Shown here piece after piece: positions 1 to 64,000 of a stretch of 64,000 bases of DNA. Below the pieces are notes generated by a model. The model saw only the letters and a list, made by a program, of their open reading frames with translations, was not told the DNA's origin and did not search any database. The translations under genes were made by a program, and so were the position numbers. The stretch comes from a virus. The DNA lies in the UHGV virus genome UHGV-1370141; one strand, given 5' to 3'. The first letter of the stretch is position 1, and each line of letters begins with the position of its first letter.

Positions 1-711
1 CCTAAAGGAATAATATATTTATAAATAAATATATTATACTATACGTGTGCGCACGCACACGCGTATAAGGAAGAGATCTTGAGATCAGGTTTTTGAGAGA
101 GTTAAATTTTTAAGATCGATCCGAGAGACTTGAGGTCTCTCGAGAGTATTTAAAAAACCAAGCAAGATAACTACTCAACTTGAATCTTCAGTGTGTGAAG
201 ATTCAAAACGTTGATCCAATCACTTGATCCGTTAGTACGCGAAGCGTGAATGTTTTTTTGATCGGCACGGCGGCTGGCCGTCGGGTGGCAGGGTCGGGTC
301 TCACCCACCCCCGGCAAGGGGTCGTACGCTTTCTCAATCGCTCCACATCGCGCTAAACGGGGTCAGGTAACCCAAGTGTACTGGGTAGGGGTAAAAACCG
401 CGTTAAAATCGTTTCTAGAGCGTTTTACGAAATCCGGTTAAAAAATCACCAACCGGATAGGGTTTCCAGAGACAATCCAGCACCCGGTTTTGGGGTTTGT
501 TGCGGTTTGGGTTAAAATAAATTCTTCGACAGGGAATAAAACCCCGTCAAATTCTTCCTGAGAAGCTCTCTAACGAGAAAAACTCACCCAGGGTATACGA
601 ACGTACCACCTCGACCTAAAAATGCGTTAGAATCGCTCTGAGGAGGTCGAAGTTTTTTTGGCAAAAAAAAAATAAAAAAAAACAGGTGGCCGAAGCCACC
701 CGATATTTTTT
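1..711. other. non-coding leader region with no ORF >=60 aa; AT-rich 5' part, 28-nt alternating purine-pyrimidine tract (approx 40..67), several short inverted repeats, GC-rich centre
   Basis: No ORF in six-frame track before 712; palindromes e.g. gagagac-ttgag-gtctctc (approx 123..141) and tgaatcttca-gtgtg-tgaagattca (approx 181..205). Confidence 0.5.
662..700 (-). terminator. intrinsic terminator for minus-strand transcripts (hairpin ggtggc-cgaa-gccacc followed on the minus strand by a long U-run)
   Basis: Stem approx 685..700; A-run 662..682 on plus strand is a T-run on minus; lies just downstream of the stop of CDS 712..1836. Confidence 0.5.
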
Positions 712-1836
712 TTACGGACAGACCTGTTCTTTCTGAGGGTAGTGCAGTTTTACCTCCAACAGGCTGTAGCCCGTGGCGTAGAAAATCTGACTCCCCACTG
801 AAGCCACAAAGCCTTCAGGGTCAATCACCTCAACGGAGAAATCCGATTCGAAAAGCCAGGTTTCTTGCTTACCGTCTCGTTCGAATACCGCTGCATAGCG
901 ACCGTACTCCGCACCCCGTCGGAAGCGGAAAAGCGTTAACCCTGTTTCACGTTCGTAACCGGAAATCACACCCCCTTCCTCGAAAATCTCGGCACGGTTA
1001 CAGCGGGTAACGGTCAATAACGCCGGTCGTTGTGTTGGAATGGTTTTGAACGGGGAAGGCCCTTCGTATGTCGTTGAGACCCAGTCTCCCATGTTGTCCA
1101 GCGCTAACGCTCGGTATGCGATAGGGGACTTGTAATTACACAGCCGATTCCCTTCCGTGTACATCGTGTATTCGATACGTAACGTCGTACCGACGATGTC
1201 TTCCAGGGAAAGTTTGTAGTGTTCTAACTGTGCCTGAATACGTCGTGAGAGTATCGTGCACAGGAAGGTGTGTCCTTCGGAAGAACGACAAACGATTCCG
1301 TAATCCGTTACGGCCAAAAGCGTCGCATCGGTTTTACGGACAGGTTCTAATCGGAATGTGTGTTCACCCGTTTCGATGATAAACTGGGAAACGGCTTGGT
1401 TACGGGATTTGACTTTAATCATGTCAAATACGTCACCGGCTTTTACGATTAATGGCTCAACAACGTTCACCTGGAAAGGCAAGGGTTTCGTGGGATACTG
1501 GCCTAGTGTGGTAATCGTTACCGAACTGAGTTCGGGGTCTGATGCGTCAGGGTCACTAGACAGCCAGTACGTTAACCACTTAGACAGCGTTTGTGGGATA
1601 ACACGGGTGGTGTAAAATAACACCTCGCCTTGTAACCCTGCTTCCGCCAGTTCTCGTGCTAAGAACGAGTTGACGGCGTCGTAAGTACCGTTACGCAGGA
1701 TGTCCATCCCACCGACTCTGTCCAGGTCACAAATCACGCCGTGAGGAAGCACCCACATCTTGACTTGTTGTTCGCGGTCGATGGTACCTTCACGCAACAT
1801 CTTGTGCCAAGCAGGTTTGCGCAGATAATTTCTCAT
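712..1836 (-). CDS. hypothetical protein (374 aa); ORF track gives 712..1869 from a GTG, but the ATG at 1836 has an AAAGGAG SD 8 nt upstream
   Basis: Long ORF; stop tta at 712..714; in-frame ATG (residue 12 of track ORF) preceded by AAAGGAG. Confidence 0.6.
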   Translation of the reverse strand: MRNYLRKPAWHKMLREGTIDREQQVKMWVLPHGVICDLDRVGGMDILRNGTYDAVNSFLARELAEAGLQGEVLFYTTRVIPQTLSKWLTYWLSSDPDASDPELSSVTITTLGQYPTKPLPFQVNVVEPLIVKAGDVFDMIKVKSRNQAVSQFIIETGEHTFRLEPVRKTDATLLAVTDYGIVCRSSEGHTFLCTILSRRIQAQLEHYKLSLEDIVGTTLRIEYTMYTEGNRLCNYKSPIAYRALALDNMGDWVSTTYEGPSPFKTIPTQRPALLTVTRCNRAEIFEEGGVISGYERETGLTLFRFRRGAEYGRYAAVFERDGKQETWLFESDFSVEVIDPEGFVASVGSQIFYATGYSLLEVKLHYPQKEQVCP

Positions 1837-1872
1837 GGTAAAAACTCCTTTAGGTAATAAGACTCTCACTAG

Positions 1873-1885
1873 GATAATATCTATC
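1873..1885 (-). promoter_or_regulatory. conserved AT-rich motif (plus-strand ATAATATCTATC), candidate phage promoter about 38 nt upstream of the minus gene start at 1836 and divergent to plus gene 1909
   Basis: Same 12-13 nt motif recurs at 46527..46539 and 55124..55136, related copy at 16661..16675, each 28-62 nt upstream of a minus-strand start codon. Confidence 0.3.
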
Positions 1886-1908
1886 CGTAATAATTTCGAG
1901 GTTCACTG

Positions 1909-3285
1909 ATGGCTGAACTGGTTTATGATTTTACCTCCGGTTGTTATCAAACCACCGGAACCCGCGTTGCTCAGGAATCGTTCGGTCACGACCCGTACTT
2001 CGACGACGCGGAAACCTCACCGGGTTTGTACTACGACTACGGTTTTGGTGGCTACGTACCGATGGGATTCTCCGTCGCTCACGAAGCCCGTCACGACGAC
2101 CGTTTACGTAAAGCGTTTGACAGCGTGTTTAACAAACTCGTGATTGATCGCAAGCTGGCGTCTAAGCTGCGTCACTACGTAAGCGGGATACTCTCTCGTG
2201 AAGGCAACGTGGAGTGGTTAGGGTCGAACCTCCTCGGTGTCCACAGCATTCGTTTTTTCGATTCTGACCGTAACCGTCTGTTCGATGAGGTGATTAACAT
2301 CGACGAAGACTATCTGTCAGAGTTGATTAAAGAGTCGCATTCCATCAATACCGATTGGCAGGTGGCGGGTGACACGTATAACCTGACCATCGTGTATCTG
2401 TTGCACCTGATGATTCCGAAGTTCGGTGACAAAGAGATTCTCGCTGCGGCTATCGACCTGGTGACGATTCTTCAGTTCAAATTTTACTCGAGTATTTACT
2501 ACCACTTCTTCCCGAAGCCGGTAGACTTACCTGCTGCCGAAGCCGCGTACTCGATGTTGTCGATGAAATTCGATATTCGTCGTTTAGGGAACTGGGGGTT
2601 GCACATGGCAGAACGTGCAACGTATTTCTGTTCTCCGGAATACCCTAACTACGATGCGGTAAAACGTTTCGATGCGCCGGATATGGTGTTGCGTTATATC
2701 ACCGACCTGAATACCCGTACGAAGCAAACCGTGAAAGACTACTACGCGGTGCTCGACCGTGTACGTCGTGAGAACGCTCGTGTGGTCAGCCAGTCGGCAC
2801 GTGTGGAATTAGACGGACAGTCGGTGATTCGTGACAAAGTCGGTGCGTTGGAAATCGCAAAACAGAACCTGTTTGATGCGTCTTACGATATCAACAATTT
2901 GTACAAAGAAGAGTTGGCGCGTGTGGTGCTGGAGATGGTACCGAAAGCGTCACCTGCGGCACTGAAAACGTTGCTGACGTATATCGCAGGACTCCCCATC
3001 GGGAAGAAACGTGATGAAGTTAACAGCATCATGGAAGACACGTTGTCTCACGCTTTTGACGAAATCGTTACCAACCGAATTAACTTCAATGATGCGGTCA
3101 CGGTATTACAGCGTATGCGTGCGTTGTACCAGGCGTCGAAATCGCCTAACCCGTATGTGTTGTCGTTGCGTTCTCGCATTGAGAAACTGGCAGCGAAAGA
3201 GACACACATTCGCCACGAGTCTGCGTTAGCTGCACTGCGTAACGCGCTACTGCTTTACTTCCTGATTCGTTCGTTACAGAAATAA
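1909..3285 (+). CDS. hypothetical protein (458 aa)
   Basis: Long ORF, ATG with GAGG SD about 6 nt upstream, followed by terminator hairpin. Confidence 0.65.
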   Translation: MAELVYDFTSGCYQTTGTRVAQESFGHDPYFDDAETSPGLYYDYGFGGYVPMGFSVAHEARHDDRLRKAFDSVFNKLVIDRKLASKLRHYVSGILSREGNVEWLGSNLLGVHSIRFFDSDRNRLFDEVINIDEDYLSELIKESHSINTDWQVAGDTYNLTIVYLLHLMIPKFGDKEILAAAIDLVTILQFKFYSSIYYHFFPKPVDLPAAEAAYSMLSMKFDIRRLGNWGLHMAERATYFCSPEYPNYDAVKRFDAPDMVLRYITDLNTRTKQTVKDYYAVLDRVRRENARVVSQSARVELDGQSVIRDKVGALEIAKQNLFDASYDINNLYKEELARVVLEMVPKASPAALKTLLTYIAGLPIGKKRDEVNSIMEDTLSHAFDEIVTNRINFNDAVTVLQRMRALYQASKSPNPYVLSLRSRIEKLAAKETHIRHESALAALRNALLLYFLIRSLQK

Positions 3286-3295
3286 AAAAAGAGTT

Positions 3296-3333
3296 AGCCT
3301 GAGACCCCGGTGGGTCTCAGGCTAGTTTATTTT
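3296..3333. terminator. bidirectional intrinsic terminator (stem agcctgagaccc / gggtctcaggct, loop cggt, A-run before and T-run after)
   Basis: 12-bp perfect stem between convergent genes 1909..3285 (+) and 3342..3581 (-). Confidence 0.6.
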
Positions 3334-3341
3334 AAAAGGCT

Positions 3342-3581
3342 TCAATGGGCCCCGGATACCGCTAATAGGTGGATGGTGTACACCAAGTTTAGAGCGTAAG
3401 TCGTTGATGTCCCTGCCACCATTAATCCGAATACTGCTACCGCCTGCGCATACCGCGTCGTACGATGACACACACCGTGCGATGCACCGTATCGTTCTAT
3501 CGATTGGTAACTGTGTCTAATCATTTTGTACGTCGCGATCCACGAAAAGAACACGAGCAAATAGTAAATTGGAGCCATCAC
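3342..3581 (-). CDS. small membrane protein (79 aa, two hydrophobic segments), translationally coupled to the upstream terminase gene
   Basis: ATG overlaps terminase stop (ATGA); hydrophobic stretches APIYYLLVFFSWIATY and AVAVFGLMVAGTSTTYALNLV. Confidence 0.45.
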   Translation of the reverse strand: MMAPIYYLLVFFSWIATYKMIRHSYQSIERYGASHGVCHRTTRYAQAVAVFGLMVAGTSTTYALNLVYTIHLLAVSGAH

Positions 3582-5686
3582 TTCATCCTCTGGCGTTGGA
3601 GAAGCTCTCTCAAGCTTTCCATTGACGCCACGTTTTGTGTATCAGTGTTAAGTTGAGAGATGAGGGCCTGAAGTCGGTTACGAGCGGCCATTGCTTGAAC
3701 CGGGTCGAGTAACCCGTGAGTCGTTCTCACTAACTGCTCAATTTCCCCCATCAGTTTTTGCTGTCGCGCTTCCTCTTCGAGCTGTAACTCTTCGTCCACC
3801 CCTTCCCGGTTTTCTGCCAAGTTACGATTACGCATCATCAATCGGCTGTTGTTGATCTCGTAATGTCCTAAGTTATTCCCAAGTAGCAATAACCACATCG
3901 CAAGTAACCAAGAAATCACAAGGTCATCGTGACCGGATGCTTTGTGGTCGATACGACCATTTTTCTCCACGAGGTTAAGAATTTGGTCGATGAGCTCTCC
4001 ACAACGGAGTTTATCGGCAGACAAGCGCAACGCGGTGGTGAATACCTCACCGTACAGTTTACGACGTTTCTCCTGGTCGGTTGAGAACCCGATGTATTTG
4101 CGGAATTTATTCCAGAATTTCTCTGCGCTCCCCACTGGGCCACGGTGATACTCTTTGTAGAGATCGTCCGTACGCGAGTAGTCCTGGGTGATTCGCACAA
4201 ACAAACGACGGTGTAAATCGGGTACCCGTGATTGCAATTGCAGGATAACCGCATCTGCAACGGATGAGCCTGTTGAGCGTCGTTCCAGAATCAGTACCGT
4301 GTTCGGATATCGCACCATAAAATCCGCTAAATGGATCGCGAACGAAATAACGTTGGATTCATTAACGGTAAGCTTACCGGCGTACTCGGCCGTGACTGAG
4401 TTGACGATGGACATGGCGATCGCATCTCGACCTACGGCTTCGGAGGTATCCAAACCGATGACATGACGATCTTTGAGTTTCATCATCATTTCTTCTTCGG
4501 TGTAGTACCAGTCGGTAACGTAGTTTTGTGGCGAGATATCTTTGAACACTGCACGCATTCGTGAAGCATTCATACGATCTGCATCTTCCGCTGAGAACGG
4601 CTTGTTCAGACCACCGGTCGTCCATTCGCCACCGAAGTCACGACGGATCTGGTCAGGGGTACCTTTGGCGTTCGCAATCATTGCCGCTAACTGTTCATCT
4701 GTGGTCCCGAGCTGACGGTGGTTGTACTTCACGTAGAACATGATACGTGGGACTTCTGCCGTGGAGTTAGAACGGATGATGTCAATGAGCTGTTTACGGG
4801 TTGGAATGTCGATATAGCGCTCATCCCACATAATCCCTGACGTCATCAGCTCGTACATGTACTTGCCTTCTTCCGTCGCTAAGTCACCAGGGGTTGTTGC
4901 GAATACGTTACCGTAAGGAACACCTTCCGCTTCGTTAATACGACGTGCCGCTGTACCGGATGCCAGCGCTGCCGGTAGAATGTGGTGTACGTTTTTGGTA
5001 AAGGGGCCTTCGTCCGAGAACAGACGACCAGCAGTAAGTCCACGACCGATACCGTTAGCGGACTCTGGGTCGTTTTGGCCGATACCTGTAATCAGTTTAT
5101 TACCCTGAGCTAAACACGCAAAGGTTTCTCGGTTATCTGGGTCATCAGGATGCGCTGGCCAGAGGTAACTCGGTAAACCGTTACGAAGTTGTTTCAGTTT
5201 GTTGATAGTTTCTTCACGCAGTGCCGGGCCTTTTGTGATAAGAATTGTTCGGGAGTTTTCTAAGAAACGAATCAACCACAGCAGTAAACCACTCATCCCG
5301 ACGGTTTTACCGTGCTGACGCAAGAACTCGACAGCAACGTCGATGTTGTTAAAGAAAATCCAGTACATCGAGAAGTTACCACGGTCGATACGGAACGGGG
5401 AACCGTACTTCATACCGTCCGCAGGCACCCTGACACATTCCCTGAACCAGTACCACGGGTTCTCAGCACATTCGATGGCGATGTATGCCTTCATCTGTTC
5501 TGAAAGGTTTTCATCGAACGGGTCTACGCCCTGCAACAGTGGGTTATGCAACGCCAGGTGAATATACCAGTGTTTGACACCCAGTTTTTTCAGTAAGTTA
5601 GCAAACTTGATAAAGGATTTGTTTGTTGTTTTATCGTCAACAATAGCGCCTGGATAATAACGCCAGTCCGATTCACGTAGTATCAT
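3578..5686 (-). CDS. terminase large subunit (ATPase plus nuclease), 702 aa
   Basis: Walker A-like FLRQHGKT; C-terminal RNase H-like nuclease motifs VIGLDTSEAVGRD and GHDDLVISW; ATG with AGGAG SD. Confidence 0.6.
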   Translation of the reverse strand: MILRESDWRYYPGAIVDDKTTNKSFIKFANLLKKLGVKHWYIHLALHNPLLQGVDPFDENLSEQMKAYIAIECAENPWYWFRECVRVPADGMKYGSPFRIDRGNFSMYWIFFNNIDVAVEFLRQHGKTVGMSGLLLWLIRFLENSRTILITKGPALREETINKLKQLRNGLPSYLWPAHPDDPDNRETFACLAQGNKLITGIGQNDPESANGIGRGLTAGRLFSDEGPFTKNVHHILPAALASGTAARRINEAEGVPYGNVFATTPGDLATEEGKYMYELMTSGIMWDERYIDIPTRKQLIDIIRSNSTAEVPRIMFYVKYNHRQLGTTDEQLAAMIANAKGTPDQIRRDFGGEWTTGGLNKPFSAEDADRMNASRMRAVFKDISPQNYVTDWYYTEEEMMMKLKDRHVIGLDTSEAVGRDAIAMSIVNSVTAEYAGKLTVNESNVISFAIHLADFMVRYPNTVLILERRSTGSSVADAVILQLQSRVPDLHRRLFVRITQDYSRTDDLYKEYHRGPVGSAEKFWNKFRKYIGFSTDQEKRRKLYGEVFTTALRLSADKLRCGELIDQILNLVEKNGRIDHKASGHDDLVISWLLAMWLLLLGNNLGHYEINNSRLMMRNRNLAENREGVDEELQLEEEARQQKLMGEIEQLVRTTHGLLDPVQAMAARNRLQALISQLNTDTQNVASMESLRELLQRQRMK

Positions 5687-5698
5687 ACAGACTCCTAA

Positions 5699-5722
5699 CC
5701 TCCTACCCTTGCGGGTAGGAGG
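5699..5722 (+). other. GC-rich stem-loop (cctcctaccc / gggtaggagg, loop ttgc) with T-run only on the plus strand; sits just 5' of the terminase SD on the minus strand
   Basis: 10-bp perfect inverted repeat between minus genes 5734..7374 and 3578..5686. Confidence 0.4.
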
Positions 5723-5733
5723 TCTTTTATTTT

Positions 5734-7374
5734 TTATTCGATGTGATGCGCAAGCATCGGTGACGCTGCAAGGTTAAGCGTATCGGTTGGAGTACGACGA
5801 ATCCAACGGATCACCAACGGTGCGTCTAACGGGACGCGGTAATCGATAACTTTCTTATCTAACCACTCGTCCACGCTGTAGGTGTAAACTTTACCCCCAA
5901 CGTGAATTTCGAAATGGGTAGGTTCAGGCGGTTCCGATTCGTTACGGCGATCGTACAACGGATAAATCGGTTCGTACAGCAGTTTAAGCCACTCTGCTTT
6001 CGAGCTGACTTTGTTACTGACGTCGATTTCCGAGTAGTTAACGTTGGAGTATTTGAATTCCGCCCATACGTTTTCACCGTATTTCTCACCGTCAGGCAGA
6101 TACTCCAGAATGAAGTTGGTGTTCAGTTCGTTACCTGGATTTACCAGTGTAATCGCAAAGGACTGCGACTGGATAAACGCACGGAACTTACTGTCTACCT
6201 TGCTGATGTCAACCTGGACGTTTAGACGCTGTTTCACACCCATCAATAGCGGGTCAAACGTGGTGCCCGTTGTGTAGTTGACGTGTGCTGTTGCATCGTA
6301 AACCTTACCACGCGTCAGGTTATACAACAGGAAGTCCAGACGATAACCACGGGTAGCATCCAACCATCTCGGTACCACAAACAGTTTCATGGAGTAAGCC
6401 CCATCAACCTGTTCGGTGACAGCGGTGTAGTTCTTCACGATGGTGTCACCAACGATATCCGTACCACCGTAAGTTTCCCCTTTCGAGAGTTTGTAACTCA
6501 GTACGCAAGGGAGACTGTTACCGGCGTTAGACGCGATGTAGAAGGTGTCATGAGAACCGGCGTTACGTAAACCGTTGAATTTCACACGCGCCTGGTCTAT
6601 CGGTAAACGTTTGGTACCGTCACTGTAAATCACATCACACCACAACGGAATAGAGTCGATAGGCATGTTGATAGGCAGTGTCAGCGTGGTACCGTCGTTG
6701 TCCACCAAGAACGGAGAAACCAGCTTAATGCCCAATACTGTACGAGCCGGTGTTTCCTGTGCCATCACCAGGTTGGTTTTGATGATGTGGGCATGGCCGA
6801 TTTGTACCACGTTACCTACGTCCGAGTACACGGCAAACATACACGCTTCACCGTTCTCAACGTCGGCTAAGCACGCGCCAGGTAGCGTTTGTTTAACAAC
6901 ACGTTCAGCGCCTTCCACCGAGATGGTCTGTACGGGCAGGTACGTGTATTTGAGTTTACCGTCTTTGTAATACCCCGACAGGATTTCTGCGTGGTCATCT
7001 ACGGTGCTCCCACGGAAGACACGTACACCGTCTACGTCAGGTCCTTCAAACGTCAACGCGTTATCCAAGACCATCGTTGCAGGCAGTTTTGAACTGTCCA
7101 CGTAGACACGGTATTTGTCACTTCGTAATGGGTAGTGGCCATTCAGACGTCCGTCCTGGTTGGCAACACCCACCCCACCCCACGGTTCAGTTTCCCACGA
7201 GGGTTTCGCGTAGTTAACGCTTACGACGATATCAAAACCAGAGGTGATATCGTTAACGATCAGATCTTTCGGGTTCGGTACGTAACCGGTAGGTCGTTCC
7301 GCCGCGTAAAGCTCCTCAGGACGCCATACACGGAAACCGCGATCCTTGTTGATAATGTCAGTTGTTAAGGCCAT
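5734..7374 (-). CDS. hypothetical protein (546 aa), possibly virion structural
   Basis: Long ORF in the terminase-proximal cluster; no recognisable motif. Confidence 0.6.
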   Translation of the reverse strand: MALTTDIINKDRGFRVWRPEELYAAERPTGYVPNPKDLIVNDITSGFDIVVSVNYAKPSWETEPWGGVGVANQDGRLNGHYPLRSDKYRVYVDSSKLPATMVLDNALTFEGPDVDGVRVFRGSTVDDHAEILSGYYKDGKLKYTYLPVQTISVEGAERVVKQTLPGACLADVENGEACMFAVYSDVGNVVQIGHAHIIKTNLVMAQETPARTVLGIKLVSPFLVDNDGTTLTLPINMPIDSIPLWCDVIYSDGTKRLPIDQARVKFNGLRNAGSHDTFYIASNAGNSLPCVLSYKLSKGETYGGTDIVGDTIVKNYTAVTEQVDGAYSMKLFVVPRWLDATRGYRLDFLLYNLTRGKVYDATAHVNYTTGTTFDPLLMGVKQRLNVQVDISKVDSKFRAFIQSQSFAITLVNPGNELNTNFILEYLPDGEKYGENVWAEFKYSNVNYSEIDVSNKVSSKAEWLKLLYEPIYPLYDRRNESEPPEPTHFEIHVGGKVYTYSVDEWLDKKVIDYRVPLDAPLVIRWIRRTPTDTLNLAASPMLAHHIE

Positions 7375-7376
7375 GA

Positions 7377-9893
7377 TTAACCCTTGATTTTCAGATACTG
7401 GTTCAGCTGAACTTCACCGTTCAGGTACCGTTCGTTTACGCGGTCTAAGAACGCAAAACCGAGTTCGTTGATTTCCACCGTCTCGTATTTGACGTGTGGG
7501 TGGAGTTTGACGAACGCTTTATCGTAGCCGATATACGCCGGGTCGAAGGGAAGCAGATCTTTGTAACGTTCCATGATCTCATCCAACTGAGTCGTTGAGA
7601 TACGGTAGTCAGGATCGTCTTCTCGCAGGATTAAAATACCGTTTAGGTAATCCCACATGATTTTGTTCAGTGTCGGCGAATACAGGTGGTATAAGTGCGG
7701 TAGCGGTACCGGGTTTTCAGGCGGTGGTGTTGGGAACCAGTGTGTCATGTAATTCTCAACACGCGTGTCCAGGTCTCGGGCAACGTCACGCAATTCGTAC
7801 GTGTCCCCGGTGACCATCGTCAGTAACGGGATAGTCGGGTCGTCAACCGAGTACGGATAACCGTCGTCAACGATATTGACCCCAACGGTGTTGTCTTCAC
7901 GGAACACCACTTCATCACGCAGCAGTAAAGAACCGCCAGCCACAACACGAATGACTTTGTCATCACGACAATCGAATTGGCTGTTGTTAGACAGTAAGCC
8001 ACTGGAGACAAACCCGTGTTTCGGTATACGCAGCATACCCGTTACTCCACGGCAGCGTACGGCGATATGGTTGTCTTCGTCGTCACTTACCCAGGACTTA
8101 CACACCACGACGATTTCAGGCCAAATAACGTGATAGTCGATACCGTGTACCAGCGGGTGGCCGTTTAACCACACTTCAACGGTTTCCATCGGAATCCACA
8201 GCGTACGCTGGTTCCCTTCCTGGTTACGTGCCATAATCGGAATACGGATTTCCCCTTCCCGTACTGCAAAGGTGGTCTCGAAGAACAGATGACGGTCGTC
8301 GTAAATCACCGTTGGATGACGTCGCGTTCTGTCTACCGACCAGGTAATCTTGTTCCCGTCCCGTTCGTAGTCCGTCCCTTCTACCGCTTCGATATACTCG
8401 TCACGAGGAATATCGTCAATGACTTTACGTAACCAGAGGTTAACGTTTTCACCTTCGTTAATCACGAAGTCATCGGCGTTATCGACAATGGTCACCGCGT
8501 CGTCTTTTGCCCCCGCAATCGCTTCGATAATGCGTGCGTTGGGATTACGAGCTTGGTAAACGTCATAACCTGTGTTTTGATGCGCCTCTAACAGTAAACC
8601 ATCACCGTCGTATTCGTATACGGTGGAGTTAACCGCCAGTAACGCAGGGAGCGTTGCACGATAACCACCTTCGGTTAAGGTCAGGCGCTGCGGTGTGTCA
8701 GCTGCGTAACGCGTAACGGCATTATAACCGTAAGCGTCAGTGCACAGGTCACGGTTAATGTTTTCCAGCTTAGCCGCAGCCAAACGGTTAAACGCAGCCT
8801 GTTCTAAGTTAGCCGCTTGCCACTCCGTTACGTTGGCGTTAGCGCCAATCATCGCGTCGATAATCAGCTCGTCAGTGAGACGATACAAATCGTGGACGTG
8901 GGACGAGTTATACAGCGGCGTAATGTCCAGATAGTCGTCACGGATAATAAGACGAATGACCAGTTCATCTAAGTCGGTGATAGACTCGTTAAAGACATTA
9001 CGGTATTTCGCAATGCGTTCAGTCGGGATTGCCAAATCGTTCCACGTTAGCTGACGCATCGCCTGGTGACGATGACGGTGGTAATAACGACCGCGACCTT
9101 TCCAGAACAGCTGAATTTCGGCGTCGTTGTTGAAAATCCAAATCCCGTCTTTTTTCGGAATGTGGAGCAAATACTTACGCTTGCTGTCGAGCGTAGACAT
9201 AAACGTCGGTAAGTCGCCACAACGGAATTCAACGATGCGGCGTACACGACCGTCAACACGAATGTCGATGTCGTCCCAGACTTTAATGTCTTGCGTTTTC
9301 GGTGAGTCGATTAATTCACCGTTTAACCAGAACTCAACGTAACCTTTATTCTGTTGCTTAAGTAGGTTATACCGATCGACGACTCTCTGAACCTGTTCGC
9401 GGTTAGGCGGTGAGAAATACTCAACGGTGGTTGGGTTAATATACGGTGCGTTTTCACCCCCACTGTAACCCGGATAAATTCGCAGGTAGCAGATGTCTTC
9501 TTCTAACCAGCTATAGCGATCGGATTGTGGGATAGCCATGTAAACCATCCCAGAGCTGGTGCGGTAAAAGTAGACGTACTCAGAGGGGATCGAAACTCCG
9601 CTCTCGTTGTAGACCAGCATCCAGGTACTGAAGCCGTTCACACACGTTGAAAGCTTCTTCCAACGGTTTAGGGGGATGGCTAAGTTCCCCCAGTTTACGT
9701 GAAGTTTATCAATAGCGAATGCGTGCCACCAGGTATTTTCTTTCGGTAGCGCTACCGGTGTCCGACCGTGTTTGAAAAAGCCGATCGCCCCGGTCTTGGG
9801 TGAAAGACGGAAGGGTGCAATGTTCAACACCCCGTCGAGATATGGACGCTGCCACGCTTTTTGGATGGCGTGGGCGACCAGCCAGTTCTCCAT
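7377..9893 (-). CDS. hypothetical protein (838 aa), possibly virion structural
   Basis: Long ORF tightly packed with neighbours. Confidence 0.6.
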   Translation of the reverse strand: MENWLVAHAIQKAWQRPYLDGVLNIAPFRLSPKTGAIGFFKHGRTPVALPKENTWWHAFAIDKLHVNWGNLAIPLNRWKKLSTCVNGFSTWMLVYNESGVSIPSEYVYFYRTSSGMVYMAIPQSDRYSWLEEDICYLRIYPGYSGGENAPYINPTTVEYFSPPNREQVQRVVDRYNLLKQQNKGYVEFWLNGELIDSPKTQDIKVWDDIDIRVDGRVRRIVEFRCGDLPTFMSTLDSKRKYLLHIPKKDGIWIFNNDAEIQLFWKGRGRYYHRHRHQAMRQLTWNDLAIPTERIAKYRNVFNESITDLDELVIRLIIRDDYLDITPLYNSSHVHDLYRLTDELIIDAMIGANANVTEWQAANLEQAAFNRLAAAKLENINRDLCTDAYGYNAVTRYAADTPQRLTLTEGGYRATLPALLAVNSTVYEYDGDGLLLEAHQNTGYDVYQARNPNARIIEAIAGAKDDAVTIVDNADDFVINEGENVNLWLRKVIDDIPRDEYIEAVEGTDYERDGNKITWSVDRTRRHPTVIYDDRHLFFETTFAVREGEIRIPIMARNQEGNQRTLWIPMETVEVWLNGHPLVHGIDYHVIWPEIVVVCKSWVSDDEDNHIAVRCRGVTGMLRIPKHGFVSSGLLSNNSQFDCRDDKVIRVVAGGSLLLRDEVVFREDNTVGVNIVDDGYPYSVDDPTIPLLTMVTGDTYELRDVARDLDTRVENYMTHWFPTPPPENPVPLPHLYHLYSPTLNKIMWDYLNGILILREDDPDYRISTTQLDEIMERYKDLLPFDPAYIGYDKAFVKLHPHVKYETVEINELGFAFLDRVNERYLNGEVQLNQYLKIKG

Positions 9894-9903
9894 AGTGGAC
9901 CTC

Positions 9904-10809
9904 TTACTGGATATTTAAGGGTTTGGTATTCTGGTTCAGTAATGTATCGTAAGCGATGGTAAACGCATCTTTACGTTTTGCTACGTCACATTTCTTAATC
10001 AGCCCACCCAAACGTGAACGGTTGAACACCGAGTTTTCTAAACAGGTGCGGACAATCACAAACAGCGATGGCGGATATTCGATGGCGCTCGTTACCAACT
10101 GGCGGTCGTAGCTGATGTAGCTGCCTAAGCTGGTCGCCAGCATTGACTGCAAGCTAACCACGCTCAGTTCATTAAGACGTGGGATGCCTGCTGCTTTAAC
10201 CATCTCAACGAATTCACCGATATTACGCGGGAACAGAAACTCGGTATTACCGGTGACGGTTTCGAAAAACTGTGGCGAAAGTCGCAGTTCACGTTCCAAC
10301 TGCTGCTGCATACGCAGCATTTTTACTTCATCTTCGAAGTTGTTATAGAACTGTCCTACGGAAAACAGCGCTGCGAGTGCCTTGACTTGACCGCTTTGAT
10401 ATGGAGCAAGTGCATAGGTGTGTTCAATCGCATCGCTAATCCACCTGCTGAAGATCTCATGGTGATAAGACATTCGGGCCATCAACGCACCGAGCTTATC
10501 ATTGTTCCGTTTCCACACTAATTCCCAACGTGCTTCGTCTAGACGTAATTGGTGCTCAATGGGGTTACGAATTTTTAACTCGCCGTTTTTATCGAGCGTC
10601 GTAAAAGTTCGTGCGTCAACGTACACGTCATCACCAATGACGATAGGTAACGGGAACGGTTTTACATCGGCTGTTTCGATAACGTAATGGACTTCTTCAG
10701 ACTGAGCAACAGTTTGGTTAACCTTACGAGCCAATTCCAAGTCCGCGTGTAAGCGGGTAAGGTCTATGGTATTAAAGGGAGTGCCGTTGTAAGCGTTTTT
10801 GAGTGCCAT
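9904..10809 (-). CDS. hypothetical protein (301 aa)
   Basis: ORF with ATG start; divergent from 10872 (+). Confidence 0.55.
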   Translation of the reverse strand: MALKNAYNGTPFNTIDLTRLHADLELARKVNQTVAQSEEVHYVIETADVKPFPLPIVIGDDVYVDARTFTTLDKNGELKIRNPIEHQLRLDEARWELVWKRNNDKLGALMARMSYHHEIFSRWISDAIEHTYALAPYQSGQVKALAALFSVGQFYNNFEDEVKMLRMQQQLERELRLSPQFFETVTGNTEFLFPRNIGEFVEMVKAAGIPRLNELSVVSLQSMLATSLGSYISYDRQLVTSAIEYPPSLFVIVRTCLENSVFNRSRLGGLIKKCDVAKRKDAFTIAYDTLLNQNTKPLNIQ

Positions 10810-10871
10810 GAGTATGATACCTTAGTATGACCCTTTTTCAAGGTCTTAAAGACTGAATATGGAGACGTTCC

Positions 10872-12929
10872 ATGAGTTTTATTCCACGAAACGGCGCGCC
10901 GTTGAATAACAAGCAGGGGTGGCAGGACAATTCTGTCCCTGAGCTTGTTCGGACCCCCACGGGTGATCCGATTCATAAGCCGCTGATCTTCACCTTTGCT
11001 TCACGCGGGGTAGACGACGAGGCGTTCCCGTTATCCGGGGATAATGCATTGTCTCTGCTTGGTCGCGATCTGTTCGACCTGCGTGGCGATTACGCGACGT
11101 TTAACACACCTTTCCAGGCGATGTTCAACGCTAACGGTAACGATTGCATGTATCAGCGCCTGGTACCGGATGATGCGAAAACCGCAGCTATCCGTCTGGT
11201 TGCTGACGTACTGGAAACGAAAGTTCCCGCTTATGAGCGTGTGAACGGCGTGATTCAGTACGACGTAAGCGGTAAGCCGAAAGTCAGAGAACAGGTAGAC
11301 GGTCTGAAAATCGTCTTCCGACTGTCCGTCATCGAAGATGTCAGCAACGTAAAAGCGGGCACCGTCACCGAAGGTACGATGACTGATACCGAGACTCAGG
11401 CGAAATCAAAACTCTATCCGATTTTTGATATCAAAGGTCCGTACGCGGGTGCTGATGTCAACGGATTTGGTTTCAAACTGGTTCCGCTGAACGAAAAATC
11501 CAGCCCGTCTATTGCGTCTGCTTATCAGACGAATGTAGGCGGACGTATGTACGCACTGCAATGGTTTGAGACCTTAGCAGGGGTAACATCACCGGTGATT
11601 TGGAAGACCCTCAAAGGTCTTAGCAGCATCAATGTTAGCTTCAAGCCCGATGCATACTATCAGCCGATGAGCACCCAGCTGGACTTCGAAGTCGTCGTTC
11701 CAGATGCGTATCGTCAGACGATGCCGGATATCGGTGGTCTGCCGGATTACGGCCCGTTCGAAGAGTTTTACATCTACCGCGAAAACCTGGAAACGGTGCT
11801 GAAACTGGCCCAATCTAAGATTCAAAACGCAAAACCGGCAATTACCGATCCGTATATGGTCGATATTTTCGGTGGCGTTGACTTAACCGGTCAGCTCTAC
11901 GACGGTTTACAAGTTAACCCGTCTGAAGAAGTAGGTAAAATTGTTTTCTCTGCTTCGAATATCCACTACCTGCAAGGCGGTAGTAACGGGACCATGAACA
12001 ACGATGTTTACGACGAACTGGTTCGCCGTGAAATGTCTCTGTTCCCGGACGGTGGTAAAGTCCGCTACGATAACGAACTGAAATACTCTCTGGGTTGCTT
12101 CTGGGACTCCGGCTTCAGCATGGATACCAAGAAAGCCCTGACGAACTTCATCGGTCGTTCTCGTAACACGTTCCTGACTCTTTGCACTCACGTTTACAAC
12201 CAAGGTCGTAACGATCTGCAAACGGAAGAGAACGTGAAGACAGCGCTGATCGAAATGATCACGTCTGTACCTGAATCGTCTTATTACGGTACCCCAGCGT
12301 GCCGTGGGATGATTTGTGGTCAGGACGCCTACATCCGTAACTCCTCTTACAAGAAACCGGTTCCGATGTGTTACAGCATCGCGAACTTCTTCTCGAAGTA
12401 TCTGGGTTCCGGTGAAGGTCGCGCTAAACCTGCTTATCGCTTCAGCCGTGGTGAAGAGACGATTATCGAAGATCTGTACGATCTGAGTATGCCGTGGAAA
12501 GGTAACGAGATTTACGCATCCGACTGGGATGTGTCACTGGTTACTGCACGTTCCCGCGACTACTATCGTTTGTTCATCCCAGCACTTCAGTCCATCTATA
12601 GCGAAGAACGTTCAGTGCTGAATAACGCACTGTTTAACTTCATCATGACCTACGTTTATCGTGTCAGTGATCAAGTTTGGGCAGATATGTCCGGTGAGAG
12701 CCGTATGACGGACGACGAACGCGCGAAAATGATTGAGAACAAAATCACCGAGCGTTTGGAAGGTCGCCTGGATAGTATTGCCAACATTACTCCGAGTGCG
12801 TACATGACAGCGGATGACAAAGCTAACGGCTATTCCATCACGCTGGACATTAAAGCTGAAGGCGGTGTACTGTTGACGCAGTTCAACACGACGATCAAAG
12901 TTTATCGTCGCGACAGTACGGAGAGCTAA
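10872..12929 (+). CDS. hypothetical structural protein (685 aa); tail sheath is a tentative guess from size and order only
   Basis: ATG with GGAG SD 7 nt upstream; followed 3 nt later by a 291-aa ORF and a strong terminator. Confidence 0.55.
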   Translation: MSFIPRNGAPLNNKQGWQDNSVPELVRTPTGDPIHKPLIFTFASRGVDDEAFPLSGDNALSLLGRDLFDLRGDYATFNTPFQAMFNANGNDCMYQRLVPDDAKTAAIRLVADVLETKVPAYERVNGVIQYDVSGKPKVREQVDGLKIVFRLSVIEDVSNVKAGTVTEGTMTDTETQAKSKLYPIFDIKGPYAGADVNGFGFKLVPLNEKSSPSIASAYQTNVGGRMYALQWFETLAGVTSPVIWKTLKGLSSINVSFKPDAYYQPMSTQLDFEVVVPDAYRQTMPDIGGLPDYGPFEEFYIYRENLETVLKLAQSKIQNAKPAITDPYMVDIFGGVDLTGQLYDGLQVNPSEEVGKIVFSASNIHYLQGGSNGTMNNDVYDELVRREMSLFPDGGKVRYDNELKYSLGCFWDSGFSMDTKKALTNFIGRSRNTFLTLCTHVYNQGRNDLQTEENVKTALIEMITSVPESSYYGTPACRGMICGQDAYIRNSSYKKPVPMCYSIANFFSKYLGSGEGRAKPAYRFSRGEETIIEDLYDLSMPWKGNEIYASDWDVSLVTARSRDYYRLFIPALQSIYSEERSVLNNALFNFIMTYVYRVSDQVWADMSGESRMTDDERAKMIENKITERLEGRLDSIANITPSAYMTADDKANGYSITLDIKAEGGVLLTQFNTTIKVYRRDSTES

Positions 12930-12932
12930 TAG

Positions 12933-13808
12933 ATGTCCATCAAAGAACGCATGATTTTACCTGACCAGGGCTTGCATGTTGACGGTGGTCAGTACGACAT
13001 GGTCAACCCGTTCAGCTCGGGTCAAAACGGTCCGGTCGGACAGGTTGGTAAGTTTGTTACCAACGCCCACCGTCTGCGTCGTAACGTAATCGCCCGTGTG
13101 ATGGAATTCCCTCGCTGGGTTGATTACATGCCGAACCCACAATTGTGGCGTCAGGCAATCAAATCGTTTATCGAGGTTCACACCACGATTACCGGTTTGG
13201 ATAAATCCCTGAGTGCTGAGTACGTGCAGACCCAACAGGGTCGTAACAACCGCGTCCAGTATGAAGCTGGTCTGGTAACGGAAGCTCTGTCTTCTGTTAC
13301 GCACACTACCCCGGATAAACTGGGTAAAGTGTATCAGAACATGCTCTGGGCGTGGCTGGTATACGGTGTTTGTGACCCGCACACAGGCCACCCTGGTCTG
13401 GCGGCAATCAACCCGAACGTTCCTGACCACCTGCCGGATATGTATAGCATGACTGTGCTGTACTTCGAACCGGATGCGTATCAGCGTAAACCGCAGAACG
13501 CATGGTGGCTGACCAACATGGCTCCTGAGTCTAACGGTCAGGATATCGGTGAACGTGACCCGAACACTGGTCCGCAAACTAACGAACTGTCCATCACCTT
13601 TACCTCCCAGCAATGGACAGGTTGGGGCCCGATGCAGGCAGCGCAGAAGGAACTGGAACGTATGAAACTGTACGGTCTGCGTCCTTACGAGCGCAAACTG
13701 TGGCTCACTCCGTCTCAACAGACCGACGGTATCAACCCAGACGTCGATGCTACGGCTGGCGGTTATCGTTCTGTGTCCGACGAGCAGATGGCCAATCAGC
13801 TTCGTTAA
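12933..13808 (+). CDS. hypothetical structural protein (291 aa); tail tube is a tentative guess
   Basis: Co-directional and adjacent to the 685-aa ORF; terminator downstream. Confidence 0.5.
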   Translation: MSIKERMILPDQGLHVDGGQYDMVNPFSSGQNGPVGQVGKFVTNAHRLRRNVIARVMEFPRWVDYMPNPQLWRQAIKSFIEVHTTITGLDKSLSAEYVQTQQGRNNRVQYEAGLVTEALSSVTHTTPDKLGKVYQNMLWAWLVYGVCDPHTGHPGLAAINPNVPDHLPDMYSMTVLYFEPDAYQRKPQNAWWLTNMAPESNGQDIGERDPNTGPQTNELSITFTSQQWTGWGPMQAAQKELERMKLYGLRPYERKLWLTPSQQTDGINPDVDATAGGYRSVSDEQMANQLR

Positions 13809-13824
13809 GAAAAAAAAATAAGTT

Positions 13825-13860
13825 TACCTACCTCCGTAAAGGAGGTAGGTACTTTTTTAT
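13825..13860. terminator. bidirectional intrinsic terminator (stem tacctacctcc / ggaggtaggta, loop gtaaa, flanked by A-run and T-run)
   Basis: 11-bp perfect stem between convergent genes; same stem reused at 37529..37553. Confidence 0.65.
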
Positions 13861-14417
13861 TTTTCTTCCGTTCCCAGGACTTTCGATGCGGATGCACGGA
13901 TGATTAAGTTTTTCATTTGCATCAACAACAGGAAGGTTGAAATTAAATCGTAAGTGGTCGGTGGGGTGTTGGTGATATCGTCAGGATAAGCGAGTTTCCA
14001 CAGCGTTAATTCGTTGGAACCCTCACCTTTTTCGTTACGTACGATTTCGTTGTCGTGTAACGAAACCAGTTCACGTTCAAGGGAATCGATAACATCTTTA
14101 CCGAATTCGATTAACAGTAACTGTTTGAAACGAATAACAAAACCGGCGATAACGTTACCTGAAGCCGTTGATCTGATTTCAGTTAGGAAACGTTGATATC
14201 CGTTGATGGTGTGGGGGATGGTTTCAGCAGGCCAGCCTGCAATGTGTGGGAACGCATCTTCCAACACAGATTTCATTGACAGCGTAAAGACTTCACCGAT
14301 TTGGTTTAGGCGATTAATAACCTCAGTGCGCGTCATGACGTTAGGTAACGGTTTTACATCATCGACAATCTGATGTCCTGGTGTAACAGGCCCACCAAAA
14401 AGGTTAGGATTTGACAT
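13857..14417 (-). CDS. hypothetical protein (186 aa)
   Basis: ATG at 14417 preceded by AGGAG SD. Confidence 0.55.
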   Translation of the reverse strand: MSNPNLFGGPVTPGHQIVDDVKPLPNVMTRTEVINRLNQIGEVFTLSMKSVLEDAFPHIAGWPAETIPHTINGYQRFLTEIRSTASGNVIAGFVIRFKQLLLIEFGKDVIDSLERELVSLHDNEIVRNEKGEGSNELTLWKLAYPDDITNTPPTTYDLISTFLLLMQMKNLIIRASASKVLGTEEK

Positions 14418-14443
14418 TTTATATCTCCTGAGATCAAAAAAAT

Positions 14444-14480
14444 AAGGCGGTCATAAAACCGCCTTAACTTTTATTTTCTC
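14444..14480. terminator. intrinsic terminator hairpin (aaggcggt / accgcctt) with flanking A- and T-runs
   Basis: 8-bp stem inside the 200-bp non-coding gap 14418..14621. Confidence 0.5.
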
Positions 14481-14621
14481 CGTCGATGCGACAGATACAC
14501 CAAACCGTCAATCGGTTTAGGTAACCCTAACGTTCTGGAGAGTGGGTTCTGCCAGGCCGTAGGGTTAATCGGTGTAGGAGGGATATAGGTACGTTTTACC
14601 TTCCCTCCGAGTATCGCAACC

Positions 14622-15104
14622 TTATTCGTCGTCTTCGTCATCGGAAGCCATCATGTCCGCAGCGAATTGCTTACGAAGTTTGCCTTCCAGTGCTTTAGAC
14701 TTCGGCACACCGTAACCGAAACCGATGGATGCAGCCCATTCTTTCTGGCTGATGGTGTCCCCGGTCGGGCGAGAGAACACCGTGGAGAACGATGCGTTGC
14801 CGATTTCGGTGGTGATGTTCATCGCGGCCAACTCAGCATCGGCTTTCGCTTTTTCCACAATCAGACCAGAAGCGACTTTCCCGTACACTTCCAGGAAGTT
14901 AGCATCGTGTTGACGAACCGCGTCGGCGTCTTTCAGCGTTAAGCGATAGTCAGTATCGTTAACTTTGATAACCGGCAGCGTTTCTTCATAAATTTTTACC
15001 ATCGGGTCAGCGTTGACCACCAGGTCGTCGTTCATGGTCATTGCCGGAGTTTCCAGTGCATCGATCATTGCAGCCAGGTCTTTGATAGAAGTTACTTTAG
15101 CCAT
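14622..15104 (-). CDS. hypothetical protein (160 aa) with strongly acidic C-terminal tail (ASDDEDDE)
   Basis: ORF; acidic tail seen in some phage SSB or scaffold proteins, function not assigned. Confidence 0.55.
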   Translation of the reverse strand: MAKVTSIKDLAAMIDALETPAMTMNDDLVVNADPMVKIYEETLPVIKVNDTDYRLTLKDADAVRQHDANFLEVYGKVASGLIVEKAKADAELAAMNITTEIGNASFSTVFSRPTGDTISQKEWAASIGFGYGVPKSKALEGKLRKQFAADMMASDDEDDE

Positions 15105-15125
15105 TAGTTTTATTCCTTCAGGTTA

Positions 15126-15797
15126 TTACTGGTTTTGGATACGACTTTCTAAGTCGTTGGTGATTTCAAAAGTAAAGTGCTCGAGGCTGAGCATCTCTAC
15201 GTACTCTTGACGTTCCAGAATCTCTTTCGCGAAGAGTTTCTCGTACCACTCTGGAACGCGAGATTTGCCATTACGACCGAACTTTTCTTGTACGTGACGA
15301 ATCGCATGGAACTTCGAATCGGTAACGGATTTTCCATGGTCACGTGCGTATAAGTAAGAGCGGTACATGTAATTTTTCACTTCATCGATAGAAGGGATAC
15401 CACGATCCGCAGCCGCGACAATTTCGGATACGATAGAGTTGTACCCGCCTTTGTGTGAACTGCGATGTTCTAGTACCGCGTAAGCTATCTCGGTAACGTC
15501 ATCACAGGTAAGCTTAAAGCGACGTTTTAGAATCGGTGCAGAATCCAGAACGTAGTTGAAGGCTTTGATGTGATGGGAAGCACGATCGGCTTTAGTTGAG
15601 AAAATGTCATGTGCTGCCACAGCGACCAGGATATTTTTAAGGTGCTTAGACTCACCCAGCAGATAAGCAATGCGAATGGCATTAGACTTCACTGACTGGA
15701 TGTGGTCGATACGGTGGGCGCTGTCTGTGTAGCGATAGAAATCGCGGAATTGAGCAATGACTTGTTCCCAGAATTTGTTAATTTCGATAGCTTCCAT
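15126..15797 (-). CDS. HD-domain phosphohydrolase-like protein (223 aa)
   Basis: H..H then HD spacing (HRIDHIQSV ... VAAHDIFS), consistent with HD superfamily metal-binding motif. Confidence 0.4.
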   Translation of the reverse strand: MEAIEINKFWEQVIAQFRDFYRYTDSAHRIDHIQSVKSNAIRIAYLLGESKHLKNILVAVAAHDIFSTKADRASHHIKAFNYVLDSAPILKRRFKLTCDDVTEIAYAVLEHRSSHKGGYNSIVSEIVAAADRGIPSIDEVKNYMYRSYLYARDHGKSVTDSKFHAIRHVQEKFGRNGKSRVPEWYEKLFAKEILERQEYVEMLSLEHFTFEITNDLESRIQNQ

Positions 15798-15818
15798 TTA
15801 TAAAACCTTACATGTCGA

Positions 15819-16208
15819 TTAGGAGAATGTGAACTGGCAGCGGATTAACATCAGACGTAAGTCGTGCCAACTGTCAGGTTGTTGAATGATATTCCGATAG
15901 AGCAGATGGTCAGAACTCACCGCTCGGGCAAGTTCTTGTACCATGTCTGCTAACGTCGGTGCCTTTAACCGATGTGTTTTACGCCACGTAGGAGACATCA
16001 TACGGACATAAAACGCATCAGCTGGTTCTAGGGTATTACTTTCCTCTTTAAGCGTCTCTAAACGCGTCTCCTCACGTTTTACGTGATTGCTCAACGCTTG
16101 TGGGTCTTTGACGAAAGTATAGAATCTGTCGTCTCGCCGTAGGCTGCACAGCAACCACAGTGTGAACGGGTCACGACAGACCTCGATAAGTTCTTTTGAC
16201 CATTTCAT
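15819..16208 (-). CDS. hypothetical protein (129 aa)
   Basis: ORF in co-directional gene string. Confidence 0.5.
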   Translation of the reverse strand: MKWSKELIEVCRDPFTLWLLCSLRRDDRFYTFVKDPQALSNHVKREETRLETLKEESNTLEPADAFYVRMMSPTWRKTHRLKAPTLADMVQELARAVSSDHLLYRNIIQQPDSWHDLRLMLIRCQFTFS

Positions 16209-16209
16209 C

Positions 16210-16599
16210 TTAGCTACCTACGCTAGAAAGCATCCAATTGTTTCTGATGGCGTTAATTTGTTTAACGGATTCCCGAATACCTTCAAATAGTTCGATGCGT
16301 TCCGATGTGGAAAGACACTGTTTAAGATCTTTATCGAGAGAGAACAGCATCGCCAGTTTTGCAAGCGAAACACTCAAGATATCAGACAATTCATTGTTTC
16401 TACGCCACTCGGGATTACGGAAGATAGTCACCAGACGTCCGATGCTTTCGCAAGGACATTCTTTGTTCAGTAGTTTGTCACGTTGCTCGCACAGATAAGC
16501 CTCATCTGTAATTAATCGTTCCAGGTCATCTGGACGCATGATTGCACGAGTAGAAATCATTAGTACAACAAACGGGTCTTTGAATAATTCGTTTTTCAT
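16210..16599 (-). CDS. hypothetical protein (129 aa)
   Basis: ORF; AAAGGAG SD upstream of ATG. Confidence 0.55.
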   Translation of the reverse strand: MKNELFKDPFVVLMISTRAIMRPDDLERLITDEAYLCEQRDKLLNKECPCESIGRLVTIFRNPEWRRNNELSDILSVSLAKLAMLFSLDKDLKQCLSTSERIELFEGIRESVKQINAIRNNWMLSSVGS

Positions 16600-16660
16600 C
16601 TTTAATACTCCTTTAGGTTAACAAGTCGAATAGCGTGTAATTCTACAACGCTCACCTAAG

Positions 16661-16675
16661 TAATATATATCTAAG
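16661..16675 (-). promoter_or_regulatory. AT-rich promoter-like motif (plus-strand TAATATATATCTAAG; minus strand reads CTTAGATATATATTA) about 62 nt upstream of the minus gene start at 16599
   Basis: Related to the ATAATATCTATC motif at three other sites. Confidence 0.25.
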
Positions 16676-16689
16676 ATATTTTTCAATAG

Positions 16690-16733
16690 GGCTAAAAATA
16701 AGTAGGGTAGTCTATCCAATGGATAGACTACCC
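16690..16733 (-). terminator. intrinsic terminator (stem gggtagtctatcc / ggatagactaccc, loop aat, U-run on minus strand)
   Basis: 13-bp perfect stem directly downstream of minus gene 16742..17293. Confidence 0.6.
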
Positions 16734-16741
16734 GAGAGGTT

Positions 16742-17293
16742 TTACTGCACGCACAAAATTTGACCTGAGTATTCTAAGGGACTTTCTGCAAACGTCCTGA
16801 TTTGTCGGCAAATCACATCGACTTCAGGTTCGTTCGTCCGCGTATAAATTGCGGTCCCGCCCTTTAACACCCACTCACGGCAATTACGACCATAATCGTC
16901 AACCAACAATCTTCCCTTCTCCGCGTAGGTCGCTTTCTCCGCAGAGGAAGTTGTCACGATGACTTTATGGCCAGGGATACCGAAGTGTTTTTCGAAGAAT
17001 AATTTTTTGCTTTCTACAACACGGTCGTGGTCGAAATGATCTTCTGAACCTGACGTTAAAATCGCCCAACATTCTCCCAGACTTTCTACTGTTTCGAGGA
17101 TTTTAACGGCCTCGGGTATCGGGTCTAGTTTATAAAAAAGATCCGGGTCGTTTAAATAGATTTCCCGCATCAAAGCACGACGATGCAACTCTGGCATTCC
17201 GTGAAATTCTTCTATACTCATTCCTTTAAGGTGGTGTTCCAAAACGTAACCACGCCAGTTTGCGAAAACGCCGTCGCTGTCTAAATTAAACAT
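16742..17293 (-). CDS. HAD-superfamily 5'(3')-deoxyribonucleotidase-like protein (183 aa)
   Basis: N-terminal HAD motif I (LDSDGV = DxDGV), later LTSGS and LLVDD motifs. Confidence 0.45.
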   Translation of the reverse strand: MFNLDSDGVFANWRGYVLEHHLKGMSIEEFHGMPELHRRALMREIYLNDPDLFYKLDPIPEAVKILETVESLGECWAILTSGSEDHFDHDRVVESKKLFFEKHFGIPGHKVIVTTSSAEKATYAEKGRLLVDDYGRNCREWVLKGGTAIYTRTNEPEVDVICRQIRTFAESPLEYSGQILCVQ

Positions 17294-17350
17294 ATTTGGT
17301 TATCCTTTGTAATTTTCCTCCGACACAGTAAACGGTAGAAATTGTAAAAA

Positions 17351-17650
17351 TTAAGACTGCTTAATCGAAAGAATGAACCGACAAGGTTCAGTTAACAAGA
17401 GATACGTACGCGCAAAGTCGATTTCGGTTCCAGCTTTACGGACGTCGCAATAAAATTTTGCGATATCTTGTTGTGAAATACCTGCGACAATGTTGTTTAC
17501 TTTACGTTTGGTGTCGAAACGTTCAGCGAGTATTTCGGAAAGCACCTCCTTTCCTGCACGTCCTTGGACGGCAAAGATTGTTAGTGCTTTCAATTCCTCA
17601 GGCGTTAAAGTTTGCAAAGTCGGAGGTATGGCAATGTTAACCACTTTCAT
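17351..17650 (-). CDS. hypothetical protein (99 aa)
   Basis: ORF. Confidence 0.45.
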   Translation of the reverse strand: MKVVNIAIPPTLQTLTPEELKALTIFAVQGRAGKEVLSEILAERFDTKRKVNNIVAGISQQDIAKFYCDVRKAGTEIDFARTYLLLTEPCRFILSIKQS

Positions 17651-17699
17651 GCTTCCCTCACAATCGACAAATTCGGGTTGCAGACCATGAACTGGGCGA

Positions 17700-18338
17700 T
17701 TATGGAGTTACAGTGTATTCGTTTAACGCAGCGTCAAAAATACCACGCGAGATTTCTGTCGCATCACTAACAGCAATCAGCGGTTCCCGTTCAGAGATAG
17801 TCACCGTGATTTCGTAAAACTTACCTGCCTTTAACAGCTGGTTATTGTTTAAACGAACGTCTTCGTGTAACGCAACAGCGAGTGTGTGTTTATATCCGTT
17901 ATCTGCTAATCGAACTAGGCGCAACTCACCGATAACGGTGGGTTTGATTTCCCAGTTCGATAAACGATGTGGAACAATCCAAACCTCGTTCGCACGGAAA
18001 GGTTCACTTGAGAGTTCTACCGATGGTTGAACAACGTCACGCTCATCAAATGCATGAAGATAGTAACGGTGTCTCAGGTCCTCATAAGGACTCGGTACGA
18101 AGTAACGTCGAACGCCGCGCAAACATTTTTCTAAATCGACAGAACAACAAATACGAGGAACCGTTTTGTCTTCGTCGCTGTAAACGCTATGAGGAATCCT
18201 GGGCGTAAAGACCGGGATTTTTTTATCGCTGATGTGGAGTGGAGCGGTATCCAGTTTTTTCAACGAAACTTTTTTCGCGGTACGTGGCAACTGTTGCTCC
18301 AACCACTTTACCAGCGAAGGTTCGACATTATCAGCCAT
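17700..18338 (-). CDS. hypothetical protein (212 aa)
   Basis: ORF. Confidence 0.5.
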   Translation of the reverse strand: MADNVEPSLVKWLEQQLPRTAKKVSLKKLDTAPLHISDKKIPVFTPRIPHSVYSDEDKTVPRICCSVDLEKCLRGVRRYFVPSPYEDLRHRYYLHAFDERDVVQPSVELSSEPFRANEVWIVPHRLSNWEIKPTVIGELRLVRLADNGYKHTLAVALHEDVRLNNNQLLKAGKFYEITVTISEREPLIAVSDATEISRGIFDAALNEYTVTP

Positions 18339-19142
18339 TTACCACTTCCCGTTCCCTAAGCCCATAACACGCAGGTTGGTGCGTTTGTTGGCAATTGCCA
18401 GATACTCCTGAGCTAAAGCACGGACTTCACCACGACGGGATTCCGTTGCGATAGTTGAAGTGGTGTTTGGATTACGCAGGATGTCTTCCAGCGCCTGAAG
18501 CGACACACGGCGGTCCAGCAGGACACGGGTAGATTCCTGAGCCACTTTGCTACCACGCTGAATCGCGGAGTATTTGTTGCAAATCTGAAGCCCATCTTCG
18601 ATAACCCAGTCGAAGGTGACCAGACGATCCAGACGACGCGTTTTCACCCCACCAACATACCCTTCACGTACGATAGCACGCAGAGAGAAGCAAACGTTTT
18701 GATGTGGATTCTCTAACGCTTCTGCCAGATACGGACCACGTTCACGGTTCGGTTTAATCCAGCCCCAGATTTCCATTACCGGCAAACCATTACAGGTCTG
18801 GTCGGTCGGAATAACTTCAACTTCACGAATGTGCATACAGACGTTTTTCGTCTCAATCCATTCGTTACGGTCAATCCACTGCGCTTCGGTCATTCCCGGT
18901 TCTGGTGCAGGGTGGTCTTCTTCCCCGAACAGGTTACCGGCTTTTACTTTACGCATGAAAATGTTAGAGCGTTCGAATACGTGCTTAGACTCGTTATAGG
19001 CGTAGAAAATCCCTTCCGAGTTAAAAATATTCAGAGCACCCAATAATACGCGGTAATAACCATCCGCGTCTTTCTCCAGAGTAGCTGGAGCATTAACACC
19101 GGCTAACGCTACGCAATTGTAACGTAGGGTCAAGTTGTCCAT
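18339..19142 (-). CDS. hypothetical protein (267 aa)
   Basis: ORF abutting 17700..18338. Confidence 0.5.
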   Translation of the reverse strand: MDNLTLRYNCVALAGVNAPATLEKDADGYYRVLLGALNIFNSEGIFYAYNESKHVFERSNIFMRKVKAGNLFGEEDHPAPEPGMTEAQWIDRNEWIETKNVCMHIREVEVIPTDQTCNGLPVMEIWGWIKPNRERGPYLAEALENPHQNVCFSLRAIVREGYVGGVKTRRLDRLVTFDWVIEDGLQICNKYSAIQRGSKVAQESTRVLLDRRVSLQALEDILRNPNTTSTIATESRRGEVRALAQEYLAIANKRTNLRVMGLGNGKW

Positions 19143-19173
19143 TGTTTTCCCCGAGTGAAAGTAAAAAGGTAAA

Positions 19174-19908
19174 TTACCTCATAAACAAATCTTCGAGCGG
19201 TTCGGCACGTACCGGGTCAACTTGTAGCGCAGAACGAATACCACGTTTCAGTTCTACGTCAGCAAGCTTCGCCAGTCTCGACGTTTTGTTAAGAGACCCA
19301 CTACGTAGTGGGATGAATTGGACAGGGTTGTTTAAGTCACTGTCTTTTTTCAGTGTATAACGGAAAAACGTTTTTGGATCACCCACTTTACGCTGCGTGT
19401 GTGCAGCATAAACGTCAGCGGTAATCTGGTCGGCAAATACAGTAAAACCGTTCCATCGCTTTACCTTATCCGGTGCTAATAGTTCAGCATCGTCGTAAGC
19501 GGTAAACCAGAAAGGACGGTTACCAAAGTCGTAAATATACGACGCAATGTTGTATATCGGTGCGGACAACACCTGTAAATTGCGGTTGGGGAAAACCACT
19601 GTGCCGGGGTCAAAACGAAATTCGTAATAAGGGACGCCAAAGACGTCAATCTCTTCAAACGCCGTTGGGGTAATCTCAATCAGTGTTGTGACACTGGAAA
19701 CCCCGTAAGTTTTACGGTCCGTTGAGATAGCAAAAATACCTACAATCGTTACCGTAGAAGAAATAACCGCCAACTCTTTCGCCACAAACCCAACGGGGAT
19801 GTAAATGTAACATCCCCCTTTGGTAGTGGTGACCGTGCCGTTATTTACCAAGTCCGCATGAATCTTAGTGGGATCACGACGGGCTGTTTCAATCGCACTC
19901 ACGATCAC
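19174..19908 (-). CDS. hypothetical protein (244 aa), possibly structural
   Basis: ORF. Confidence 0.5.
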   Translation of the reverse strand: MIVSAIETARRDPTKIHADLVNNGTVTTTKGGCYIYIPVGFVAKELAVISSTVTIVGIFAISTDRKTYGVSSVTTLIEITPTAFEEIDVFGVPYYEFRFDPGTVVFPNRNLQVLSAPIYNIASYIYDFGNRPFWFTAYDDAELLAPDKVKRWNGFTVFADQITADVYAAHTQRKVGDPKTFFRYTLKKDSDLNNPVQFIPLRSGSLNKTSRLAKLADVELKRGIRSALQVDPVRAEPLEDLFMR

Positions 19909-19919
19909 CTCCTATTGCA

Positions 19920-21380
19920 TTAGAGTTTGTCAACAAACACAGAACCTGAAATCCAGTCCAGAACGTAGTCAATCATCCAACTGGTTGCTGCTTGTGACGG
20001 GTCTTGATTATCCACCATCGCCTGGTGAATCGTCCGCATCAGTGGGGCAATTTCCCATACGCGGAACACGTCATTACACGCGGTCTGGATAATAAAGAGC
20101 GTGATGTCATCATCAGCACTGCTAAAGAAGGCGTCACAGCTTGCCATGACCCAACGTTTCACGTCTTCACGCGTACGCTGGTCTTCTCCGTTATCGAAGT
20201 AGCCCTGATCGAGTTGGTCAATAGCCAGTGAGAACGCCGTTTTCAGTGACTGACGGTTACGTGTTACCCAGTCCTGTTCGTTTTTCTTCTGCGTGATAAT
20301 CGCACGACGGTTATAAGCGTCGACGTACGCATTCTGGTTTTCCAGCAGTGCAGGAACACGTGCAGAAACGTTATAGTCGCCTTCGTCCATCAGATAGATA
20401 GCGCCCAGAAGACCTTCAACGATACCACCTTTAGACAGATAGTCATCCATCGTTTCCTGACAGATGTACACGTCTTTCTTATCGGTGTCGTAGCTGTAAA
20501 TAATGTTACCTGTCGCGACACGGTTCAGGATTTCTTTTTCGAAACCGTAAACCCAACCGATAGAGGTGTAGTAAGCACGACCCATCTCTGCTTTCCACTT
20601 CAACGCGTCAACGCCAGAGTCAGGCCAAGGACGTTCGATGTAGTAGGAAGACAGCAGCAGAACCAGCACACGCTCTTTCAGAATCATCGGTGCGTTGCTT
20701 GCAACCGGTACGGTGTTGTTACCGGCCAGGATCAGTTTAGCCGCATCGTAAATGCTAATGCCTAAATCGTTAAGCAGGCTACGTACTAACTCGTCGTACG
20801 CCTTAACACCGGTTTCTGGGATTTCGATGTTGGTTGGAACGTCGAAATTAATCGGGTCGTAAGTCGTCCCGTTGCCCATCGGGTTAGCGATTTCCTGAAT
20901 CAGTGCCTGGACAACTGGAGAATCAACACAGCTGTCGATACCCACCGGAATCAGGTTCCAGTCTTCTACCAACGGTTTAACTTCGTCGATAACGTTGTTC
21001 TGAATAACCAACTGAACGAACGGTTGCACCACGTTACGGGCGAAATCAAGCATCCCGTTGCAGCGTTGAATTGCCATGTTCTTCAGTTCGAACAGCGTAG
21101 TTTCATGATCGTCAACACGCAGCGCTTCTGGCTCAATGGCACCGTCACGGATAACGGACGCTTCTGACGTTGCCTCCGTCGGACGTTTCAGCTGAGTGAT
21201 TGCTGGCAGTTCCTGGAAGAACTGTTCGTCAGTAATGGTGGTATCAAAAACACGAGATGGATCTACCGCACGGTTCAGCAGGTCAACCGGAGAGTCAACG
21301 TCGGTGCCGAGTTGAATGTTGTGCTGTTTGCACAGCTTCATGGCGTTGGTAACTGCGTTCAGCGAGTATAAACTGATCAT
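19920..21380 (-). CDS. hypothetical protein (486 aa), possibly structural
   Basis: ORF. Confidence 0.55.
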   Translation of the reverse strand: MISLYSLNAVTNAMKLCKQHNIQLGTDVDSPVDLLNRAVDPSRVFDTTITDEQFFQELPAITQLKRPTEATSEASVIRDGAIEPEALRVDDHETTLFELKNMAIQRCNGMLDFARNVVQPFVQLVIQNNVIDEVKPLVEDWNLIPVGIDSCVDSPVVQALIQEIANPMGNGTTYDPINFDVPTNIEIPETGVKAYDELVRSLLNDLGISIYDAAKLILAGNNTVPVASNAPMILKERVLVLLLSSYYIERPWPDSGVDALKWKAEMGRAYYTSIGWVYGFEKEILNRVATGNIIYSYDTDKKDVYICQETMDDYLSKGGIVEGLLGAIYLMDEGDYNVSARVPALLENQNAYVDAYNRRAIITQKKNEQDWVTRNRQSLKTAFSLAIDQLDQGYFDNGEDQRTREDVKRWVMASCDAFFSSADDDITLFIIQTACNDVFRVWEIAPLMRTIHQAMVDNQDPSQAATSWMIDYVLDWISGSVFVDKL

Positions 21381-21670
21381 TGTTTAACCTCATTATTGGT
21401 GGTGATGGCGTCCTGAAGCTTCGTGTACAAACGAGCTCCCACCAGGTCAGCGATATCGCGTTTCAGCAGTTTCTGATCGCCGATACGGTCAGACATTCCA
21501 GAATTGCCACGAATCAATCCGTGCACGATTTCGGTCGTCAGTTCAACCGTGTTGCCCAAAGACACGTAGTTAGTACGTTGGATAGGGCTATAGCCTTCCA
21601 CGCTTTGCTGGGTAATATTTTTCCCAGTCGGAATACCGTGTCGCTGTTTGATTTTATCTAAAATAGACAT
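21377..21670 (-). CDS. hypothetical protein (97 aa)
   Basis: ORF overlapping downstream gene by 4 nt; GGAG SD after a hairpin. Confidence 0.5.
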   Translation of the reverse strand: MSILDKIKQRHGIPTGKNITQQSVEGYSPIQRTNYVSLGNTVELTTEIVHGLIRGNSGMSDRIGDQKLLKRDIADLVGARLYTKLQDAITTNNEVKQ

Positions 21671-21692
21671 TCTCTACTCCGGAGTTTATCAG

Positions 21693-21711
21693 GGTGGGAG
21701 CGACCCACCCC
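21693..21711 (-). other. GC stem-loop (gggtggg / cccaccc) between the 1388-aa gene stop and the next SD; no U-run
   Basis: 7-bp perfect inverted repeat. Confidence 0.35.
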
Positions 21712-21717
21712 TTGAGA

Positions 21718-24700
21718 TTATTTAAGTGTCGCTGGTAACTCAGGCACGGACTCGCCGTCGAGGATACGACCGATAAGAATCCCTGCTTGTTCACCCACAG
21801 CATTTGCGGTACCGATTCGTTGGATAGAACCTACGATACGTGCGTCGACAGAATCACGACCGAACAAAATGTCAATGTCATCGCCATCTTCTGTTTTGTT
21901 TTCCCCGTACATCACTTCTTGTACAGTGGTTTTCAGCTGGTTAGCAATAACCATCTTATCCGCTGCGGCCATTTCCACTTCGTGCGTAATAAAGAATCGA
22001 ACACAAAGCGAGTTAAAGGCTAACGGTACACCCTCTACACGGTAATCCCCATTAACACTCCCTGATACCGGATCGCCACGATTAACAGCCAATGCTGCTT
22101 TACGACGAATGCGATCGTATTTACGTACCAGTTCTGCCAGTGAAGGCGTCATGTCTTCGGTTTCACCGTGATATACGACTTCGATTTTATCCACGATACC
22201 ACGAACCCCAGCACGAGGCGCGTACGAACTTAAACTTTGCAACGTTTGTGCTGCTTCCTTACTAAAGGTACTCATATCCCCCGTAAGGTCGTCAGTAAAT
22301 GTGCATAGGATTGTGTCGACGTCAACGTGTTCCCCTTCGTTAACGATTTCCAGGAGCATCTGGTTGCTGTTAATCACCACTTCTTTCAGCTTAGTAACCT
22401 GCCCAACCATTTTCTTCGCGAACCGTTCAGAAATAGCATTGGAGTCTTCGATTACTTCTTCAGCTTCGATTAGAGCGACGGTAGCCAGCACCCCGTTTTT
22501 CCAGGAAACCTGAGTAGGGTCGTAGATATCGGGTTCAAAGTGTTGCTCGTTATAGGTGATGACTGCCCCGGCCGGGAGTTTGTCACCGGCTTTCCAGCGA
22601 GTCACCAGGGTGTGCGGATAGAAGGTACCTTCGTGGGGGCCGAACCAGCGCCCTAGAGGAAAGGCTTCTTTACTTCCATCTTCGTACGTAATTTCGATAT
22701 GGTCTTTAGACAGACCGGTGATTTTACCTGCTTTATCAATAACGCGTGCGTGTTTCACCGATGTACGGTGAGCGACAAATTTCTCCTGTTCGGTACGATA
22801 AGGGGTAGTGGTAGCGCCGTTGCAACTGGTGGCAGAACCTAACTGAATCCCAACGAAGTTTTGACGTTTAGCGTCGTCCATCAGGGTATCCGGCACGAGA
22901 CCGTCAATAAATGACAGAGTGTCGCTCGGCTTCAGTTTCTTTTCATCCCGTTTATAGGTTGTGCCGTCAACGGTATCAAAACGCGGGTTGTTGGTGGCGA
23001 AAGCAGTAATACCTACGTCACCGTTATCCACCGTGTTACCGGATACAATACCCAGGTCACTCGGTTGGAACTCACGCGTGTGATAAACCATTGTTTTACG
23101 GTTACGGCCACCCGTACCACCCATGGTGATAACGTCTTTCTCTTTAATCGACTGGATAGGGTTAGCACCCGGCGCTAACAGAACAGACGGGTCGGAGTTA
23201 ATTGCGCCCCAAATCATGTCCTGAGTAAGCTCGAACTTACGGTTACTGTTCGGTGCGTTGTTGTAGTTACGCATCGCCCTGACCATCGCAGTGTAGATGT
23301 GGTAGGAAATACGTTGGTTCCCTAAGAACATCATTTCATCACCGTTAATCTCCGGTAAAGAGTGGTCGGTTTGTAACAGTTCGTTAGAACGTTCCAATAG
23401 CCCGATAAAGGTTTCCGGTTCACCCATTTTCCTGAGGATACGTGCGTGCATGTCATCAACAAACGCGGCCCGCATTTGTTTCAGCTCGTTGATGTAGCGT
23501 GGAGTTAGCCCATCTGCATCACGTATTAAGTTCAGGTAAATGTCTTCGCGGTCGACTTCGGACTCGGTATAAGCTACCAGGTGTTTCAGGTACTTATCCA
23601 GACCGTGTAGAATCATTCGTTGCTGATCGTTATCACACGTTACCAGGAACTTACTGTCCTGGAGACGAATAATAGAATCGTACGTGCTCTTATCTACACG
23701 TTGGCCAACAGGGACGATTTCGTACTGAATACCGAAATGTTTAAGCATCCCTTGCAGACCTAAATAGAACGAGAAGATGAAGCCCAGTGAGAGCGATTTG
23801 CCCATCAGTGAAAGCTCGGTCATTTCTCTTGGCGCTTTCTGGCTACTGAAGCCAAGCACTTCCGAGATGGTACCCAGTGGTGTACACTCTTTACCCTTAA
23901 CGGTATAGAGCATGGACTTGGTATCCATCACCACAATAACTTCACTGCGCGGACGTTTCGCAACCGGCAACATCTCAACGTTGTTTGCGTCAGTAAGCTG
24001 TTCGTCATTAAAGAAGTTAACCGCTTCTTTATAATCGAAGTTCCACATATACCCGCCTGCATTGAAGCTGGCGATACGGCGTGCAATCTCCGTGTACTGA
24101 CGAGGAAGTTTCTCTGTAGGATCGAAAACGTTCGCGAGACGTGCGTCGGTGATCTCCGTGTTGGTCGGGTCTACGGCACGCGTGATAATCGCGTTCGTTA
24201 ACCAACGGCCGTAGTCGTTTGCGACTTTGTCACTACGACGTACGAAGTTTTTACCGTAAGCGGTAGTTAACGCTACGGTGTCTGGGGCGACCTTACGAAT
24301 CGGAACGTCTACACGCTGACGACGCATGGTGTATTCAACACCGTTTGCTACCCAGGTACCGTCTTCGGTTAAACCAGGGATAGAGAAACGCACTGTCGTC
24401 GGTTCACCACCAATCGGTTGAACACGCAGGGTGTGGTGTTCGATAGTTCCCGTAACGGAAACCTCTTTCTCGATCGTGTGGTTGTGAATAGCTAAACCAA
24501 GACGCTGCGAGCTGGCGACTGCTGCCAGCACGTCTTTACTCATCATGGTCTGGTTGTATTGTTTCACCATTTGGTCGGTGACGTTTTCTGCCCAACCTTC
24601 ATCCGTAACCAGTCGCTGGACTTTCTTCGGTTCCGCTTTCACGGCAATGTCTTTTTCGTGAATGGTTAATGCTTCACCGTAAGTCTCTTTCGGGTTGTAC

Positions 24701-25884
24701 GGGTTTGGTAACTGAACGAAACGTTTGGTCGAATCAGACAGGAATTGATACGCTTTGGAGCTTAAGCGGCCCGCCTCAGCCAGTTTCTGCGCTTCCTGTT
24801 TGATAATGTCATCGTGAGCAATCGTTTTTTCGATAACGATAGTCGTCGGCTTAACGTCTTCTTTCGGCTCCTCAATAACGAGGTCTTCTTTTTCATCGAA
24901 AGCGTTATCCGATTCAACCACAGCGTCGTTAACAACGTCTGTATCGTCAACGACGTCAACGGTATCCTCTTCGATGTCCTTAACAAAGATACGTTCATCA
25001 CCTTCCGGTGTCAGGAATTCAGCTTCGTAAGCATTAGACGGTGCTTGAGTCATTACACGCACTAACGTACGATAGAACATCCTGGCCATCTGGTCGTCAC
25101 TTAAACGGCCACCGGACGATTTACGCATCTTCTCCACGACACCCATGTTCATCGACGTAAAGCCGCCGTTGTGGGTGAAGATGAAGTTCATTCGAGACAG
25201 TTGCGTTAAGTCCATTCCCGCAAACAGAGAATCGGACTGTTTACCGTACGCCCAAGCGAACAGTTCCAATAACCACAGCAGGTTAAAATCCTGGAACTTT
25301 TCAATCTTGCTTTTAACACGATCGTTATACGTCGTTTGGAACTTCTGGAAAGACGGTAACGTTGACCCCAGCTCAATCACGAAGTAGTTCTGACGCATGT
25401 ATTCTTGCGTGTCGTATTTGAACTGGTTAGTCATTAACAGCTGGATGTTACGCAGTCTGTCGTACCAGGCTAGTTGAGTGTCTGGATAATAGTAGTGCGA
25501 TAACATCGGTGTATAGTTCTCAATAAGGAGAACTTTTAAGTCTTTACGAATCAGGTCATCTGAAGTCAGACGACGAATTGGACGGTTAGCGCGATGATAC
25601 GCAAAGATAGCACGTTCTTGCCCCTGCACAGGTTTGTTACGTGGATGCCCACTGATCCCTTCTTCGGGAAGTTTAAAGTGGTGGCGAATTTGTGCAGGTT
25701 TTTCCAACGGCTGGATGATTTCCAGCGTAGCAGGTGGCGCTAAGACCACCTGATCGAGATCCACGACGTGCAGTATGGAGCCTCGTGGTATCTGGAGCTT
25801 CTCGAGCGGGATAATCCTCGGATTACCAAACTCGTCTGTTTTACGCACAGAGAAGCGTTGGTTAAACTGTTTAATGAGCAGCAT
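21718..25884 (-). CDS. large protein (1388 aa) immediately downstream of the RNAP beta'-N gene; tentative second RNAP subunit, subunit assignment uncertain
   Basis: Adjacent and co-transcribed with 25888..27513; C-terminal block DKMVIANQLKTT...EVMYGENKTEDGDDIDILFG loosely resembles the beta-subunit GDKM...[20 protein letters not shown] region; acidic linker in middle. Confidence 0.3.
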   Translation of the reverse strand: MLLIKQFNQRFSVRKTDEFGNPRIIPLEKLQIPRGSILHVVDLDQVVLAPPATLEIIQPLEKPAQIRHHFKLPEEGISGHPRNKPVQGQERAIFAYHRANRPIRRLTSDDLIRKDLKVLLIENYTPMLSHYYYPDTQLAWYDRLRNIQLLMTNQFKYDTQEYMRQNYFVIELGSTLPSFQKFQTTYNDRVKSKIEKFQDFNLLWLLELFAWAYGKQSDSLFAGMDLTQLSRMNFIFTHNGGFTSMNMGVVEKMRKSSGGRLSDDQMARMFYRTLVRVMTQAPSNAYEAEFLTPEGDERIFVKDIEEDTVDVVDDTDVVNDAVVESDNAFDEKEDLVIEEPKEDVKPTTIVIEKTIAHDDIIKQEAQKLAEAGRLSSKAYQFLSDSTKRFVQLPNPYNPKETYGEALTIHEKDIAVKAEPKKVQRLVTDEGWAENVTDQMVKQYNQTMMSKDVLAAVASSQRLGLAIHNHTIEKEVSVTGTIEHHTLRVQPIGGEPTTVRFSIPGLTEDGTWVANGVEYTMRRQRVDVPIRKVAPDTVALTTAYGKNFVRRSDKVANDYGRWLTNAIITRAVDPTNTEITDARLANVFDPTEKLPRQYTEIARRIASFNAGGYMWNFDYKEAVNFFNDEQLTDANNVEMLPVAKRPRSEVIVVMDTKSMLYTVKGKECTPLGTISEVLGFSSQKAPREMTELSLMGKSLSLGFIFSFYLGLQGMLKHFGIQYEIVPVGQRVDKSTYDSIIRLQDSKFLVTCDNDQQRMILHGLDKYLKHLVAYTESEVDREDIYLNLIRDADGLTPRYINELKQMRAAFVDDMHARILRKMGEPETFIGLLERSNELLQTDHSLPEINGDEMMFLGNQRISYHIYTAMVRAMRNYNNAPNSNRKFELTQDMIWGAINSDPSVLLAPGANPIQSIKEKDVITMGGTGGRNRKTMVYHTREFQPSDLGIVSGNTVDNGDVGITAFATNNPRFDTVDGTTYKRDEKKLKPSDTLSFIDGLVPDTLMDDAKRQNFVGIQLGSATSCNGATTTPYRTEQEKFVAHRTSVKHARVIDKAGKITGLSKDHIEITYEDGSKEAFPLGRWFGPHEGTFYPHTLVTRWKAGDKLPAGAVITYNEQHFEPDIYDPTQVSWKNGVLATVALIEAEEVIEDSNAISERFAKKMVGQVTKLKEVVINSNQMLLEIVNEGEHVDVDTILCTFTDDLTGDMSTFSKEAAQTLQSLSSYAPRAGVRGIVDKIEVVYHGETEDMTPSLAELVRKYDRIRRKAALAVNRGDPVSGSVNGDYRVEGVPLAFNSLCVRFFITHEVEMAAADKMVIANQLKTTVQEVMYGENKTEDGDDIDILFGRDSVDARIVGSIQRIGTANAVGEQAGILIGRILDGESVPELPATLK

Positions 25885-25887
25885 TGA

Positions 25888-27513
25888 TTAGCCTTTTGGA
25901 TTCTTTAATAACGCTTGCGTCGCACGTTTAATCACGTTGTTGACAGGATTGATTTTGAAATTCCCGTCTGAATCGAACCAGTAGTTCTTCGAGTGTATCC
26001 AGTTACGGTTTTCCTCGAGTGCTTCTTGCGACATAGGCGCGTTAAGTGAACCGGTGTCACCATCGTAGTCACCCCCTAAGCCACCCAATCGTGACGGGTG
26101 CGGTGCCATCGACTCGACAAAGGTTGGAACCGACCTGTCAGGATAACTGATAGCTCCGTGTGGCTTTTCAGTCTCCCAGTCATCTTCCAGTTCTTTTAGG
26201 TATAAAGATGACGTGGTGGTCTCCAATCTTATGGTCGATGAGTACGTCGAGCCTCGACCGGTGACGGGATAACGTGTAACGAAACCGAAATAATTGTTCC
26301 ACAGTTCGTAACCCGATAAATAGAGTAATTCTACCAGGGTCATTCCGTGGACGTTTTTACGGTCAAACGTTTTAGGCAGTTCGTCGATATCGTAGAACAC
26401 CTTAAAATGTTTGTTGTCTTGGTAGACCAGTGCGACATAATGGGTATCGTTAATCATTAACGGTTGATGACGAAGCTCGCGAGCTTCCATCCGGTTAATT
26501 AATGTTTCGATGCCATCGTCCGTGGTAAAGGTGTCGTAAACACGACCCCCAACCTCCAAGAACTCACGTTTAAGCGTTTTGGTGTTCACGCCATAAAGGT
26601 TGCCATCGCCAGCACGAATGTTACCGAGGTAACGTTCACGTATCTGGTATTGCGCAACAGGTAGCAACGCTTTCAGACCCTGATACAAACCAATTTTGGT
26701 GTCGGTCGGTCGAATCGCATCCTCACGTCCCATGCATTTAGAGCCTGTGGAGAATGAGGACAACACGTTACGTGTCCCGTTCATCAGTTTACGCGACGTC
26801 ACTTTACGACGTTGGAAACCTCCTTTACCGTCCTGGATGTTAAAGAAGTACATCCAGATTTCGTTAAAGGTTTGTTGGAGTTTCCATCGTACAGGGTTCG
26901 TTAATTCAACCCGTGTAGCACGGTCAGGAATCGCCCTGGCCAAAGAAATCAAACGACGATATAACCCACCGATTTCCTCTTCCTGTTCCCTACCGTCTTG
27001 TCTAACCACCAAATCACGTAAACCCGCGGGTAATACGAGAACATAGCGGCTAAGACTCACGGGACGGAACTTCTCGAAGAAATCCACCGTTTCGTCACGT
27101 TGTAACGATTCGTTACGTCCGGGTTTTAAGTCGTTGTAGTGACTAAGGAAAAAGTTAAAACCGGTATCTGCGCCAGCGTCGCCAGGCAAAGCCGGTTCAA
27201 AATCTTTTTCTTTTTCGCTCCAGGTTGCGTAGCGTTTTCCAGAACAAATTTCTTCGTAGAGTTGTTTTAGTTGGAATAACGCCAAACACACCGTCGGCGA
27301 AATGATATCTAATTTAATATCAATGTAAGAAAACGTTGAGTCTCGGGCTTCACTTCCCGTAAGACCGAATATCTCCGTGGAGTACAACCCTTCAGGGTGA
27401 AAGTTTTTTGTCAACCCTTGAAAAGTATCTGTGGTCGTGACGGGTCGTAATCGCGACACAAGAGACTTGTTTACATTGAGCAGATAAAAGTCAACCCAAT
27501 TAAGTTTATTCAC
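25888..27513 (-). CDS. multisubunit RNA polymerase beta' subunit, N-terminal fragment (541 aa, split beta' as in phiKZ-like phages)
   Basis: Ordered beta' hallmark blocks: EIFG...ISP; VLVLPAGLRDLV...GGLYRRLI; GGFQRRKVTSRKLMNGTRNV; TRYPVTGRGS; catalytic GGDYDGD followed by NAPMSQEALEENR; GTG start with AGGAG SD. Confidence 0.75.
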   Translation of the reverse strand: MNKLNWVDFYLLNVNKSLVSRLRPVTTTDTFQGLTKNFHPEGLYSTEIFGLTGSEARDSTFSYIDIKLDIISPTVCLALFQLKQLYEEICSGKRYATWSEKEKDFEPALPGDAGADTGFNFFLSHYNDLKPGRNESLQRDETVDFFEKFRPVSLSRYVLVLPAGLRDLVVRQDGREQEEEIGGLYRRLISLARAIPDRATRVELTNPVRWKLQQTFNEIWMYFFNIQDGKGGFQRRKVTSRKLMNGTRNVLSSFSTGSKCMGREDAIRPTDTKIGLYQGLKALLPVAQYQIRERYLGNIRAGDGNLYGVNTKTLKREFLEVGGRVYDTFTTDDGIETLINRMEARELRHQPLMINDTHYVALVYQDNKHFKVFYDIDELPKTFDRKNVHGMTLVELLYLSGYELWNNYFGFVTRYPVTGRGSTYSSTIRLETTTSSLYLKELEDDWETEKPHGAISYPDRSVPTFVESMAPHPSRLGGLGGDYDGDTGSLNAPMSQEALEENRNWIHSKNYWFDSDGNFKINPVNNVIKRATQALLKNPKG

Positions 27514-27542
27514 GCTAAATCTCCTGATACGGATTAAACGTT

Positions 27543-30500
27543 ATGGCTAAAAAAGGTAAAGACGATTTCGATGAAATCGATCTTGATAACATGGACGACT
27601 GGGACGATTTTGATGAGCCCCCTCGTCAACAAGACCAATCGCGTAACCCGGTCATGGACACATTTCGTGCTGCCCGTAAGTCGGCATTGTCGACTATCTG
27701 GCCCGAAAATAAACGTGATCAGGTCATTTTAAAAGGAATGCCAAAACCGGCGTCTGACGCTTATGAAGGTTATAAGAACGTCAAAGCCGCAGGTCAAGAC
27801 ATTCTGGCCCATACGAAAGACGAGATTGAAAAGACCTCCCGCGTGGTGAAGGCACAAGCTCGTCAATTAGGCCCAACCCTAAAACGGTATTTGCCTGACA
27901 GCGTAACCCGTAAGATCGATAAATGGGCGAAAAGCGACCAGTACGATTACGGGAATTACGATCCTAAACAAGCATTAATGGATCGTGAGTTAGACACTGT
28001 TTTTGCAGGTACCCCACAAACACCTGAACAACAACGTGAAGTTCAGGAAGGAATGGTAGAAGACCGTCTTCGTGACACCATCAAGGACATGAAGTCTGAT
28101 GCGCTGTTCCAGACGGTTATCGGTATTGCGAAAGACGTTAACCTGACGACCAGTTTAAGTCGTGGGGTGATGCTTAACGTTCAGCGTAAACAGTTAGAAC
28201 TGCAATACCGTACGTTATTCGCGTTGCAAGATATTGCTAAACTTAAACAGGATGAGTTTAGCCGTAACACCCCGGCACTTGAAGCGATTGTTAAAAACAC
28301 CGCGTTGCCGGACTACGCAAAAGAGGAATTCTCTGAAGTTCGTTGGGCTAACGTAAAACGTAAAGCTGCCGAATGGATGAACCCCTTGCGTTACGCGGAT
28401 AACTTTATTGATCAGATTCGTGAGAACGCGAAGAAAAAGATTTCGAATATCTTCAGCGACGGACGCGGGATATTAGAACAAGTTCTGTCAATGGGTCAGG
28501 AAGACGACTTTGGCATGGATGACAGTTCTACACTGTCGCCAGAACGTCGTCGTACGAATAGCCGAGGTAAAGTCGCAGGGTTTGCCGGTGGTTGGTTAGC
28601 AAAACGATTCTTACAACCGCAAGTAGAACGTTTACAGAACTGGACACGCAGTGAGTTAGAAAAGAACCCTGAAGTCATGAAACGGCTTCAGTTGGCACGC
28701 TACGGGTTCGGTAACTTATCTTCTATCTCTAACTCGGCGATTGCTGGTGAGATAGACGGCCCACTGGCCACCGTCTTCCGTTTAATGCACGAGTTGGGGT
28801 TAGTGACACCGCTGCGTCGTGAGGGATTAGCTTTAGAAGAACGTTCAGCAGAAGCGTTATCCGCTGCCGCGAAGTTCGACCGTAAAGCGTATCTTAGCAT
28901 CACGGAAGTCATCCCGACTTTGCTGACGGAGATTAACAAATCTATTCGTCGCGGGTACGGCGAACACCACGACCAGGTGTACGATTTAACCACGCGTGGG
29001 ATGATTGACCGTAAAGTCATCGGTAACCGTGTCCGTAAAGCGGTTGCGAACGATGAACAGCGGAAGCGTTTACAGCAGTACATTAACGAAACCGTTGACT
29101 TTATCGACAAAGACAAAACCCTGGATTCGAAAACTCGCCAGGCGCTGGCGGACTATATCGAATCCCGTGCGTCTGAAGGTAAGGCATTCGACGTAGGCAG
29201 TCTGCTGAAAGACCCGATGCACATGTATCGTTACATGAATGCAAACGCGGTAGAAGCGATTCAGGCGGTCTTAGAAGCACGGTCTTCAGAACTGACAGGC
29301 GGTCATCACGAACTTAGCAATGAGATTGCTAGTAAGATTTCAGCCATTCAGTCAACGATACGTGCACGTCAAAACACGGTAGACGAAGCTTCAATTATCT
29401 ACGGTGAGAATGCGTTACGTGACGCAGGTATCTTTAAGTACGATGCGAAGAACGATCGGTTTGATGTAGATAAAGACATTAACGATCCGTATACGCTATA
29501 CAACGACCTGGCCATGGGGAAAACCCGTTCCGGTCGTTCGTTAACGCGTGAACAAGAAATCCAGCGCAAACTGAAAAACGGTTCTGCGCTAGGTGACTAC
29601 TTACGTCGTTTAGGGGTAGACGCTTCCGTAACCGGTGACGAGTCGACTATTGACACCGTTAAAGGTAAAGGTGGACGTGGTGGTCGTGGGCTGTCGGCAC
29701 GACAACTTGCTGCTGTCCTCTACGGTGAAAAATCCACCAACTTTGTTGAACTGTTAAGCGAACGGCCTGACACTAATGCGGGTTTAGAGCAACAGTTTGA
29801 TAGAATCGTTGATGCTATCCGTAACAAATCCGAATCCAACACCGTGCAGGAAATTCTGAAACATGTTAAGAACATGGATGAGGAAGGCATCCTGCTGGCC
29901 AGCTTAGGTGGTGGTCGTGACGGTGAGGGTGACGCATCTGAAGACGCGGGTAGTACCGGTAACAAACGCAAACGTAAGCGCATTGTGCTTGGTGAAAGTG
30001 GGCTGTTCCGTCGTTGGGCGGGCGTACTTTGGGACACCGGTACGGGTGCTGGTCGTTTTGCGAAGAACATGTTCCTGAGAGGAAAAGGGCGTTTACAGTC
30101 ACTGGGCAGTTTTATCCGTGGGAAGTTCTCCGGTGGGTCTTCTGACGGTCCAGGTGTTTTTGAACGACTGAAAGGTTTAGTTACTGGTACGCTGTCCACA
30201 GGCTGGAATTCAGCAGTAGCGTTCGGGAAAGGCGTTCTTGGTGTTCGAGACATCTACGACGAGAAAGGCAATGTTGTTTTACAAGGTAGCCGTTTAGAGG
30301 CAGGTGAGTATTATCAGGCTGACCCTAAAACCAACAAGTTGGTACAACTCCGCTCGTTAGACGACATTAAGCTGGGTCGTGATATTGTTGACGAAGCCGG
30401 GAACTTGATTCTCGCAGCGGCGGACTTAGCGGCTGCGGGTAAACTGCGCTTCTATAAAGGTGGTAAGCTCCAGGCCCTGTTCCAGTATATCTCTGGTAAA

Positions 30501-33500
30501 GCAGGTACAGCGGTAAACAAAGCTGTTAACTTACCGAAGAAACTGATTGGTCTAATCTCACCAAGAGCAGCGTCTATCTTCGAGAAAGCACGTGAGTGGC
30601 TTAACGAGATTCCCGAGGGTAGTGAGAAAACGCGTTTACAAAGCATGATTTCTCGCGTAACCGGAATGCCTGCTCGTTTGTGGAACAATGCAAAACGCGG
30701 CTTTGAGAAATTCAAAGAGTTAGCGACTGACAACCCACTTACCCGGTGGTGGCAGAATCGTAAGGACGGTGGTTCTGGCGGCGGTTTCAGCATGTTCTCC
30801 TGGTCGAATGGCCGTAAGACCAACCATATCCTGATTCGTATCTATAAACTCCTTAACCGTCGTTTAGACGGTGAGCCTGAAGATGAATCCTGGACGGAGC
30901 AACTGGAGAAAAACGTTGGCTCGAAATCTATCAAAGGGATGCTTAACCGTGTTAAGGATTTCCGCGATGGGTTTAAAGACTATTTCCAGAATTTCCGGGA
31001 TTGGCGAGGCAGACAACGTGACCGGTTCTCGCGTTTCCGTCATGGTGTTGGCGATAGACTGTCACGTTGGGGTGCTGCGGGTAAAGGGTGGTTTGACCGT
31101 TTCCGTGGACGCTTTGGCGAAACGGTAGATAGCTTCCGCGATCCACGCTACGACATTGCCACACGTTATCGGACGGAGTCTCGTTTAGCAGGTCGTGACG
31201 ATGACGTTGCTGAGTTTTACCGTCAACACTTATACGCCCGTGGTAAGGTTTCTCCAACACGCGTGATTAACGCAGCGAAGGAGGATTTCGAAACCGCAAC
31301 GGATAGCGCAGGACGCGTTATCAACAAAGGTAAGCAGAAAGCGAAGAGTGTTGGTTCAGCATTACTGGAACGTTTAAACCGGATGGTTAACCTCCAGGAA
31401 ATGTCCTGGTTTAACACCATGCGTGACTCTGCGGAACGTGCTGGTGCGCCAGATGGCTTGATTCGTACGATGTTCAGTAAATTCGGACAACGTAACAAAC
31501 CGGCAGCCAATGATGAAAAACGCGACTACTTCCAATTCTTCCGTCGTCGTAGACGTTCTAAGGAAGAAGAGAAAGCCAAGAAATCCGCCGAACAGAAAGG
31601 ACGTAAAGGCGGGGTGATGGACTTCCTCAAAGGGCTACCGTTAGTAGGACCAATCGTGAGTATCTTAGGTACGGTGGGTTCCATACTGGGTAAAGTTGCG
31701 AAGTGGGGTATTTTTAAACCTACCGGGTTCCTTGGTAAAGCAGTGTGGAACGTTGGTAAGTTTGCCGTCCAGCGTTTAGCGGTTCCGGCGGTGACTGCGG
31801 TAGCCTCGGCTGCGTCTACGGTGGTAGCAGCGGTGGGATGGCCCGCAATTGTGATCGGTGCGACTGCCGCCGGTCTGGGTTATTGGGCGTATAAATGCGC
31901 TACCCGTGTGAAAGCACAGTACCTCGACTATATGCGTCTGGCACAATACGGTTTCCGTGACTACGACCAGTGGTCTTCTGAAGACGGTATGAAAGCCCGT
32001 TATTTAGAAGACGCTTTGAAACCTTACGTCTCGTATACCGAAGGGGGTGAAGCACAATTACGTGGCTTGTCTTCCGAGGACGTGAAGAAACTCGCAGAAG
32101 GGTTCGGTGTAAACTTAGAAGAACGTGGTGAGATGTTAGCATTTACTGCGTTTATGCTACAACGTTTCGCACCGATTTACCTCCGTTGGATTTCAGCACT
32201 GAAGTCTATGGATAACGATATCGCTTTGGCAGATGTCGGTGATCCGAAGAAAGTGTCGAAAGCGGATATGATTACCCTCTACAACAAAATGAAGATGGGT
32301 AAAGATTCTGTGGAATTCCGTTCGTTGACTGACCCGCGTAAAGTTAACCAGGGTTGGTTCTCTAAAGCGTGGGATTTCGTTACCTTTACACCGGCAGAGT
32401 TCTTGTCAGGGGAAGAGGTTGTCGAAGCACAGGAACGTGTGTGGCGGTCAATCAACATGCGTACCGACGACAAACGGAAACAACGTTCGGGTATGCGTGA
32501 TGCCGTCGAAGGCCACAAAGTTGCGTCCGTTGCTGAAACCAGTCAGGTACTGGCGAATGCGGATGCTGAACGTAACGAGAAAGTTGCGAAGGTTGAAGGT
32601 TGGGAAGACGGAACTGAACAGGTTCAAATCCAAGTTGACTGGCATTCGTTACCGAAGAAAAGCGATTTGGAAGACCTGGAATCGGTCAGGTGGAAAACCT
32701 ACGGTGCGGTTACTATCAACCAAACAACGCGTAATCTTTTCACGCTGTTAGAGAAGAACGTGTTGAAAGACATTGATGTGAAGAACTGTACCTATAAAGG
32801 CAACTGGAAAGAAGCCATTGCGGTTATCTCGCCTGACCTGATAGGTGGTCCTAAAGAGGAGCGTTGTAAGAACTGGTTCTACAACCGTTTCTTACCGGCG
32901 TATATGACCTACGTCGTTGGTCTGAAACGTTACATTCCGCAAGCAGACCCTACCGAATTGAAAGTATCCGGTGGGTTCATGTACGAATTAGCGTTGATGA
33001 TTCGTGGCGCTTACAACATGAAGGGCGGTATTCGTCAGTCCGTGTGGGAGATTCCATTCAACCCGCTGGGTGAGGAAGCAAACACTGACGCAGGTTCTGT
33101 TGCTACTGAACTTGCCAACCTGAAAGAACTGTCAAAAGAACCTGACCTGGCTGTTCGTAACACCCTGCGCTCTACACCCGCAGCAGGAAAACGTGCGAAG
33201 TGGCAGAAAGCCGATCGTGCGACGAGAATGTATCAAACCGACGAAGATACCAAAGATCGTTTCAAAGGTGTCGTTGATTGGGGTACAGCGTCTAACGATG
33301 GGTACTTGCCAAACGGTGGGTCGTCTTACGGTACACCGGGCGATCTGACTCAAGTTGTGGGTGAGATGGGCATCAGCAATTACGCGAAGTTCTCTACGGG
33401 CCAATCCGGGATTAAACTCGGGGACGTCAAAGAAGGTGATTACAAAACCTTGGCTGAGAAGTATCCAATCAGCAAACTGGGTGATGGTAAATCACCTAAC

Positions 33501-34676
33501 GTAGAAGGCGTTAAAGCGATGATTGCGGATGTCGCAAATACCTTAGGTGTTCCGCCTGCGGTCGCGATTGCGATGGCGAAAGCCGAATCTGATTTCAAAT
33601 ACGGTGTCAAGAACCCAGGTGCGTCAGCAGCAGGGTTGTTCCAGTTCATTGACAAAACGTGGTCTGGAATGATGAAAGGGTATTCTCGTCGGTACGGTAT
33701 ACCGCAAGTAAACCAGTATGACCCGTGGGCAAATACCATCCTCGGGGTACAGTTTATTCGTGACAATATCATGCAGGCGCAGAAAGACTTGGGTGGTGTA
33801 GAACCGCCTCCGGCTGTTGCGTATCTGTATCACTTCTTGGGTCCAGGCGGTGGTAAGAAGTTCCTTAATGCGTGGCGTCAGAATCCGAACATGCCAGCCG
33901 ACAAAGCAGAAGGCATTACTCCTCAAATCCTTAGAGGTAATAAGGGGGTCTTCTACGAAATGCGTGGCAAACAGATTGTTCGTATTCGTACTGTTGGCGA
34001 AGTTATTAATGAACTGAACCGCCGTATGGGTGCTGTGGCGACAAACGAAATTGCGGCTAACCCAGCTTCAACGAAAGACATGGTGAAAGGGCTAACGCCT
34101 GCGGTTGCCTCCTCTCCGGCGGTAGCAGCAGGGGCAGCTAACGATCCATCAATTTCTGGAGCGACGGATAACTTGCCTGCGTCCAATGCGGCGCGTCGTG
34201 ACGATGCGTTAGCAGAGAAAGGTGCAATGAGTGCAGACAACGTCAAAGCCGCAACCAGTGGTGGTCCGGCAGTACCGTCACCTGGCGGTAGTAGTGCAGG
34301 CGGCGACGCCTCTATGATTGGGGAGACCGTTGCAGCCGGAGCCAGAAACGAAGGGTTGCCTGAAGAAGATGTCGAGAAGGTGAAAGAAGGTGCTATGCAG
34401 CGCGTAGCAGCGACGAGTAAACCGGCACCTGCGGTTACTTCTGATGCACAAAACGGGCCTACACTCAGTAATGGTGATCCGATTAGTGTTCAGCAGTTGG
34501 CTGTTGCGAAAGAATCGGCGGGCTATCTCAAAGAGATTGTCACGATCCTTAAACAACGCCCGCAGCCGGTTCAAAACACTGTATCGTCTAAACCTACGGC
34601 ACCAGCAGGTTCAGCATCACGACAAATGTCCGTTGAACAGCCAGCACGACAGCTTAACGTTAGACGTGCAGGTTAA
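27543..34676 (+). CDS. giant virion-type protein (2377 aa) with hydrophobic segment and C-terminal lytic transglycosylase (SLT) domain; likely injected cell-wall-degrading protein
   Basis: SLT motifs AESDFKYGV (ES), GLFQF, AYLYHFLGPGG around residues 1950-2050; hydrophobic stretch near residue 1400; Ala/Pro/Ser-rich C-terminal tail. Confidence 0.7.
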   Translation: MAKKGKDDFDEIDLDNMDDWDDFDEPPRQQDQSRNPVMDTFRAARKSALSTIWPENKRDQVILKGMPKPASDAYEGYKNVKAAGQDILAHTKDEIEKTSRVVKAQARQLGPTLKRYLPDSVTRKIDKWAKSDQYDYGNYDPKQALMDRELDTVFAGTPQTPEQQREVQEGMVEDRLRDTIKDMKSDALFQTVIGIAKDVNLTTSLSRGVMLNVQRKQLELQYRTLFALQDIAKLKQDEFSRNTPALEAIVKNTALPDYAKEEFSEVRWANVKRKAAEWMNPLRYADNFIDQIRENAKKKISNIFSDGRGILEQVLSMGQEDDFGMDDSSTLSPERRRTNSRGKVAGFAGGWLAKRFLQPQVERLQNWTRSELEKNPEVMKRLQLARYGFGNLSSISNSAIAGEIDGPLATVFRLMHELGLVTPLRREGLALEERSAEALSAAAKFDRKAYLSITEVIPTLLTEINKSIRRGYGEHHDQVYDLTTRGMIDRKVIGNRVRKAVANDEQRKRLQQYINETVDFIDKDKTLDSKTRQALADYIESRASEGKAFDVGSLLKDPMHMYRYMNANAVEAIQAVLEARSSELTGGHHELSNEIASKISAIQSTIRARQNTVDEASIIYGENALRDAGIFKYDAKNDRFDVDKDINDPYTLYNDLAMGKTRSGRSLTREQEIQRKLKNGSALGDYLRRLGVDASVTGDESTIDTVKGKGGRGGRGLSARQLAAVLYGEKSTNFVELLSERPDTNAGLEQQFDRIVDAIRNKSESNTVQEILKHVKNMDEEGILLASLGGGRDGEGDASEDAGSTGNKRKRKRIVLGESGLFRRWAGVLWDTGTGAGRFAKNMFLRGKGRLQSLGSFIRGKFSGGSSDGPGVFERLKGLVTGTLSTGWNSAVAFGKGVLGVRDIYDEKGNVVLQGSRLEAGEYYQADPKTNKLVQLRSLDDIKLGRDIVDEAGNLILAAADLAAAGKLRFYKGGKLQALFQYISGKAGTAVNKAVNLPKKLIGLISPRAASIFEKAREWLNEIPEGSEKTRLQSMISRVTGMPARLWNNAKRGFEKFKELATDNPLTRWWQNRKDGGSGGGFSMFSWSNGRKTNHILIRIYKLLNRRLDGEPEDESWTEQLEKNVGSKSIKGMLNRVKDFRDGFKDYFQNFRDWRGRQRDRFSRFRHGVGDRLSRWGAAGKGWFDRFRGRFGETVDSFRDPRYDIATRYRTESRLAGRDDDVAEFYRQHLYARGKVSPTRVINAAKEDFETATDSAGRVINKGKQKAKSVGSALLERLNRMVNLQEMSWFNTMRDSAERAGAPDGLIRTMFSKFGQRNKPAANDEKRDYFQFFRRRRRSKEEEKAKKSAEQKGRKGGVMDFLKGLPLVGPIVSILGTVGSILGKVAKWGIFKPTGFLGKAVWNVGKFAVQRLAVPAVTAVASAASTVVAAVGWPAIVIGATAAGLGYWAYKCATRVKAQYLDYMRLAQYGFRDYDQWSSEDGMKARYLEDALKPYVSYTEGGEAQLRGLSSEDVKKLAEGFGVNLEERGEMLAFTAFMLQRFAPIYLRWISALKSMDNDIALADVGDPKKVSKADMITLYNKMKMGKDSVEFRSLTDPRKVNQGWFSKAWDFVTFTPAEFLSGEEVVEAQERVWRSINMRTDDKRKQRSGMRDAVEGHKVASVAETSQVLANADAERNEKVAKVEGWEDGTEQVQIQVDWHSLPKKSDLEDLESVRWKTYGAVTINQTTRNLFTLLEKNVLKDIDVKNCTYKGNWKEAIAVISPDLIGGPKEERCKNWFYNRFLPAYMTYVVGLKRYIPQADPTELKVSGGFMYELALMIRGAYNMKGGIRQSVWEIPFNPLGEEANTDAGSVATELANLKELSKEPDLAVRNTLRSTPAAGKRAKWQKADRATRMYQTDEDTKDRFKGVVDWGTASNDGYLPNGGSSYGTPGDLTQVVGEMGISNYAKFSTGQSGIKLGDVKEGDYKTLAEKYPISKLGDGKSPNVEGVKAMIADVANTLGVPPAVAIAMAKAESDFKYGVKNPGASAAGLFQFIDKTWSGMMKGYSRRYGIPQVNQYDPWANTILGVQFIRDNIMQAQKDLGGVEPPPAVAYLYHFLGPGGGKKFLNAWRQNPNMPADKAEGITPQILRGNKGVFYEMRGKQIVRIRTVGEVINELNRRMGAVATNEIAANPASTKDMVKGLTPAVASSPAVAAGAANDPSISGATDNLPASNAARRDDALAEKGAMSADNVKAATSGGPAVPSPGGSSAGGDASMIGETVAAGARNEGLPEEDVEKVKEGAMQRVAATSKPAPAVTSDAQNGPTLSNGDPISVQQLAVAKESAGYLKEIVTILKQRPQPVQNTVSSKPTAPAGSASRQMSVEQPARQLNVRRAG

Positions 34677-34689
34677 TACATACGGGGGT

Positions 34690-34710
34690 GGGAAACCACC
34701 CCCATCTTAA
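34690..34710 (+). other. GC stem-loop (gggggtgg / ccaccccc, loop gaaa) between the 2377-aa gene and the next gene; no T-run
   Basis: 8-bp perfect stem. Confidence 0.35.
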
Positions 34711-34721
34711 AGAGGTAGAAA

Positions 34722-36923
34722 GTGGACGCTAGAACAGTTAACGACTCAAGCTGGGTCAAAAACCTATTTAATGGCGCAGTCGATGGCCGAGATGAACGTT
34801 TCCTGGCCTTGCGCCGCTATTCCGGTGGTATGATGTCGTTTGAAGACACCACAGTTGGTGGTAGTAAAGCGATTAACACACCGCCCCAGTTTACACTTTT
34901 TGCAGACCCTTCCTCAACAGGCGCGTTTGCACAACCCGACGCGACTAAGAGCGGTACCGAGTCCCTTTATAATTCCTCAGCCGCAGGGTCTTATCGCTTA
35001 GGGACGTATTACTACGAAAGTATCAGCCAGAACTCATTTTACGTTCATTGCCGTTTCGGTAAACCGAAGTATCTGGGTATGGCTTCGTTCTTTGCGAACA
35101 TGTACGACTCTAACCTGGCGTATCTTGCACGTACAGGTGACTATCCAGGAATTATTCGAACAGCGGCATCGTATATCGGTGCGGCTGCTATTTGGGCGAC
35201 GGTGGGTACTGTGGCATTCGCGGTGATTCTGATTACACCGAGGATTCTTTCGGCAGCGCTGAATAAAGAAACGTCAAGATACTATTACGTTAAGCCCACA
35301 ATGCATCTGTACTTACGTGCAGTGCAAAACATCCTGAACACCCAGCTAATTTATCGTCGTTTAGTACCAACGGGTGTGTTAGGGACTTTTGCGTTGGGTT
35401 ACGATACCGAAAGTAAAGAAAATAGTTACCATAAAGATCGTAAAGAGTGGTATGAATCTTTGCCCGAAGTCTGGAAAGCGAACGGTGAGTTTGACATTTA
35501 CCGAATGATTAACCGTTACCAGACCTTGGCGAACTACCAGGCTAAAACTATCGACGCGATTCGTGTAGAATCCGGTGACGATGAAGAATTGTTTGCCAGT
35601 CGCTTACGTGCGTTTTACTATAATGCTACTTACAGCGATAACGTACGTCTAAAAGCAGAACAGTTCGAAGTCTCACTATACAACTTGGAAAAAGTTGCCA
35701 GAAGTGAAAAGGGGGGTTACGCTTCTCCGATACAGGATATTGACAGCCAGGAAGACGAACTCATCGGACAGATGAGTAATAGCCTGGTGGTGGGTGGTAC
35801 CGCTAATGAACTGCAAGAGCAAGCTGCACAAATCCAGTCAGAGCAGGAAAAAACCCGTCAGGCTATGGAGAAACGTGCGGCAGCTGCTAAGCAGTTGAAC
35901 TCTACGTTGGATGAAAAGAACCCGGAGGATCTTACTGAGGGCGATATTGTCGAAGTTCAAGATTGGATGAACAAAGGTAAAGATGAATCCAAAGTAGGAA
36001 CGTTCTTTAAAGAGTTTACCGATATGGTTGCGGATGTTGGCGATAACGTCCTGTCAGAGATTAAGAACGGTTCACAATGGGTTACTTGGCGTATTGACGG
36101 TAAAGACACCGTTTCGCGTTCGTTCTCTAACTCCACGAAAGAACCTGAGATTTCCGGGATGGTAAACTCCGCAACAGCAAAAGCGCGTTCGTTGGAGGTT
36201 AACCTGTCGGGTGGACAAACCGGTTTTAGTGCGGTCGATGCTTTAGTTTCCGGTATTAAGTCAGCGATGCGAGGCGTTGCAGACACCCTACATTTGACAG
36301 GGATAATGTCGTTGTACAACTCCTCGGTGATAGACTTCCCAGAAGTCTGGGATAGTTCTGACGCATCAGGAGACGACATTACTTTAACCATTCCTTTACG
36401 TTGTTGGTCGGGTAACGACCTGGATATTTTCCAGGATTTGTTAGTTCCGCTTTCGTTTTGGATTGCAGCAGTGTGTCCTCTGGCTACAGGTAAACAATCT
36501 TTTACTCACCCGTTCTATTTAGAGTGTTATTCACAAGGACGTTTTTCTTTCCGTAACGCGATGGTGACGTCGATGTCGTTACAGTTCGGTGTGGGTGGTT
36601 TAGGTTGGCGGCCAGGTGATTCCGTCCCACTGTCTTGCGACATCTCTGTTACTATTCGTGATTTGACTCGCGTTATGTACATGCCCATTGTTACTGACAC
36701 AGGTGTGTGGGATGATGATAACAAATTCAGTGAATTTATGGCGTGTTTAGGTGGTGCTACGTTGTACGAACGTACTAACGGTATTGCGCGTGCCAAGATT
36801 AATGCGAGCATCTGGGCACAAAACTGGGCATCTGCATGGTCACAGGGTAGTTTTATTAACTCGGCACTGGATGTTATCCCAGCACGCCAGATCGCGAACA
36901 TCTTCCTGCCGCAAGCACGTTAA
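34722..36923 (+). CDS. hypothetical virion protein (733 aa) with a hydrophobic segment
   Basis: GTG start with AAGAGG SD; hydrophobic IGAAAIWATVGTVAFAVILIT. Confidence 0.55.
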   Translation: MDARTVNDSSWVKNLFNGAVDGRDERFLALRRYSGGMMSFEDTTVGGSKAINTPPQFTLFADPSSTGAFAQPDATKSGTESLYNSSAAGSYRLGTYYYESISQNSFYVHCRFGKPKYLGMASFFANMYDSNLAYLARTGDYPGIIRTAASYIGAAAIWATVGTVAFAVILITPRILSAALNKETSRYYYVKPTMHLYLRAVQNILNTQLIYRRLVPTGVLGTFALGYDTESKENSYHKDRKEWYESLPEVWKANGEFDIYRMINRYQTLANYQAKTIDAIRVESGDDEELFASRLRAFYYNATYSDNVRLKAEQFEVSLYNLEKVARSEKGGYASPIQDIDSQEDELIGQMSNSLVVGGTANELQEQAAQIQSEQEKTRQAMEKRAAAAKQLNSTLDEKNPEDLTEGDIVEVQDWMNKGKDESKVGTFFKEFTDMVADVGDNVLSEIKNGSQWVTWRIDGKDTVSRSFSNSTKEPEISGMVNSATAKARSLEVNLSGGQTGFSAVDALVSGIKSAMRGVADTLHLTGIMSLYNSSVIDFPEVWDSSDASGDDITLTIPLRCWSGNDLDIFQDLLVPLSFWIAAVCPLATGKQSFTHPFYLECYSQGRFSFRNAMVTSMSLQFGVGGLGWRPGDSVPLSCDISVTIRDLTRVMYMPIVTDTGVWDDDNKFSEFMACLGGATLYERTNGIARAKINASIWAQNWASAWSQGSFINSALDVIPARQIANIFLPQAR

Positions 36924-36939
36924 TGTTTGAGAGGAAATA

Positions 36940-37503
36940 ATGGCTAATACGCTATTAGGTAAATCAGGAAAACAACTGGTTTATGAGTTATTAGTAAAAA
37001 AGAATCCAGGTTTGGTAGAGAAAGGTATTACAATCGATAAATTGAATTTCGGCACGCCGTCACATATTCCTGCGGTAGAAACACCAGAAACTCAATTTAC
37101 GCGATTAAATACTCAACTTAGCGTCCAGGGTATCATCGAGCAGAAAACATTTGGTAAAATTGACGTTATTTATCGTCGGTTGGATTTAGAGCACCTGTTA
37201 GGTGACTTTGTAGTTTCTGTTGCGGGTGTTAATGCGGCTACGGTATCTGAGGTACTACAGCTTTTTCGCACTAAGTACAATTTGCAGATTACGGATGACG
37301 AAGTTGAGAACCCAACAGCTGCACCAGACAGCAGAGATAAAACCATCATTATCATGAACGGGAGATCTTTGGCTTGGACAGGTCAGTTGGAAGTGTACTT
37401 AACTGAACTGCCATCTGACGGTAAGGATATTTCGAAGCTGATTAAAGTTACCGAACTTGACGGTTTGACGTATATCTCTTCTGGAATTGTTCCTGGCGCT
37501 TAA
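36940..37503 (+). CDS. hypothetical protein (187 aa)
   Basis: ATG with GAGAGG SD; terminator downstream. Confidence 0.55.
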   Translation: MANTLLGKSGKQLVYELLVKKNPGLVEKGITIDKLNFGTPSHIPAVETPETQFTRLNTQLSVQGIIEQKTFGKIDVIYRRLDLEHLLGDFVVSVAGVNAATVSEVLQLFRTKYNLQITDDEVENPTAAPDSRDKTIIIMNGRSLAWTGQLEVYLTELPSDGKDISKLIKVTELDGLTYISSGIVPGA

Positions 37504-37528
37504 AAAAAGAAAAAAAATAAGAAAGTTA

Positions 37529-37560
37529 ACCTACCTCCTTTCGGAGGTAGGTACTTTTAT
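37529..37560. terminator. bidirectional intrinsic terminator (stem acctacctcc / ggaggtaggt, loop tttcg)
   Basis: Same stem sequence as terminator at 13825..13851; flanking A- and T-runs. Confidence 0.65.
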
Positions 37561-38391
37561 TTATTTCGCCAAATCTGCTTCTTTTACAAAAATACCGTCA
37601 GCGTTCAGATAGCCTTTACGGTCTTTGATTTCGTGCCAGGCTAAAGAGAAGCAATGGCGAATGTCAAGACGATAGTAGAGAGCCAGTTTTGCAAGACGGT
37701 ACAAAGCCCAGTTAAGCTGATCGAAACCAGCATCGGAGCGAATAAATGCGGTAGCGAAGATTTCGGTAGCGTGGAGATACAGATGGTGCGGATACCCGTT
37801 GTCATCAAAATGTTCTTCAACGTCAGCGACATCATCCACCTGTAGCTGTAAACCGTGCTCGATGATCTCGGTGGTTGACATTTCTCCAGACAGTTTGTCT
37901 TTACCCAGTTCCAGGATGTTTACCAGAACCACTAACGCATCACCGATACCATCCATGATCAGTTCAGGTTTGTTTTTACTGATACCTGTTGCGATTTCAC
38001 CAAACTCTTCAAAGAATTTCGTGATTTGGGTTTCCAGTTTACCGTTATCGAGGATGCCGCGTTCTTTAGACCAGCCTTTAACATGTTCTGCACAGTTCGC
38101 AATAGAATAGACCGGAACCGATACGGTGTGCATTACTGTACCGTTATATTCGGCACCTGTAAGTTTAAGCGGCGCTTCAATCGTTTCGATGTCCAGTTCC
38201 TGATTACCGGTGTGGCGTTTACCTTCTACGCGAACACGGTTAGTACCAGGATTTACCCCGATGGTGTAGATAGCATCAAACTGAATCGCTTTCTCGTCCA
38301 TAGCGCGTAGTTGTGTGTTAACTTCGTCCAGGAAGTTACCTGGGTTAAGAACGATGTTGTAGATAGCGTTGATGTTAAAACGTTCGCCCAT
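37561..38391 (-). CDS. MazG-like nucleotide pyrophosphohydrolase domain protein (276 aa)
   Basis: C-terminal half has MazG-like helical pattern (EEFGEIATGISKNKPELIMDGIGDALVVLVNILELGKD) with acidic metal-binding residues. Confidence 0.4.
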   Translation of the reverse strand: MGERFNINAIYNIVLNPGNFLDEVNTQLRAMDEKAIQFDAIYTIGVNPGTNRVRVEGKRHTGNQELDIETIEAPLKLTGAEYNGTVMHTVSVPVYSIANCAEHVKGWSKERGILDNGKLETQITKFFEEFGEIATGISKNKPELIMDGIGDALVVLVNILELGKDKLSGEMSTTEIIEHGLQLQVDDVADVEEHFDDNGYPHHLYLHATEIFATAFIRSDAGFDQLNWALYRLAKLALYYRLDIRHCFSLAWHEIKDRKGYLNADGIFVKEADLAK

Positions 38392-38419
38392 TTTAAAACT
38401 CCATTAGATTAAACAAAAA

Positions 38420-38454
38420 AAGAATAAAGATTAGGGGTGCTACATAAGCACCCC
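38420..38454 (-). terminator. intrinsic terminator (stem ggggtgct / agcacccc, U-run on minus strand)
   Basis: 8-bp stem directly downstream of small ORF 38463..38606. Confidence 0.5.
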
Positions 38455-38462
38455 GTGAACTG

Positions 38463-38606
38463 TTAAATTTTGCAAGCCCCGCCTGAGCAGTTATCGTCTT
38501 CCGTAGTTGGGTCAGCACCCTTCTCTACGGTAGCTTCCGGGTCTAAGCCAGGGATTGCAAATTCGTCAGTTTCTTTAACGGTTTCTACTTTAACTTCTTC
38601 AGTCAT
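38463..38606 (-). CDS. small acidic peptide (47 aa) ending in Cys-containing CSGGACKI; translationally coupled to upstream small ORF
   Basis: Hand translation MTEEVKVETVKETDEFAIPGLDPEATVEKGADPTTEDDNCSGGACKI; ATG overlaps upstream TGA (ATGA); terminator follows. Confidence 0.35.
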   Translation of the reverse strand: MTEEVKVETVKETDEFAIPGLDPEATVEKGADPTTEDDNCSGGACKI

Positions 38607-38827
38607 TTTTTAGTTTCCAAATTTCTTACAAAGGGGTTAATAGTTTTGATTTTAAGGTTAGCGAACGGCGACAGAAGTTTCACCATCGGTGCTAGACCTG
38701 GCGGCGTCTCTTTATATCGCACGATGCGCACTTTCGATTTACCAGGACCCTTACGTACACGGTTGTAGCCAATAAAATATAGAGCACCTGTAAAGAATCT
38801 CAGGCTGTGAAATCGTGGTTTTTTCAT
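38603..38827 (-). CDS. small basic protein (74 aa)
   Basis: In ORF track; start overlaps stop of upstream 49-aa ORF (TGATG); shares RKGP.K motif with it. Confidence 0.4.
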   Translation of the reverse strand: MKKPRFHSLRFFTGALYFIGYNRVRKGPGKSKVRIVRYKETPPGLAPMVKLLSPFANLKIKTINPFVRNLETKK

Positions 38828-38976
38828 CAGACATCCCCAAAAGCCAGAAAGCGTTTACGACCCTTGTGTGGTCCTTTACGCCAGCGACTAGCGATAGTTT
38901 TACGATTTACTTTGCAACGGATTCTCTTATTCAGATTGATATACTTTATAGTAACTTTAATGACATCATTCGTCAT
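38827..38976 (-). CDS. small basic protein (49 aa; MTNDVIKVTIKYINLNKRIRCKVNRKTIASRWRKGPHKGRKRFLAFGDV)
   Basis: Hand translation; below 60-aa track threshold; GAGGG SD upstream; coupled to the 74-aa ORF. Confidence 0.35.
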   Translation of the reverse strand: MTNDVIKVTIKYINLNKRIRCKVNRKTIASRWRKGPHKGRKRFLAFGDV

Positions 38977-38997
38977 AAAGAATTCCCTCATCATTAA

Positions 38998-39444
38998 TTA
39001 ACCCATTAAATGGATTACAACGTCTTTAGTTACTGAGTTTGCAAGTAAGCGGAAGAACTTCATGTAACGGAACATGCTAAAGAAAACCCCAGCGTCATCT
39101 ACAATGACAAGGCTGTATTTTTCCTTTTCTGTACCCATTTGGTAACCGCTGATTTGTGTGATGTTTTCCGGTAAGTCTTCGAGACCCAAACGGAATAGCA
39201 CATCGTCCTCTAAGAACCCTTTTGGGCTAACGAACAACACTTTCCCTTTATGGTTCTTAGCTAACTCGACACCAAAGTCTGTAAGCCCCATCTGCCTACC
39301 TGTACCGTAGCGGATAGTACGAAATTCAGATAAGGCATTGGGACCATAACGATCGGTAAACGGATTATCTTTAGAATCCAGATCGGTTAAACCTTTTGAT
39401 AATTCTTCTACTACGATGTTATAGTTAACATGAGTTTTAGACAT
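38998..39444 (-). CDS. hypothetical protein (148 aa)
   Basis: ORF directly downstream of thymidylate synthase gene. Confidence 0.5.
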   Translation of the reverse strand: MSKTHVNYNIVVEELSKGLTDLDSKDNPFTDRYGPNALSEFRTIRYGTGRQMGLTDFGVELAKNHKGKVLFVSPKGFLEDDVLFRLGLEDLPENITQISGYQMGTEKEKYSLVIVDDAGVFFSMFRYMKFFRLLANSVTKDVVIHLMG

Positions 39445-39474
39445 TTTATCATACCTTTTTAATTAGGTGGTAAT

Positions 39475-40515
39475 TTATACTGCGACGGGGGCCGCAATAT
39501 GTGGATGAGCTTGATAACCAACTAATTCGAAGTCTTCGTATTTGTAATCGAAGATAGAATCCGGTTTACGTTTGATAACCAGTTTAGGTAACGGGTAAGG
39601 CTCACGTGTAAGTTGAAGTTTTGCTTGTTCCAGATGGTTAGAATACAGATGAACGTCTACACCACTATAAACCAACTCGTCTGGAACCATGTTCAGTTGT
39701 TGAGCAACGATGTATGTTAACAACGCGTACGAAGCGATGTTGAACGGTAAACCTAAGAATACGTCGTTTGATCGCATCAGGAAGAAACACGAAAGCTTAC
39801 GACGCGGAATACCTTCACGATCTAAAGTTTCATGAAGTCGTTCTTCATCATCAATATCTTCGTGTTTAATAAGCGGTGCGCTCGCAAATTTTTCCGGTTC
39901 GTTTACTTCGTACCATTCCAGTCTCTCAAGCAGTGACATTTCCGTTGTGTAGAATTGGAAGTAGTTGTGACACGGGTTAAGTGCCATATCGTCCAAGTCA
40001 CTTACGTTCCAGGCACTAACAATAATACGGCGGGAGTCAGGGTCTTCGAGAAGTTGTTGGATAACTTTGCTGATCTGGTCGTGAGATTTGCGATAAATAA
40101 CGATACTTTCTTCAGGGTTGTCCTTTGCAATAGTACCAACGTAGCGATAGCCTCGTTCTCTCAATACGTCTTTACTACGCTCGTCCCAAAGATAAACCAG
40201 TTTGGTATCCATCCATTCCCGCCACTGGTGTCCGTAGACAGGTCCTAATTCCCCTTCCGCATTCGCCCACTCGTTCCAGATTCTTACCCCATTCTCTTGC
40301 AGGTACTTCACGTTAGTGTCACCGTTCAAGAACCATAACAGTTCATGAATGATACTTTTCAGGTGAACCTTTTTCGTAGTAACTAATGGGAAACCTTCTT
40401 TCAGGTCAAAACGTAGTTGGCGACCAAATACAGAAAGTGTCCCTACACCTGTACGGTCTTTCTTAACAACGCCGTTATCCAGAATGTCTTGCATTAACGC
40501 TAAATACTGTTTCAT
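39475..40515 (-). CDS. thyA: thymidylate synthase (ThyA family) with two insertions, 346 aa
   Basis: MKQYL...[12 protein letters not shown]...FPLVTTKK...[12 protein letters not shown]; [13 protein letters not shown]; active-site [10 protein letters not shown]; [16 protein letters not shown]; [30 protein letters not shown]. Confidence 0.9.
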
Positions 40516-40823
40516 TAGATTTTGTCCTTTTCGAGTTCAGTTAAAATTTCAAATAGGTCTGCGTTGGATTGCAGTACGACTTCACTGCCTTCTGCTACAA
40601 CGGTAATTGAAGGCTTCTTACCACGTAGCAAGAACTCCCAACGCATTGTTCTTACGTGGCTGTCGAGTAACTGCTTTAATTTGTGGTTAACTTCGACTTC
40701 CAATTTGCCCAGTAACTGTGGTGTAATAGCTTCGCCTGAGTTTTTGTTATAAAGCGTACGCACTAAAGAACGTAAAGAATAGCCAATGCATTGCGAAATT
40801 GCCCAACCCGAATAGTTTTCCAT
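40515..40823 (-). CDS. hypothetical protein (102 aa)
   Basis: ORF overlapping thyA start by 1 nt. Confidence 0.5.
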
Positions 40824-40824
40824 G

Positions 40825-41370
40825 TTAATCCTTCAAAATGTCTTTAAGCTTTAGTTTTGTATAGAACGGAGAACCGCTTAGTTCTTCTGTCCAACTTATA
40901 CGTCCGTTCTGTAGAACCCGGTCGAAGATTAGGCCGTACATCTTTACAATTCTGGCCAATTGATAAAAGAGCGTCGTGAGGTGTAACCGACGCTCCATTT
41001 GTGCACGGGCGGTACAACTGCGCACCGCTTTGATAGCAAGTACCGCTTCTGGCATCAACGTAAGCGCGATTGACTCAGGATGTTCATTTTTCCATTTCTT
41101 AATGGCTAGTAGTCGGTGTAAAGATTTTTCAAGGGGACGTAAATCCCCGTTATTCATCACGTAAACCAAAGCAGCAATATCCCACAAGGCAATACCTACT
41201 GCTTTAGCAACAAACAACCCGTCCTGTGTTGTCGTGGACTCACAGACTTTGCCAATACTTCCGTAAACACGTGCAGTCCATGCGTCTGTCTGTTCGCCAG
41301 GTTTTATACCCGCGTTATCCAGAAAGTGTTTAAACGCATTAACATGATCAGTTAACTGTATTTGTTTCAT
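40825..41370 (-). CDS. hypothetical protein (181 aa)
   Basis: ORF. Confidence 0.5.
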   Translation of the reverse strand: MKQIQLTDHVNAFKHFLDNAGIKPGEQTDAWTARVYGSIGKVCESTTTQDGLFVAKAVGIALWDIAALVYVMNNGDLRPLEKSLHRLLAIKKWKNEHPESIALTLMPEAVLAIKAVRSCTARAQMERRLHLTTLFYQLARIVKMYGLIFDRVLQNGRISWTEELSGSPFYTKLKLKDILKD

Positions 41371-41384
41371 TTCCGATACCCGAT

Positions 41385-41849
41385 TTAGTCACGAGACTTT
41401 ATTTTAAGGTACGCAACCGCAGCTCCCATGATTGCAATACCGGCACCCCAACCTATCCTTTCTATTACACTCATATCGTCCCATCTTTTCTCTTCGTTAC
41501 GTCGTTTGGCCTCGTCTGCCCGTTCTCTCCACATCGCTTCGCGTTCCAGACAGCTGGGATTTATTTCCTCTTCACAACGACGTTTCCGTTCTTCTTCCCC
41601 AATCAGTTCTTCTAAATAGAGTCTCGTTTCTTCCACAGCTTGCTCATAGACGTCTATGCGATCGGGAAGAATTCTCCTGTGAGAGGCTTTGTTGCGAACG
41701 GAAGCAATCATGTGGAGTTTCCGTTCGTATTTTGGTTCGAGAAGATAGGCTATGCTTTTGGTCTTCTCATGAAGTCCACGACCAGTACCGCCGAGTTTTT
41801 CCACAAGTTCTTCTACAGAAATTGCAAGATCGAGAATATATCCACGCAT
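41385..41849 (-). CDS. hypothetical protein with C-terminal transmembrane helix (154 aa from ATG; track ORF 41385..41900 starts at a TTG)
   Basis: ATG at 41849 has GGAG SD 8 nt upstream; C-terminal IGWGAGIAIMGAAVAYL hydrophobic. Confidence 0.5.
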   Translation of the reverse strand: MRGYILDLAISVEELVEKLGGTGRGLHEKTKSIAYLLEPKYERKLHMIASVRNKASHRRILPDRIDVYEQAVEETRLYLEELIGEEERKRRCEEEINPSCLEREAMWRERADEAKRRNEEKRWDDMSVIERIGWGAGIAIMGAAVAYLKIKSRD

Positions 41850-41909
41850 AATTGTTTCTCCGCTTAAACGCAGTCTTGGGAGACATAAGTTTGTTCCCAA
41901 CTGTAAAAA

Positions 41910-42278
41910 TCATTTCAACAAAACAAGATGAATTTGGTATTCGTCATCCGCAGGAGAAGAATAGTCGCCGGTTTCAGGAAACGATAAATCCCCTAGTAGA
42001 CTGTGGAAGGATAATCCGTGTACAGCTTCAACTTTTCGTACAAGCGGAAAACCTGTTCTTTTAATCCAATTGTAATCGACAAACAAAACACCACCAGGAC
42101 TTCCCGAACCTGACCACACGCGAATGTCCACAGTCTTTCCTGAGAAGTTGGCAAGTACAGTGCGCAGTCCTAATAGCACATAACGGGGGAAGGGTACTTC
42201 AATAACTTGTTTTGGTAAAACAAATTCAGGGAATTTAAAACCGAAACCGTTGGGGGTATTAAAAAATTGAGCTTGCAT
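41910..42278 (-). CDS. hypothetical protein (122 aa)
   Basis: ORF. Confidence 0.5.
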   Translation of the reverse strand: MQAQFFNTPNGFGFKFPEFVLPKQVIEVPFPRYVLLGLRTVLANFSGKTVDIRVWSGSGSPGGVLFVDYNWIKRTGFPLVRKVEAVHGLSFHSLLGDLSFPETGDYSSPADDEYQIHLVLLK

Positions 42279-42299
42279 GGTAATTCTCCTTTAGGGTAA

Positions 42300-42336
42300 A
42301 AAATAAAAATACCCTACTCCCAGACAGGAGTAGGGT
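42300..42336 (-). terminator. intrinsic terminator (stem accctactcc / ggagtagggt, loop cagaca, U-run on minus strand)
   Basis: 10-bp perfect stem downstream of 42342..43001; identical stem reused at 61133..61158 and near 61750. Confidence 0.6.
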
Positions 42337-42341
42337 AGGTG

Positions 42342-43001
42342 TTACATACGGGTAACTGAATCCCAGTAATCACGAAGATATTCTTGGTCTTCAGGATCTT
42401 TTGGCGTAGCCGGAATATGGCCGTCAAACTCAAACGGAATCACGGACAACACATCCGCAATCTCGTAACGCTCGACTTCCAGTTCAACTTTCACCCAGTC
42501 ACCAACGCTGGTGCTACTACGCATCTCGGTGATAAGATCGTTAAAGTCACCTGAAACTTCAATGGCAGGGTGTCCGGTGGTGATTGTGAAAATATCAATA
42601 TCCCAATGCTTAGCCCCTTTATCGGCTAATTCACCCGGCTCTAAGTGAATACGTTTCACCAGGTGTGCCAAATAACCGTCTTTGTAAAAAGAGAGTGCGG
42701 AACTAATCCCGATATCCGAATTCTCTTCAACCTTTCCGTCCAGGAATTTACGCTTAAGCGTTAGCTGTGCCGTTCCGTCTTCTTTAATACGGATACGACG
42801 ACGCCCACCTTCTATCGGCATGAGAATGTCCATGAACATCTTGGCTTCTTGTGCGTGGAGCCAATCCCATCCCGCTTGCGTCGGTTTTACCCAAACGCAG
42901 TATTCCTTTTCGACTTCGTGTTTAATGGACTCACCAGCAACACGAATGATTTCTTCTTCCTGCGCTTTATCCAGCCGCGCTAGGGTATCGAACAATCCCA
43001 T
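42342..43001 (-). CDS. hypothetical protein (219 aa)
   Basis: ORF; start coupled to upstream stop. Confidence 0.55.
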   Translation of the reverse strand: MGLFDTLARLDKAQEEEIIRVAGESIKHEVEKEYCVWVKPTQAGWDWLHAQEAKMFMDILMPIEGGRRRIRIKEDGTAQLTLKRKFLDGKVEENSDIGISSALSFYKDGYLAHLVKRIHLEPGELADKGAKHWDIDIFTITTGHPAIEVSGDFNDLITEMRSSTSVGDWVKVELEVERYEIADVLSVIPFEFDGHIPATPKDPEDQEYLRDYWDSVTRM

Positions 43002-43822
43002 TAGATTAATCCCATACGTTCACTGACGTCCGTAATATCGAACGTCGAGTCGTTATAGTCGATGTTTTCTACAATAGAAATCACCAGATTAGGAAGCCAT
43101 TCAGAATGTAGTGGTGTAATCACCCGACCGTTCATGACGTAATAATGCAAGAACGGAAGATTCATCGAATGGCAGTAAGACAGGGTATTACCTAAACAAG
43201 ACCCGTCGTATTGCAATAGGTGCAACTTACGCAGCAGTGCATTCTTAAATGCACCAGTCGCGTAGCTACTAAACTCACCGGGACGGTAATCCGTTTTCCC
43301 GTAAATTGCCGCTTTTAATCGACGACCTAACTGAATACATTCCGTACCCGTTAACGTACGTAAACGAAGAATATCAGGAAATTCAGTCTCCAGACGTCCC
43401 ATCGTTTTAATCGAGTAACCCATGTGTAACATGTAGTCAACGATACGCAAGTAGTGATAGTAACCTTCCAACGTCAGGAACTGACCGTGTATCGTGTCAA
43501 ATTTTGACCCGTCGGGTTTCGCGTAGAAGTTACTGATCATCTTACCCACGGTAGTACGACCGTTGGAGTAAAAGTTGATGTGGTTCACCCCATCGGTAAA
43601 CGGGAGTTGTTCAGGTAAAGCACAAACATAGCCTAACCGTCTCAGGTATAGGACATAAGCAAGGCGCTCATCAGGCGTGAGTACAATGCTTGACGCGTTC
43701 ACGTAGGATTTAGAACGTAAATCGCCCGGCGCATAACCGAGCGTTAAAGCCAATGATTGAATGTCTTCACTTTGACTTTTGATTTTCTTTAATACGGAGC
43801 GCAGTAATTGTGGTTCGGACAT
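43001..43822 (-). CDS. hypothetical protein (273 aa from ATG at 43822; track ORF extends to 43864)
   Basis: In-frame ATG (residue 15) has AAGAGG SD overlapping upstream stop; upstream ATG lacks SD and overlaps the previous gene. Confidence 0.5.
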   Translation of the reverse strand: MSEPQLLRSVLKKIKSQSEDIQSLALTLGYAPGDLRSKSYVNASSIVLTPDERLAYVLYLRRLGYVCALPEQLPFTDGVNHINFYSNGRTTVGKMISNFYAKPDGSKFDTIHGQFLTLEGYYHYLRIVDYMLHMGYSIKTMGRLETEFPDILRLRTLTGTECIQLGRRLKAAIYGKTDYRPGEFSSYATGAFKNALLRKLHLLQYDGSCLGNTLSYCHSMNLPFLHYYVMNGRVITPLHSEWLPNLVISIVENIDYNDSTFDITDVSERMGLI

Positions 43823-43832
43823 ATCCGGCCTC

Positions 43833-45107
43833 TTAGATTGCAAAGTAGTCTTCCACGATTTCATCGGTAGACTGATAACTTACACTACCTGCCGCTAAAA
43901 CGTAGTTACGTTTTTCGGTGGTCATCAGCGCTTGTATCGCGTTAGCGCCTGCGTAAGTATAAAGTTTCAGTTCAGTGGTTTCGGGAGTAACGTTTTTCGT
44001 TTTATCCCATTTGGCATCCAGTGCTTTAAACAACGCTAACATTCGTGTCCCGTACGTACTAAAGCTCGTGCCGGTTTCCACACGCAAGTTAGCCATGATG
44101 TTTTGAATCACGGTTTCCGCAATCTGTTTGCCCTGACCTTCCTGAAGTTTGCCCAGGTAATACTCTGTTGAGTCCAAGTTGCCGGTAGCAGCAGCTTGAA
44201 TCATCAACTCCCCGTAAAGCGCCTCTTTTGCTTGATCGTCACTGATAGCCTGAATCATCGGGTCGATTTTTGCAGGCAATCCGTAACTGTTAAGTTTCGT
44301 AGACAGACCGTAGATCAACGCAGACGACGTGTTAATGTCTAACGCTGAAAAACTGTCACTGCCTTTGAAACTGTTAATCAAGTTGTCGATGGCTAAGAAA
44401 TCGTCAAGGTCTTTATAGCTGTCAAACGTGTGTTGTACGTCATCAATAACTGAGGTTATCTGGTAACGCATACTGTTGACTTCAGACATAAAGTTGTTGA
44501 CTTCATGACTGATTTCTGAAGGAAGCTTAGCCAGTTGACCTGCGATATTCAGCGTTCCTTCGAGACGCTTCTTCACGGAGGAGAAGTCAGTACCGATTCC
44601 TGACAGAAAAGAATCACTCAGCGACGAAAGGCTGTCCCAACCTTTGCCCAGTAAACTTCCTGAGTCACCGGGTGACAGATACCCTAGTGCTTTAAGCCCT
44701 TCCTCATTAACCTTTTTGAAAGGTTCTGAAACATCACGCTTCTGCGGATCGAGAACAGGTAGTGTCTCTTTAGTGTTAGAAGCAAACCCAGGAACTTTTT
44801 GTCCTGGGGAAACACCGGAGGTGGAGCTGCCTGCTGTTTTGGTACCCCCTACGCTGGCAATGTCACTACCACCGAACAGGTTACCGATTTTTGAGGTCAG
44901 TTCACTTCCACCGCTGATGAGTTTGTTAAAGGTTTCACCAGCACGATCGGAAAGCTGACTGACTTTATCTACGGTATTCTGAATGCCACGTTCGGCGTTC
45001 TCTACCGTAGATTGTACTCGGTTAACCGCATTCTTCGCGGTATTAACCGAGTTGTCGATAGCCGATTGACCTTTGTTAATCTGGCCGGTTATCTGATCGA
45101 GTTTCAT
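43833..45107 (-). CDS. hypothetical protein (424 aa), Ser/Gly-rich with predicted coiled-coil N-terminus; possibly structural
   Basis: ORF; low-complexity S/G-rich segments. Confidence 0.55.
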   Translation of the reverse strand: MKLDQITGQINKGQSAIDNSVNTAKNAVNRVQSTVENAERGIQNTVDKVSQLSDRAGETFNKLISGGSELTSKIGNLFGGSDIASVGGTKTAGSSTSGVSPGQKVPGFASNTKETLPVLDPQKRDVSEPFKKVNEEGLKALGYLSPGDSGSLLGKGWDSLSSLSDSFLSGIGTDFSSVKKRLEGTLNIAGQLAKLPSEISHEVNNFMSEVNSMRYQITSVIDDVQHTFDSYKDLDDFLAIDNLINSFKGSDSFSALDINTSSALIYGLSTKLNSYGLPAKIDPMIQAISDDQAKEALYGELMIQAAATGNLDSTEYYLGKLQEGQGKQIAETVIQNIMANLRVETGTSFSTYGTRMLALFKALDAKWDKTKNVTPETTELKLYTYAGANAIQALMTTEKRNYVLAAGSVSYQSTDEIVEDYFAI

Positions 45108-45919
45108 TCTGTACTCCGAAATTGATAAGCCTCGAGGTCAACCGTGTGAACGACTTCGTAAATCTTGTTGTCGTTTTTGCGTTTTAACGTCAACAGAATG
45201 TCGAATTTCTTCACATCAATCGCCTTGAGTATCCTCATAAACCATTTCCAAGACAGCTTCTTTTTCAGTCGCATGTTGTGCTGCATATTGTGCCGCATGT
45301 CGTTGCGTTTAGAAGCGATAGGAAGACAGTTCTCTGGATTATTAACATAGTTCGTTGAAAGTCGATGCCACCAATCCGAAGTCATTTTGATATTCGCAAA
45401 GATTGTCCACAGGAGTCTCGAAAGGGGGTGTTCCATCGTCTTTGCTGTCCCCGCACAATCTCGGAAGAAACGATTTAATTCCGTACTGGCACTGGCCGTC
45501 GGTTTCTCGTTACAGTCTTCAAAATCGTAGCGGATAAGATCGTCACGCACTCGTGTGGTGACTTCAGAAATGGTTTTTGTCTGGAAACGTCCACGGTAAG
45601 TCGTTATACAGATTCTTAACGATTCTACTCCGGTAATCACTAACCCTTCCGTGAAACCTCGCCACGTAAGGTCAACTGGTAAGTCACGGTTGTTACCTGA
45701 GGTAAGTTTCGTTGAGATGCGTTGTACTCGATCTTCGAGAACGGCCTTCGAACGTGTGCGGAAATCAGGGGACAGGATGTGTCTTGCAACTGCAAGCTTA
45801 TAATCTTTAGGTTCCCACCCAATCTGAGTTTTATATTCCCAGTAAAGTTTTTGCAACGGTTTACCCGCACGTTCTTCTTCGTCTCGTTGCAGTTTTGCTT
45901 TTGCTTCGTTATCCATCAC
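45104..45919 (-). CDS. hypothetical protein (271 aa)
   Basis: ORF with 4-nt overlap to downstream gene. Confidence 0.5.
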   Translation of the reverse strand: MMDNEAKAKLQRDEEERAGKPLQKLYWEYKTQIGWEPKDYKLAVARHILSPDFRTRSKAVLEDRVQRISTKLTSGNNRDLPVDLTWRGFTEGLVITGVESLRICITTYRGRFQTKTISEVTTRVRDDLIRYDFEDCNEKPTASASTELNRFFRDCAGTAKTMEHPLSRLLWTIFANIKMTSDWWHRLSTNYVNNPENCLPIASKRNDMRHNMQHNMRLKKKLSWKWFMRILKAIDVKKFDILLTLKRKNDNKIYEVVHTVDLEAYQFRSTE

Positions 45920-45949
45920 TTCACCTTGTTACAAGGGGTTAACTGATTA

Positions 45950-46498
45950 TTAAACAGGTCGGTTTAAAAGGTAGTGTTCGATGAGTACCTCCATTTCACG
46001 AAACAAATGTGCACAGTGATTTACCAATGCCCGATCTTCATCGGTCTTGGGCTTTAAGAAAATATCTTCGTAAGGTTCGATAAGCTCGAGTAACTGCGTT
46101 AGCTTATAATAGGCAACCGCCGGATTGGACGTCCCAAAATAAGTGTCTAACCAGCGGTTTTCTGATGAGTCTTTTTGTTTACTTAACGACTCTGGCAATG
46201 ATAACCACTCGATAGAGGTTCCATTAATCGTGCGTTGGTATTCGTTGATATAAAAAGCAAGACGTTGGTAAAGAATATCGAGATTAGCGATACGTAACTC
46301 GAGATTACCACGTAAGCTGGGGTGGTAGGGTTCGGTATCTACGTTTATAGGCAACGTAAGCAACCGTAAGCCGCTAAACGTTCTCACGTAGGGGTTATGG
46401 ATGTTCTTATGAAACTCCTGCCTTAGAGACTCTCTGAGAGCCTGTAAACGCTTTTGCTGTAGACGTTTCTTAAAACGTGTTATTAATCCTGTAAACAT
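45950..46498 (-). CDS. hypothetical protein (182 aa)
   Basis: ATG with GGAG SD; AT-rich motif 29 nt upstream. Confidence 0.55.
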   Translation of the reverse strand: MFTGLITRFKKRLQQKRLQALRESLRQEFHKNIHNPYVRTFSGLRLLTLPINVDTEPYHPSLRGNLELRIANLDILYQRLAFYINEYQRTINGTSIEWLSLPESLSKQKDSSENRWLDTYFGTSNPAVAYYKLTQLLELIEPYEDIFLKPKTDEDRALVNHCAHLFREMEVLIEHYLLNRPV

Positions 46499-46526
46499 AA
46501 TTCACTCCGAAAGAATGTCTCACGTA

Positions 46527-46539
46527 AATAATATCTGTC
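46527..46539 (-). promoter_or_regulatory. conserved AT-rich motif (plus-strand AATAATATCTGTC), candidate promoter in divergent region
   Basis: 29 nt upstream of minus gene start 46498; about 32 nt upstream of plus gene start 46571. Confidence 0.3.
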
Positions 46540-46570
46540 TGACTTCTTTTTGAAAATGAGGTGGTTTTAA

Positions 46571-47035
46571 ATGGCTGAAGAAGAAGTGAAATACCAGGCG
46601 TTAGATGGTGAAGTAGACGACGAAGAATCGCTTCTCCGCCAAACGCAACAAGCCCGTGTCAGAATTGTCAATCTAATCTTAGACGATCCTAATGCTCACA
46701 AAGACTTAAAGACCGTGGATCGTATCGGGACGTTATTAAACGACCTAGATAAGCAGATCATTTCTAAACGTCGTGTTGCCGCTGCCCAGAAAAACAGTGA
46801 AGCGAACCAAGACTTGGCTAACGCACTGAATACAATTCTGATGCAACGCGGTAACGTGAAAATAAAACGTCACGATGAAGAACCTGATGAAAATAATGGT
46901 TACCAACCCACCCTTCCAGACATTCCTAACGTAGAAATCTCGGAAGGGGAGTTGGCTCCGGTTGGCGAACAAATTGACGTGAAGTCCATTATGACTGCGG
47001 CGTTTGCGCGTCCTTCTTCGGACGAGCCAGACTAA
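46571..47035 (+). CDS. hypothetical acidic protein (154 aa)
   Basis: ATG with GAGGTGG SD; 3' end overlaps convergent gene by 47 nt. Confidence 0.5.
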   Translation: MAEEEVKYQALDGEVDDEESLLRQTQQARVRIVNLILDDPNAHKDLKTVDRIGTLLNDLDKQIISKRRVAAAQKNSEANQDLANALNTILMQRGNVKIKRHDEEPDENNGYQPTLPDIPNVEISEGELAPVGEQIDVKSIMTAAFARPSSDEPD

Positions 47036-47711
47036 ATAGCGCAGAATCACGTGGGTCGACACCGACCCACTCTGCCATAAACCGGATGTGTTCCTTGAAC
47101 GGATTCACACCATCGCGTTTAAGCTGCTCTACCGTCTCTTTTGTAAGTTCCGGCGTTAGCAGGGCAGGGTGCGTAATGGTAAAGCTAGGGATAGGCTTTT
47201 TCAGATGTTTCGCATTGAGTTCAATCCAAGCGAACCAATCGTACATTATCCAACAATCCCAAGCTGTCGCTAAACGACCCGGCGTAAGTTCCGAATGCGG
47301 CCACGACACTAACTCAACCTGCACCATATCGTAATAGATACGGAACATCTGCAAGAACGTTTGCATTTCTTGGTCAGTAAGATCAGTATACGGCCAGGTG
47401 TTAATTGTCAGCGTCGGTTTTTCGATAGGCGAATGCATCTCGATTTCGAGTAACATACATTCGAACTCGTTCTTCATCGTCAACAACAGTTCGGTGGGTT
47501 CTGCATTCATCAACGCGCGTTTATCGCGTTTCTGATATTCCTCTTTCCAATTCTCAAACCCCAAGACAGTCGCCCATTCCTCCGTAAAACGACGACGATA
47601 AACGTCGTAATCCATAATTTCCAATCTTTCAGGTTTGATGGCTTTGACCCAACCGATTCGGGTGTCAAACAACGCATCGATATCAATCAAAAAACGTCGA
47701 GAAAATCTCAT
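46989..47711 (-). CDS. hypothetical protein (240 aa)
   Basis: ORF. Confidence 0.5.
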   Translation of the reverse strand: MRFSRRFLIDIDALFDTRIGWVKAIKPERLEIMDYDVYRRRFTEEWATVLGFENWKEEYQKRDKRALMNAEPTELLLTMKNEFECMLLEIEMHSPIEKPTLTINTWPYTDLTDQEMQTFLQMFRIYYDMVQVELVSWPHSELTPGRLATAWDCWIMYDWFAWIELNAKHLKKPIPSFTITHPALLTPELTKETVEQLKRDGVNPFKEHIRFMAEWVGVDPRDSALFSLARPKKDAQTPQS

Positions 47712-48376
47712 GACGGATGGCCTATGTTGTTACCAATGTGCATCGCTTTCAGATACGCAGACCAGGTACGTGTTGCTTTCGAACTGGTACGTTCTGCTCC
47801 CGGCAGGTCAATACGTCCCTTACCGGTTTGACGTAACGATTGATAGAACGCACGTTGTAAAGCTTCGTTACCCCCACGCGCCCACAGAAACTCTTTCAGT
47901 GTCCAGTCGTGACCATCGGAGTACATGATGTACGCTTCTGGGAAAGATACACCAGATGCTTTAGAAGGACCAACAACTTGACCGGAGAGTTTATCACGAA
48001 CTTTGTCGTTCTTCGCTACTGCCATTTTCTTTTCTTGCATCTGCGTTTGACGACGCGCAGGCAAGCGCAATACCAGATGTGGGTAGCGGGTACGATGGAA
48101 AACACCCGTTTTCGGCTCAGTTAACCACAATCGCTGTTCCAGGTTCAAACCTAAAACACGACATAGCTTAACGTTTCGCATGTGGTCGATTTTAACTTTA
48201 CTGCCGACCGGGTTGTAAATCGGTAAGCCTTCACGAAGACGATTAAACTGTTCGTCCGTCATTCGAGCAAAGGCTTTCTTTGCTGCCTCTGCGTTAATCC
48301 CAGAGGGGTCAACCAGGCTTAAGATTTGTAAGGCGTAAGCTTCTGCTTTTTTACGCCGCGCTGGATCGAGTTTCAT
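47708..48376 (-). CDS. hypothetical protein (222 aa)
   Basis: ORF. Confidence 0.5.
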   Translation of the reverse strand: MKLDPARRKKAEAYALQILSLVDPSGINAEAAKKAFARMTDEQFNRLREGLPIYNPVGSKVKIDHMRNVKLCRVLGLNLEQRLWLTEPKTGVFHRTRYPHLVLRLPARRQTQMQEKKMAVAKNDKVRDKLSGQVVGPSKASGVSFPEAYIMYSDGHDWTLKEFLWARGGNEALQRAFYQSLRQTGKGRIDLPGAERTSSKATRTWSAYLKAMHIGNNIGHPS

Positions 48377-48650
48377 TTTCTACCGCCTTACGCAAGTTGG
48401 AAAGTGTCCCTGCTTCGAGGGTTTCAATCCAATAACTGATGTCGTCGGTGTTTTCAGGTACGTCGAATTTCACCGGCGGGTAACCGTAGTGTTCGAGTAA
48501 CTTGGAATAATATTCACCGACCTTTAAACAAAAAGATTCACGATCGGGAAAGAAAGTAGCGAAAGTCTCACGAAATGCCGCTGCTGTTTCCAGACTGACG
48601 CTGGCTAAACCTTCGCTTAAGCGCTCCACAATCTCCGTTTGATAACGCAT
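48351..48650 (-). CDS. hypothetical protein (99 aa)
   Basis: ATG with AAGGAG SD immediately after a hairpin. Confidence 0.5.
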   Translation of the reverse strand: MRYQTEIVERLSEGLASVSLETAAAFRETFATFFPDRESFCLKVGEYYSKLLEHYGYPPVKFDVPENTDDISYWIETLEAGTLSNLRKAVENETRSSAA

Positions 48651-48665
48651 AACGACTCCTTAGCT

Positions 48666-48705
48666 AGGGTAGGGGATTACCCTACCCTAACGCTTTTATT
48701 TCTTT
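48666..48705 (+). other. stem-loop (agggtaggg / ccctaccct, loop gatta) with T-run only on the plus strand, inside a minus-strand gene string
   Basis: 9-bp perfect stem; oriented as a terminator for antisense (plus-strand) transcription. Confidence 0.4.
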
Positions 48706-50192
48706 TTGGTGAGGAACTTCGGTTCCAGGCCGTCCACGGCCATACCCAGAATCGTACGGGCAGTTAACGTGCGTTTACCACCTTTCGTTTCTTGGTCTTT
48801 AAACATCCAGTATTCTACGGTGTTCTCCAGAATCTCATTCCAATCCCATTTCTCATCAATGAGTTTGTAGATTTCTTCCATCGTGAGGTGGTATTTAACC
48901 TCTAAACGATGGTAGTTGTTCTGCATGTACGCAATCGCGGCCGTGATTTCTAATGCCCGACGCAGTTTCGGGTTATCGTCGATCATGTCGCGAATCGTCG
49001 TACGCTGGAATTTAACACCAGGCAGAATCTGGAGTTCTTTAATGGAACCACCGCTACCGCTGGATGTAAATCCAAATTCGGATTTTTTCAGAGTGTCACT
49101 CAGGTAATGCCACAGGCTCAGGTGATACAGTAGACCCATCTCTTGCGAGAAGATCATCTGGAACTTCACGCCCGTGTGACCGCCTTTAGCACGGTACTGC
49201 GTAAAGGTGATAACTTTCAGGTCGTTAACCGACGCGTTCATGGCTTTTGAACGTGCGGTTGGGTAAAGTTCTTCGTTAACACCGGTCTGGGCGTTATAAC
49301 TCTGGTCTTTTTTCAGCTCGCCTGATTTTGTCGCAACAATAAACGAGTTAGTCAAGAAACTTAATTGACGACGAGGAATCCCTGCGAATTTGAGATCGTC
49401 GTTCGCATCGTCCAGCAGTTTCGCGTTTGCTTTCTGTCCTTGACGACCGCCCGCCATCGCCTTACCGGAGTCATCGGCCATCTGTGCAACAAAGCCCATG
49501 TAGAAACCACCACGGGCAAACGCAGACGGCCAACGGCTCATCATGTTCGATTTCTGTAAGGCGTCGTGGGCGTTGAGGATGTTCTGATCGGAATCACCGA
49601 TATCCGTTTTAGCGTGCTTGTCTTCCAGAGAAGACGAGTGCCACTCCGACAGGGAGTCGATAGAATACAGCCACGGGTCAAGGATTTCTTTTTGCTTACG
49701 ACGAACCGGGTCAAGGAACGGCGTTACACGCGTTTTACCAGACATATACTGCTTGAAGCGTTTTTCCACTTCATCACGAATATAGTCACTGTAATATTGT
49801 TCCCCTGGCATCACGTCAGAACCAACGAGGTTATAACGACCTTCGTGAATAAGTTCCAGTACCGAAGTTCCATCGTCAATACCGTTGGCGTGCATGGCAG
49901 AAATATAACCGGTCTCTAAGCGATCGAGGGCAGCAGACACTTCGGTATCGTATTTCGAACCCCACTCCGCTTTATAGCGTTGCAGGATTTGGAAGATACA
50001 GAAATCCAACAGTGTGGATTTGAAGGTGTTACCACGACCCGCGAAACCCATGATGTGGGCAAAACCACCGTTAAGGTAGTATAAACCATCTTCGCCTCTT
50101 TCGTAGTTGCCTAAGGCGTGGTCCATGATGGTATAAACGTTAAAACGAGGACGAATTACTTCACCGATAACTTGCTTAGTTGGGCCTGCCAT
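48696..50192 (-). CDS. possible RecA/UvsX-like ATPase (498 aa), degenerate P-loop
   Basis: GFAGRGNTFKSTLL resembles the UvsX-type Walker A (GPSKSFKS-like); otherwise unassigned. Confidence 0.3.
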   Translation of the reverse strand: MAGPTKQVIGEVIRPRFNVYTIMDHALGNYERGEDGLYYLNGGFAHIMGFAGRGNTFKSTLLDFCIFQILQRYKAEWGSKYDTEVSAALDRLETGYISAMHANGIDDGTSVLELIHEGRYNLVGSDVMPGEQYYSDYIRDEVEKRFKQYMSGKTRVTPFLDPVRRKQKEILDPWLYSIDSLSEWHSSSLEDKHAKTDIGDSDQNILNAHDALQKSNMMSRWPSAFARGGFYMGFVAQMADDSGKAMAGGRQGQKANAKLLDDANDDLKFAGIPRRQLSFLTNSFIVATKSGELKKDQSYNAQTGVNEELYPTARSKAMNASVNDLKVITFTQYRAKGGHTGVKFQMIFSQEMGLLYHLSLWHYLSDTLKKSEFGFTSSGSGGSIKELQILPGVKFQRTTIRDMIDDNPKLRRALEITAAIAYMQNNYHRLEVKYHLTMEEIYKLIDEKWDWNEILENTVEYWMFKDQETKGGKRTLTARTILGMAVDGLEPKFLTKKK

Positions 50193-50207
50193 TTAGCGCT
50201 CCAATAA

Positions 50208-50507
50208 TTAACGATTCTTGGTCGGAAGAAGAAGACGGCGTTTGTGCCAGAATTCAAAGTAGGTCTCTACCCACTCGGTGACTTCTTCCGATTTTTCAGG
50301 ATAGGGGTTCTCAATAGACTCGAAACGACGTTTGTTGCGCTCGTCGATTTCTAATTCCATCACGCGCTTACCGTTAGGTAAAGAGGTCACGCTAAGAATC
50401 TTACCTACTTGAATAGGCTTACCTTCTTTGTCTTTTTTCACCGGGGTAAGATAGATTTCCGGTTCCAGACGAGGCGTGGTGTTTCGAGTCAGTAATTTGA
50501 TTTTCAT
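50208..50507 (-). CDS. hypothetical protein (99 aa)
   Basis: ORF. Confidence 0.45.
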   Translation of the reverse strand: MKIKLLTRNTTPRLEPEIYLTPVKKDKEGKPIQVGKILSVTSLPNGKRVMELEIDERNKRRFESIENPYPEKSEEVTEWVETYFEFWHKRRLLLPTKNR

Positions 50508-50604
50508 CGAGCTTTACCTTTATGAGATAATCTCGGTCATAAGTTCAGGATGAACTGTAAAAAGACTTTACTATGTAACCCTGACTTATAATCCGAGGTT
50601 TTAA

Positions 50605-51360
50605 ATGAACGTAAATCCACTTGCAGCGTTAACTAGCTTTGCCGCTAAAGCGTCTGCAATCTTACCCAAAGGGTTCAGTGGCCCTCAACAAGAGATTGCA
50701 TTAACCACTTACGACGACATGTCAGACGTTTCCAAGTGGATGCAACAGGAAAAATTCTTACACTTTGCAGGCATGTTGGTTATTGTACCGCCAGGCTTCA
50801 ATACCTACGTAATGGATCACATTAACCGCTTAGAATCGGTGTGGAGTTCATTACAGAAGATCTACGACGGTGTCCTTTTACCTGTTGAGTTGCAACTTTC
50901 CGCCCTTACACATGATGTGGGCGTACTGTCATTACCTATCGGTTTCCGTTATAAAAACGTTAACATTCCGTTACGTAACGTGAATCCGAAAGACCTGGTT
51001 AACCAGTTGGCTAAGTCTTACACCAACAACGTTATTGACCAGCGTCCGATTGAGAAAACGTATCACAGTGCTACGGAGATCGATATTGCGTTTAACCGTG
51101 CAAAAGCACTGAACGTTGAAATCACGAAGAAACTTCGTACGAACATCGATAAATCCATCGAGTCCATCAAAGCCTCTGCAACGATTCTGTCTGAACAAAA
51201 CATTCATCCTAACGTGGCAAAAGAACTGACAGCGATGTTAGACTTTGCATCCGATTGGGTTGAACTGTTTGGTTTGTTCATGAAACAGGTGAACGAATTG
51301 ATTGAATGTCTGAACGTGACGGCTGAACGCCTGAAAGCGCTGAAGGCAAACAAAAAATAA
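50605..51360 (+). CDS. hypothetical protein (251 aa)
   Basis: ATG with GAGG SD; terminator downstream. Confidence 0.55.
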   Translation: MNVNPLAALTSFAAKASAILPKGFSGPQQEIALTTYDDMSDVSKWMQQEKFLHFAGMLVIVPPGFNTYVMDHINRLESVWSSLQKIYDGVLLPVELQLSALTHDVGVLSLPIGFRYKNVNIPLRNVNPKDLVNQLAKSYTNNVIDQRPIEKTYHSATEIDIAFNRAKALNVEITKKLRTNIDKSIESIKASATILSEQNIHPNVAKELTAMLDFASDWVELFGLFMKQVNELIECLNVTAERLKALKANKK

Positions 51361-51372
51361 AAAGTAAAAGCT

Positions 51373-51410
51373 ACCCCTAGACCACAAGGTCTAGGGGTAA
51401 TCTTTATTTT
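51373..51410. terminator. bidirectional intrinsic terminator (stem acccctagacc / ggtctaggggt, loop acaa)
   Basis: 11-bp perfect stem with flanking A- and T-runs between convergent genes. Confidence 0.65.
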
Positions 51411-51414
51411 CACG

Positions 51415-52299
51415 CTAAAAACCAGATATAAAGGTGGGCGCAATCCATCGCCACTCCTGCCAGCGTGGTCCTGTCATTGGCCCACACCAGACCCGTTTCC
51501 AATGTGCCCTGCGTATGTGCGCTGCGCGATGAGGCGTTAAACAGATTCTCCTGCCTTCCCTGCGTTGTTTTTCTAAGTCTTCGCGTTGTACTGGACTTAC
51601 GTCAACAACGACAGGTTCTCTCCGTGGGAGGATTTCTGTATCAGGTACGTAACGTGTCGTTCTACCACGGTATTCCCGTCTCTCGCGTTCCGATTTCTTC
51701 ACCCGCGAGGAAAGATATAAACCGATATGTACCTCATCCAGAAGTTCCTCGTCCTTTGACTCGTTAGCAAAGTAAGGCTCTAAACTAACAAAGTCATCTG
51801 CCTTTCTGTTGAACCGATAAATCTTGGTTGTCCAACAGTGCCGCTGATTTATCTCCACCCATCGTAAAACGAACAATACTTCTTCACCTTCGAATTTACG
51901 ACGACCGATAAAGAGCGTAGCAGGAAGTTCGTTAATCTTGACAGTCACGGAAAAGGTGAATGAAGGGATGGCTTCAATCCACGCGTACGGAATATCCGTT
52001 AAACGTTCTGTGTCTGCAAGTAATCCCATCAGCTCTTTATCAGAGATAATTTCAATACCTGCGTATTGCCAACCCAAACCTAACGACTGACGAATAGAAT
52101 ACGGCACCTGTTTGGTGGTGCCGAACTCACGGTACGTTGGGTCGTTAACGGGCAGAAAGGTTACGGGAAGTTGTCTCTTGTGTTCCCTGACAAACGTTAG
52201 AAAACGATCTTCTTTCAGACCAAACAAGTCTTTGTGTGCAGTCTCTATAGCTTCACTAATACGTCGAAGCGTGTCTCCATAAATTCTGCGTCTTAACAT
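51415..52299 (-). CDS. hypothetical protein, member of tandem paralog pair (294 aa from ATG at 52299; track ORF extends to 52422)
   Basis: ATG with AGGAG SD 7 nt upstream; C-terminal motif AAHIRRAHWKRVWCGP...WIAPTF shared with 52310..53242. Confidence 0.55.
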   Translation of the reverse strand: MLRRRIYGDTLRRISEAIETAHKDLFGLKEDRFLTFVREHKRQLPVTFLPVNDPTYREFGTTKQVPYSIRQSLGLGWQYAGIEIISDKELMGLLADTERLTDIPYAWIEAIPSFTFSVTVKINELPATLFIGRRKFEGEEVLFVLRWVEINQRHCWTTKIYRFNRKADDFVSLEPYFANESKDEELLDEVHIGLYLSSRVKKSERERREYRGRTTRYVPDTEILPRREPVVVDVSPVQREDLEKQRREGRRICLTPHRAAHIRRAHWKRVWCGPMTGPRWQEWRWIAPTFISGF

Positions 52300-52309
52300 T
52301 ATAATTCTC

Positions 52310-53242
52310 CTAGTCTTGCGTGTGGGGTACGTAGCCTCGGACAAATGTCGGTGGAATCCAGCAAAGTTTTCTTTTTCTTTCACCGTTTCTTGGGCCAACC
52401 CAGTATCTACGCCAGTGTGCACGACGTATATGTGCAGCTTTGGCGTGTTTGATACCCTGCATGGCTTTCAAGTCGGTGTTAAATCCTTTTAGATATTTTA
52501 CTTGTCCTGGTGTGATATCAACCTTAACATCACGTTCTCGCGGTTTAACGTCGTAACTAATACTACCGTTCTTTTTGATTTCCCTGAACTTAATATCATT
52601 AAAAGACTCCCTGTAATTAGGCGGGATTAGCGTGCACAGAAATATCATCGAAGTGGCGGCTTTGGCCAGAGATAACCATAACATCTTCTCTTCTTCGGTC
52701 TGTACGCCAGTTGTATAATCAATTTCAACAAGCCCGTTTCCTACACTACGAAGCTCTAACGAACAAGTGGCAATTGTGGTAACTCCTTCTGTTAACCCGT
52801 AATCAGTATTTGTAGCGATTATAATAAACCTTTTCTTCCCATTTTTTCGATAGCCGAGAAAGAAAGTCTCATCCTCTTTACCTACGTCGATTGCCACAGT
52901 CCATGCGGGTATAAAGTCCAACCATTCTTCAGGGAATTTACTGGGCATCTCAGTCTCGAAAACAAGTTCTCTAAGTGCTTGGTTGGATATTAAGGAAACC
53001 CCGCCATATAGCCACCCGATTGCCAACGTTTGTGCGTGAAGGGAACGTGGATCTTTGAGACCTAACTCAGTGTCGTAGGGTATAAAGGAATTGGTTAAAT
53101 GGTTACGATTCTTTTTTATCCATTTCGAGACAGGATTTTCTTTTGTTTGGTTTTCTTCCATGACATTTTCTAGATGCTGACTCCCCATTTGTCTAAGACA
53201 GTCTTTAATACCTTTTACTTTTTTACTTTTGTACAAATACAT
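52310..53242 (-). CDS. hypothetical protein, member of tandem paralog pair (310 aa)
   Basis: ATG with AGGAG SD; C-terminal AAHIRRAHWRRYWVGP...WIPPTF and internal GWLYGGVSLIS blocks shared with 51415..52299. Confidence 0.55.
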   Translation of the reverse strand: MYLYKSKKVKGIKDCLRQMGSQHLENVMEENQTKENPVSKWIKKNRNHLTNSFIPYDTELGLKDPRSLHAQTLAIGWLYGGVSLISNQALRELVFETEMPSKFPEEWLDFIPAWTVAIDVGKEDETFFLGYRKNGKKRFIIIATNTDYGLTEGVTTIATCSLELRSVGNGLVEIDYTTGVQTEEEKMLWLSLAKAATSMIFLCTLIPPNYRESFNDIKFREIKKNGSISYDVKPRERDVKVDITPGQVKYLKGFNTDLKAMQGIKHAKAAHIRRAHWRRYWVGPRNGERKRKLCWIPPTFVRGYVPHTQD

Positions 53243-53260
53243 GGTATATGCTCCTAAAAT

Positions 53261-53295
53261 GGTTAAAATAAAGCAACCCTAGCCGAAGCTAGGGT
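53261..53295 (-). terminator. intrinsic terminator (stem accctagc / gctagggt, loop cgaa, U-run on minus strand)
   Basis: 8-bp stem downstream of 53301..53789. Confidence 0.5.
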
Positions 53296-53300
53296 GTATG

Positions 53301-53789
53301 TTAGTCGATCTTGACGTAATTTGGGTAATTAGCTTTCAACCACTCCCACAGGTGTAATGCGAGCATACCTTGGTCGTAGCTAATAATATCCACAATACCG
53401 TGTGAGTGTGCTTCATTACCCCAAATTTGACTATAGAAACGACGCCACTCACCTTCTGCATATGGTGGTACAATTGCTGGGATAAAACCGTTATGGTATT
53501 CGTTAATTAGTGATTGTAAAGTTTCAATACGGATTCCGTATAACCGTCTATCGATGAACGATTTTGTGATCCCACCAAAGAAACCAACAAAGAAATCATC
53601 CAGACTCGTTATAAGTCGGGCTCTGTAATTATTTTCGATGTAGTCGGCGGCAACGCCAGCCATCCACGGAGTATCGACGACCATTGGCGCGAGTTTATTT
53701 CTGATCGTGGCATGTACACGGTCGGTATGGTTGAGGAATTCATGAATAATGTCGGAATTTTTCAAAGCGATAATTTGATTTAAATTCAT
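53301..53789 (-). CDS. hypothetical protein (162 aa)
   Basis: ORF. Confidence 0.5.
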   Translation of the reverse strand: MNLNQIIALKNSDIIHEFLNHTDRVHATIRNKLAPMVVDTPWMAGVAADYIENNYRARLITSLDDFFVGFFGGITKSFIDRRLYGIRIETLQSLINEYHNGFIPAIVPPYAEGEWRRFYSQIWGNEAHSHGIVDIISYDQGMLALHLWEWLKANYPNYVKID

Positions 53790-53806
53790 GTTTTAATCTC
53801 CTTAAG

Positions 53807-54355
53807 TTAAACGGTGCTTGTCTTAGCGGGTTGAAGTTTTGATGATAAATAAATAATCTCGGAACTACACACCCTTTTTACTAATGCCAAATTTTCAATA
53901 AAGATATCTCGAATGCGAGACGTGGTTTCATTAGTAAGAATATCGCTCCAGCATACAGTATCGACTATGTTGGTTTCAGCATTCTGTTGCTGTATAACAC
54001 CAACGTAAATCGTTTCGAAATCGTCTGGGGAATGGTTTTGTAAATAGTGTGCTGCGTCGACGAACGCCTTTTCCAGTATTGATTCTACCGTAGTGTCTGG
54101 GTCGGTTACACGAACCAGGTAGGGTCGCTCTATCACTGCGTGAATCCGCCTTTCTAACACGTCTACCAGAAAATCCACCATCGCTTTAGCATCTAAGATT
54201 ACCACGGTTTCCCCGTTGTTCTCTTTTGTTAGCTTTCTCTCGTACACCGCTATCGCGTCGTGCAGTTCTAACGTCACTTTATTTCGCATTTCGGTAAGTA
54301 TTTTATTTAGCCTGTCTCGTGACGAGCTCAGAGAGAAATCAATAAGTAATTTCAT
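53807..54355 (-). CDS. hypothetical protein (182 aa)
   Basis: ORF. Confidence 0.5.
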   Translation of the reverse strand: MKLLIDFSLSSSRDRLNKILTEMRNKVTLELHDAIAVYERKLTKENNGETVVILDAKAMVDFLVDVLERRIHAVIERPYLVRVTDPDTTVESILEKAFVDAAHYLQNHSPDDFETIYVGVIQQQNAETNIVDTVCWSDILTNETTSRIRDIFIENLALVKRVCSSEIIYLSSKLQPAKTSTV

Positions 54356-54356
54356 G

Positions 54357-55094
54357 TTAATAATCCTGATAAATGACGTCAGCCCGGTCTTTACGTAACT
54401 GGCAGTATGTCACATCCGCACCGTTAGGGATTCGCACACCGGTGTCTTCAAGATAGATAACACCAGTCTGATTACAGAAATAAAAAGACCACAAATACGG
54501 ATCGCCATGACACCCATTTTCGTAATGATTGAACGGCCAATAACCACGATGTAATTCATCAAAATCATCGCGCTCGATACCGTAAGCAATCATTTCTTTT
54601 TCCCACAACTTACATTCAGCGTCATAAGTCGAATACCAGAAACCAACGAGATTCTTTGTTCGTTTGACGTTCATTAAGTCGTTATAAATGGGAAAGAGCG
54701 CTTTATTGTAATTTTCTAACATGTTCGAGGAAAGTAGAAAATTCACGTAGTATTCTAGCCATTGATAAACGGCCTCCCAGACATCTTCAGAGGAGAAATG
54801 TTCGAATACGGCGTCATCACAATCGTAGTTATCGAAGATCGCTGAGAGATCTATTATGACGTCACGAAGGTCAAAGTTTCGGTTGGTGTTGACAGCGTCA
54901 ATAACCTCAGAGACGAGGTGGGTAAAGACATTTGTACAGGCTGATTGTGCGGTGTAAAAGAATTCTCCTTGGACAGTTGACCATTTTGGGTCTTTCAGGC
55001 GTTCATTGAAGTATTGTGGCCAAATTTTATAAAAGAGTCCCTCGAACAACGAGGGATTAATACGTTGTAATTGAGGGACATAAACTTTCAACAT
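54357..55094 (-). CDS. hypothetical protein (245 aa)
   Basis: ATG with GGAG SD; AT-rich motif 30 nt upstream. Confidence 0.55.
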   Translation of the reverse strand: MLKVYVPQLQRINPSLFEGLFYKIWPQYFNERLKDPKWSTVQGEFFYTAQSACTNVFTHLVSEVIDAVNTNRNFDLRDVIIDLSAIFDNYDCDDAVFEHFSSEDVWEAVYQWLEYYVNFLLSSNMLENYNKALFPIYNDLMNVKRTKNLVGFWYSTYDAECKLWEKEMIAYGIERDDFDELHRGYWPFNHYENGCHGDPYLWSFYFCNQTGVIYLEDTGVRIPNGADVTYCQLRKDRADVIYQDY

Positions 55095-55123
55095 GGTGAC
55101 TAACTCCGAGGGTTCTACACCTG

Positions 55124-55136
55124 AATAATATCTATC
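55124..55136 (-). promoter_or_regulatory. conserved AT-rich motif (plus-strand AATAATATCTATC), candidate promoter 30 nt upstream of minus gene start 55094
   Basis: Third exact copy of the ATAATATCT core. Confidence 0.3.
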
Positions 55137-55803
55137 TAAGAAAGTTTTTAGCGAAATAGGGATCGATGTGAAACGCTTTCACGAGAGAATCATAGCCGGA
55201 GTGAATCTGATCGGAGTTGAGCAGGAAACGGTCTAGATCGTGAGGCAATATCCAGGCGTCACCTTGTTTGAAAATAGTGTGACCTACAGTTTCTGGAGAA
55301 AATCGAATTTCTTCCGGGAAGGGATACGTTTGCTTCAAATCGAGGTCGGTGGGTTTTAAGGTAACTAAACGAACGGGTCGTTTACTGGCCACCTCCTTAA
55401 CGAATTGGTTACGATCAAACCAGATAATCTTTTCAGGGTAGCTTTCCAGCTCACTCCAGACCTTGTTAATCACCAGATTAAAGTTCTGTTGCAGTTCCCC
55501 GGATTGGTTAGCGTAACCTAAGCACTCTTCTACCAAAGCTGGATTACCGTAAGTGTTAGTAATAACCTGTGCAATCACACGTTGTGGGAAACAATCTTTC
55601 GGTATATCACAACCTGCATTGTACAATGCAATGATTTCCCACAATGAGCGTAAGGCAAGTTCAAGTGACACTTCCCCGAGTGTATAGTGGTCGTCAGAAT
55701 AGGGGGCTTTAAAGCCCCACTGCTGACGCGCAATTGCTGAAAAGCGTATCTGGATATAACTCGGTGCCATCGATAACGCTTGACTAAAAACAATCAGCAT
55801 CAA
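55132..55803 (-). CDS. hypothetical protein (223 aa)
   Basis: ORF, 4-nt overlap with upstream gene. Confidence 0.5.
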   Translation of the reverse strand: MMLIVFSQALSMAPSYIQIRFSAIARQQWGFKAPYSDDHYTLGEVSLELALRSLWEIIALYNAGCDIPKDCFPQRVIAQVITNTYGNPALVEECLGYANQSGELQQNFNLVINKVWSELESYPEKIIWFDRNQFVKEVASKRPVRLVTLKPTDLDLKQTYPFPEEIRFSPETVGHTIFKQGDAWILPHDLDRFLLNSDQIHSGYDSLVKAFHIDPYFAKNFLR

Positions 55804-57311
55804 AGTTCCTTATCGGTCAATATTCGTTTGTTTGAATAATAACCACACCATAGACCATGATACTTCTCACCGATATACACTAACGCGTATTCAATATACT
55901 GACGTTCTGGACGACGTACGGCAATGTAGAATCGCCCGTTTGGTTCTTTGATACGGTTGATTTCCGTACGCGTCGGTATGTCGATAGCACGCGTAAGAAT
56001 AGTTTTAACGTCAACCTTCCCGTTAGGGATTTTAATGGAAACGTCAAACCCTTTATCCACGTTTCGGTAAAAGTCTTTGGTGGGTTTACCTTTTTCGTCA
56101 TAAAGCAAATCGGTAATATCATTTAAGACAACGTTCGATTTGCCTTCCAAACAGTCACGCAGCCACTCTGCCAGTTCATCACGAATGGTTACGCAGCGGT
56201 ATGACAATAACGCGGGACGCAGAATACGACTGATAGACAAGTCTTCGTACATCCACAGGTTTTTGTCTTCGCTAAAGTGCATTTTGTCAACCGGGATACC
56301 GTTAGCCGCAGCTTCCGCAAACTTCTTACGTTTTACGAACAGGTTGAACACAACAGCGATAGGGTCAAACTGACGCAAACGTGGTACGCCCTCCCAGGCT
56401 TTAGCAGCGTGGGCGTTAACCAAATCATAAACGTTCGTCCACGGCTCACGTGTAAACATCACACAAAACTGCGCATCAGGGATGTATTTTCCGACGAAGA
56501 CAATATCGTCCTTCTGTTTTGCGTGGTTACCCCCGAACATGTAATAGAGATTTTCACCGTTTACTTTAACTGTAGGGTGTTGCTCATTTACCATCGGGTA
56601 GCAGAACTTGGTTACGCAAATATCAGGAAACGCGGCAACGTTAACGCCTTCACTGACGATTTCTTCCTGCTGTTCTTCCGGGATTTCGTCTGCTGACCAG
56701 TACGCCTGATAATCTAAACCTTCTCCGTGCGCAGAGATGGATGATCCTTTTCGTGCCAGCCCGTCAGCTCGTTCGTTACCGTAGTGACCAGAGTGTCCTT
56801 TGATTTTAAGAACACGAATCCCTTTTCCTTCTTTCTTCAGACGTTTCTTAATTTCCCACATCCGTTGAACCAGCTCAAGGTTCGCGATAGGGGTTCCATC
56901 AGCCCGTCGCCAGTCCCGCTTAGCCCAACCGTCAATCCAATCGTTAAACGTATTCACAACGTAAGACGCGTCGATATAGATAACGTAGTTTTTTGCAACG
57001 AACGGTGCTTTTTCGAAAACGGTTAAAAAAGCAACAATCTCTGCAACATCGGAGTGGTGGTGTTTCGGTACCGGAATAACACAGTCTACGAACTCAACAG
57101 AGTCCGGTAGCGCAGGAAGTTTTTCCTCTTTGTTAATCTGGCGATAACCAGAGGTCGTAATCCCTTCGGGAATGGTAGGGTGGCGATAAACGCCACCGTC
57201 AACAATCTCTTCCTTGTTAAACAGGTAGCCGTGAATCCCACCGCCTGTTCCCATCGGTGAGGTTAAATGGCTACCGTCGGTATAAAGTACAGCAACATCA
57301 ACGTTCTTCAT
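55800..57311 (-). CDS. ribonuclease H domain protein (N-terminal RNase HI-like domain plus about 300-aa C-terminal domain of unknown function), 503 aa
   Basis: RNase HI motifs LYTDGS, EIVAF, YIDASY, KIKGHSGHYGNERADGLAR. Confidence 0.8.
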   Translation of the reverse strand: MKNVDVAVLYTDGSHLTSPMGTGGGIHGYLFNKEEIVDGGVYRHPTIPEGITTSGYRQINKEEKLPALPDSVEFVDCVIPVPKHHHSDVAEIVAFLTVFEKAPFVAKNYVIYIDASYVVNTFNDWIDGWAKRDWRRADGTPIANLELVQRMWEIKKRLKKEGKGIRVLKIKGHSGHYGNERADGLARKGSSISAHGEGLDYQAYWSADEIPEEQQEEIVSEGVNVAAFPDICVTKFCYPMVNEQHPTVKVNGENLYYMFGGNHAKQKDDIVFVGKYIPDAQFCVMFTREPWTNVYDLVNAHAAKAWEGVPRLRQFDPIAVVFNLFVKRKKFAEAAANGIPVDKMHFSEDKNLWMYEDLSISRILRPALLSYRCVTIRDELAEWLRDCLEGKSNVVLNDITDLLYDEKGKPTKDFYRNVDKGFDVSIKIPNGKVDVKTILTRAIDIPTRTEINRIKEPNGRFYIAVRRPERQYIEYALVYIGEKYHGLWCGYYSNKRILTDKEL

Positions 57312-57313
57312 TC

Positions 57314-58048
57314 TTAATCCCTGGTTAACTGATCACGAATCTGTGGTGGAATATACTCACCGGTTTTCAGTTCTTCGTGACAGGCTTTAGCACGTTCGTA
57401 CCCATACTCGCGAGTAATCAGTGCAAGGTGATAAATACGTGCGGTGGTATAAGCTTCTTTCGCGGCATCCCACAAAGCATGGTGTTCAAATGCCGGTTTA
57501 CCCCGCGTCCAGTAAACTTGCTCAACGGTCAAGTCAGGCTCAAAACCAAACGCCAGCGCTAAACGTTCTGCGGTGCGGTCACTGTCTAACGCGCTGAACT
57601 TACGGAATTTACCTGGAGGGACGTCACATTGTGCGAACGCGTTCATGAAAATCGGCGAATCGAAATCCGGACCACGCATGGTGATAACAAAATTGTGTTT
57701 ACCGGTGATTTCGTCTAACCACTTACGCATCGCCCACAGCGCTTCCGGCATAGGAGTTGTACCGCCCCATGCTTCCGTGTAGGCTTCACGAGACGGTGCG
57801 TATTCAGGTTCCCCTTTACCTTCCCACCATCCTACGGTCTGTGGGTCTTCGTGGAACACAGCTTTTGCTTTAGGGTCGTTAGGATCAATACGCATATACG
57901 ACGACCCCACCATTTTTAAAGTCGGTACGTCAAAGGCAACTAAGCCCGTGGTTAACAGATACGCATCAGGACGCAGTGATTTAGTTTCTGCGTCGGCACC
58001 GATTACCAACGTCGGTAAGGTGGGTTGAATCGTTTTCGGGTATGTCAT
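57314..58048 (-). CDS. DEDDh-type 3'-5' exonuclease (DnaQ-like), 244 aa
   Basis: Exo I-like GADAET, C-terminal HHALWDA (H-x4-D) motif. Confidence 0.55.
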   Translation of the reverse strand: MTYPKTIQPTLPTLVIGADAETKSLRPDAYLLTTGLVAFDVPTLKMVGSSYMRIDPNDPKAKAVFHEDPQTVGWWEGKGEPEYAPSREAYTEAWGGTTPMPEALWAMRKWLDEITGKHNFVITMRGPDFDSPIFMNAFAQCDVPPGKFRKFSALDSDRTAERLALAFGFEPDLTVEQVYWTRGKPAFEHHALWDAAKEAYTTARIYHLALITREYGYERAKACHEELKTGEYIPPQIRDQLTRD

Positions 58049-58084
58049 GTTAAGCTCCTTTCTCTATACATTAGAAGGGGGTTA

Positions 58085-58130
58085 AACGTTAAAAAGAAAA
58101 TACCTCCTGTACCCCGAAGGATACAGGAGG
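58085..58130 (-). terminator. intrinsic terminator (stem cctcctgta / tacaggagg, U-run on minus strand)
   Basis: 9-bp stem downstream of 58136..58591. Confidence 0.5.
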
Positions 58131-58135
58131 CGTTG

Positions 58136-58591
58136 TCAGTTCAAACACATTGTCAGATACTGATCGTAGGCGTCTAATAAAGCTTGCCGGTCAGAGCGAT
58201 AATTCCACAACAACGAATTCAGTTTACGTGATAAATCCCGACTGATTTCTTGTGGCGTTAACGCTTTGTCGTCTAATAACATCTTTTCTGGAACGGAATG
58301 TAATTTAGGAATTTCAAATCGTTCGCAGATAGGTGCTAACATCGGTGGATTCCACCCGCGTTTGACTGCTTGTTGATTTAAGTTTCGTGTGTAAAGATAA
58401 ACGTAATAAGCGTATGTATTCACATCCGCAACATATTCCCGCATCGCGTCTTTATCAATTTTCCAATTTAGCATGATAGGCGGCGCTGGCGGAGGTTGTA
58501 ACGCAGTATAGGATGGCCGTTTACCGGGTTCTCCATAGCCATTACTCACCAAACCCACGCACAAAATCATGATGAATAACAGCGATTTCAT
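58136..58591 (-). CDS. secreted, Pro-rich protein with N-terminal signal peptide (151 aa); possible spanin-like partner of the upstream membrane protein
   Basis: N-terminal MKSLLFIMILCVGLVSNGYG hydrophobic signal; Pro-rich mature N-terminus. Confidence 0.45.
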   Translation of the reverse strand: MKSLLFIMILCVGLVSNGYGEPGKRPSYTALQPPPAPPIMLNWKIDKDAMREYVADVNTYAYYVYLYTRNLNQQAVKRGWNPPMLAPICERFEIPKLHSVPEKMLLDDKALTPQEISRDLSRKLNSLLWNYRSDRQALLDAYDQYLTMCLN

Positions 58592-58594
58592 CAG

Positions 58595-59098
58595 TTACTC
58601 CTTAGGTGAGGATAACGTCTTTATGATCTCCTGACGGAAACTGTTAGCGTTTTGACTACCAACAGGTCGCGCCGAAGCTTCTTTGCGTTGTTCTGGTGTT
58701 GAAGCTGGGCTAACAGGAGTTTCTGGTTTCTTAGGTGTTAAATCTTTGGTAGAGTTGTCTTCTTTTACCGTGCTGTACCCACTTTCATATGGCGGTTTCT
58801 GGCCGAGGCAAATAAAGAGCTTGTCGTATAATCTACCATTATCATCTTTCAGTTTGTCACGATCTTGCTTCATCTCTTGGTAAGATTGCGACATGTATTG
58901 ATCATGAGATTGTACGGTAACGAGCTTGTGAAACTGCACTACGTACGCATAGGAGACGAAAGCCGAGTAGGATAACAAGACCGTGATGATTAAAGTCATT
59001 ATCTTGTTTGCTCTTGATACGTTTTCTCCTTCTCCTGGTTTAAATGCTTCCATCAACATCTGAATGAAGAACGGAAGCACTTTAAGAAATGAACCCAT
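58595..59098 (-). CDS. membrane protein with single TM helix, coiled-coil and Pro-rich C-terminus (167 aa); possible i-spanin-like
   Basis: TM IMTLIITVLLSYSAFVSYAYVV; ATG with GAGGTG SD. Confidence 0.45.
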   Translation of the reverse strand: MGSFLKVLPFFIQMLMEAFKPGEGENVSRANKIMTLIITVLLSYSAFVSYAYVVQFHKLVTVQSHDQYMSQSYQEMKQDRDKLKDDNGRLYDKLFICLGQKPPYESGYSTVKEDNSTKDLTPKKPETPVSPASTPEQRKEASARPVGSQNANSFRQEIIKTLSSPKE

Positions 59099-59123
59099 TG
59101 CTCACCTCGGAGTATTTTTAATT

Positions 59124-60497
59124 ATGTTAGACTTACAAGGTTTTATTCAGATACCGGCTCTGTTTGACAATCAGGACGGCGTCACCGCTCCGGTAGGTGA
59201 GCTGTCTGATCTGACCCTCTCGTACGCGAAGAGTAAACAGACGTTTACTAAATCCAATCTGCAAGTGCAGTTGGTGACATTTACGTCTAAACGAGAAAAA
59301 CAGACGGTTGTTGTTCCAGCCGAGTTTTCTGATCATATTCTAACCGTTTCTCAATGGATTTACCAGCAAGCCATCTTGGGGAATCTGAGAAATGACGAAC
59401 TTGAATTCCAGCGCCTATTATTAGGTCAATTCCAAACAACCATTTCCGGTGTCCAGTCCGGTGCGATGATCCAGACGAACAGTAATTGGTTCCCACGTTG
59501 GGTGAGCTGGAAATATGAAGCAACTGCAGATCAAGTACAAGATGACACTGATGTAGATAACCAAATCATAGTTTGGTTCTCGGATGAAGACTTCGACCAG
59601 GACTACACGGGTTTTGAAATCGAAGTACAGATGCCGATTGAGCCAATCGACACATTCTTGGCCACAAAGTCAGTCGTTGAAAAAGCGATGGAAGGGTTTA
59701 ACCTTACCGAACACCATAAGAAAATCAACGAGTTAATGGCAGGGTTCCCGTATACTGCCATCCAAACTAACTACTACACCTGGCATGACCAAGAAAACTA
59801 CGAGTCAACACTGGTTATTCCAATGTCGGTTATCATTTACGGACGTGCAGGAAAAAACCCAACGAAAATAAAGCAAGCGTTGCGTGAACATATTCTTGCA
59901 AACTCCAGCTTTACGGTTCCGATCGGGGTGAAGGTATTCCCTGAGATCTTTACCACTACGAAATTCACAATGGTTCCGGGGTGGAAAATCCGTGGTATAC
60001 CGAATGAGGAAGACGTGGCGGCTCTCTATTCCCCCATCCTTCCATATGATTTCTGGGTCAAAGCCATTACAAAGTTTGGGGAATGGTCTGATCAGTCTGT
60101 TGCGGAAAGAAATAGTAAAACGGTAAGCAAACCGACGACGGATGTTACCGATTTACCGACCGTGTACAAATCACTGAACATGGTGGTTATCAGTGGTCCT
60201 GAAAACGACACTCGTAAGAATACCTTACACGAAACGTTACCAGACTACGCACTGATTGCAACAACAAACCCAGACATTGCACGAATGTCGAAATCCACCA
60301 CAGAATGGTTAGCGTTGTTCTTCCAGGCGTTAATAGCAGCGGAAGAATACCATCCGTATCAGACCAGTCTGGATGTCGTGAAACTCGTTGATGAAGCCGA
60401 TCCAGATAACTATTTCTGGGTGTTCGAATACGATAACGTCGAATATCGCATACTGTCTCGTAAATCGAAATGGTACACTGAAATCGACGAGGAGTAA
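59124..60497 (+). CDS. hypothetical protein (457 aa from ATG at 59124; track ORF starts at 59064)
   Basis: ATG at 59124 preceded by GGAG; the upstream extension would overlap the divergent gene start. Confidence 0.55.
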   Translation: MLDLQGFIQIPALFDNQDGVTAPVGELSDLTLSYAKSKQTFTKSNLQVQLVTFTSKREKQTVVVPAEFSDHILTVSQWIYQQAILGNLRNDELEFQRLLLGQFQTTISGVQSGAMIQTNSNWFPRWVSWKYEATADQVQDDTDVDNQIIVWFSDEDFDQDYTGFEIEVQMPIEPIDTFLATKSVVEKAMEGFNLTEHHKKINELMAGFPYTAIQTNYYTWHDQENYESTLVIPMSVIIYGRAGKNPTKIKQALREHILANSSFTVPIGVKVFPEIFTTTKFTMVPGWKIRGIPNEEDVAALYSPILPYDFWVKAITKFGEWSDQSVAERNSKTVSKPTTDVTDLPTVYKSLNMVVISGPENDTRKNTLHETLPDYALIATTNPDIARMSKSTTEWLALFFQALIAAEEYHPYQTSLDVVKLVDEADPDNYFWVFEYDNVEYRILSRKSKWYTEIDEE

Positions 60498-60500
60498 TGA

Positions 60501-61124
60501 ATGGCTACGCGTTTACCTCTTTTGGTTCCCGTTAACACAACGGGTTTATTTAAGGTAAAAACACCGTTTACGTTAGCCGAAACGGTTATCTTCACGGTGG
60601 AGGCATCACGTACCTTCCCAGATTTAGTACGTCAGAATATTGATGTTTACAACGAGTATTACAAGCCCGTTGGGTTGGAGCGAGAAGAATATCTTGCTGA
60701 TGCTACCGTTAACGCGTCTATTCTTACGTTTAAATCACGCGATGGTCAAGTCGTTTATATCCCCGACACTTACGTAGAATCGTGCCCCGGTTTATCGGGA
60801 ATCGCGTACCAGCGTAATGTGATGGTGGTGGACTTATCGTTTGTACCGGATTATGTAGATGTGTCGGTGATGACTAAAGACGTTTCGGATATTCTTACCC
60901 GTACGTTGGGTATCGACCCGAAAGTCGAAATCACGACCATGGAGTATGAAGGGAAAGTGACGGAGGAGCAACACCTGCAAATGGAAGCGGCTCGGAAAAG
61001 GAAAATTCGAGAGGCTATTCCGTTGTCAGAACAGGTTACTTCGTTGACAAACGAAAACAAAAAATTAAAAGAGTTAAACAACCAGATGTTAGAGATTCTT
61101 AAAGCTAACGGGTTAGTTAACTAA
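60501..61124 (+). CDS. hypothetical protein (207 aa) with C-terminal coiled-coil
   Basis: ORF 3 nt after upstream gene; terminator downstream. Confidence 0.55.
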   Translation: MATRLPLLVPVNTTGLFKVKTPFTLAETVIFTVEASRTFPDLVRQNIDVYNEYYKPVGLEREEYLADATVNASILTFKSRDGQVVYIPDTYVESCPGLSGIAYQRNVMVVDLSFVPDYVDVSVMTKDVSDILTRTLGIDPKVEITTMEYEGKVTEEQHLQMEAARKRKIREAIPLSEQVTSLTNENKKLKELNNQMLEILKANGLVN

Positions 61125-61132
61125 AAGAAATT

Positions 61133-61170
61133 ACCCTACTCCTTTTCGGGAGTAGGGTAGCTTTTATTTT
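61133..61170. terminator. bidirectional intrinsic terminator (stem accctactcc / ggagtagggt, loop ttttcg)
   Basis: Same 10-bp stem as 42311..42336; T-run follows. Confidence 0.65.
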
Positions 61171-61717
61171 AAATGTCGACTTCTAGTTTACGGTAATCAA
61201 TGACGCCTTGAGCAATCATAGCAGCAACATCGTTCCAAGTACGAAAAATGAAGTAAACGGTATCCCCGTTTAAAAAGATATTGGATTCTTTATCCGGGAA
61301 ATCATTTTCGCTGAGGTAGTAGTAGGGTTTGTCGAATGGGAAGTCACGCTCATCAGAGGAACCAAGTACCGCATAACGATTGCCACAGTCGAACAGAATC
61401 TTCCAACCTGATACTTCACTATTAACATCAACACGATCGACGATTTCAACAGTAATCGGAGAATGGTCAAGAAAACTGATCGTGATTCCCTCGCAATACC
61501 GTTTGAATCGCCAAATATCTGTGGGTACAATTTCAGACGCTGCTATAAGGGAATAAAGTTGTGTTGTGGTGATCTTTTTGTAAACGCTATTGCCGTCTCC
61601 CAAACGGTCAAATAAGAAATTAGCCAGGAAATTTATATCCTTTAAACGTGTACGGAAAACAGAACCACGGCGAATACCATAAGCCAGGTGGGTTAAATAT
61701 TCAGATGATGGAAACAT
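61169..61717 (-). CDS. hypothetical protein, member of second tandem paralog pair (182 aa)
   Basis: Shares MFPSSEYLTHLAYGIRR and LNGDTVYFIFRTWNDVA blocks with 61780..62712. Confidence 0.55.
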   Translation of the reverse strand: MFPSSEYLTHLAYGIRRGSVFRTRLKDINFLANFLFDRLGDGNSVYKKITTTQLYSLIAASEIVPTDIWRFKRYCEGITISFLDHSPITVEIVDRVDVNSEVSGWKILFDCGNRYAVLGSSDERDFPFDKPYYYLSENDFPDKESNIFLNGDTVYFIFRTWNDVAAMIAQGVIDYRKLEVDI

Positions 61718-61729
61718 TTTAATACTCCT

Positions 61730-61772
61730 AAGATGGAAAAAAGAATTAACCCTACTCCCGGAGGAGTAGGGG
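61730..61772 (-). terminator. intrinsic terminator (stem ccctactcc / ggagtaggg, loop cggag, U-run on minus strand) between the two paralogs
   Basis: 9-bp stem followed on minus strand by T-run, then AGGAG SD of 61169..61717. Confidence 0.5.
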
Positions 61773-61779
61773 ACTTAAA

Positions 61780-62712
61780 TTACTTTTTGGCTTGACCCAG
61801 GTTTTCAAGAACCAGTTCACGAATGTACTTTTGAGTACGTTTCTTCGGCGGTAAAGCCATAAGGGTGTCAACAATTTCCTGACCGCCGATAACCTTGCTG
61901 ACGAGTTGTTGAACTTGGAAGAGTTCCGCTTCTTCGTCACTGATCTCATTAGCTTGGTCTTTCTGACACAGCGCTTCTACCAGGTCAGCTACGGATATTT
62001 CTTTTTCGTCACCAGGGAAATCCAGGTTTAACGATTCGAAAACATCACGTTTAACGAGCACAGATTTCAGATCATCGTAGTCTTCGCAAACGGCGACTTC
62101 TGTACCAGGGACGGTTTCTTCTTCGTCTTGATCTTCATTCTCAGCGGAGAGGTAATTTACTTCTGTTGCGTGGAACGTTGCGTCAGCTTTTCTCAGGACG
62201 TAGCTCACATGCGCCCAGTTGCTCAGGATGAAGTAGACGACGCCCCCATTTAATCCGATATTGCCTTGGCGAAGCTCGAGAGCAATTTCCAGGCGGCGCG
62301 AAATCTGCCCCAAGTCAAAGAAAGACTCGTCGCGTGCCGCAACAACTTCGTACTGATTCACCCCTTGTTCTACAACAACGAACCAGTTATCCGGGAGAGG
62401 ATATGGGTTGGGCATGAGAGAATGTTCGATCCCTACGCTTGGGTCAACAGTAACGGATGTATGCCGCATTCCCATGGAGAAGTTGAACATATCCCCATTT
62501 TGAACCGCAATTGCATTGTCGATTGGAAGAATTTTGGTGGTACGATCGATAGAGAAAATCACTTCTTGCGTAATTGAAGACTGATTACTGCCTAGGAAAT
62601 GGTTGCGCAGAAAGGCAGCGGTTGCACCTACGCTGGTTTGCAGCATATGGTAGTTATAACGACGACGTAGAGTGTTAGCCAGTTCGTAAATTACTTCAGA
62701 TGGAAAAGTCAT
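61780..62712 (-). CDS. hypothetical protein, member of second tandem paralog pair (310 aa)
   Basis: Shares MTFPSEVIYELANTLRR and LNGGVVYFILSNWAHVS blocks with 61169..61717. Confidence 0.55.
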   Translation of the reverse strand: MTFPSEVIYELANTLRRRYNYHMLQTSVGATAAFLRNHFLGSNQSSITQEVIFSIDRTTKILPIDNAIAVQNGDMFNFSMGMRHTSVTVDPSVGIEHSLMPNPYPLPDNWFVVVEQGVNQYEVVAARDESFFDLGQISRRLEIALELRQGNIGLNGGVVYFILSNWAHVSYVLRKADATFHATEVNYLSAENEDQDEEETVPGTEVAVCEDYDDLKSVLVKRDVFESLNLDFPGDEKEISVADLVEALCQKDQANEISDEEAELFQVQQLVSKVIGGQEIVDTLMALPPKKRTQKYIRELVLENLGQAKK

Positions 62713-62765
62713 TTTAATAGTCCTCTTTAGGTTTGTTCAAATCAACTAAGGGTTTTGTAAAAAAG

Positions 62766-63245
62766 TTAAAAGAGTGGGAGGTTACGCCATTGACCTACGG
62801 AATAGAAAGCCTTCGGATGTTTACGAATATAGTCCTTCGCTTCTTTCGGTAACCAGCGTTGACCTGCACGTTTCTGCTGGGCAACAATAACAGCCAGCAG
62901 CAAATAAGGATTCTTTGACCCAGGGAATTTTGCATTCGTTTCTAGCGCAATATCCAACATCGATTCCCATCCCAGTGTTTTAGACTGAGCGGGTAAACGG
63001 TCTTCGATATACATCAACCAGTTCATGATTTCTCTGGGTTTAAATGGACAGGTGTAGTTCGCCCAGCTTATCATGAAAAACTTAATAATCTTTGCAAATA
63101 CCCACAACGGTATAGCTACGAATACACAGAAAATCACCATTTGTTTCGTAGGGGCGTTTACGAACGTCACTAACAGTAGAACGGTGATTACCTCTAATAC
63201 CACGAACCAAAAGCGGGTTGGGTAACGCCAGATAAACTTCAACAT
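62766..63245 (-). CDS. integral membrane protein (159 aa, two to three N-terminal TM helices)
   Basis: Hydrophobic FWFVVLEVITVLLLVTFV and VIFCVFVAIPLWVFAKII. Confidence 0.5.
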   Translation of the reverse strand: MLKFIWRYPTRFWFVVLEVITVLLLVTFVNAPTKQMVIFCVFVAIPLWVFAKIIKFFMISWANYTCPFKPREIMNWLMYIEDRLPAQSKTLGWESMLDIALETNAKFPGSKNPYLLLAVIVAQQKRAGQRWLPKEAKDYIRKHPKAFYSVGQWRNLPLF

Positions 63246-63264
63246 ACCTTTGCTCCTTTAGGGG

Positions 63265-63302
63265 AATAAATAAAAGTACCCCTAATCCGATTGGATTAGG
63301 GG
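63265..63302 (-). terminator. intrinsic terminator (stem cccctaatcc / ggattagggg, loop gatt, U-run on minus strand)
   Basis: 10-bp perfect stem downstream of 63309..63818. Confidence 0.6.
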
Positions 63303-63308
63303 CAAGTA

Positions 63309-63818
63309 TTAGAAGAACGGTTGGTTTGGAATCACAGCAAATTCCAGAACGAAGATGTGTTCAGGGGCACCTGCCTGACGCCAGATTTTGTGCGTAGTCG
63401 CCAGTTTCTCCAGAATCGTCAGGAAGCTACGCTGGCAGTAGGTGTTCTCACCCAACAGCAAATTCTGTAACTCTACAGTGGCTTCCATATACGCTTCTTT
63501 AAAGACCTGATTCGGATTGTATTTACCGGTATGATGCCACAACAGAACTTTCCCTTGCTCTGTGTCTCTCACGGCCGGACGTAACCCGCAAATCCACAAC
63601 AAGGCAAGGTTGACGTTCCAGTCAAACTCTAAGCCTTCTTCTTCGTCATCACCGAAAGCCGTTTTAAGGGCATCGTAAAACTCATGTCGCGTTGCAAAGT
63701 CTTCGTCGGACTTTATCTGGTCTTCGTTACTGCTACGAACGATACTGTACACGTCCTGGGCAGTAATTTGGGTAGCCTTAGTGATACCTTTATACCAATC
63801 GGTTACAACGATGCTCAA
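63309..63818 (-). CDS. hypothetical protein (169 aa), TTG start
   Basis: TTG start with AAGGAG SD 7 nt upstream; overlaps stop of small upstream ORF. Confidence 0.5.
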   Translation of the reverse strand: MSIVVTDWYKGITKATQITAQDVYSIVRSSNEDQIKSDEDFATRHEFYDALKTAFGDDEEEGLEFDWNVNLALLWICGLRPAVRDTEQGKVLLWHHTGKYNPNQVFKEAYMEATVELQNLLLGENTYCQRSFLTILEKLATTHKIWRQAGAPEHIFVLEFAVIPNQPFF

Positions 63819-63991
63819 AGGGTGACTCCTTGTTTAAATGGAAAACTGGTGTTTATCGTATCCCAAATTCGGTTAACTTCTGCCAACTGAATCTGGCGTT
63901 CTGGTTTCTTCGCAAACGCAAGCTGACGAGATGCTACAGGCTTGTTGATTTTCGCACTGTAGAACGTTGCATCTTTCATAAAGCTCGCCAT
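63815..63991 (-). CDS. small hypothetical protein (58 aa) translationally coupled to 63309..63818
   Basis: Hand translation MASFMKDATFYSAKINKPVASRQLAFAKKPERQIQLAEVNRIWDTINTSFPFKQGVTL; below track threshold; close to window end. Confidence 0.3.
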   Translation of the reverse strand: MASFMKDATFYSAKINKPVASRQLAFAKKPERQIQLAEVNRIWDTINTSFPFKQGVTL

Positions 63992-64000
63992 TTCTCGTTG

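Follow-up and report, generated by a model that had tools for sequence, protein, structure and literature searches.

The stretch of viral DNA analysed here (64,000 nt of UHGV virus genome UHGV-1370141; hereafter the window) opens with 711 bases in which no gene was found, and the question that this raises is what kind of element a phage would keep there. A reading of the letters alone, hereafter the sequence-only reading, had offered a genome terminus or packaging region, a replication origin or the locus of a structured non-coding RNA. The features on which the answer turns are listed here, with positions counted from the first base of the window and the strand given where a feature has one.

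1-39: end of the A+T core, the last 39 bp of a core of ~180 bp with ~95% A+T; mini-palindrome CCTAAAGG at 1-8
10-37: inverted repeat with 13-bp arms
40-73: GC box, a 28-nt alternating purine-pyrimidine quasi-palindrome (40-67) ending in the conserved CGCGTATAAGGAAG
44-51 and 54-61: arms of the GC box, 8 bp
74-265: the most constrained flank, with seven GATC sites, the A/T-tract motif AAATTTTTAA and inverted repeats
75, 83, 114, 118, 213, 226 and 260: GATC sites
114-121: palindrome gatcgatc
122-142: inverted repeat with an 8-bp stem
180-206: inverted repeat with 11-bp arms and the loop GTGTG
236-248: GCGAAGC mini-hairpin
258-272: conserved box TGATCGGCACGGCGG at the edge of the GC-rich segment
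266-365: GC-rich segment (64% GC), variable in sequence and length among lineages, with lineage-specific GC hairpins and indels in the alignment
366-445: conserved islands ACCCAAGTGTACTGGGT (370-386), TTCTAGAGCGTTTTACGA (413-430) and GGTTAAAAA (436-444)
432-458: inverted repeat with 8-bp arms, ATCCGGTT...AACCGGAT, folding z = -3.9
459-682: less conserved spacer with the short conserved islands AAAATAAATTC, CAAATTCTTC, TACGAACGTACC and CGTTAGAATCGCTCT
653-702 (hairpin 683-702), minus strand: intrinsic terminator of gene 712-1869, stem GGTGGC-UUCG-GCCACC followed by a long U tract
712-1869, minus strand: gene flanking the locus, for a 385-aa protein with a predicted ATP-dependent DNA-ligase-like fold
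1856-1907, minus strand: phage promoter-like site of class a, ...GGATAGATATTATCC..., which would drive gene 712-1869
3578-5686, minus strand: large terminase gene, its protein 81-85% identical to those of Erwinia phages Asesino and phiEaH2 and Salmonella phage SPN3US

The window is assigned by its sequence to an SPN3US/phiEaH2-like jumbo phage of ~223 kb that is frequent in human-gut metagenomes, an assignment based on the identity of the terminase and on the phiKZ-type structural domains carried by the genes neighbouring it. The exact protein of gene 1909-3285 was found in 526 blocks of public assemblies, 57 of them with contigs >200 kb, and at least one contig of that size (L138) is labelled human-gut metagenome; genome-length contigs of the species measure 222-226 kb. 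Pfam and PHROGs assign no function to the proteins flanking the locus, and neither a replication initiator gene nor a small terminase subunit was found nearby with these two collections. The product of gene 712-1869 has no Pfam match; its AlphaFold2 model (pLDDT 85) gave as top Foldseek matches in the PDB the DNA ligases of Chlorella virus, ASFV, T4 and T7 together with LigE (E 6e-6 to 1e-4), and it is from this model that a ligase-like fold is predicted. Downstream of the same gene, the structure at 653-702 has the make-up that defines an intrinsic terminator, namely a GC-rich stem-loop with a U tract directly after it: the stem has eight pairs and a UUCG loop, T9-A-T10 starts two bases past the stem, and the whole lies 10 nt past the stop codon (folding z = -5.5). 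The homologous stem in phiEaH2 needs two G-U pairs, which are present on the minus-strand RNA only, and these served as a positive control for our strand tests.

All of the features that the sequence-only reading had described in bases 1-711 held up when measured. It had seen no open reading frame of 60 aa or more, and there are indeed only three of 36-48 aa, at 171-356, which are not conserved and are all disrupted by a 1-nt T-run indel in strain L136. Bases 1-641 form the longest run without 100-codon open frames in the 64 kb, the next being 594 nt. The start, described as AT-rich, includes bases 9-38 without any G or C, which is unique in the window (the next-lowest 30-mer has three), and the alternating purine-pyrimidine run put at about 28 nt is exactly that long. 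This run is the window's longest, the next being 16 nt, and in 200 dinucleotide shuffles of the window the mean maximum was 16.4 and never exceeded 22. The segment noted as GC-rich reaches 64% GC at 251-350, as compared to 33-45% on either side. All of the palindromes that had been listed are present, in place and above chance: distinct perfect inverted repeats with a stem of at least 6 bp number seven, as compared to 2.0 +/- 1.5 in shuffled sequence (0/300 shuffles reached seven), the two longest stems measure 13 and 11 bp (shuffle mean 5.8), and the inverted repeats of 1-711 folded as DNA give z-scores of -3.4 to -5.1. Missing from that list was a cluster of GATC sites, seven within 75-263, when the rest of the window holds at most three per 200-bp stretch and the window as a whole 160, below the shuffle mean of 220. 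Their hexamer contexts are mixed (AGATCT, AGATCA, TGATCC, TGATCG and CGATCC).

Position 1 is not a genome terminus, and the locus lies inside the genome. Same-species contigs were retrieved by exact-protein look-up, and in 10 independent ones (202-226 kb) the locus is internal, at coordinates from ~200 to ~210,000. These contigs are circular permutations of one another, and leftward of window position 1 the A+T core runs on unbroken in them (L135-L140). The locus is also internal in SaP7, phiEaH2, SPAsTU, QZLY01000003.1 and three IMG/VR lineages. The terminus that had been proposed is thus not borne out in 10 same-species contigs and seven related lineages. The sequence-only reading had itself named an internal and coding region, or one that relatives do not conserve, as grounds against its proposal; the region turned out to be internal, yet it is non-coding and strongly conserved.

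The window begins in the middle of an element because its contig broke within the core of ~180 bp and 95% A+T. Four of ~20 assemblies end in the core (the window, IMG/VR L003, SKEP01000003.1 and ERZ791601 NODE_6): an IMG/VR contig and SKEP01000003.1, both ~98% identical to the window, stop at window position 26, and an SPN3US-type SPAdes contig stops inside the equivalent CCTAAAGG motif. GenBank records that start in the same A+T stretch include Proteus phage 7 and SPFM2. On the simplest reading, an A+T stretch that is long and internally repetitive defeats some assemblers, the core being of low complexity and hard to assemble; a fraction of molecules may have real ends in the core. Fixed ends (cos or DTR) were rejected, as independent assemblies do not end at the same place, and the genome of ~223 kb gives a circular assembly, as would suit a phage with circularly permuted, headful-packaged DNA. 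The A+T core is a recurrent assembly breakpoint, and contig or record starts within it are not to be taken as genome ends.

Genome-length contigs show that bases 1-711 make up the right half of an internal locus of ~2 kb that is single-copy and gene-free; its parts in window orientation are as follows.

Part 1: ~0.9 kb of conserved non-coding DNA, outside the window
Part 2: box GATCTCNTAATAAGGATC(A/G)CGCG
Part 3: A+T core, 37-180 bp with 3-11% GC, holding one or two mini-palindromes (CCTAAAGG, TCTAAAGA, CCCTACGGG, CTCGAAGAG)
Part 4: GC box, an alternating purine-pyrimidine run of 15-28 nt ending CGCGTATAA(G/T)GAA
Part 5: GATC-rich flank with A/T-tract palindromes and three to five inverted repeats
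Part 6: box TGATCGNCNCGGCGG
Part 7: GC-rich segment, variable
Part 8: islands ACCCAAGTGTAC, TTCTAGAGCGTTTT and GGTTAAAAA
Part 9: intrinsic terminator of the next minus-strand gene

The order of these parts, the core and the right-hand alternating run are present in 8/8 lineages, the sequence of the run differing between them, and in all eight there are 3-6 GATC per 300 bp to the left of the core and 4-8 to its right. The stems of the inverted repeats also differ between lineages yet stay fully complementary, that is, they covary, and the strong stems are all Watson-Crick. The repeat at 180-206, for example, reads TTGAATCTTCA-GTGTG-TGAAGATTCAA in the window, GTAACCGACA-GTGTG-TGTCGGTTAC in SaP7 and GTAATTCGCA-GAGA-TGCGAATTAC in phiEaH2, and QZLY01000003.1 has a different hairpin at the position of window 432-458. 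In the box at 258-272, TGATCG.C..GGCG is nearly invariant in nine aligned sequences; the spacer at 459-682 is missing from Erwinia-phage type lineages. Within the complete SaP7 genome (240,613 bp), the core is the 100-bp interval of lowest GC (5%, the next 25%) and GATC sites are nowhere denser than at the locus (7 per 300 bp, the next cluster 5).

Searches of GenBank phages with bases 1-711 gave no match by megablast, and by blastn the sole match was the 80-nt island 366-445, which is 77.5% identical in SaP7 and MET_P1_082_240, where it lies in synteny and carries no annotation. The fragmented matches seen in 11 SPFM GenBank records were discarded as a deposit artefact (60-nt blocks in reversed order). 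A metagenome pattern scan with CACGCGTATAAKGAAR, its matches filtered by blastn against the window and the SaP7 locus, proved mostly noise, with relatives accounting for 3/120 matches (L017, L076 and L099).

We also observed that strains differ at the centre of the GC box: between the arms 44-51 and 54-61, which are unchanged, some have CA and others TG. The two forms are the reverse complement of one another across this 2-nt spacer, the mark of a template switch or a hairpin-mediated inversion, and suggest that the hairpin forms in vivo.

Selective constraint was assessed in two ways. Compared to QZLY01000003.1, which is 76% identical to the window over the first 2 kb, identity is 92% in 1-73 (96% in bases 1-50), 85% in 74-265, 57% in 266-365, 58% in 366-445 and 64% in 446-682, with 77% in gene 712-1869, 82% in gene 1909-3285 and 89% in the large terminase gene; 7/7 GATC sites of the window are kept. 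Among 10 gut strains that are ~96% identical overall, nucleotide diversity is 0.014-0.015 in 1-265 (0.014 in 74-265), 0.03-0.04 in 266-682 (0.043 in the GC-rich 266-365) and 0.020-0.027 in the three genes, so that 1-265 is less diverse than the terminase gene (0.024). The A+T core shows few point changes and two indels among same-species strains. Taken together, the identities and the diversities by segment show that 1-265 is constrained in its primary sequence, including loops, spacers and the seven GATC sites, and that the distal part is constrained loosely. Function left aside, we consider it very probable that the locus is a conserved, internal cis-element.

In lytic phages, DNA elements that are strongly conserved, non-coding and present once are usually origins or packaging sites. 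The reading that we prefer, and hold as a plausible but tentative one, is that the locus may be the replication origin of the phage. Several features argue for an origin: the almost pure A+T core, which would be an extreme unwinding element in a genome of ~50% GC; the GC-rich clamps on both of its sides; the hairpin-forming repeats within and beside it; and the pairing of the GATC cluster with a Dam-family methylase conserved in the clade. SaP7 encodes a PF02086 D12 methylase (E 2.5e-52), D12/Dam-family homologues that are 67-68% identical lie on 222-224-kb contigs of the clade, and an identity of 45-48% to enterobacterial Dam suggests that the SaP7 enzyme is specific for GATC. The adjacent ligase-fold gene lends weak context, as do the UvsX-like recombinase and RNase H included in the SaP7 annotation.

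We posit that the A+T core would act as the DNA-unwinding element, whilst the GC-rich alternating palindromes on either side would clamp it and may take up superhelical stress. The conserved TAAGGA/GATC boxes and the inverted repeats beside the core could serve as recognition or loading signals, and the GATC cluster would tie the activity of the element to methylation by the phage's own Dam-type methylase. We infer each of these steps, as we do the choice of an origin over a packaging site.

The locus is not an origin of the host type, since there are no DnaA boxes (TTATNCACA) with up to one mismatch in 1-711 and the likeness of the left conserved box to the middle 13-mer of E. coli oriC (GATCTCTTATTAGGATC) is at chance level; this candidate was rejected on a local alignment score of 25 against a shuffle maximum of 26, with an oriC sequence verified in 5,425 genomes. 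Other results also count against an origin. Across the complete SaP7 genome, neither cumulative GC skew nor cumulative AT skew turns at the locus, the former following gene orientation, and we identified neither an initiator nor, beside the core, a recognisable promoter of the kind that a T4- or T7-type origin needs. The flanking GATC clusters, the phage Dam and a terminase 3 kb away fit a P1-like pac site about equally well, and real DNA ends could also leave four assemblies ending in the core.

It is unlikely, but deserves the fullest hearing among the alternatives, that the locus is such a P1-like pac site of a headful phage. Terminase would then bind the flanking GATC repeats and make its first cut in or near the A+T core, and phage Dam methylation of GATC would gate cleavage, sparing some copies in the concatemer. 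GATC clusters flank the core in all lineages, 7/7 window sites are conserved and GATC is otherwise depleted, all as this proposal would have it; the clade itself encodes a Dam-family methylase, and the locus occurs once, some 3 kb away from the gene of the large terminase. A/T tracts could moreover bend DNA around the small terminase, as at the pac sites of SPP1 and P1. However, no known or detectable small terminase subunit lies nearby, the hexamers deviate from the P1 consensus TGATCA/G, and characterised pac sites are not known to include a stretch of 100-180 bp with ~95% A+T. The ends in the core, of four assemblies and of GenBank records such as those of Proteus phage 7 and SPFM2, would suit a cut there and are equally explained by assembly failure, with most assemblies (the 10 of the same species and seven lineages) reading through. 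Headful packaging is itself described in the literature as T4-like by assumption, from terminase homology only.

Whether the hairpins might instead be stem-loops of a transcribed, structured non-coding RNA or long leader was examined by strand, family and promoter, and here the suggestion made in the sequence-only reading gained no positive support. Its proposed covariance-model check matched no family: with the window and its relatives, no Rfam model reached gathering level, the best sub-threshold scores being 17-22 bits as compared to cut-offs of 44-100, only two chance-level matches appeared at E up to 1, and ARAGORN found no tRNA. Consensus folding gives the plus strand a slight advantage (-82.9 kcal/mol, against -71.1 on the minus strand), but across 7-8 lineages neither minimum free energy nor G-U content shows a consistent strand preference, and the strong stems have no wobble pairs. 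Position-weight scans were made for two promoter motif classes derived from SaP7 and the window, ...AGATAGATATTATCT... and TTTCAGATATATATTACCTAGGTGAGAG. The window has four sites of these classes, including one upstream of gene 712-1869; neither early- nor middle-type class occurs in 1-760, where the best score is below 0 as compared to 31-65 bits at real sites, or in the SaP7 locus. Hardly any sequence signature marks the late promoters of phiKZ-type phages (PMC7598289), and a promoter of that class could therefore drive transcription here and escape recognition.

Other aspects of the locus would also suit an RNA: some 6-8 successive hairpins hold their positions while their stem sequences change among lineages, and beyond the window, the other half of the locus contains extended blocks of high conservation and RNA-like appearance. 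The conservation of 1-265 extends beyond pairing to the primary sequence of loops, spacers and GATC sites, however, and there is no plus-strand terminator with an adjacent U tract, the T run beginning 5 nt beyond the stem when the 683-702 hairpin is read on that strand. Given the lack of an Rfam match, of strand bias, of wobble pairs and of recognised promoters, and a sole terminator that belongs to the neighbouring gene, we favour a locus that acts as DNA, and regard a structured RNA or leader as improbable.

Still less credit is due to the view that this is an ordinary intergenic spacer, consisting of the neighbour's terminator and drifting filler, its features being products of base composition and assembly. 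The poor conservation of 459-682 and of the GC-rich 266-365, the absence of the former from some lineages, the plain terminator formed by the hairpin and U tract at 653-702 and the assembly artefact at the start of the window are all as expected of a spacer. The rest is not: the diversity of 1-265 is below that of the terminase gene, the architecture recurs in eight lineages between which megablast detects no similarity, shuffle controls are surpassed by the alternating run, the palindromes and the GATC cluster alike, and the locus is a compositional singleton in a 240-kb genome. We therefore judge this very improbable.

A true physical end, whether fixed termini or a telomere-resolution (hairpin-end) site like N15 telRL, merits at most the same low credence. 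In its favour, contigs do end in the core (the window and no fewer than three others), and the GC box, itself an alternating quasi-palindrome, is bounded by TATACG and CGTATA (the N15 telRL core, which we take to be TATACGCGCGTATA, presumably resembles the window's TATACG...CGCGTATA box); the CA/TG flip at the centre of the GC box can further be taken as a sign of hairpin formation at some stage. Against it, 10 same-species and seven related assemblies have the locus in their interior, between unique flanks that differ from each other, the same-species contigs are circularly permuted, the palindrome is imperfect (arms 85% complementary, the perfect part 8 bp only), there are two different GC boxes, one per side of the core, and not one resolution site, and SaP7 has no annotated protelomerase or integrase.

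In the literature on the termini, origin, pac site and promoters of SPN3US and phiKZ we found no description of this locus, nor any paper defining a replication origin or packaging-initiation site for phiKZ/SPN3US-type jumbo phages. For SPN3US-type and Erwinia jumbo phages, headful packaging is stated from terminase homology, and base 1 is set by alignment or convention. It is possible, if rather unlikely, that SPN3US-type jumbo phages have in this locus their single master cis-site, origin or pac, with an unreported architecture in which an almost pure A+T core with mini-palindromes would be combined with Z-DNA-prone GC clamps and Dam-gated GATC clusters. Were that true, it would be the first defined start of replication or packaging in this phiKZ-related group. 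As a compositional singleton in genomes of 223-240 kb that is kept in at least eight lineages and is more constrained than the terminase gene in gut populations, the locus is the best candidate so far for such a start in this group of phages, and it gives experiments on the start of replication or packaging in these phages a concrete target a few hundred bp long.

Among known systems, E. coli oriC and P1 oriR are likewise unique non-coding loci with a strongly A+T-rich segment, a local excess of GATC and a Dam methylase in the genome. Unlike them, the locus has no DnaA boxes, its likeness to the oriC 13-mer is at chance, its GATC sites lie beside the A+T core and not within it, and the core, flanked by alternating GC palindromes, greatly exceeds theirs in length and purity (up to 180 bp, 95% A+T). 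With P1 pac it shares short GATC repeats on both sides of a centre, a phage Dam-type methylase, single-copy status and proximity to terminase genes, whereas its hexamers mismatch TGATCA/G, the element is several times larger and it does not lie inside a small-terminase gene.

The T7 primary origin and T4 oriF/oriG consist of a promoter and an A+T-rich unwinding region, with R-loop priming. Here too there is a lytic phage with its own RNA polymerases, a UvsX-type recombinase and a non-coding A+T-rich candidate, but neither recognisable promoter class of this phage lies within 760 bp of the window start. The alternating purine-pyrimidine palindrome framed by TATACG...CGTATA recalls N15 telRL/telO, from which the locus differs in its imperfect palindrome, its two different boxes, its internal position and the absence of an annotated protelomerase in relatives. 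SPP1 pac (pacL-pacC-pacR, with bent DNA) resembles the locus in being non-coding and multipartite, in its length of a few hundred bp and in its A/T tracts and flanking repeats, although the two have no sequence similarity and no small terminase was identified here. As the defining tests of each family failed or were left undecided, we place the element in no named family; of the systems compared, it is most like a Dam-linked origin or pac site.

The left half of the non-coding locus, compared across six lineages, spans ~0.9 kb and contains long blocks that are highly conserved: CCCCTCTCGTCT..CCGAGCCGCCAAGAT, GCCGAATTCG, GGTAAGTTC, GCTGCCACGGTA, ACCTGAATGGGTGG, AGTGTTAGGCTG and CTCGAAAAAG. An HslV-like peptidase gene and tRNA genes lie downstream, and a comparison of this half with Rfam returned no match. 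It could represent a large structured RNA or leader.

L002 (a stretch of the complete relative SaP7) 3570-4500: left half of the locus, left of window position 1 and outside the window
L136 (gut strain) about 6830-7900: left half of the locus, outside the window
L135-L144 (same-species gut contigs), locus coordinates about 4165-6818: highly diverse genes left of the locus
Window 38404-38997: second-longest stretch without a 100-codon frame, holding only short minus-strand ORFs

Among L135-L144, the genes immediately left of the locus show a diversity of 0.12, as compared to 0.02-0.03 elsewhere, and gene calls there vary from strain to strain, which marks the region as a hypervariable neighbourhood. 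Within the window, the stretch at 38404-38997 is of ordinary composition, and none of the features of 1-711 looked for there were present.

The GC box, a quasi-palindrome at 40-67, carries a 2-nt spacer (window 52-53) that reads CA or TG depending on the strain, TG being the reverse complement of CA, whilst the arms are the same in both (L135, L139, L140, L144 and L017 compared to the window, L136-L138 and L003). Judging by sequence, this swap looks like a hairpin-mediated inversion or template-switch mutation. In the GenBank record of phage SPFM1 (LR535901.1; L134 1900-2700) the locus region, near the record start, is present as ~60-nt blocks in reversed order, as it is near the start of 10 other SPFM records, splitting BLAST matches into 11-21 pieces. 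These blocks look like a deposit or formatting artefact.

Dam-family (D12) methylase genes were located in SaP7 and in a 222.8-kb metagenomic contig of the window phage's clade, each adjoining a GNAT acetyltransferase gene.

L130 (SaP7) 17934-18728: D12 methylase
L145 (222.8-kb contig) 301-1116: D12 methylase

GATC is under-represented genome-wide, the phage methylase notwithstanding.

Two classes of conserved promoter-like motif were distinguished: class a, CTNAAAG..N..AGATAGATATTATCT (16 in SaP7), and class b, TTTCAGATATATATTACCTAGGTGAGAG followed by a 5' hairpin (7 in SaP7). Nearly all those in SaP7 lie immediately upstream of genes, on the gene-sense strand. Window sites and genes are as follows.

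1856-1907, minus: promoter-like site, conserved motif
About 16640-16695, minus: promoter-like site, conserved motif
About 46510-46563, minus: promoter-like site, conserved motif
About 55107-55160, minus: promoter-like site, conserved motif
3342-3581, minus: 79-aa ORF, conserved
712-1869, minus: 385-aa protein, ligase-like in its predicted structure

A 4-nt overlap at the terminase stop joins the 79-aa ORF to the terminase gene; conserved versions of the ORF encode 80 aa in SaP7 and 78 aa in the gut strains. The 385-aa protein is 'hypothetical' in most records and had no match in Pfam. Its predicted structure, a confident model (pLDDT 85), finds its best matches among ATP-dependent DNA ligases; the KxDG motif usual in such ligases is not obvious, the corresponding stretch reading VKMWVLPHG.

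Follow-up and report, generated by a model that had tools for sequence, protein, structure and literature searches.

The 64-kb stretch of viral DNA analysed here (hereafter, the window) contains four copies of a directional, AT-rich element which are very probably early promoters of an SPN3US-like jumbo phage (phiKZ-related and nucleus-forming), read by its virion RNA polymerase (vRNAP). The element recurs well above expectation, always has the same orientation relative to the next gene, keeps its place in divergent relatives and matches published early-promoter consensuses. From these properties we infer vRNAP binding, early transcription and the exact start base; the terms "early" and "vRNAP" rest on analogy with phiKZ, 201phi2-1 and AR9, because our search of the literature on SPN3US-like phages found no start-site or promoter study, and thus no start-site, time-course or polymerase-dependence data. 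A first-pass annotation of this DNA had suggested a phage promoter, possibly recognised by the phage-encoded RNA polymerase, and that suggestion now gains support from the vRNAP genes in the window, the published consensus, the conservation of the sites and the non-virion operons, ending in terminators, that follow them. The element belongs to an already known promoter class, so that the finding is correct but expected, and it reveals no new mechanism.

A directional element of about 40 nt

The 12-mer ATAATATCTRTC is found exactly at positions 1874-1885, 46528-46539 and 55125-55136 (plus-strand coordinates; copies 1 to 3). The recurring AT-rich motif of the first-pass annotation is therefore real, its 13-nt ranges being one base off these 12-mers. 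Three matches compare with 0.42 ± 0.59 expected when up to one mismatch is allowed, and none of 100 shuffles reached three. The related copy reported at 16661-16675 (TAATATATATCTAAG; copy 4) was also confirmed: its minus strand reads TATATTAC at 16660-16667, and it turns out to be the best member of the family and the nearest to its consensus (50.8 bits). The start codons given for the neighbouring genes (1836, 46498, 55094 and 16599 on the minus strand; 1909 and 46571 on the plus strand) were all recovered, and the distances between motif and minus-strand ATG, previously put at 28-62 nt, are 37, 29, 30 and 61 nt for copies 1, 2, 3 and 4, respectively.

Once reverse-complemented, the copies remain similar past the 12 nt (...CGAAATTATTACGGATAGATATTATCCTAGTGAGAG; ...CAAAAAGAAGTCAGACAGATATTATTTACGTGAGAC; ...TAAAAACTTTCTTAGATAGATATTATTCAGGTGTAG; ...GAAAAATATCTTAGATATATATTACTTAGGTGAGCG). 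On the minus strand, all four share an asymmetric element of about 40 nt, aAAAA..TTTCAGATAKATATTAY-(6N)-G(AG), which spans approximately -35 to +3 and thus extends far beyond the repeated word. The core is GATATTAT in three copies and TATATTAC in copy 4, and a G is located exactly 6 nt past TATTAY in four of four copies at the sequence level. Further upstream, a TTTC at about -23 to -20 and an A-tract at about -33 to -28 are present in the window sites as well as in those of phage SPN3US (see below). The pattern derived from these features, ATATTAYNNNNGTG, has four exact matches in the window, all of them on the minus strand.

A PWM scan of the window returned four sites at 32-36 bits, the rest being noise. 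Similarly, a 42-column PWM made from 11 exact SPN3US sites alone placed the same four copies on top, at 50.8, 32.6, 24.8 and 18.6 bits, the next score being 10.4 bits, while 20 shuffles gave 8.8 bits at most. Across the two matrices, the next-best window score is 10.4-10.7 bits and the shuffle maxima are 8.8 and 17.2 bits. No weaker copy emerged above noise in the window with either PWM, and the total is exactly four; a one-mismatch match at 43025-43038, which has no PWM score, was rejected as a copy.

According to our rough gene map, 95.8% of the window is coding. As all four copies are intergenic (copy 3 overlaps just the stop codon and 3' end of its upstream gene) and weaker copies are absent, the motif does not show the similar frequency inside coding regions which the first-pass annotation had named as evidence against a promoter. 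Each copy is co-oriented with a minus-strand gene that begins 23-54 nt downstream, a distance corresponding to the predicted leader. In oriented upstream regions, enriched 7-mers are mostly ribosome-binding and start-codon words; TAGATAT, ATATTAT and GATATTA also appear, as a weak signal given four sites. Rfam and tRNA scans of the window gave no matches.

An SPN3US-like phage with its own virion RNA polymerase

The window shares approximately 75% DNA identity with the jumbo phages phiEaH2, Asesino, SPAsTU and SPN3US. It runs colinear with the SPN3US RefSeq genome from 239 kb to 176 kb, in inverted orientation, and parts of it are 99% identical to a 107-kb IMG/VR contig. It thus derives from an SPN3US/phiEaH2-like jumbo phage. 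With respect to its nearest metagenomic relatives, the window is a mosaic. For example, contig IMGVR_UViG_3300014543_000002 has 99% identity to gene 712-1836 but only 60% to gene 16210-16599, the latter gene being 95% identical to IMGVR_UViG_3300045988_113438; the promoter upstream of 16210-16599 is retained in all of them.

Of the five SPN3US vRNAP subunits, four (gp241, gp240, gp218 and gp244) have orthologs in the window, identified on the basis of PHROGs matches and synteny, the identities and sizes of the SPN3US subunits being taken from the literature (PMC5105663). To move between gene numberings for SPN3US, we used the relation that the literature gene number equals 266 minus the RefSeq tag number, which was verified with the genes for terminase, sheath and major capsid protein. 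The beta-N subunit (ortholog of gp241) is encoded at 21718-25884 on the minus strand (1388 aa) and the beta'-N subunit (ortholog of gp240) at 25888-27513 on the minus strand (541 aa); both match PHROG families annotated as "RNA polymerase beta subunit" (3148 and 2986, respectively), and neither gene has the motif upstream. The beta-C subunit (ortholog of gp218) is encoded at 47708-48376 (minus strand, 222 aa) and matches PHROG 3233, which bears the same annotation. Finally, the minus-strand ORF 19174-19908 (244 aa) belongs to PHROG 2926, a virion structural protein, and is the ortholog of gp244, a virion protein for which the role of vRNAP beta'-C subunit has been proposed. A Pfam search left the divergent RNA polymerase subunits of the window unrecognised.

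Conservation in SPN3US and relatives

Over the whole SPN3US genome, ATATTAYNNNNGTG matches exactly at 11 places, every one of them on the gene-sense strand, and PWM sites above 14 bits number 22 on this strand versus one on the other. Twenty of the 22 sense-strand sites are intergenic with respect to the annotation, and all 22 lie shortly upstream of genes that lack a virion-protein annotation. Some of these sites head operons containing RNA polymerase subunit genes outside the five virion subunits, which presumably encode the second, non-virion polymerase (nvRNAP). No SPN3US PWM site was found before vRNAP subunit genes or annotated virion-protein genes.

Each of the four window sites has its ortholog in SPN3US and in phiEaH2-type and other contigs, and the loci taken from further relatives all bear the element in the corresponding place. 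In SPN3US, the four correspond to sites 238165, 223261, 191586 and 184028 (the last, at 184028-184069, being the ortholog of the site at copy 3), ahead of orthologous genes whose proteins are 56, 28, 47 and 36% identical to those of the window. The zone from -35 to +3 is 79% identical between the window and SPN3US, whereas the remainder of these intergenic regions reaches 56% (Fisher p = 6e-6). The orthologs of copy 2 are the most diverse (downstream proteins down to 33% identity), and among them the block TCAAAAAGAAnTCAGACAGATATTATCT....GAGA stands out of a variable spacer. Moreover, the G at +1 and the AG that follows are fixed in orthologs while the preceding GT varies (ACTGAG, TCCGAG, GATGAG), as expected of a start site.

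As a negative control, we searched the 15-base core GATAGATATTATNNNNGTG through IMG/VR. Matches were found in SPN3US-like jumbo contigs and in about 70 unrelated viral contigs; the latter carry the core by chance, with scores under 14 bits and no flanking signal, so that among these matches the flanking signal is restricted to jumbo-type contigs.

Four predicted promoters and their transcription units

Under the mechanism that we favour, a multisubunit vRNAP would be injected together with the DNA and would recognise the directional element on the minus strand through its A-tract (about -33 to -28), its TTTC (about -23 to -20), the block AGAYAKA (-19 to -13) and the AT-rich core TATTAY (-12 to -7). 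After six variable bases, transcription would start at an invariant G, usually followed by AG. Each of the resulting leaders would carry a Shine-Dalgarno site and would be followed by one to five non-virion genes and by a strong intrinsic terminator. We describe the four predicted promoters (P1 to P4, numbered as the copies; all on the minus strand and delimited from -35 to +7) and their units in order of position along the window.

P1 (1861-1902) reads ACCTCGAAATTATTACGGATAGATATTATCCTAGTGAGAGTC, with TATTAT at 1874-1879, and scores 24.8 bits. It lies in the divergent intergenic region 1837-1908, and its predicted start, the G at 1867, leaves a 31-nt leader to the ATG at 1836. Orthologous sites are present in six related contigs. 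The predicted early unit 1 (712-1836) consists of one gene (374 aa, PHROG 8136), ortholog of SPN3US RefSeq gp003, and ends at a terminator at 683-702.

P4 (16647-16688) is the strongest of the four and reads TATTGAAAAATATCTTAGATATATATTACTTAGGTGAGCGTT, with TATTAC at 16660-16665. Its predicted start is the G at 16653, from which a 54-nt leader, predicted to open with a stem-loop, would lead to the ATG at 16599. Just 5' of P4, an intrinsic terminator (16705-16733, minus strand; 13-bp stem followed by a T-rich tail) closes the upstream unit (gene 16742-17293); the same order of terminator, then promoter, is found in SPN3US, with a different stem sequence. The predicted early unit 4 (14471-16599) comprises five small genes (16210-16599, 15819-16208, 15126-15797, 14622-15104 and 14471-14641), which correspond to SPN3US RefSeq gp017-gp013, and ends at a bidirectional terminator at 14443-14466.

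P2 (46515-46556) reads TTTTCAAAAAGAAGTCAGACAGATATTATTTACGTGAGACAT, with TATTAT at 46528-46533, and scores 32.6 bits. The predicted start is the G at 46521, with a 23-nt leader to the ATG at 46498, again within a divergent intergenic region (46499-46570). This site is kept in 10 related loci. The predicted early unit 2 (42342-46498) contains five genes (45950-46498, 45104-45919, 43833-45107, 43001-43864 and 42342-43001), corresponding to SPN3US RefSeq gp045-gp041, and ends at a terminator at 42310-42337.

Finally, P3 (55112-55153) reads CGCTAAAAACTTTCTTAGATAGATATTATTCAGGTGTAGAAC, with TATTAT at 55125-55130; its predicted start is the G at 55118 and its leader to the ATG at 55094 would be 24 nt long. 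It overlaps the stop codon of the co-directional upstream gene 55132-55803. P3 has the lowest score (18.6 bits) and deviates past +1, with GTAG in place of GAG. In AR9, one departure from the consensus can be enough to render a predicted early promoter silent (PMC5312081), so individual weak copies may be inactive. The predicted early unit 3 (53301-55094) holds three genes (54357-55094, 53807-54355 and 53301-53789) and ends at a terminator at 53276-53295.

In a PHROGs search, the genes downstream of the four sites matched solely families of unknown function, so gene content cannot confirm the timing of their expression. These four units and their predicted starts nevertheless provide a usable map of an otherwise unannotated SPN3US-like stretch, and the element could serve for early-gene annotation in metagenomic jumbo-phage contigs and for promoter choice in engineering.

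As regards terminators in general, terminator-like hairpins exceed dinucleotide shuffles in both segments considered (34 vs 20.8 in 1-20000 and 26 vs 19.7 in 40001-60000), and bidirectional terminators are found in the window at 13825-13851 and 51371-51400, in addition to the one that ends unit 4.

Divergent plus-strand genes

The first-pass annotation also had the motif feeding the divergent plus-strand genes that start at 1909 and 46571. This part found no support: the element has a direction, and its plus-strand scores stay below 10 bits, neither of the two PWMs giving any signal toward divergent genes in the window. In SPN3US, a 15.3-bit reverse match is present in the gp045/gp046 spacer, but the window does not keep it. 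The two plus-strand genes, 1909-3285 and 46571-47035, are each separated from the opposite gene by a spacer of 72 nt (1837-1908 and 46499-46570, respectively). Since the minus-strand promoter occupies most of this spacer, the promoters of the plus-strand genes themselves must either overlap it or be located within the opposite gene; no motif emerged as a candidate for them.

Elsewhere in the window, two TATGAY words (TATGATA and TATGACC) are located at 10813-10832 on the plus strand, within a divergent spacer of 62 nt that precedes the tail-sheath gene (10872-12929). As phiKZ late promoters carry TATG at the start site, these words could be a late promoter, read by the nvRNAP. TATGAY was rejected as a general late motif, most of its other upstream matches being start-codon context.

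Leader features and possible site classes

The predicted early transcripts of the strongest-consensus sites carry a stem-loop at their 5' terminus, whose sequence varies (GAGCGTTGTAgaaTTACACGCT in the window, at 16600-16653 on the minus strand; GAGAGTTactactaAACTCTC in SPN3US). Among sites of at least 40 bits, the 5' end is paired in 82% of cases vs 45% in shuffles, and the mean minimum free energy is -5.5 vs -2.5 kcal/mol, both comparisons being indicative since the sites are not independent. In addition, many SPN3US genes in operons driven by the motif have a conserved leader box, AATCGACYATTA, located 5-10 nt ahead of their Shine-Dalgarno sequence (for example at 23831, 57146, 65455, 94280, 114030, 167592, 223318 and 224197). 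The counterpart of this box in the window is a degenerate version alone, TATTCGACTTGTTAACC, at 16609-16630 (minus strand). An unexplained motif shared by early 5' UTRs has also been reported in AR9 (PMC5312081).

These features raise the somewhat doubtful possibility of two functional classes of sites. Class A may include the sites with a near-perfect TATATTAC-type consensus (copy 4 of the window and about seven SPN3US sites), whose transcripts may begin with the predicted stem-loop of variable sequence and, in SPN3US, may also bear the leader box; it would form an immediate-early regulon subject to post-transcriptional control or stabilisation of its mRNAs. Class B may include the GATATTAT-type sites (copies 1-3 of the window), without these leader features. 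If so, mRNA control in class A could matter during the early infection vesicle stage of nucleus-forming phages.

Alternative interpretations

Because phages of this family have two polymerases and the sequence alone cannot tell which one binds, the four sites might instead be promoters of the nvRNAP, driving middle or late genes, all the more as some phiKZ genes have both early and middle promoters (PMC8244752). However, the known nvRNAP motifs are different: the phiKZ late motif has TATG at the start, the phiKZ middle motif, located near -22 to -24, is a weak AT-rich/TACT element, and the AR9 late motif is AACA-(6N)-TA/G. The element contains neither late consensus and it is not located ahead of annotated virion-protein genes, either in the window or in SPN3US. 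It is instead a near base-for-base match to the early consensus and, in SPN3US, it heads operons that include the presumed nvRNAP subunit genes. An nvRNAP promoter therefore appears improbable.

In T4-type phages, early transcription is carried out by the bacterial RNA polymerase. Under a comparable scheme, the four copies would be host sigma70 promoters, with TATTAT as the -10 box and the A-tract acting as an UP-like element. The core does resemble a -10 box, being located at the predicted -12 to -7 and matching TATAAT at five of six positions (TATTAT) or four of six (TATTAC), and copy 2 just reaches the threshold of a lenient scan (TTTTCA-17-TATTAT, 9/12). The earlier statement that the motif is "not sigma70-like" thus goes too far for the core, while it holds for the remainder: there is no conserved -35 box of the TTGACA type, 16-18 bp ahead of the -10 hexamer, and the additional conserved positions (-19 to -13 and the GAG at +1), which are the best conserved of all, correspond to no base-specific requirement of sigma70. 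Furthermore, the other three copies fail the lenient scan, and the strongest sites have TATTAC and so lack the critical T at -7. Sigma70-like sites are also fewer in the window than in dinucleotide shuffles (14 vs 22.2 ± 5.0 in 1-20000 and 14 vs 29.9 ± 4.5 in 40001-60000), and infection by phiKZ-type phages is reported to be independent of the host RNA polymerase (PMC7598289). We thus regard host promoters as very improbable.

A site bound by a phage DNA-binding regulator rather than by a polymerase could account for the imperfect palindrome AGATA-T-TATCT seen in some copies. TAGATATTATCTA is indeed palindromic in many SPN3US-type sites, and one SPN3US site scores 15.3 bits on the opposite strand too. 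However, the palindrome is missing from the strongest and most conserved sites (AGATATATATTACYTAGGTGAG), the flanks are asymmetric and the sites are divided between the two strands 4:0 in the window and 22:1 in SPN3US. The element also invariably points toward the next gene and lies at a constant, small distance from it, which a symmetric operator would not need, and an operator is accordingly most unlikely. Lastly, although intergenic DNA is AT-rich and short AT words do recur in it, chance recurrence is refuted by the shuffle counts, by the recovery of the sites with an independent PWM and by the conservation of some 40 nt at the same position across divergent genomes.

Comparison with known promoters

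Early promoters read by the vRNAP remain the best explanation by far, and they can be compared with promoters described in other systems. According to a review, early operons of every RNA polymerase-encoding jumbo phage have an AT-rich motif, about 10 nt long and centred at -10, which has proved to be the early (vRNAP) promoter wherever it was tested (PMC7598289). Sigma70 promoters share a TATAAT-like hexamer at -12 to -7 with our element, which differs from them by the absence of a -35 box, by its conserved positions at -19 to -13 and +1 to +3, and by a polymerase presumed to be sigma-independent.

In AR9, early promoters conform to AAATATATATTAT-(6N)-G(+1), as established by dRNA-seq and primer extension on 41 validated sites, and transcription likewise begins 6 nt past the element in phiKZ and phiR1-37 (PMC5312081). 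The window element shares with AR9 the ATATTAT core, the six-base spacer and the G start (AR9 leaders being at least 26 nt long), as well as, by inference for the window phage, its reading by an injected multisubunit vRNAP. AR9 differs by its uracil-containing DNA, the lack of a phage nucleus and the upstream half of the motif (AAATAT, versus CAGATAK here).

Early promoters have been predicted in several phages related to phiKZ: TTTCARRYAKATATTATYWAAGTGWA in N1M2, TTTYARRYAKATATTATYWWADTG in OBP, ...TATATTACDWHDGTG in 201phi2-1 and TATATTAC in phiKZ itself (PMC7058600, Table 2). Copy 4 and the strongest SPN3US sites contain this phiKZ core without any change. As in our sites, the AT-rich box of phiKZ and 201phi2-1 lies about 10 bp before the start, with conserved blocks near -20 and -30, and the promoters are located ahead of genes for hypothetical proteins. 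Two differences are that three of the four window copies have GATATTAT rather than TATATTAC, and that the upstream blocks differ in sequence; moreover, the starts of phiKZ and 201phi2-1 were mapped by RNA-seq, 5' RACE, dRNA-seq and ONT-cappable-seq, whereas those of the window are predicted.

A very close likeness is seen with OBP and N1M2, whose motifs are bioinformatic predictions. The N1M2 consensus, TBYAWWWWWTTTCARRYAKATATTATYWAAGTGWA, has 31 copies (PMC7058600), and ours, aAAAA..TTTCAGATAKATATTAYCTAnGTGAG, is a near base-for-base match to the early promoters predicted in these two phages. Shared features are TTTCA-GAT-AKATATTAY-C/T-T/A-A-n-GTG and the upstream A/T-rich tract, the number of copies (tens per genome, with an equivalent density in the 64-kb window) and the position at the head of operons whose functions are mostly unknown. 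The +2/+3 positions differ, being WA in OBP and N1M2 and AG in the window phage, and so does the lineage, as the latter is SPN3US/phiEaH2-like, with enterobacterial hosts. The vRNAP would thus have almost the same promoter specificity in SPN3US-like enterobacterial phages as in the distant OBP/N1M2 lineage.

Follow-up and report, generated by a model that had tools for sequence, protein, structure and literature searches.

What is the role of a hairpin that lies within a string of minus-strand genes, directly 5′ of the SD of the next gene, and that is followed by a run of T only on the plus strand? Two such hairpins, here called sites A and B, occur in the window, the whole 64,000-nt stretch of DNA analysed (UHGV virus genome UHGV-1370141), and the initial annotation had proposed that they may terminate antisense transcription or act as mRNA 5′ stabilisers or processing sites for the downstream gene. 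The layout it described was confirmed: both hairpins are present in the sequence (A, 5699-5722; B, 48665-48689), a terminator scan calls them solely on the plus strand (11 pairs for A, 10 for B), the flanking genes are all on the minus strand and are real by PHROG matches, each hairpin lies 2-3 nt upstream of an AGGAG SD on the minus strand, and the gene downstream of A is, as claimed, a terminase (Table 1).

Table 1. Positions of sites A and B, their neighbouring genes, and related hairpins in the window.
Feature	Position	Strand	Detail
Bidirectional terminator T1	3295..3324	both	Separates plus gene 1909..3285 from minus gene 3342..3581
Large terminase gene (TerL)	3578..5686	-	PHROG match
TerL SD and start	5684..5696	-	AGGAG 5696-5692, 5-nt spacer, ATG 5686-5684
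Hairpin A	5697..5724	-	Core stem 5699-5708 / 5713-5722; gene-sense loop GCAA
Plus-strand tail of A, CTTTTATTTTTTATT	5724..5738	+	Window lineage only
546-aa virion protein gene, upstream of A	5734..7374	-	PHROG match
Third tail-bearing hairpin, between tandem minus genes	14443..14466	both	Exact plus-strand tail 14468-14476 and minus-strand U-tract
Weaker U-less hairpin of the A/B class	21692..21710	-	47-nt tandem gap
Hairpin of A/B architecture between plus genes	34682..34705	+	45-nt gap: stop, GAAA-loop hairpin, SD, start
Embedded plus-strand gene	46571..47035	+	phrog_5894, SPN3US gp220 homologue; conserved in 11/11 loci
U-less hairpin, GTGGGTCG acac CGACCCAC	47051..47070	+	16 nt beyond the stop codon of gene 46571..47035
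99-aa protein gene	48351..48650	-	PHROG match (phrog_6181); vRNAP beta-fragment gene downstream
SD and start of 99-aa gene	48648..48662	-	TAAGGAG, ATG 48650-48648
Hairpin B	48663..48691	-	Core 48665-48689; gene-sense loop TAATC
Plus-strand tail of B, CTTTTATTTCTTTTT	48693..48707	+	Reverse complement of AAA AAG AAA TAA AAG
UvsX-like recombinase gene, upstream of B	48696..50192	-	PHROG match

Both stems are perfect, GC-rich, and 10-11 bp long. On the plus strand, hairpin A reads CCTCCTACCC ttgc GGGTAGGAGG from 5699 to 5722 and can be extended to 5698-5723; an A-U pair and a sense-only G.U pair account for its extension to 5697-5724. Hairpin B reads TAGGGTAGGG gatta CCCTACCCTA from 48665 to 48689, followed by acg and then its tail. 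The plus-strand stabilities, -20.8 kcal/mol for A (11 bp) and about -19.5 to -20.7 kcal/mol for B (10-11 bp), are adequate for intrinsic terminators. At A, CTTTTATTTT abuts the stem, so that 8 of the 10 nt after it are T on the plus strand versus 3 on the minus strand, where the tail is UUAGGAGUCU (3/10 U). At B, the T-run begins 3 nt past the core stem, or directly past the stem if this is extended across a 2-nt bulge, with 7 T in the following 10 nt versus 2 on the minus strand, where the tail is GCUAAGGAGU (2/10 U). Read on the minus strand, both sites have the order hairpin, 2-3 nt, (T)AGGAG or TAAGGAG, 5 nt, ATG. Folding of the 5′ untranslated regions, which had been suggested as a check, gave very stable stem-loops (z-scores of -4.5 for A and -2.5 for B) that leave the SD free, the AGGAG of TerL being unpaired in the centroid fold.

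Related phages were compared at both sites, with 14-16 relatives available for A and 11 covering the gap at B. Hairpin A is found in every relative at the same position, down to 69% TerL identity; arms of the form CCTCCTCCCC / GGGGAGGAGG occur among the relatives. Its 10-bp core is 100% paired, and three core pairs show double compensatory changes, in a count that excludes the CR5-group hairpins, which cannot be aligned with the others, and to which the L039 row of alignment A2 adds partial cells only. None of 500 shuffles reached the observed values of pairing or covariation, and slid controls at the site were ∼60% paired versus 90%. Each of the 11 gap-covering relatives likewise has a hairpin at the position orthologous to B, with its sequence turned over.

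The strand on which selection acts is indicated by several asymmetries. A first comparison, biased toward sense, counted 18 G.U pairs in sense folds versus 3 in antisense folds. GNRA or UUCG loops occur in the gene sense in 11 of the 14 site-A orthologs. A later, symmetric comparison gave sense-minus-antisense ddG values of -1.9 kcal/mol for B orthologs, -0.75 kcal/mol for A orthologs, and -2.0 kcal/mol for canonical sense terminators; the bias at A is modest, the antisense fold being more stable in 3/14 orthologs. Taken together, the compensatory changes, the sense-only G.U pairs, and the GNRA or UUCG sense loops at A point to a minus-strand mRNA hairpin as the selected structure. Judged from these alignments, the conserved and selected feature is shown to be a gene-strand mRNA hairpin without a U-tract, not the plus-strand T-run. 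The suggestion of a role in gene-strand RNA is partly upheld, as the conserved function, on the same grounds, on the retention of the site, and on the gene-strand U-tract that the B orthologs of SPN3US, phiEaH2, and L031 carry.

Inversions of the loop distinguish near-identical genomes at B, T1, and A, including an inverted loop of hairpin B in the near-identical contig L019, and because of these flips the orientation of the loop cannot be strictly constrained. Being DNA-level, hairpin-mediated events at these palindromes, the inversions speak for a cruciform used for protein binding, recombination, or replication and having no function in RNA. Such a role is nonetheless hardly credible, since the stems contain G.U pairs, which are tolerated solely in the RNA of one strand, stable tetraloops are biased toward the gene sense, the hairpins keep strictly to their positions with respect to stop codons and SDs, and they closely resemble mapped RNA terminators.

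The letters of stem A raise a different possibility, namely that its 5′ arm, ACCUCCUA, copies the anti-SD tail of 16S rRNA while its 3′ arm, UAGGAGGU, serves as a decoy SD, the hairpin tuning ribosome loading on the TerL SD 2 nt downstream. The CCUCC and GGAGG arms at site A are conserved in the SPN3US, phiEaH2, and Caitlin groups, and the true SD directly follows the hairpin. This reading is very improbable, however, as the CR5-group orthologs have an unrelated stem (GGUCUAGGGG), the stems at site B are not SD-like, and the decoy would stand 15 nt from the ATG, locked in a stem of -21 to -23 kcal/mol. CCUCC and GGAGG words are, moreover, general in the terminators of this phage (13825, 37529, and 58103) and in the phiKZ motif.

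Both hairpins belong to a larger family. The window holds 12 perfect hairpins of at least 10 bp versus 0.37 expected from Markov-1 simulations (maximum of 2), and all 12 fall within the 4.1% of DNA that is non-coding by the heuristic gene calls behind these statistics. Family members have stems of the type CCTCC/CCCTAC ... GGAGG/GTAGGG and a tail of the form C-T3-4-A-T3-4; most lie 4-10 nt past stop codons and carry the tail on the strand of the gene or, where genes converge, on both strands. The 9-mer tail CTTTTATTT occurs six times in the window versus 0.87 expected, a count reached in none of 100 shuffles, and every copy lies 0-3 nt past a strong hairpin, those of A and B among them. The A/B architecture also recurs with no T-run on either side, as at 34682..34705. 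U-less hairpins in compact gaps of 44-51 nt number four in the window and seven in SPN3US, where 19 of the 43 strong tandem-gap hairpins have no tail on either strand and two of the 43 have an antisense-only tail. The U-less hairpin at 47051..47070 lies inside a convergent CDS and is conserved in the window clade only. An Rfam search of the whole window returned no match above the gathering score. A sense-strand motif, AAATAAAAG, was considered as a promoter and rejected, since convergent genes also have it beside the hairpins at their 3′ ends, a place where a promoter would serve no purpose.

The plus-strand T-runs have different origins at the two sites. At A, CTTTTATTTTTTATT is the complement of a minus-strand A-rich spacer and the stop codon (TAA, 5736-5734) of the gene for the 546-aa protein, its first 10 nt being non-coding. 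The corresponding A-tract is retained in five contigs of 97-98% identity, reads atataacaag in a sister lineage of 85% identity, and is absent in other relatives. At B, CTTTTATTTCTTTTT corresponds on the minus strand to the three final Lys codons and the stop codon (48698-48696) of the UvsX-like gene, followed by three non-coding nucleotides; the FLTKKK* C-terminus is conserved and its synonymous sites vary. By this comparison, the plus-strand T-run is secondary, lineage-specific and non-coding at A and made up mainly of Lys-Lys-Lys-stop codons at B. A chance origin of the exact 9-mer behind hairpin A is unlikely, so that the plus-strand signal there may be selected in the window lineage rather than incidental. 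The proposal of antisense termination thus fares unevenly: the T-run on which it was built is not the conserved feature, yet both plus-strand tails match the terminator signature of the phage exactly, and B lies downstream of an embedded plus-strand gene.

Whether plus-strand transcripts would arrive at these sites depends on the neighbouring plus-strand genes. The embedded gene overlaps the convergent minus gene 46989..47711 and has no intergenic terminator because of this overlap; B, 1.6 kb away, is the first non-coding gap downstream of it. This gene is the likely source of plus-strand transcripts arriving at B, where plus-strand termination is plausible. Site A lies 2.4 kb downstream of the plus gene 1909..3285, but behind the strong terminator T1, and plus-strand termination there is doubtful. 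Hairpin A is the next element that plus-strand read-through past T1 would meet. In a search for plus-strand promoters that could feed antisense RNA, sigma-70-like hits fell below shuffle expectation. Late promoters of phiKZ amount to a TATG where transcription starts and cannot be predicted from sequence, and TATATTAC, presumably a phiKZ-early-like promoter motif, occurs once in the window, away from A and B. A literature search found no transcriptome for the window phage or for any SPN3US-group phage.

Sites A and B could on these grounds be dedicated plus-strand intrinsic terminators inside minus-strand gene strings, with B ending the mRNA of the embedded gene and A acting as a second backstop behind T1 for the plus gene 1909..3285. 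The exact tails, found in the window only beside strong hairpins, favour this reading, as do the conservation of the embedded gene and its want of a terminator of its own. The 10-nt spacer at A is non-coding and A-rich, in which it resembles bidirectional terminators in convergent gaps and differs from the remaining tandem gaps; A, B, and the hairpin at 14443-14466 each occupy the first hairpin-bearing gap downstream, in the plus direction, of a plus-strand unit; and 9% of mapped terminators in phiKZ and other phages are antisense to genes. It is nevertheless rather unlikely. The tail at A is missing from the 85% sister lineage and all other relatives despite identical gene order, the tail at B is confounded by the conserved Lys codons and stands 4-6 nt from the core stem in most relatives, antisense-only tails are as rare in SPN3US as stated above, and the hairpins bear the sense-strand signatures of G.U pairs, loops, and ddG.

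Two variants of the backstop idea were also considered and set aside. That A compensates for a weak primary terminator is contradicted by the plus tail of T1, which is strong in the window lineage and weak in relatives lacking the tail at A, the opposite of compensation. Backstops behind embedded opposite-strand genes as a general design gained little support: antisense-tailed hairpins of SPN3US are nearer to opposite-strand genes (p = 0.02), but with n = 3 and one of these actually a convergent gap, and the same distance test in the window gave p = 0.23.

The explanation that accounts best for these observations, and that is held to be moderately probable as a whole, is that A and B are members of the terminator-type stem-loop family in which the sense hairpin is conserved and the T-run is secondary. 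The two sites are not a special class but an ordinary regulatory element of a jumbo phage. The conserved arrangement is a sense hairpin 4-13 nt past the upstream stop and 2-3 nt before the next SD, with no U-tract, and it would most probably act as a leaky terminator or attenuator, as a hairpin protecting the 3′ end, or as both. The upstream message (virion structural proteins at A, the UvsX-like recombinase at B) would then exceed the downstream one (TerL; the small protein and vRNAP beta fragment), with read-through still allowed, since a promoter would not fit into the gap. For bacterial RNA polymerase, however, stem-loops that lack a U-tract are poor intrinsic terminators, and this counts against the explanation, as do the modest sense bias at A, the loop flips, and the exact 9-mer tail at A. 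An RNA polymerase arriving on the plus strand would also be stopped at A or B, because hairpin and tail exactly match the terminator signature of the phage on that strand, an effect that is probably relevant at B and probably of little consequence at A.

A stabilising role at the 5′ end, the other function initially proposed, would have the minus-strand RNA cut in the upstream A/U-rich stretch, for example by RNase E, so that the hairpin becomes a 5′-terminal stem-loop protecting the message of TerL or the 99-aa gene with its SD accessible. Stem-loops of this ompA type are an established class of stabilisers in E. coli, and the layout of a single-stranded A-rich segment, a very stable stem-loop, 2-3 nt, and a free SD suits such a role, as does the conservation of the stem-loop at A in all relatives. 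This is quite improbable here, as conservation at A does not extend to the A-rich segment, which comprises just 4 non-coding nt at B, while the same type of hairpin serves as ordinary 3′ terminators with U-tracts, with which B orthologs interconvert. A T7-type processing site for RNase III was rejected, as the stems, perfect and of 10-12 bp, are too short; RNase III sites have a duplex of at least about 20 bp, in most cases interrupted by an internal loop.

Two further readings are, even jointly, improbable. The polarity of terminators may be evolutionarily switchable at fixed sites: the orthologous hairpin at site B has a gene-strand U-tract in SPN3US and phiEaH2, none on either strand in Huxley-like phages, and one on the opposite strand in the window lineage. 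Hairpin-mediated loop flips are frequent at these palindromes. Alternatively, the U-less hairpins in gaps of 44-51 nt could be a distinct attenuation or RNA-stability signal rather than decayed terminators, one that could be read by the multisubunit RNA polymerases of the phage or by a phage factor.

For annotation of SPN3US/phiEaH2-like jumbo phages, the consequence is that terminator predictors will label A and B as plus-strand terminators inside minus-strand operons. In SPN3US/phiEaH2-like genomes, one example of the U-less gene-strand design is seen for roughly every 15-35 kb. If these hairpins are attenuators or stability elements, they would help to explain how genomes so densely packed and poor in promoters express neighbouring genes unequally, such as those for structural proteins and terminase. 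The value of these findings lies in annotation and engineering, and they otherwise pose no challenge to current understanding.

Several known systems bear comparison with A and B. The REP elements of malEFG and the hairpins of the puf operon are intercistronic mRNA stabilisers in polycistronic operons, and A and B likewise are stable stem-loops without a U-tract between two cistrons of one transcript, in a setting that fits more upstream than downstream product (structural proteins versus terminase). Unlike REP-type elements, A and B are single stems that clearly share ancestry or design with the true terminators of the phage. Bidirectional intrinsic terminators are approached by A, which has the A-tract and hairpin half, and by the B orthologs of SPN3US and phiEaH2, which have the full order of A-tract, hairpin, and U-tract, whereas A and B in the window lack a gene-strand U-tract and their flanking genes are tandem, not convergent. 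The 5′-UTR attenuators of phiKZ and 201phi2-1 (PMC10914365; PMC11512511) are also terminator-like hairpins directly upstream of a late or structural gene whose expression rests on read-through, and attenuating terminators with read-through are found in phiKZ and other phages; the hairpins of phiKZ and 201phi2-1 lie downstream of a promoter that, like their 3′ ends, has been mapped, whereas at A and B the U-tract is missing.

A further parallel is the terminator of phiKZ, for which the motif BCCYCCCC-HWWD-GGGRRGG-BYTTATKYYGT was mapped experimentally (Putzeys et al. 2024, PMC10914365; also 201phi2-1, PMC11512511). The window phage group infects enterobacteria and is only distantly related to phiKZ. 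The TTAT or U tail is missing from A and B on the gene strand, its place being occupied by the SD; the YTTAT-type tail is found instead on the opposite, plus strand at both sites, as CTTTTATTT. The stem at A nonetheless has the phiKZ form (CCTCCTACCC / GGGTAGGAGG, with a 4-nt loop), and that at B has it only in part, since its arms, GGGTAGGG / CCCTACCC, place the purine arm first. The family as a whole shares with phiKZ-type terminators a stem rich in pyrimidines in its 5′ arm (CC(Y)CC) and in purines in its 3′ arm (GG(R)GG), in most cases with a tetraloop, a T-rich tail broken by a single A (TTAT), and a placement just past stop codons, bidirectional between convergent genes and in a minority of cases antisense to genes.

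The 64-kb window comes from a jumbo phage and shares 97-98% identity with IMG/VR contig 3300014543_000002 and several metagenome contigs of ~225 kb, and ~76% DNA identity with the Erwinia phages phiEaH2, Stratton, and Asesino and with the Salmonella SPN3US group. Phages of the phiEaH2/SPN3US type are related to phiKZ and have genes for multisubunit RNA polymerases of their own, both virion and non-virion (PMC7598289). Hairpins are abundant in the window well beyond chance, with 12 perfect stems of at least 10 bp compared with 0.37 expected, all 12 of them in the 4.1% of the DNA that is non-coding. The initial annotation singled out two hairpins, A and B, as lying between minus-strand genes and directly 5′ of an SD, with T-runs on the plus strand alone, and this description was borne out. 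Both hairpins are present (fold z-scores of -4.5 for A and -2.5 for B), the consensus scan reports them only on the plus strand (8 versus 3 T after the stem on the plus and minus strands at A, 7 versus 2 at B), PHROG matches confirm the flanking genes as real, and AGGAG/TAAGGAG follows within 2-3 nt on the minus strand, with the ATG next.

Hairpins A and B and other features discussed in the text
Feature	Position	Strand	Description
Weaker hairpin	683-702		Tail on gene strand
Terminator T1	3295..3324		Bidirectional; between plus gene 1909..3285 and minus gene 3342..3581
Hairpin A	5699-5722 (extendable to 5698-5723)		Plus-strand sequence CCTCCTACCC-ttgc-GGGTAGGAGG, then CTTTTATTTTTTATT; 47-nt compact gap
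Genes flanking A	5734..7374; 3578..5686	-	546-aa virion protein (phrog_3430); large terminase, TerL (phrog_2)
Tandem minus-gene hairpin	14443-14466		T-runs on both strands, 14435-14442 (-) and 14468-14476 (+)
U-less hairpin	21692-21710	-	47-nt tandem gap (21671-21717); stop, hairpin, SD, start
U-less hairpin	34682-34705	+	GAAA loop; 45-nt tandem gap (34677-34721) between 2377-aa and 733-aa plus-strand genes; stop, hairpin, SD, start
Hairpin 3′ of gene 46571..47035	47051-47070		8 bp, GC-rich; 16 nt after stop; no T-run
Hairpin B	48665-48689		TAGGGTAGGG-gatta-CCCTACCCTA, then acg-CTTTTATTTCTTTTT; 45-nt compact gap
Genes flanking B	48696..50192; 48351..48650	-	UvsX-like recombinase (phrog_97); 99-aa protein (phrog_6181), then vRNAP beta fragment (phrog_3233)
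Loop flip at B	48675-48679		Gene-sense TAATC in the window, GATTA in near-identical L019
Loop flips between related phage sequences			L021 vs L025 (B), TAAT/ATTA; L004 vs L005 (T1 ortholog), GTTA/TAAC; L016 vs L014/L015 (site A), GCAA/TTGC

About 15 strong hairpins occur in the window, five of which lie in convergent-gene gaps and carry a T-rich tail on each strand. Tandem minus-strand gaps hold eight of the strongest, 4-10 nt 3′ of the stop codon, with tails that are clearly on the gene strand in five, weak in one, marginally biased in one (53276), and on both strands in one (14443-14466). The family shares stem words (CCTCC/CCCTAC ... GGAGG/GTAGGG) and a C-T(3-4)-A-T(3-4) tail, and six exact copies of the tail 9-mer CTTTTATTT are present against 0.87 expected, each lying 0-3 nt past a family hairpin; A and B account for two of the six. 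These stem words and tails resemble the motif of mapped phiKZ intrinsic terminators, BCCYCCCC-HWWD-GGGRRGG-BYTTATKYYGT (PMC10914365). Because their stems, tails, and CTTTTATTT match the phage's own terminator family, A and B carry its full signature on the plus strand, in line with the first reading of them as plus-strand terminator-like elements. In many stems (such as 13825-13851, 37529-37552, 58103-58130, and 5699-5722), an anti-SD-like word (CCUCC, ACCUCCU) pairs with an SD-like word (GGAGG), as do the CCYCCCC/GGGRRGG arms in phiKZ; this may be no more than a bias toward stable purine/pyrimidine arms. The plus tail of hairpin 14443-14466 is also an exact CTTTTATTT and overlaps the AAA-TAA of a 56-aa ORF without a PHROG match; the hairpin lies 0.6 kb downstream, in the plus direction, of the terminator of the tail-sheath operon.

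A plus-strand polymerase arriving at A or B would meet a consensus terminator, yet the suggestion that the hairpins terminate antisense transcription fares differently at the two sites. At B, plus-strand termination probably matters. Gene 46571..47035 (phrog_5894; SPN3US gp220), an embedded plus-strand gene, is real and kept in 11 of 11 loci; it overlaps its convergent neighbor and thus has no intergenic terminator. Because the three minus genes that come next also overlap each other, gap B is the first non-coding position downstream. The hairpin just 3′ of gene 46571..47035 lies within the CDS of the convergent 240-aa gene and is conserved within the clade of the window, and outside it only loosely. 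At A, a plus-strand function is doubtful because the nearest plus gene (1909..3285) already ends at T1, which has a strong plus tail in the window lineage, and the A tail is missing from relatives in which T1 is weaker. A genome-wide test of whether antisense-tailed hairpins follow embedded opposite-strand genes gave weak support.

The T-runs were further compared across orthologous intergenic regions of 14-16 related phages and contigs. At A, the corresponding gene-sense A-run 5′ of the hairpin is not conserved, being confined to the window and five contigs of 97-98% identity; an 85% sister lineage has atataacaag in its place, and all other relatives lack it. At B, the T-run corresponds on the complementary strand to AAA AAG AAA TAA together with three non-coding bases. 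Every relative retains the encoded FLTKKK* C-terminus, with variation at its synonymous sites, so that protein coding largely accounts for T-richness here.

The hairpins themselves are conserved. The layout of site A is shared by all relatives, even at 69% TerL identity: a stop codon, 7-13 nt, a tetraloop-capped 10-bp stem, 2 nt, SD, 4-5 nt, and ATG, with 6-7 nt between stem and SD and a longer SD-ATG spacing in the CR5 group. Paired substitutions run through the stem (CCTCCTACCC, CCTCCTCTCC, CCTCCACCCC, CCTCCTCCCC), and the CR5 group has a stem of unrelated sequence, GGTCTAGGGG, at this position. In the alignable set, 100% of cells in the 10-bp core are paired, with double compensatory changes at three core pairs and a U.G intermediate at one. 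Neither the pairing nor the covariation observed was reached in any of 500 shuffles, and pairing fell from 90% to about 60% when the partners were slid. At B, a hairpin occupies the same position in all relatives that cover the gap, its sequence turned over. In SPN3US, phiEaH2, and the related sequence L031 a gene-strand U-tract follows the hairpin, which makes it a canonical sense terminator; the window resembles Huxley-like and other phages, where the hairpin abuts the SD without a U-tract.

A G.U pair on one strand is an A.C mismatch on the other, and G.U pairs number 18 in sense folds versus 3 in antisense folds. Gene-sense loops are GNRA or UUCG in 11 of 14 site-A orthologs. In symmetric comparisons, folding in sense is favored over folding in antisense by 0.75 kcal/mol at A and by 1.9 kcal/mol on average at B; the gain at B equals that of the window's canonical sense terminators (2.0 kcal/mol). 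Together, the G.U bias, loops, and stability gain argue that the conserved, selected object at both sites is the minus-strand mRNA hairpin.

This U-less design is not confined to A and B, as the window has four such hairpins in compact gaps. Among 43 strong tandem-gap hairpins in the complete SPN3US genome, 19 lack a T-rich tail on both strands, 21 carry one on the gene strand, and just 2 have one on the antisense strand alone; seven lie in 44-51-nt gaps, the site-A ortholog among them. A and B are placed and built like the phage's terminators, except that the tail is missing, probably because the ribosome-binding site of the next gene fills that space. The gap is too short to fit a promoter ahead of the downstream gene. 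They most likely act as leaky terminators or attenuators and/or 3′-end-protecting hairpins, and message levels would thereby drop from upstream to downstream cistrons, from virion proteins to terminase and from UvsX to the genes after it. The phages phiKZ and 201phi2-1 have documented attenuating terminators that permit read-through (PMC10914365; PMC11512511).

Several palindrome loops are inverted between near-identical genomes with collinear flanks, and these flips look like a recurrent, hairpin-mediated micro-inversion polymorphism ("flip-flop") at terminator palindromes. Elsewhere, about 700 bp (1-711) lack an ORF of at least 55 aa, carry inverted repeats (10-37, 40-67, 122-142, and 180-206) upstream of terminator 683-702, and could be a regulatory or small-gene region. 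An unusually long, AT-rich gap of 142 nt (16600-16741) after terminator 16703-16735 holds the window's single copy of TATATTAC (16660-16667, minus strand), which may resemble the phiKZ early-promoter core. The 211-nt "gap" at 38392-38602, upstream of hairpin 38434-38454, is coding-like and Glu/Lys/Thr-rich, and is probably a C-terminal extension or uncalled small ORF instead of non-coding DNA.

Nothing in Rfam matches. In the least ordinary reading, which is unlikely, terminator polarity may switch between lineages at fixed hairpin sites, and the U-less hairpins may be a distinct phage-polymerase signal. The nearest functional analogue of the U-less state is found in REP and puf hairpins, which are intercistronic mRNA stabilizers. 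The closest known kind for A and B is the conserved terminator family of the phiKZ type, which already includes terminators antisense to genes as well as bidirectional and attenuating ones (PMC10914365).

Follow-up and report, generated by a model that had tools for sequence, protein, structure and literature searches.

A split beta'/beta gene pair very probably encodes two subunits of a virion-packaged RNA polymerase in an SPN3US/phiEaH2-like jumbo phage

We analysed a 64,000-nucleotide stretch of the virus genome UHGV-1370141 (the window) and found that two adjacent genes on its minus strand almost certainly specify two subunits of a virion-packaged multisubunit RNA polymerase (vRNAP) from an SPN3US/phiEaH2-like jumbo phage. 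The case for this assignment is made by sequence homology and motifs, by fold, and by orthology and synteny; that the enzyme is packaged, ejected and active in early transcription is read across from the literature on orthologues. A preliminary description of the pair as a split RNA polymerase, with open reading frames of 541 and 1388 aa at the same coordinates as ours, was correct in its interpretation but overstated the novelty of an enzyme that is already known and well described. The pair, its parts and the nearby protease gene are as follows:

25888..27513, minus strand: vRNAP beta' N-terminal subunit (beta'N), 541 aa, GTG start (open reading frame list)
26056..26070, minus strand: catalytic Mg2+-binding loop DYDGD, residues 482-486 of beta'N (translation)
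21718..25884, minus strand: vRNAP beta subunit, 1388 aa, ATG start (open reading frame list)
24850..25884, minus strand: N-terminal extension of beta, residues 1-345 (conservation in homologues)
21718..24849, minus strand: beta-homologous body, residues 346-1388 (phrog_3148, PDB profile, Foldseek, identity to SPN3US gp241)
22444..22449, minus strand: beta E1146-D1147 in EVIEDSNAIS (translation)
21931..21960, minus strand: beta motif DKMVIANQLK, D1309-K1318 (translation)
18339..19142: Peptidase_S80, prohead protease (Pfam match)

The GTG of the 541-aa gene has an AGGAG Shine-Dalgarno sequence 8 nt upstream, and only 3 nt separate its stop codon from the ATG of the 1388-aa gene. In a synteny comparison, the gene order of the window matched SPN3US_0239-0245 and phiEaH2 gp159-165; around the pair it runs giant SLT protein, beta'N, beta, gp242, gp243, gp244 and prohead protease, identically in SPN3US. 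The source of the window is an SPN3US/phiEaH2-like jumbo phage (Chimalliviridae), distinct from SPN3US itself, and over the vRNAP genes its nucleotide identity to deposited phages in the searched collection is ~76%. Deposited phage genomes include no close relative of it, yet the phage recurs in Salmonella enterica assemblies.

The 541-aa protein matched phrog_2986 (3e-235) and is 86% identical to SPN3US gp240, the vRNAP beta'N subunit. When its family profile was compared with the PDB, the best match was the beta' of the AR9 non-virion RNA polymerase (nvRNAP; 1.6e-12), with bacterial and plastid beta' chains at 1e-7 to 4e-10; split cellular beta' chains were among the top matches (8qma_T, 8w9z_C and 8syi_D). 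An AF2 model (pLDDT 80) retrieved 7s00_d from the PDB with Foldseek at 6e-15, followed by beta' and gamma chains, while its BFVD matches were phage beta' and giant-virus RPB1 homologues. Alignment with E. coli RpoC by hhalign (residues 218-356) gave an E of 1.3e-6. This beta' homology is visible only through family profiles and structure: a single-sequence search of solved structures was marginal (best E 0.061), and a Pfam scan recorded no family at E up to 0.1, Rpb1 domain models included. These data support the proposal made in the preliminary description of a free-standing beta' N-terminal module like those of phiKZ-like jumbo phages. The module comprises the clamp and the active-site double-psi beta-barrel region. 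A homologue is present in 324 phage records, most of which are jumbo phages with hosts such as Pseudomonas, Erwinia, Salmonella and Vibrio. Database labels for the two genes of the pair read "RNA polymerase beta subunit", or even "alpha chain".

All of the beta' motifs quoted in the preliminary description are present in the 541-aa translation (VLVLPAGLRDLV...GGLYRRLI, GGFQRRKVTSRKLMNGTRNV, TRYPVTGRGS and GGDYDGD...NAPMSQEALEENR). Across 29 homologues, the most distant at 38% identity, conservation is complete at D482, D484, G485 and D486 in the DxDGD loop, at R166/D167 in the PAGLRD block, at G246-T247-R248 and V250 in the NGTRNV block, and at T413, R414 and P416 in TRYP, among other positions. 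Given this invariance, chance does not account for the motif matches. The DYDGD loop aligns with NADFDGD of plastid beta' and DYDGD of the AR9 nvRNAP beta', and with this Mg2+ loop on a separate beta' N-terminal polypeptide the protein fits what is expected of a vRNAP member. The tyrosine of the loop had been thought unusual; it is instead typical of the closest clade, SPN3US gp240 included, and is shared by the AR9 nvRNAP beta' (the second loop position is phenylalanine in 20 of the 29 homologues, tyrosine in 5 and histidine in 4). The protein ends 55 residues after the loop, close to the first estimate of about 50. Because it has only three cysteines (76, 90 and 260), none of them conserved in the 29 homologues, the beta' zinc finger is absent, as had been claimed; the four-Cys zinc-binding element and a Pfam Rpb1 score above threshold, which mark cellular-type beta', are both lacking.

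The 1388-aa neighbour, in which only a weak beta-like module had been suspected, proved to be beta itself. It matched phrog_3148 (E=0) and is 77% identical to SPN3US gp241. Beta chains made up 20 of the 21 PDB matches of its family profile at E<=1 (best 1iw7_C, 5.4e-4), the sole exception being a weak match to ribosomal L7a; the homology is detectable from residue ~504, opposite T. thermophilus beta 117, and can be followed to 1385, opposite residue 915 of the 1119 in T. thermophilus beta. An AF2 model covering residues 346-1388 had a pLDDT of 65, with a 137-residue stretch below 50. A tail or capsid fold had been named as the outcome that would speak against a polymerase module, but all 50 of the Foldseek PDB matches listed for this model were beta chains, the best being T. 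thermophilus beta (8w8o_C, 1.5e-16, about 1100 columns). The beta'N and beta fold matches had low TM-scores of 0.3-0.35, as one would expect when multi-domain chains are modelled apart from their complex, and identity to cellular beta and beta' in the fold alignments was 12-15%. When the 1388-aa sequence alone was compared with solved structures, no RNA polymerase was returned, only chance laccase and ribosomal matches.

Within the beta body, E1146, D1147 and S1148 are invariant in 19 homologues. We propose that E1146-D1147 is the counterpart of E. coli beta E813-D814 (NFEDSILVSE), on the basis of motif resemblance and the global fold match; a separate alignment of the segment did not reach significance. 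The DKM...DIDILFG block described earlier is indeed present near the C-terminus, where it lies in register with E. coli beta GDKMAGRHGNKG...PVDIVLNPLGVPSRM. A one-sequence search against E. coli beta 1049-1107 gave an E of 0.01 for this DK...K block, and the alignment to T. thermophilus beta 822-915 gives the same register. K1310, N1315, Q1316 and K1318 are invariant in the 19 homologues, and by sequence comparison DKMVIANQLK is equivalent to E. coli beta GDKMAGRHGNKG (D1064, K1065 and K1073). Compared with cellular-type beta (Pfam RNA_pol_Rpb2), then, the protein has family-invariant ED (1146-1147) and DK...K (1309-1318) motifs and a strong fold match, although a Pfam scan returned no RNA polymerase model with a reportable score. 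The body stops near E. coli beta residue 1110, leaving out the last ~200 residues of beta. A beta-like body, a long N-terminal extension without homology and a missing beta C-terminus are together characteristic of vRNAP, and we firmly identify the 1388-aa protein, which has all three, as the beta subunit, orthologous to SPN3US gp241 and the counterpart of phiKZ gp178.

The N-terminal extension consists of a conserved domain of ~290 aa, with many residues within positions 7-282 invariant in 19 homologues, followed by an acidic linker (~295-345). Residues 1-345 gave nothing in Pfam and no PDB profile match. The preliminary description regarded a fused or reshuffled partner subunit as an unusual architecture, but this is the standard vRNAP beta, for which an N-terminal extension of ~400 aa is known from SPN3US gp241 (Thomas et al. 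2016, PMC5105663). A capsid-targeting role has been proposed for the N-terminal part of vRNAP beta, and in 201phi2-1 an N-terminal propeptide is removed from it by the head protease at TFE-275 (PMC5105663, PMC5694885); head-protein processing differs among SPN3US/phiKZ-type phages (PMC5694885).

Two further genes of the window correspond to other SPN3US vRNAP subunits:

47708..48376, minus strand: vRNAP beta C-terminal fragment, 222 aa, counterpart of SPN3US gp218 (phrog_3233, 2.1e-93)
19174..19908, minus strand: SPN3US gp244 homologue, 244 aa (relatives 240-242 aa; 87% identity to gp244)

The 222-aa gene lies about 20 kb from the beta'N/beta pair. Its identity as beta C comes solely from hhalign of the family profile to E. 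coli RpoB 1159-1311 (E 5e-5, probability 68%), a match that begins ~50 residues past the last beta match of the 1388-aa protein. Against the PDB the single 222-aa sequence had no match, and an hmmsearch of solved structures with the family profile gave only artefactual matches to designed repeat proteins. Large proteins carrying this module at their C-terminus were considered as unsplit beta subunits and rejected: BLASTP to the 1388-aa protein was empty, and they belong to the SNF2 helicases. In other phage-like contigs, SNF2-family helicases thus carry the beta C-terminal module as a C-terminal fusion, which hints that helicases of this kind may be physically linked to this sort of polymerase. 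Beside one such fusion, the beta'N profile detected no beta'N in two neighbouring genes of ~515 aa, and a PHROGs scan of the neighbours found no RNA polymerase family.

The gp244 homologue belongs to phrog_2926 ("virion structural protein"). Genetics defines SPN3US gp244 as the fifth vRNAP subunit, and it has been proposed to be beta'C, but the 244-aa family showed no beta' similarity by PDB profile or by hhalign to E. coli RpoC; the one marginal match of its profile, to 8v9t_V (E 8e-4), a "helicase loader" chain of 233 aa, is probably due to chance. The beta'M subunit was not found in the scanned interval, 17700-63245; in SPN3US, beta'M is gp42, encoded far away from the beta'N and beta genes. 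The beta extension and the gp244-like subunit may be phage-specific modules rather than beta or beta' fragments, and could, quite tentatively, serve in capsid targeting, in unfolding and refolding during tail ejection, or in place of alpha and sigma.

Virion proteomics, suggested earlier as a check, has already been done on the SPN3US orthologues. There, gp240, gp241, gp218, gp42 and gp244 are head ejection proteins; knock-out of gp241, gp218 or gp244 removes all five vRNAP subunits from heads, and the vRNAP knock-outs tested gave non-viable particles (PMC5105663, PMC5694885). Genetics and proteomics together show that the subunits are essential and first to assemble, and are then packaged and ejected (PMC5105663, PMC5694885). 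The phiKZ protein gp180, whose loop reads DFDGD, co-precipitates gp178, gp80 and gp149; each virion contains about 10 copies of gp180, which passes into the cell along with the DNA (PMC10612078). Infection by phiKZ needs no host RNA polymerase, the injected enzyme transcribing the early genes (PMC10612078).

In the vRNAP of this phage, beta'N would provide the clamp base and a double-psi beta-barrel whose DYDGD loop holds the catalytic Mg2+, and beta would contribute, after its phage-specific extension of ~345 residues, the lobes, the fork/flap region and a second double-psi beta-barrel, with its ED and DK...K motifs completing the active site. The last ~200 beta residues would be supplied by the separate 222-aa protein encoded 20 kb off, and the rest of beta' by a beta'M gene outside the window and, going by genetics, the nearby 244-aa gp244 homologue. 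The subunits would be ejected with the DNA and would transcribe early genes without host RNA polymerase, alpha, sigma or omega.

The closest known system is the SPN3US vRNAP (Thomas et al. 2016, PMC5105663; Ali et al. 2017, PMC5694885), which shares the DYDGD loop, the beta N-terminal extension and a 222-aa phrog_3233 fragment (gp218) of equal length; it differs in the sizes of beta'N (541 aa here, 537 in SPN3US) and beta (1388 and 1401 aa), the acidic linker being 13 residues shorter here. The phiKZ vRNAP (gp180, gp178, gp149 and gp80) belongs to the same family of split beta/beta' polypeptides, gp180 being the counterpart of the 541-aa protein, but identity is much lower than to SPN3US and its loop is DFDGD rather than DYDGD; in Pseudomonas jumbo phages, 541-aa homologues at about 33% identity occur in 80 records. 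Cyanobacterial gamma/beta' and plastid rpoC1/rpoC2 likewise carry the catalytic N-terminal half of beta' on a separate polypeptide. The cellular split, however, lies further downstream (chains of ~620-690 aa), and the cellular chains keep the zinc finger that the phage piece lacks and work with alpha2, omega and sigma. Our structure and literature searches turned up no vRNAP structure; among solved structures, the AR9 nvRNAP beta'N (PDB 7S00/7S01, chain d) ranks first by profile as well as by fold, and it too is free-standing and has DYDGD, but it is part of a paralogous non-virion enzyme of a distant uracil-DNA phage.

This match raises the question of whether the pair might instead belong to a second, non-virion polymerase, made after infection for middle and late genes, as phiKZ-like phages have two paralogous sets of polymerase subunits. 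AR9, however, supplied the only jumbo-phage polymerase entries returned, and because no vRNAP entry was among them, these matches cannot discriminate between the two enzymes. The fold alignment to AR9 beta' shows 15% identity, against 86% and 77% to SPN3US gp240 and gp241, which occur in virions and disappear together from the heads of amber mutants (PMC5105663, PMC5694885). The pair sits in a conserved head-gene block beside the prohead protease and the gp243/gp244 homologues, beta has the long extension reported for gp241 (PMC5105663), and identity to gp240, gp241 and gp244 in the same gene order is 77-87%; orthology and synteny thus point to the vRNAP, and we consider membership of an nvRNAP highly unlikely.

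Could the proteins be degenerate relics, kept in the head solely for a structural or ejection function and devoid of catalytic activity? That no Pfam model recognises either one, that the zinc finger is lost and that both are far diverged from cellular beta and beta' would fit such a reading. We nevertheless regard it as extremely improbable, as the three DxDGD aspartates, ED, DK...K and the R/K-rich active-centre blocks are invariant in homologues down to 38% identity, and phiKZ, whose injected enzyme reads the early genes, is independent of host RNA polymerase (PMC10612078). A fusion of beta to a module of another polymerase subunit (for example alpha-, sigma- or beta'-like) is improbable as well. 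The conserved yet matchless ~345 N-terminal residues leave room for one, and jumbo-phage polymerases are without alpha, sigma and omega, whose roles must be filled; but Pfam and PDB profiles show no polymerase-subunit similarity for the extension, and removal of its 201phi2-1 counterpart as a propeptide by the head protease fits a role in targeting or assembly (PMC5694885). On this evidence we reject all three readings in favour of two vRNAP subunits.

The window contributes one more orthologous copy of the vRNAP and no new mechanism, and its practical value lies in correct annotation, with one gene encoding beta'N and the other beta. The vRNAP allows nucleus-forming jumbo phages to begin transcription without any host enzyme, and it is this independence that makes such phages resistant to rifampicin and to many host defences.

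The window contains the following features relevant here:

18339..19142, S80 prohead protease (Pfam, 1.1e-82)
19174..19908, minus strand, 244-aa ORF, 87% identical to SPN3US gp244
21676..21717, minus strand, GC-rich hairpin (GGGTGGG-TCGCT-CCCACCC), directly past the stop of the 1388-aa gene and ahead of the next gene's ribosome-binding site
21718..25884, minus strand, 1388-aa ORF, ATG start
25888..27513, minus strand, 541-aa ORF, GTG start
27543..34676, plus strand, 2377-aa protein of phrog_3201 ("tail fiber protein"), in which residues 1997-2082 form an SLT lytic transglycosylase domain
47708..48376, minus strand, 222-aa ORF, phrog_3233 (2.1e-93)

The 541-aa and 1388-aa ORFs have exactly the coordinates and lengths given in the preliminary description, and every motif string quoted there is found in the translations. 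An AGGAG Shine-Dalgarno sequence lies 8 nt upstream of the GTG of the 541-aa gene, whose start codon is separated by 29 bp from that of the divergent 2377-aa gene, a homologue of SPN3US gp239. As only 3 nt separate the stop of the 541-aa gene from the ATG of the 1388-aa gene, the pair is, judging from this spacing, almost certainly co-transcribed and translationally coupled. The hairpin that follows the pair has no T run; it could act in transcription termination, RNA processing or RNA stability.

The 541-aa protein is the β′ N-terminal (β′N) piece of an RNA polymerase. Pfam does not recognize it, and PHROGs places it in phrog_2986 (3e-235), a family labeled "RNA polymerase beta subunit." A single-sequence search of solved structures returned only β′/γ chains, and these weak matches contained the LPxxLR, GKxGxxR and DxDGD blocks in the correct order. 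The resemblance became significant with a family profile built from 29 homologues (identity down to 38%), which matched the β′ of the AR9 non-virion RNA polymerase (nvRNAP) at 1.6e-12, plastid and cyanobacterial β′/γ at 4e-10 to 1e-7 and E. coli β′ at ~5e-7; hhalign placed the protein on E. coli RpoC 218-356 (E 1.3e-6). Consistent with these results, an AlphaFold model (pLDDT 80) had 566 PDB matches at E<=1e-3, with AR9 β′ at the top (6e-15) and β′ or γ chains making up all 50 of those listed, while a viral structure library returned phage β′ and giant-virus/poxvirus RPB1 homologues. Profile, hhalign and model thus bear out the proposal of a β′ N-terminal module, and the reported absence of a zinc finger also holds, as the protein has only three cysteines and none is conserved. 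In the DxDGD loop, the three aspartates and the glycine are invariant among the 29 homologues, 20 of which have F between the first two aspartates, while 5 have Y and 4 have H. The tyrosine occurs only in the closest clade, to which SPN3US gp240 belongs; since AR9 β′ also reads DYDGD, this residue, earlier singled out as an oddity, is not unusual in the family.

The 1388-aa partner (phrog_3148, E=0), tentatively called β-like at first, is the β subunit. Its family profile matched β chains in 20 of 21 hits to solved structures at E<=1, the best being T. thermophilus β (5.4e-4), matched in the region 980-1104, and the profile search placed sub-threshold β pieces in register at 504-520 (IPLMTEDG...NG) and 1295-1385 (GDK...K). 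A model of residues 346-1388 (pLDDT 65) matched bacterial β at best at 1.5e-16 over ~1100 columns, and all 50 matches listed were β. E1146-D1147 and D1309-K1310...K1318 are invariant within the family, and the latter align to E. coli β D1064-K1065...K1073; the block noticed in the preliminary description, DIDILFGRDSVDARI, aligns to PVDIVLNPLGVPSRM of E. coli β. The β homology extends to about residue 1110 of the E. coli protein. At the other end, residues 1-345 comprise a conserved domain and an acidic linker, with no match in Pfam or in the family-profile search of solved structures. This extension had also been considered unusual, but it is a family trait, as SPN3US gp241 is likewise extended. 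Between them, the two proteins provide both halves of a two-barrel active center in which all catalytic residues are conserved.

The β C-terminus missing from the 1388-aa protein is supplied by the 222-aa protein, as its family profile aligns to E. coli RpoB 1159-1311 (E 5e-5); SPN3US gp218 is likewise a separate β C-terminus. The 244-aa protein is a proposed β′C, by analogy with SPN3US, where genetics defined gp244 as the fifth subunit of the virion-packaged split RNA polymerase (vRNAP). Neither a PDB profile search nor hhalign to E. coli RpoC detected similarity to β′, so this assignment stands on the literature; the sole marginal match in the PDB profile search was 8v9t_V, a "helicase loader" chain of 233 aa (E 8e-4). 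As relatives are 240-242 aa long, translation of this gene probably begins 2-4 codons past the listed GTG.

The phrog_3233 module has 602 relatives in a representative library; among the 150 best, 31 are much larger proteins (396-2435 aa) that carry the module at their extreme C-terminus. Of five such carriers checked, three (P0264, P0239 and P0207) are SNF2-family helicases, one with DUF5662; the other two (P0206 and P0233) had only DUF5662 in Pfam. A reading of P0264 and P0239 as unsplit β subunits was rejected on comparison with the 1388-aa protein. One carrier lies on a 91-kb phage-like contig (locus L004, listed at 10001..14959), where neither of two adjoining ~515-aa genes matched the β′N profile and a PHROGs scan of the downstream neighbors found no RNA polymerase family. 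These fusions raise the possibility of a link between a packaged helicase and polymerases of this kind.

The window comes from a jumbo phage that falls within the SPN3US/phiEaH2 group (Seoulvirus/Erskinevirus-like, Chimalliviridae). The DNA of the region is ~76% identical to Erwinia phages Stratton, phiEaH2 and Asesino and Salmonella phage SPAsTU, gene order agrees with phiEaH2 gp143-180 and SPN3US_0224-0264, and the adjoining head genes are those for the S80 prohead protease, the homologues of gp244, gp243 and gp242 and the giant SLT-domain protein. No close deposited relative was found (at most ~77% nucleotide identity over aligned parts, with no record covering 80%). Contigs of ~220 kb from assemblies of Salmonella enterica serovars Wangata and Chester carry proteins that match those of the window at 99-100% identity, as do sequencing-run clusters with hundreds of member sequences. 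The source thus seems to be a jumbo phage of the SPN3US type that is as yet undescribed and travels with Salmonella isolates. Elsewhere in the window, two adjacent minus-strand ORFs (51415..52422 and 52310..53242) both match phrog_6160 (unknown function) and are therefore tandem paralogues; given their ~110-nt overlap as listed, the downstream ORF probably starts at a position other than the one annotated.

By orthology and synteny, the 541-aa/1388-aa pair belongs to the vRNAP set, a system already known in detail. The proteins are 86% and 77% identical, respectively, to SPN3US gp240, assigned as β′N, and gp241, assigned as β with a ~400-residue nonhomologous N-terminus (Thomas et al. 2016, PMC5105663). 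Heads of a gp241 amber mutant lack gp240, gp42, gp218 and gp244 (Thomas et al. 2016, PMC5105663), and gp218 and gp244 mutants show the same subunit loss (Ali et al. 2017, PMC5694885). All five subunits are listed as head ejection proteins, and SPN3US β is reported to be unprocessed, whereas 201phi2-1 β sheds an N-terminal propeptide (Ali et al. 2017, PMC5694885). In phiKZ, gp180 has a DFDGD loop and co-precipitates gp178, gp80 and gp149; each virion contains ~10 copies of gp180, and the protein enters the cell together with the DNA (PMC10612078). The vRNAP consists of at least five β/β′-derived polypeptides without α, σ or ω and transcribes early genes within the early infection vesicle (2026 review, PMC13282480).

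Homologues of the 541-aa protein are present in 324 deposited phage genomes. PHROGs and RefSeq name both genes "RNA polymerase beta subunit," and "beta subunit 4/5," "alpha chain," "RNA polymerase III large subunit" and "hypothetical protein" are among the other database labels; public annotation of the pair is thus inconsistent or wrong, the 541-aa protein being β′N. Taken together, these data uphold the original observation and its core interpretation, with the role of the partner now settled. By analogy with the orthologues, the subunits would be assembled ahead of incorporation into the prohead and ejected along with the genome, and the ejected vRNAP would make early transcription independent of the host.
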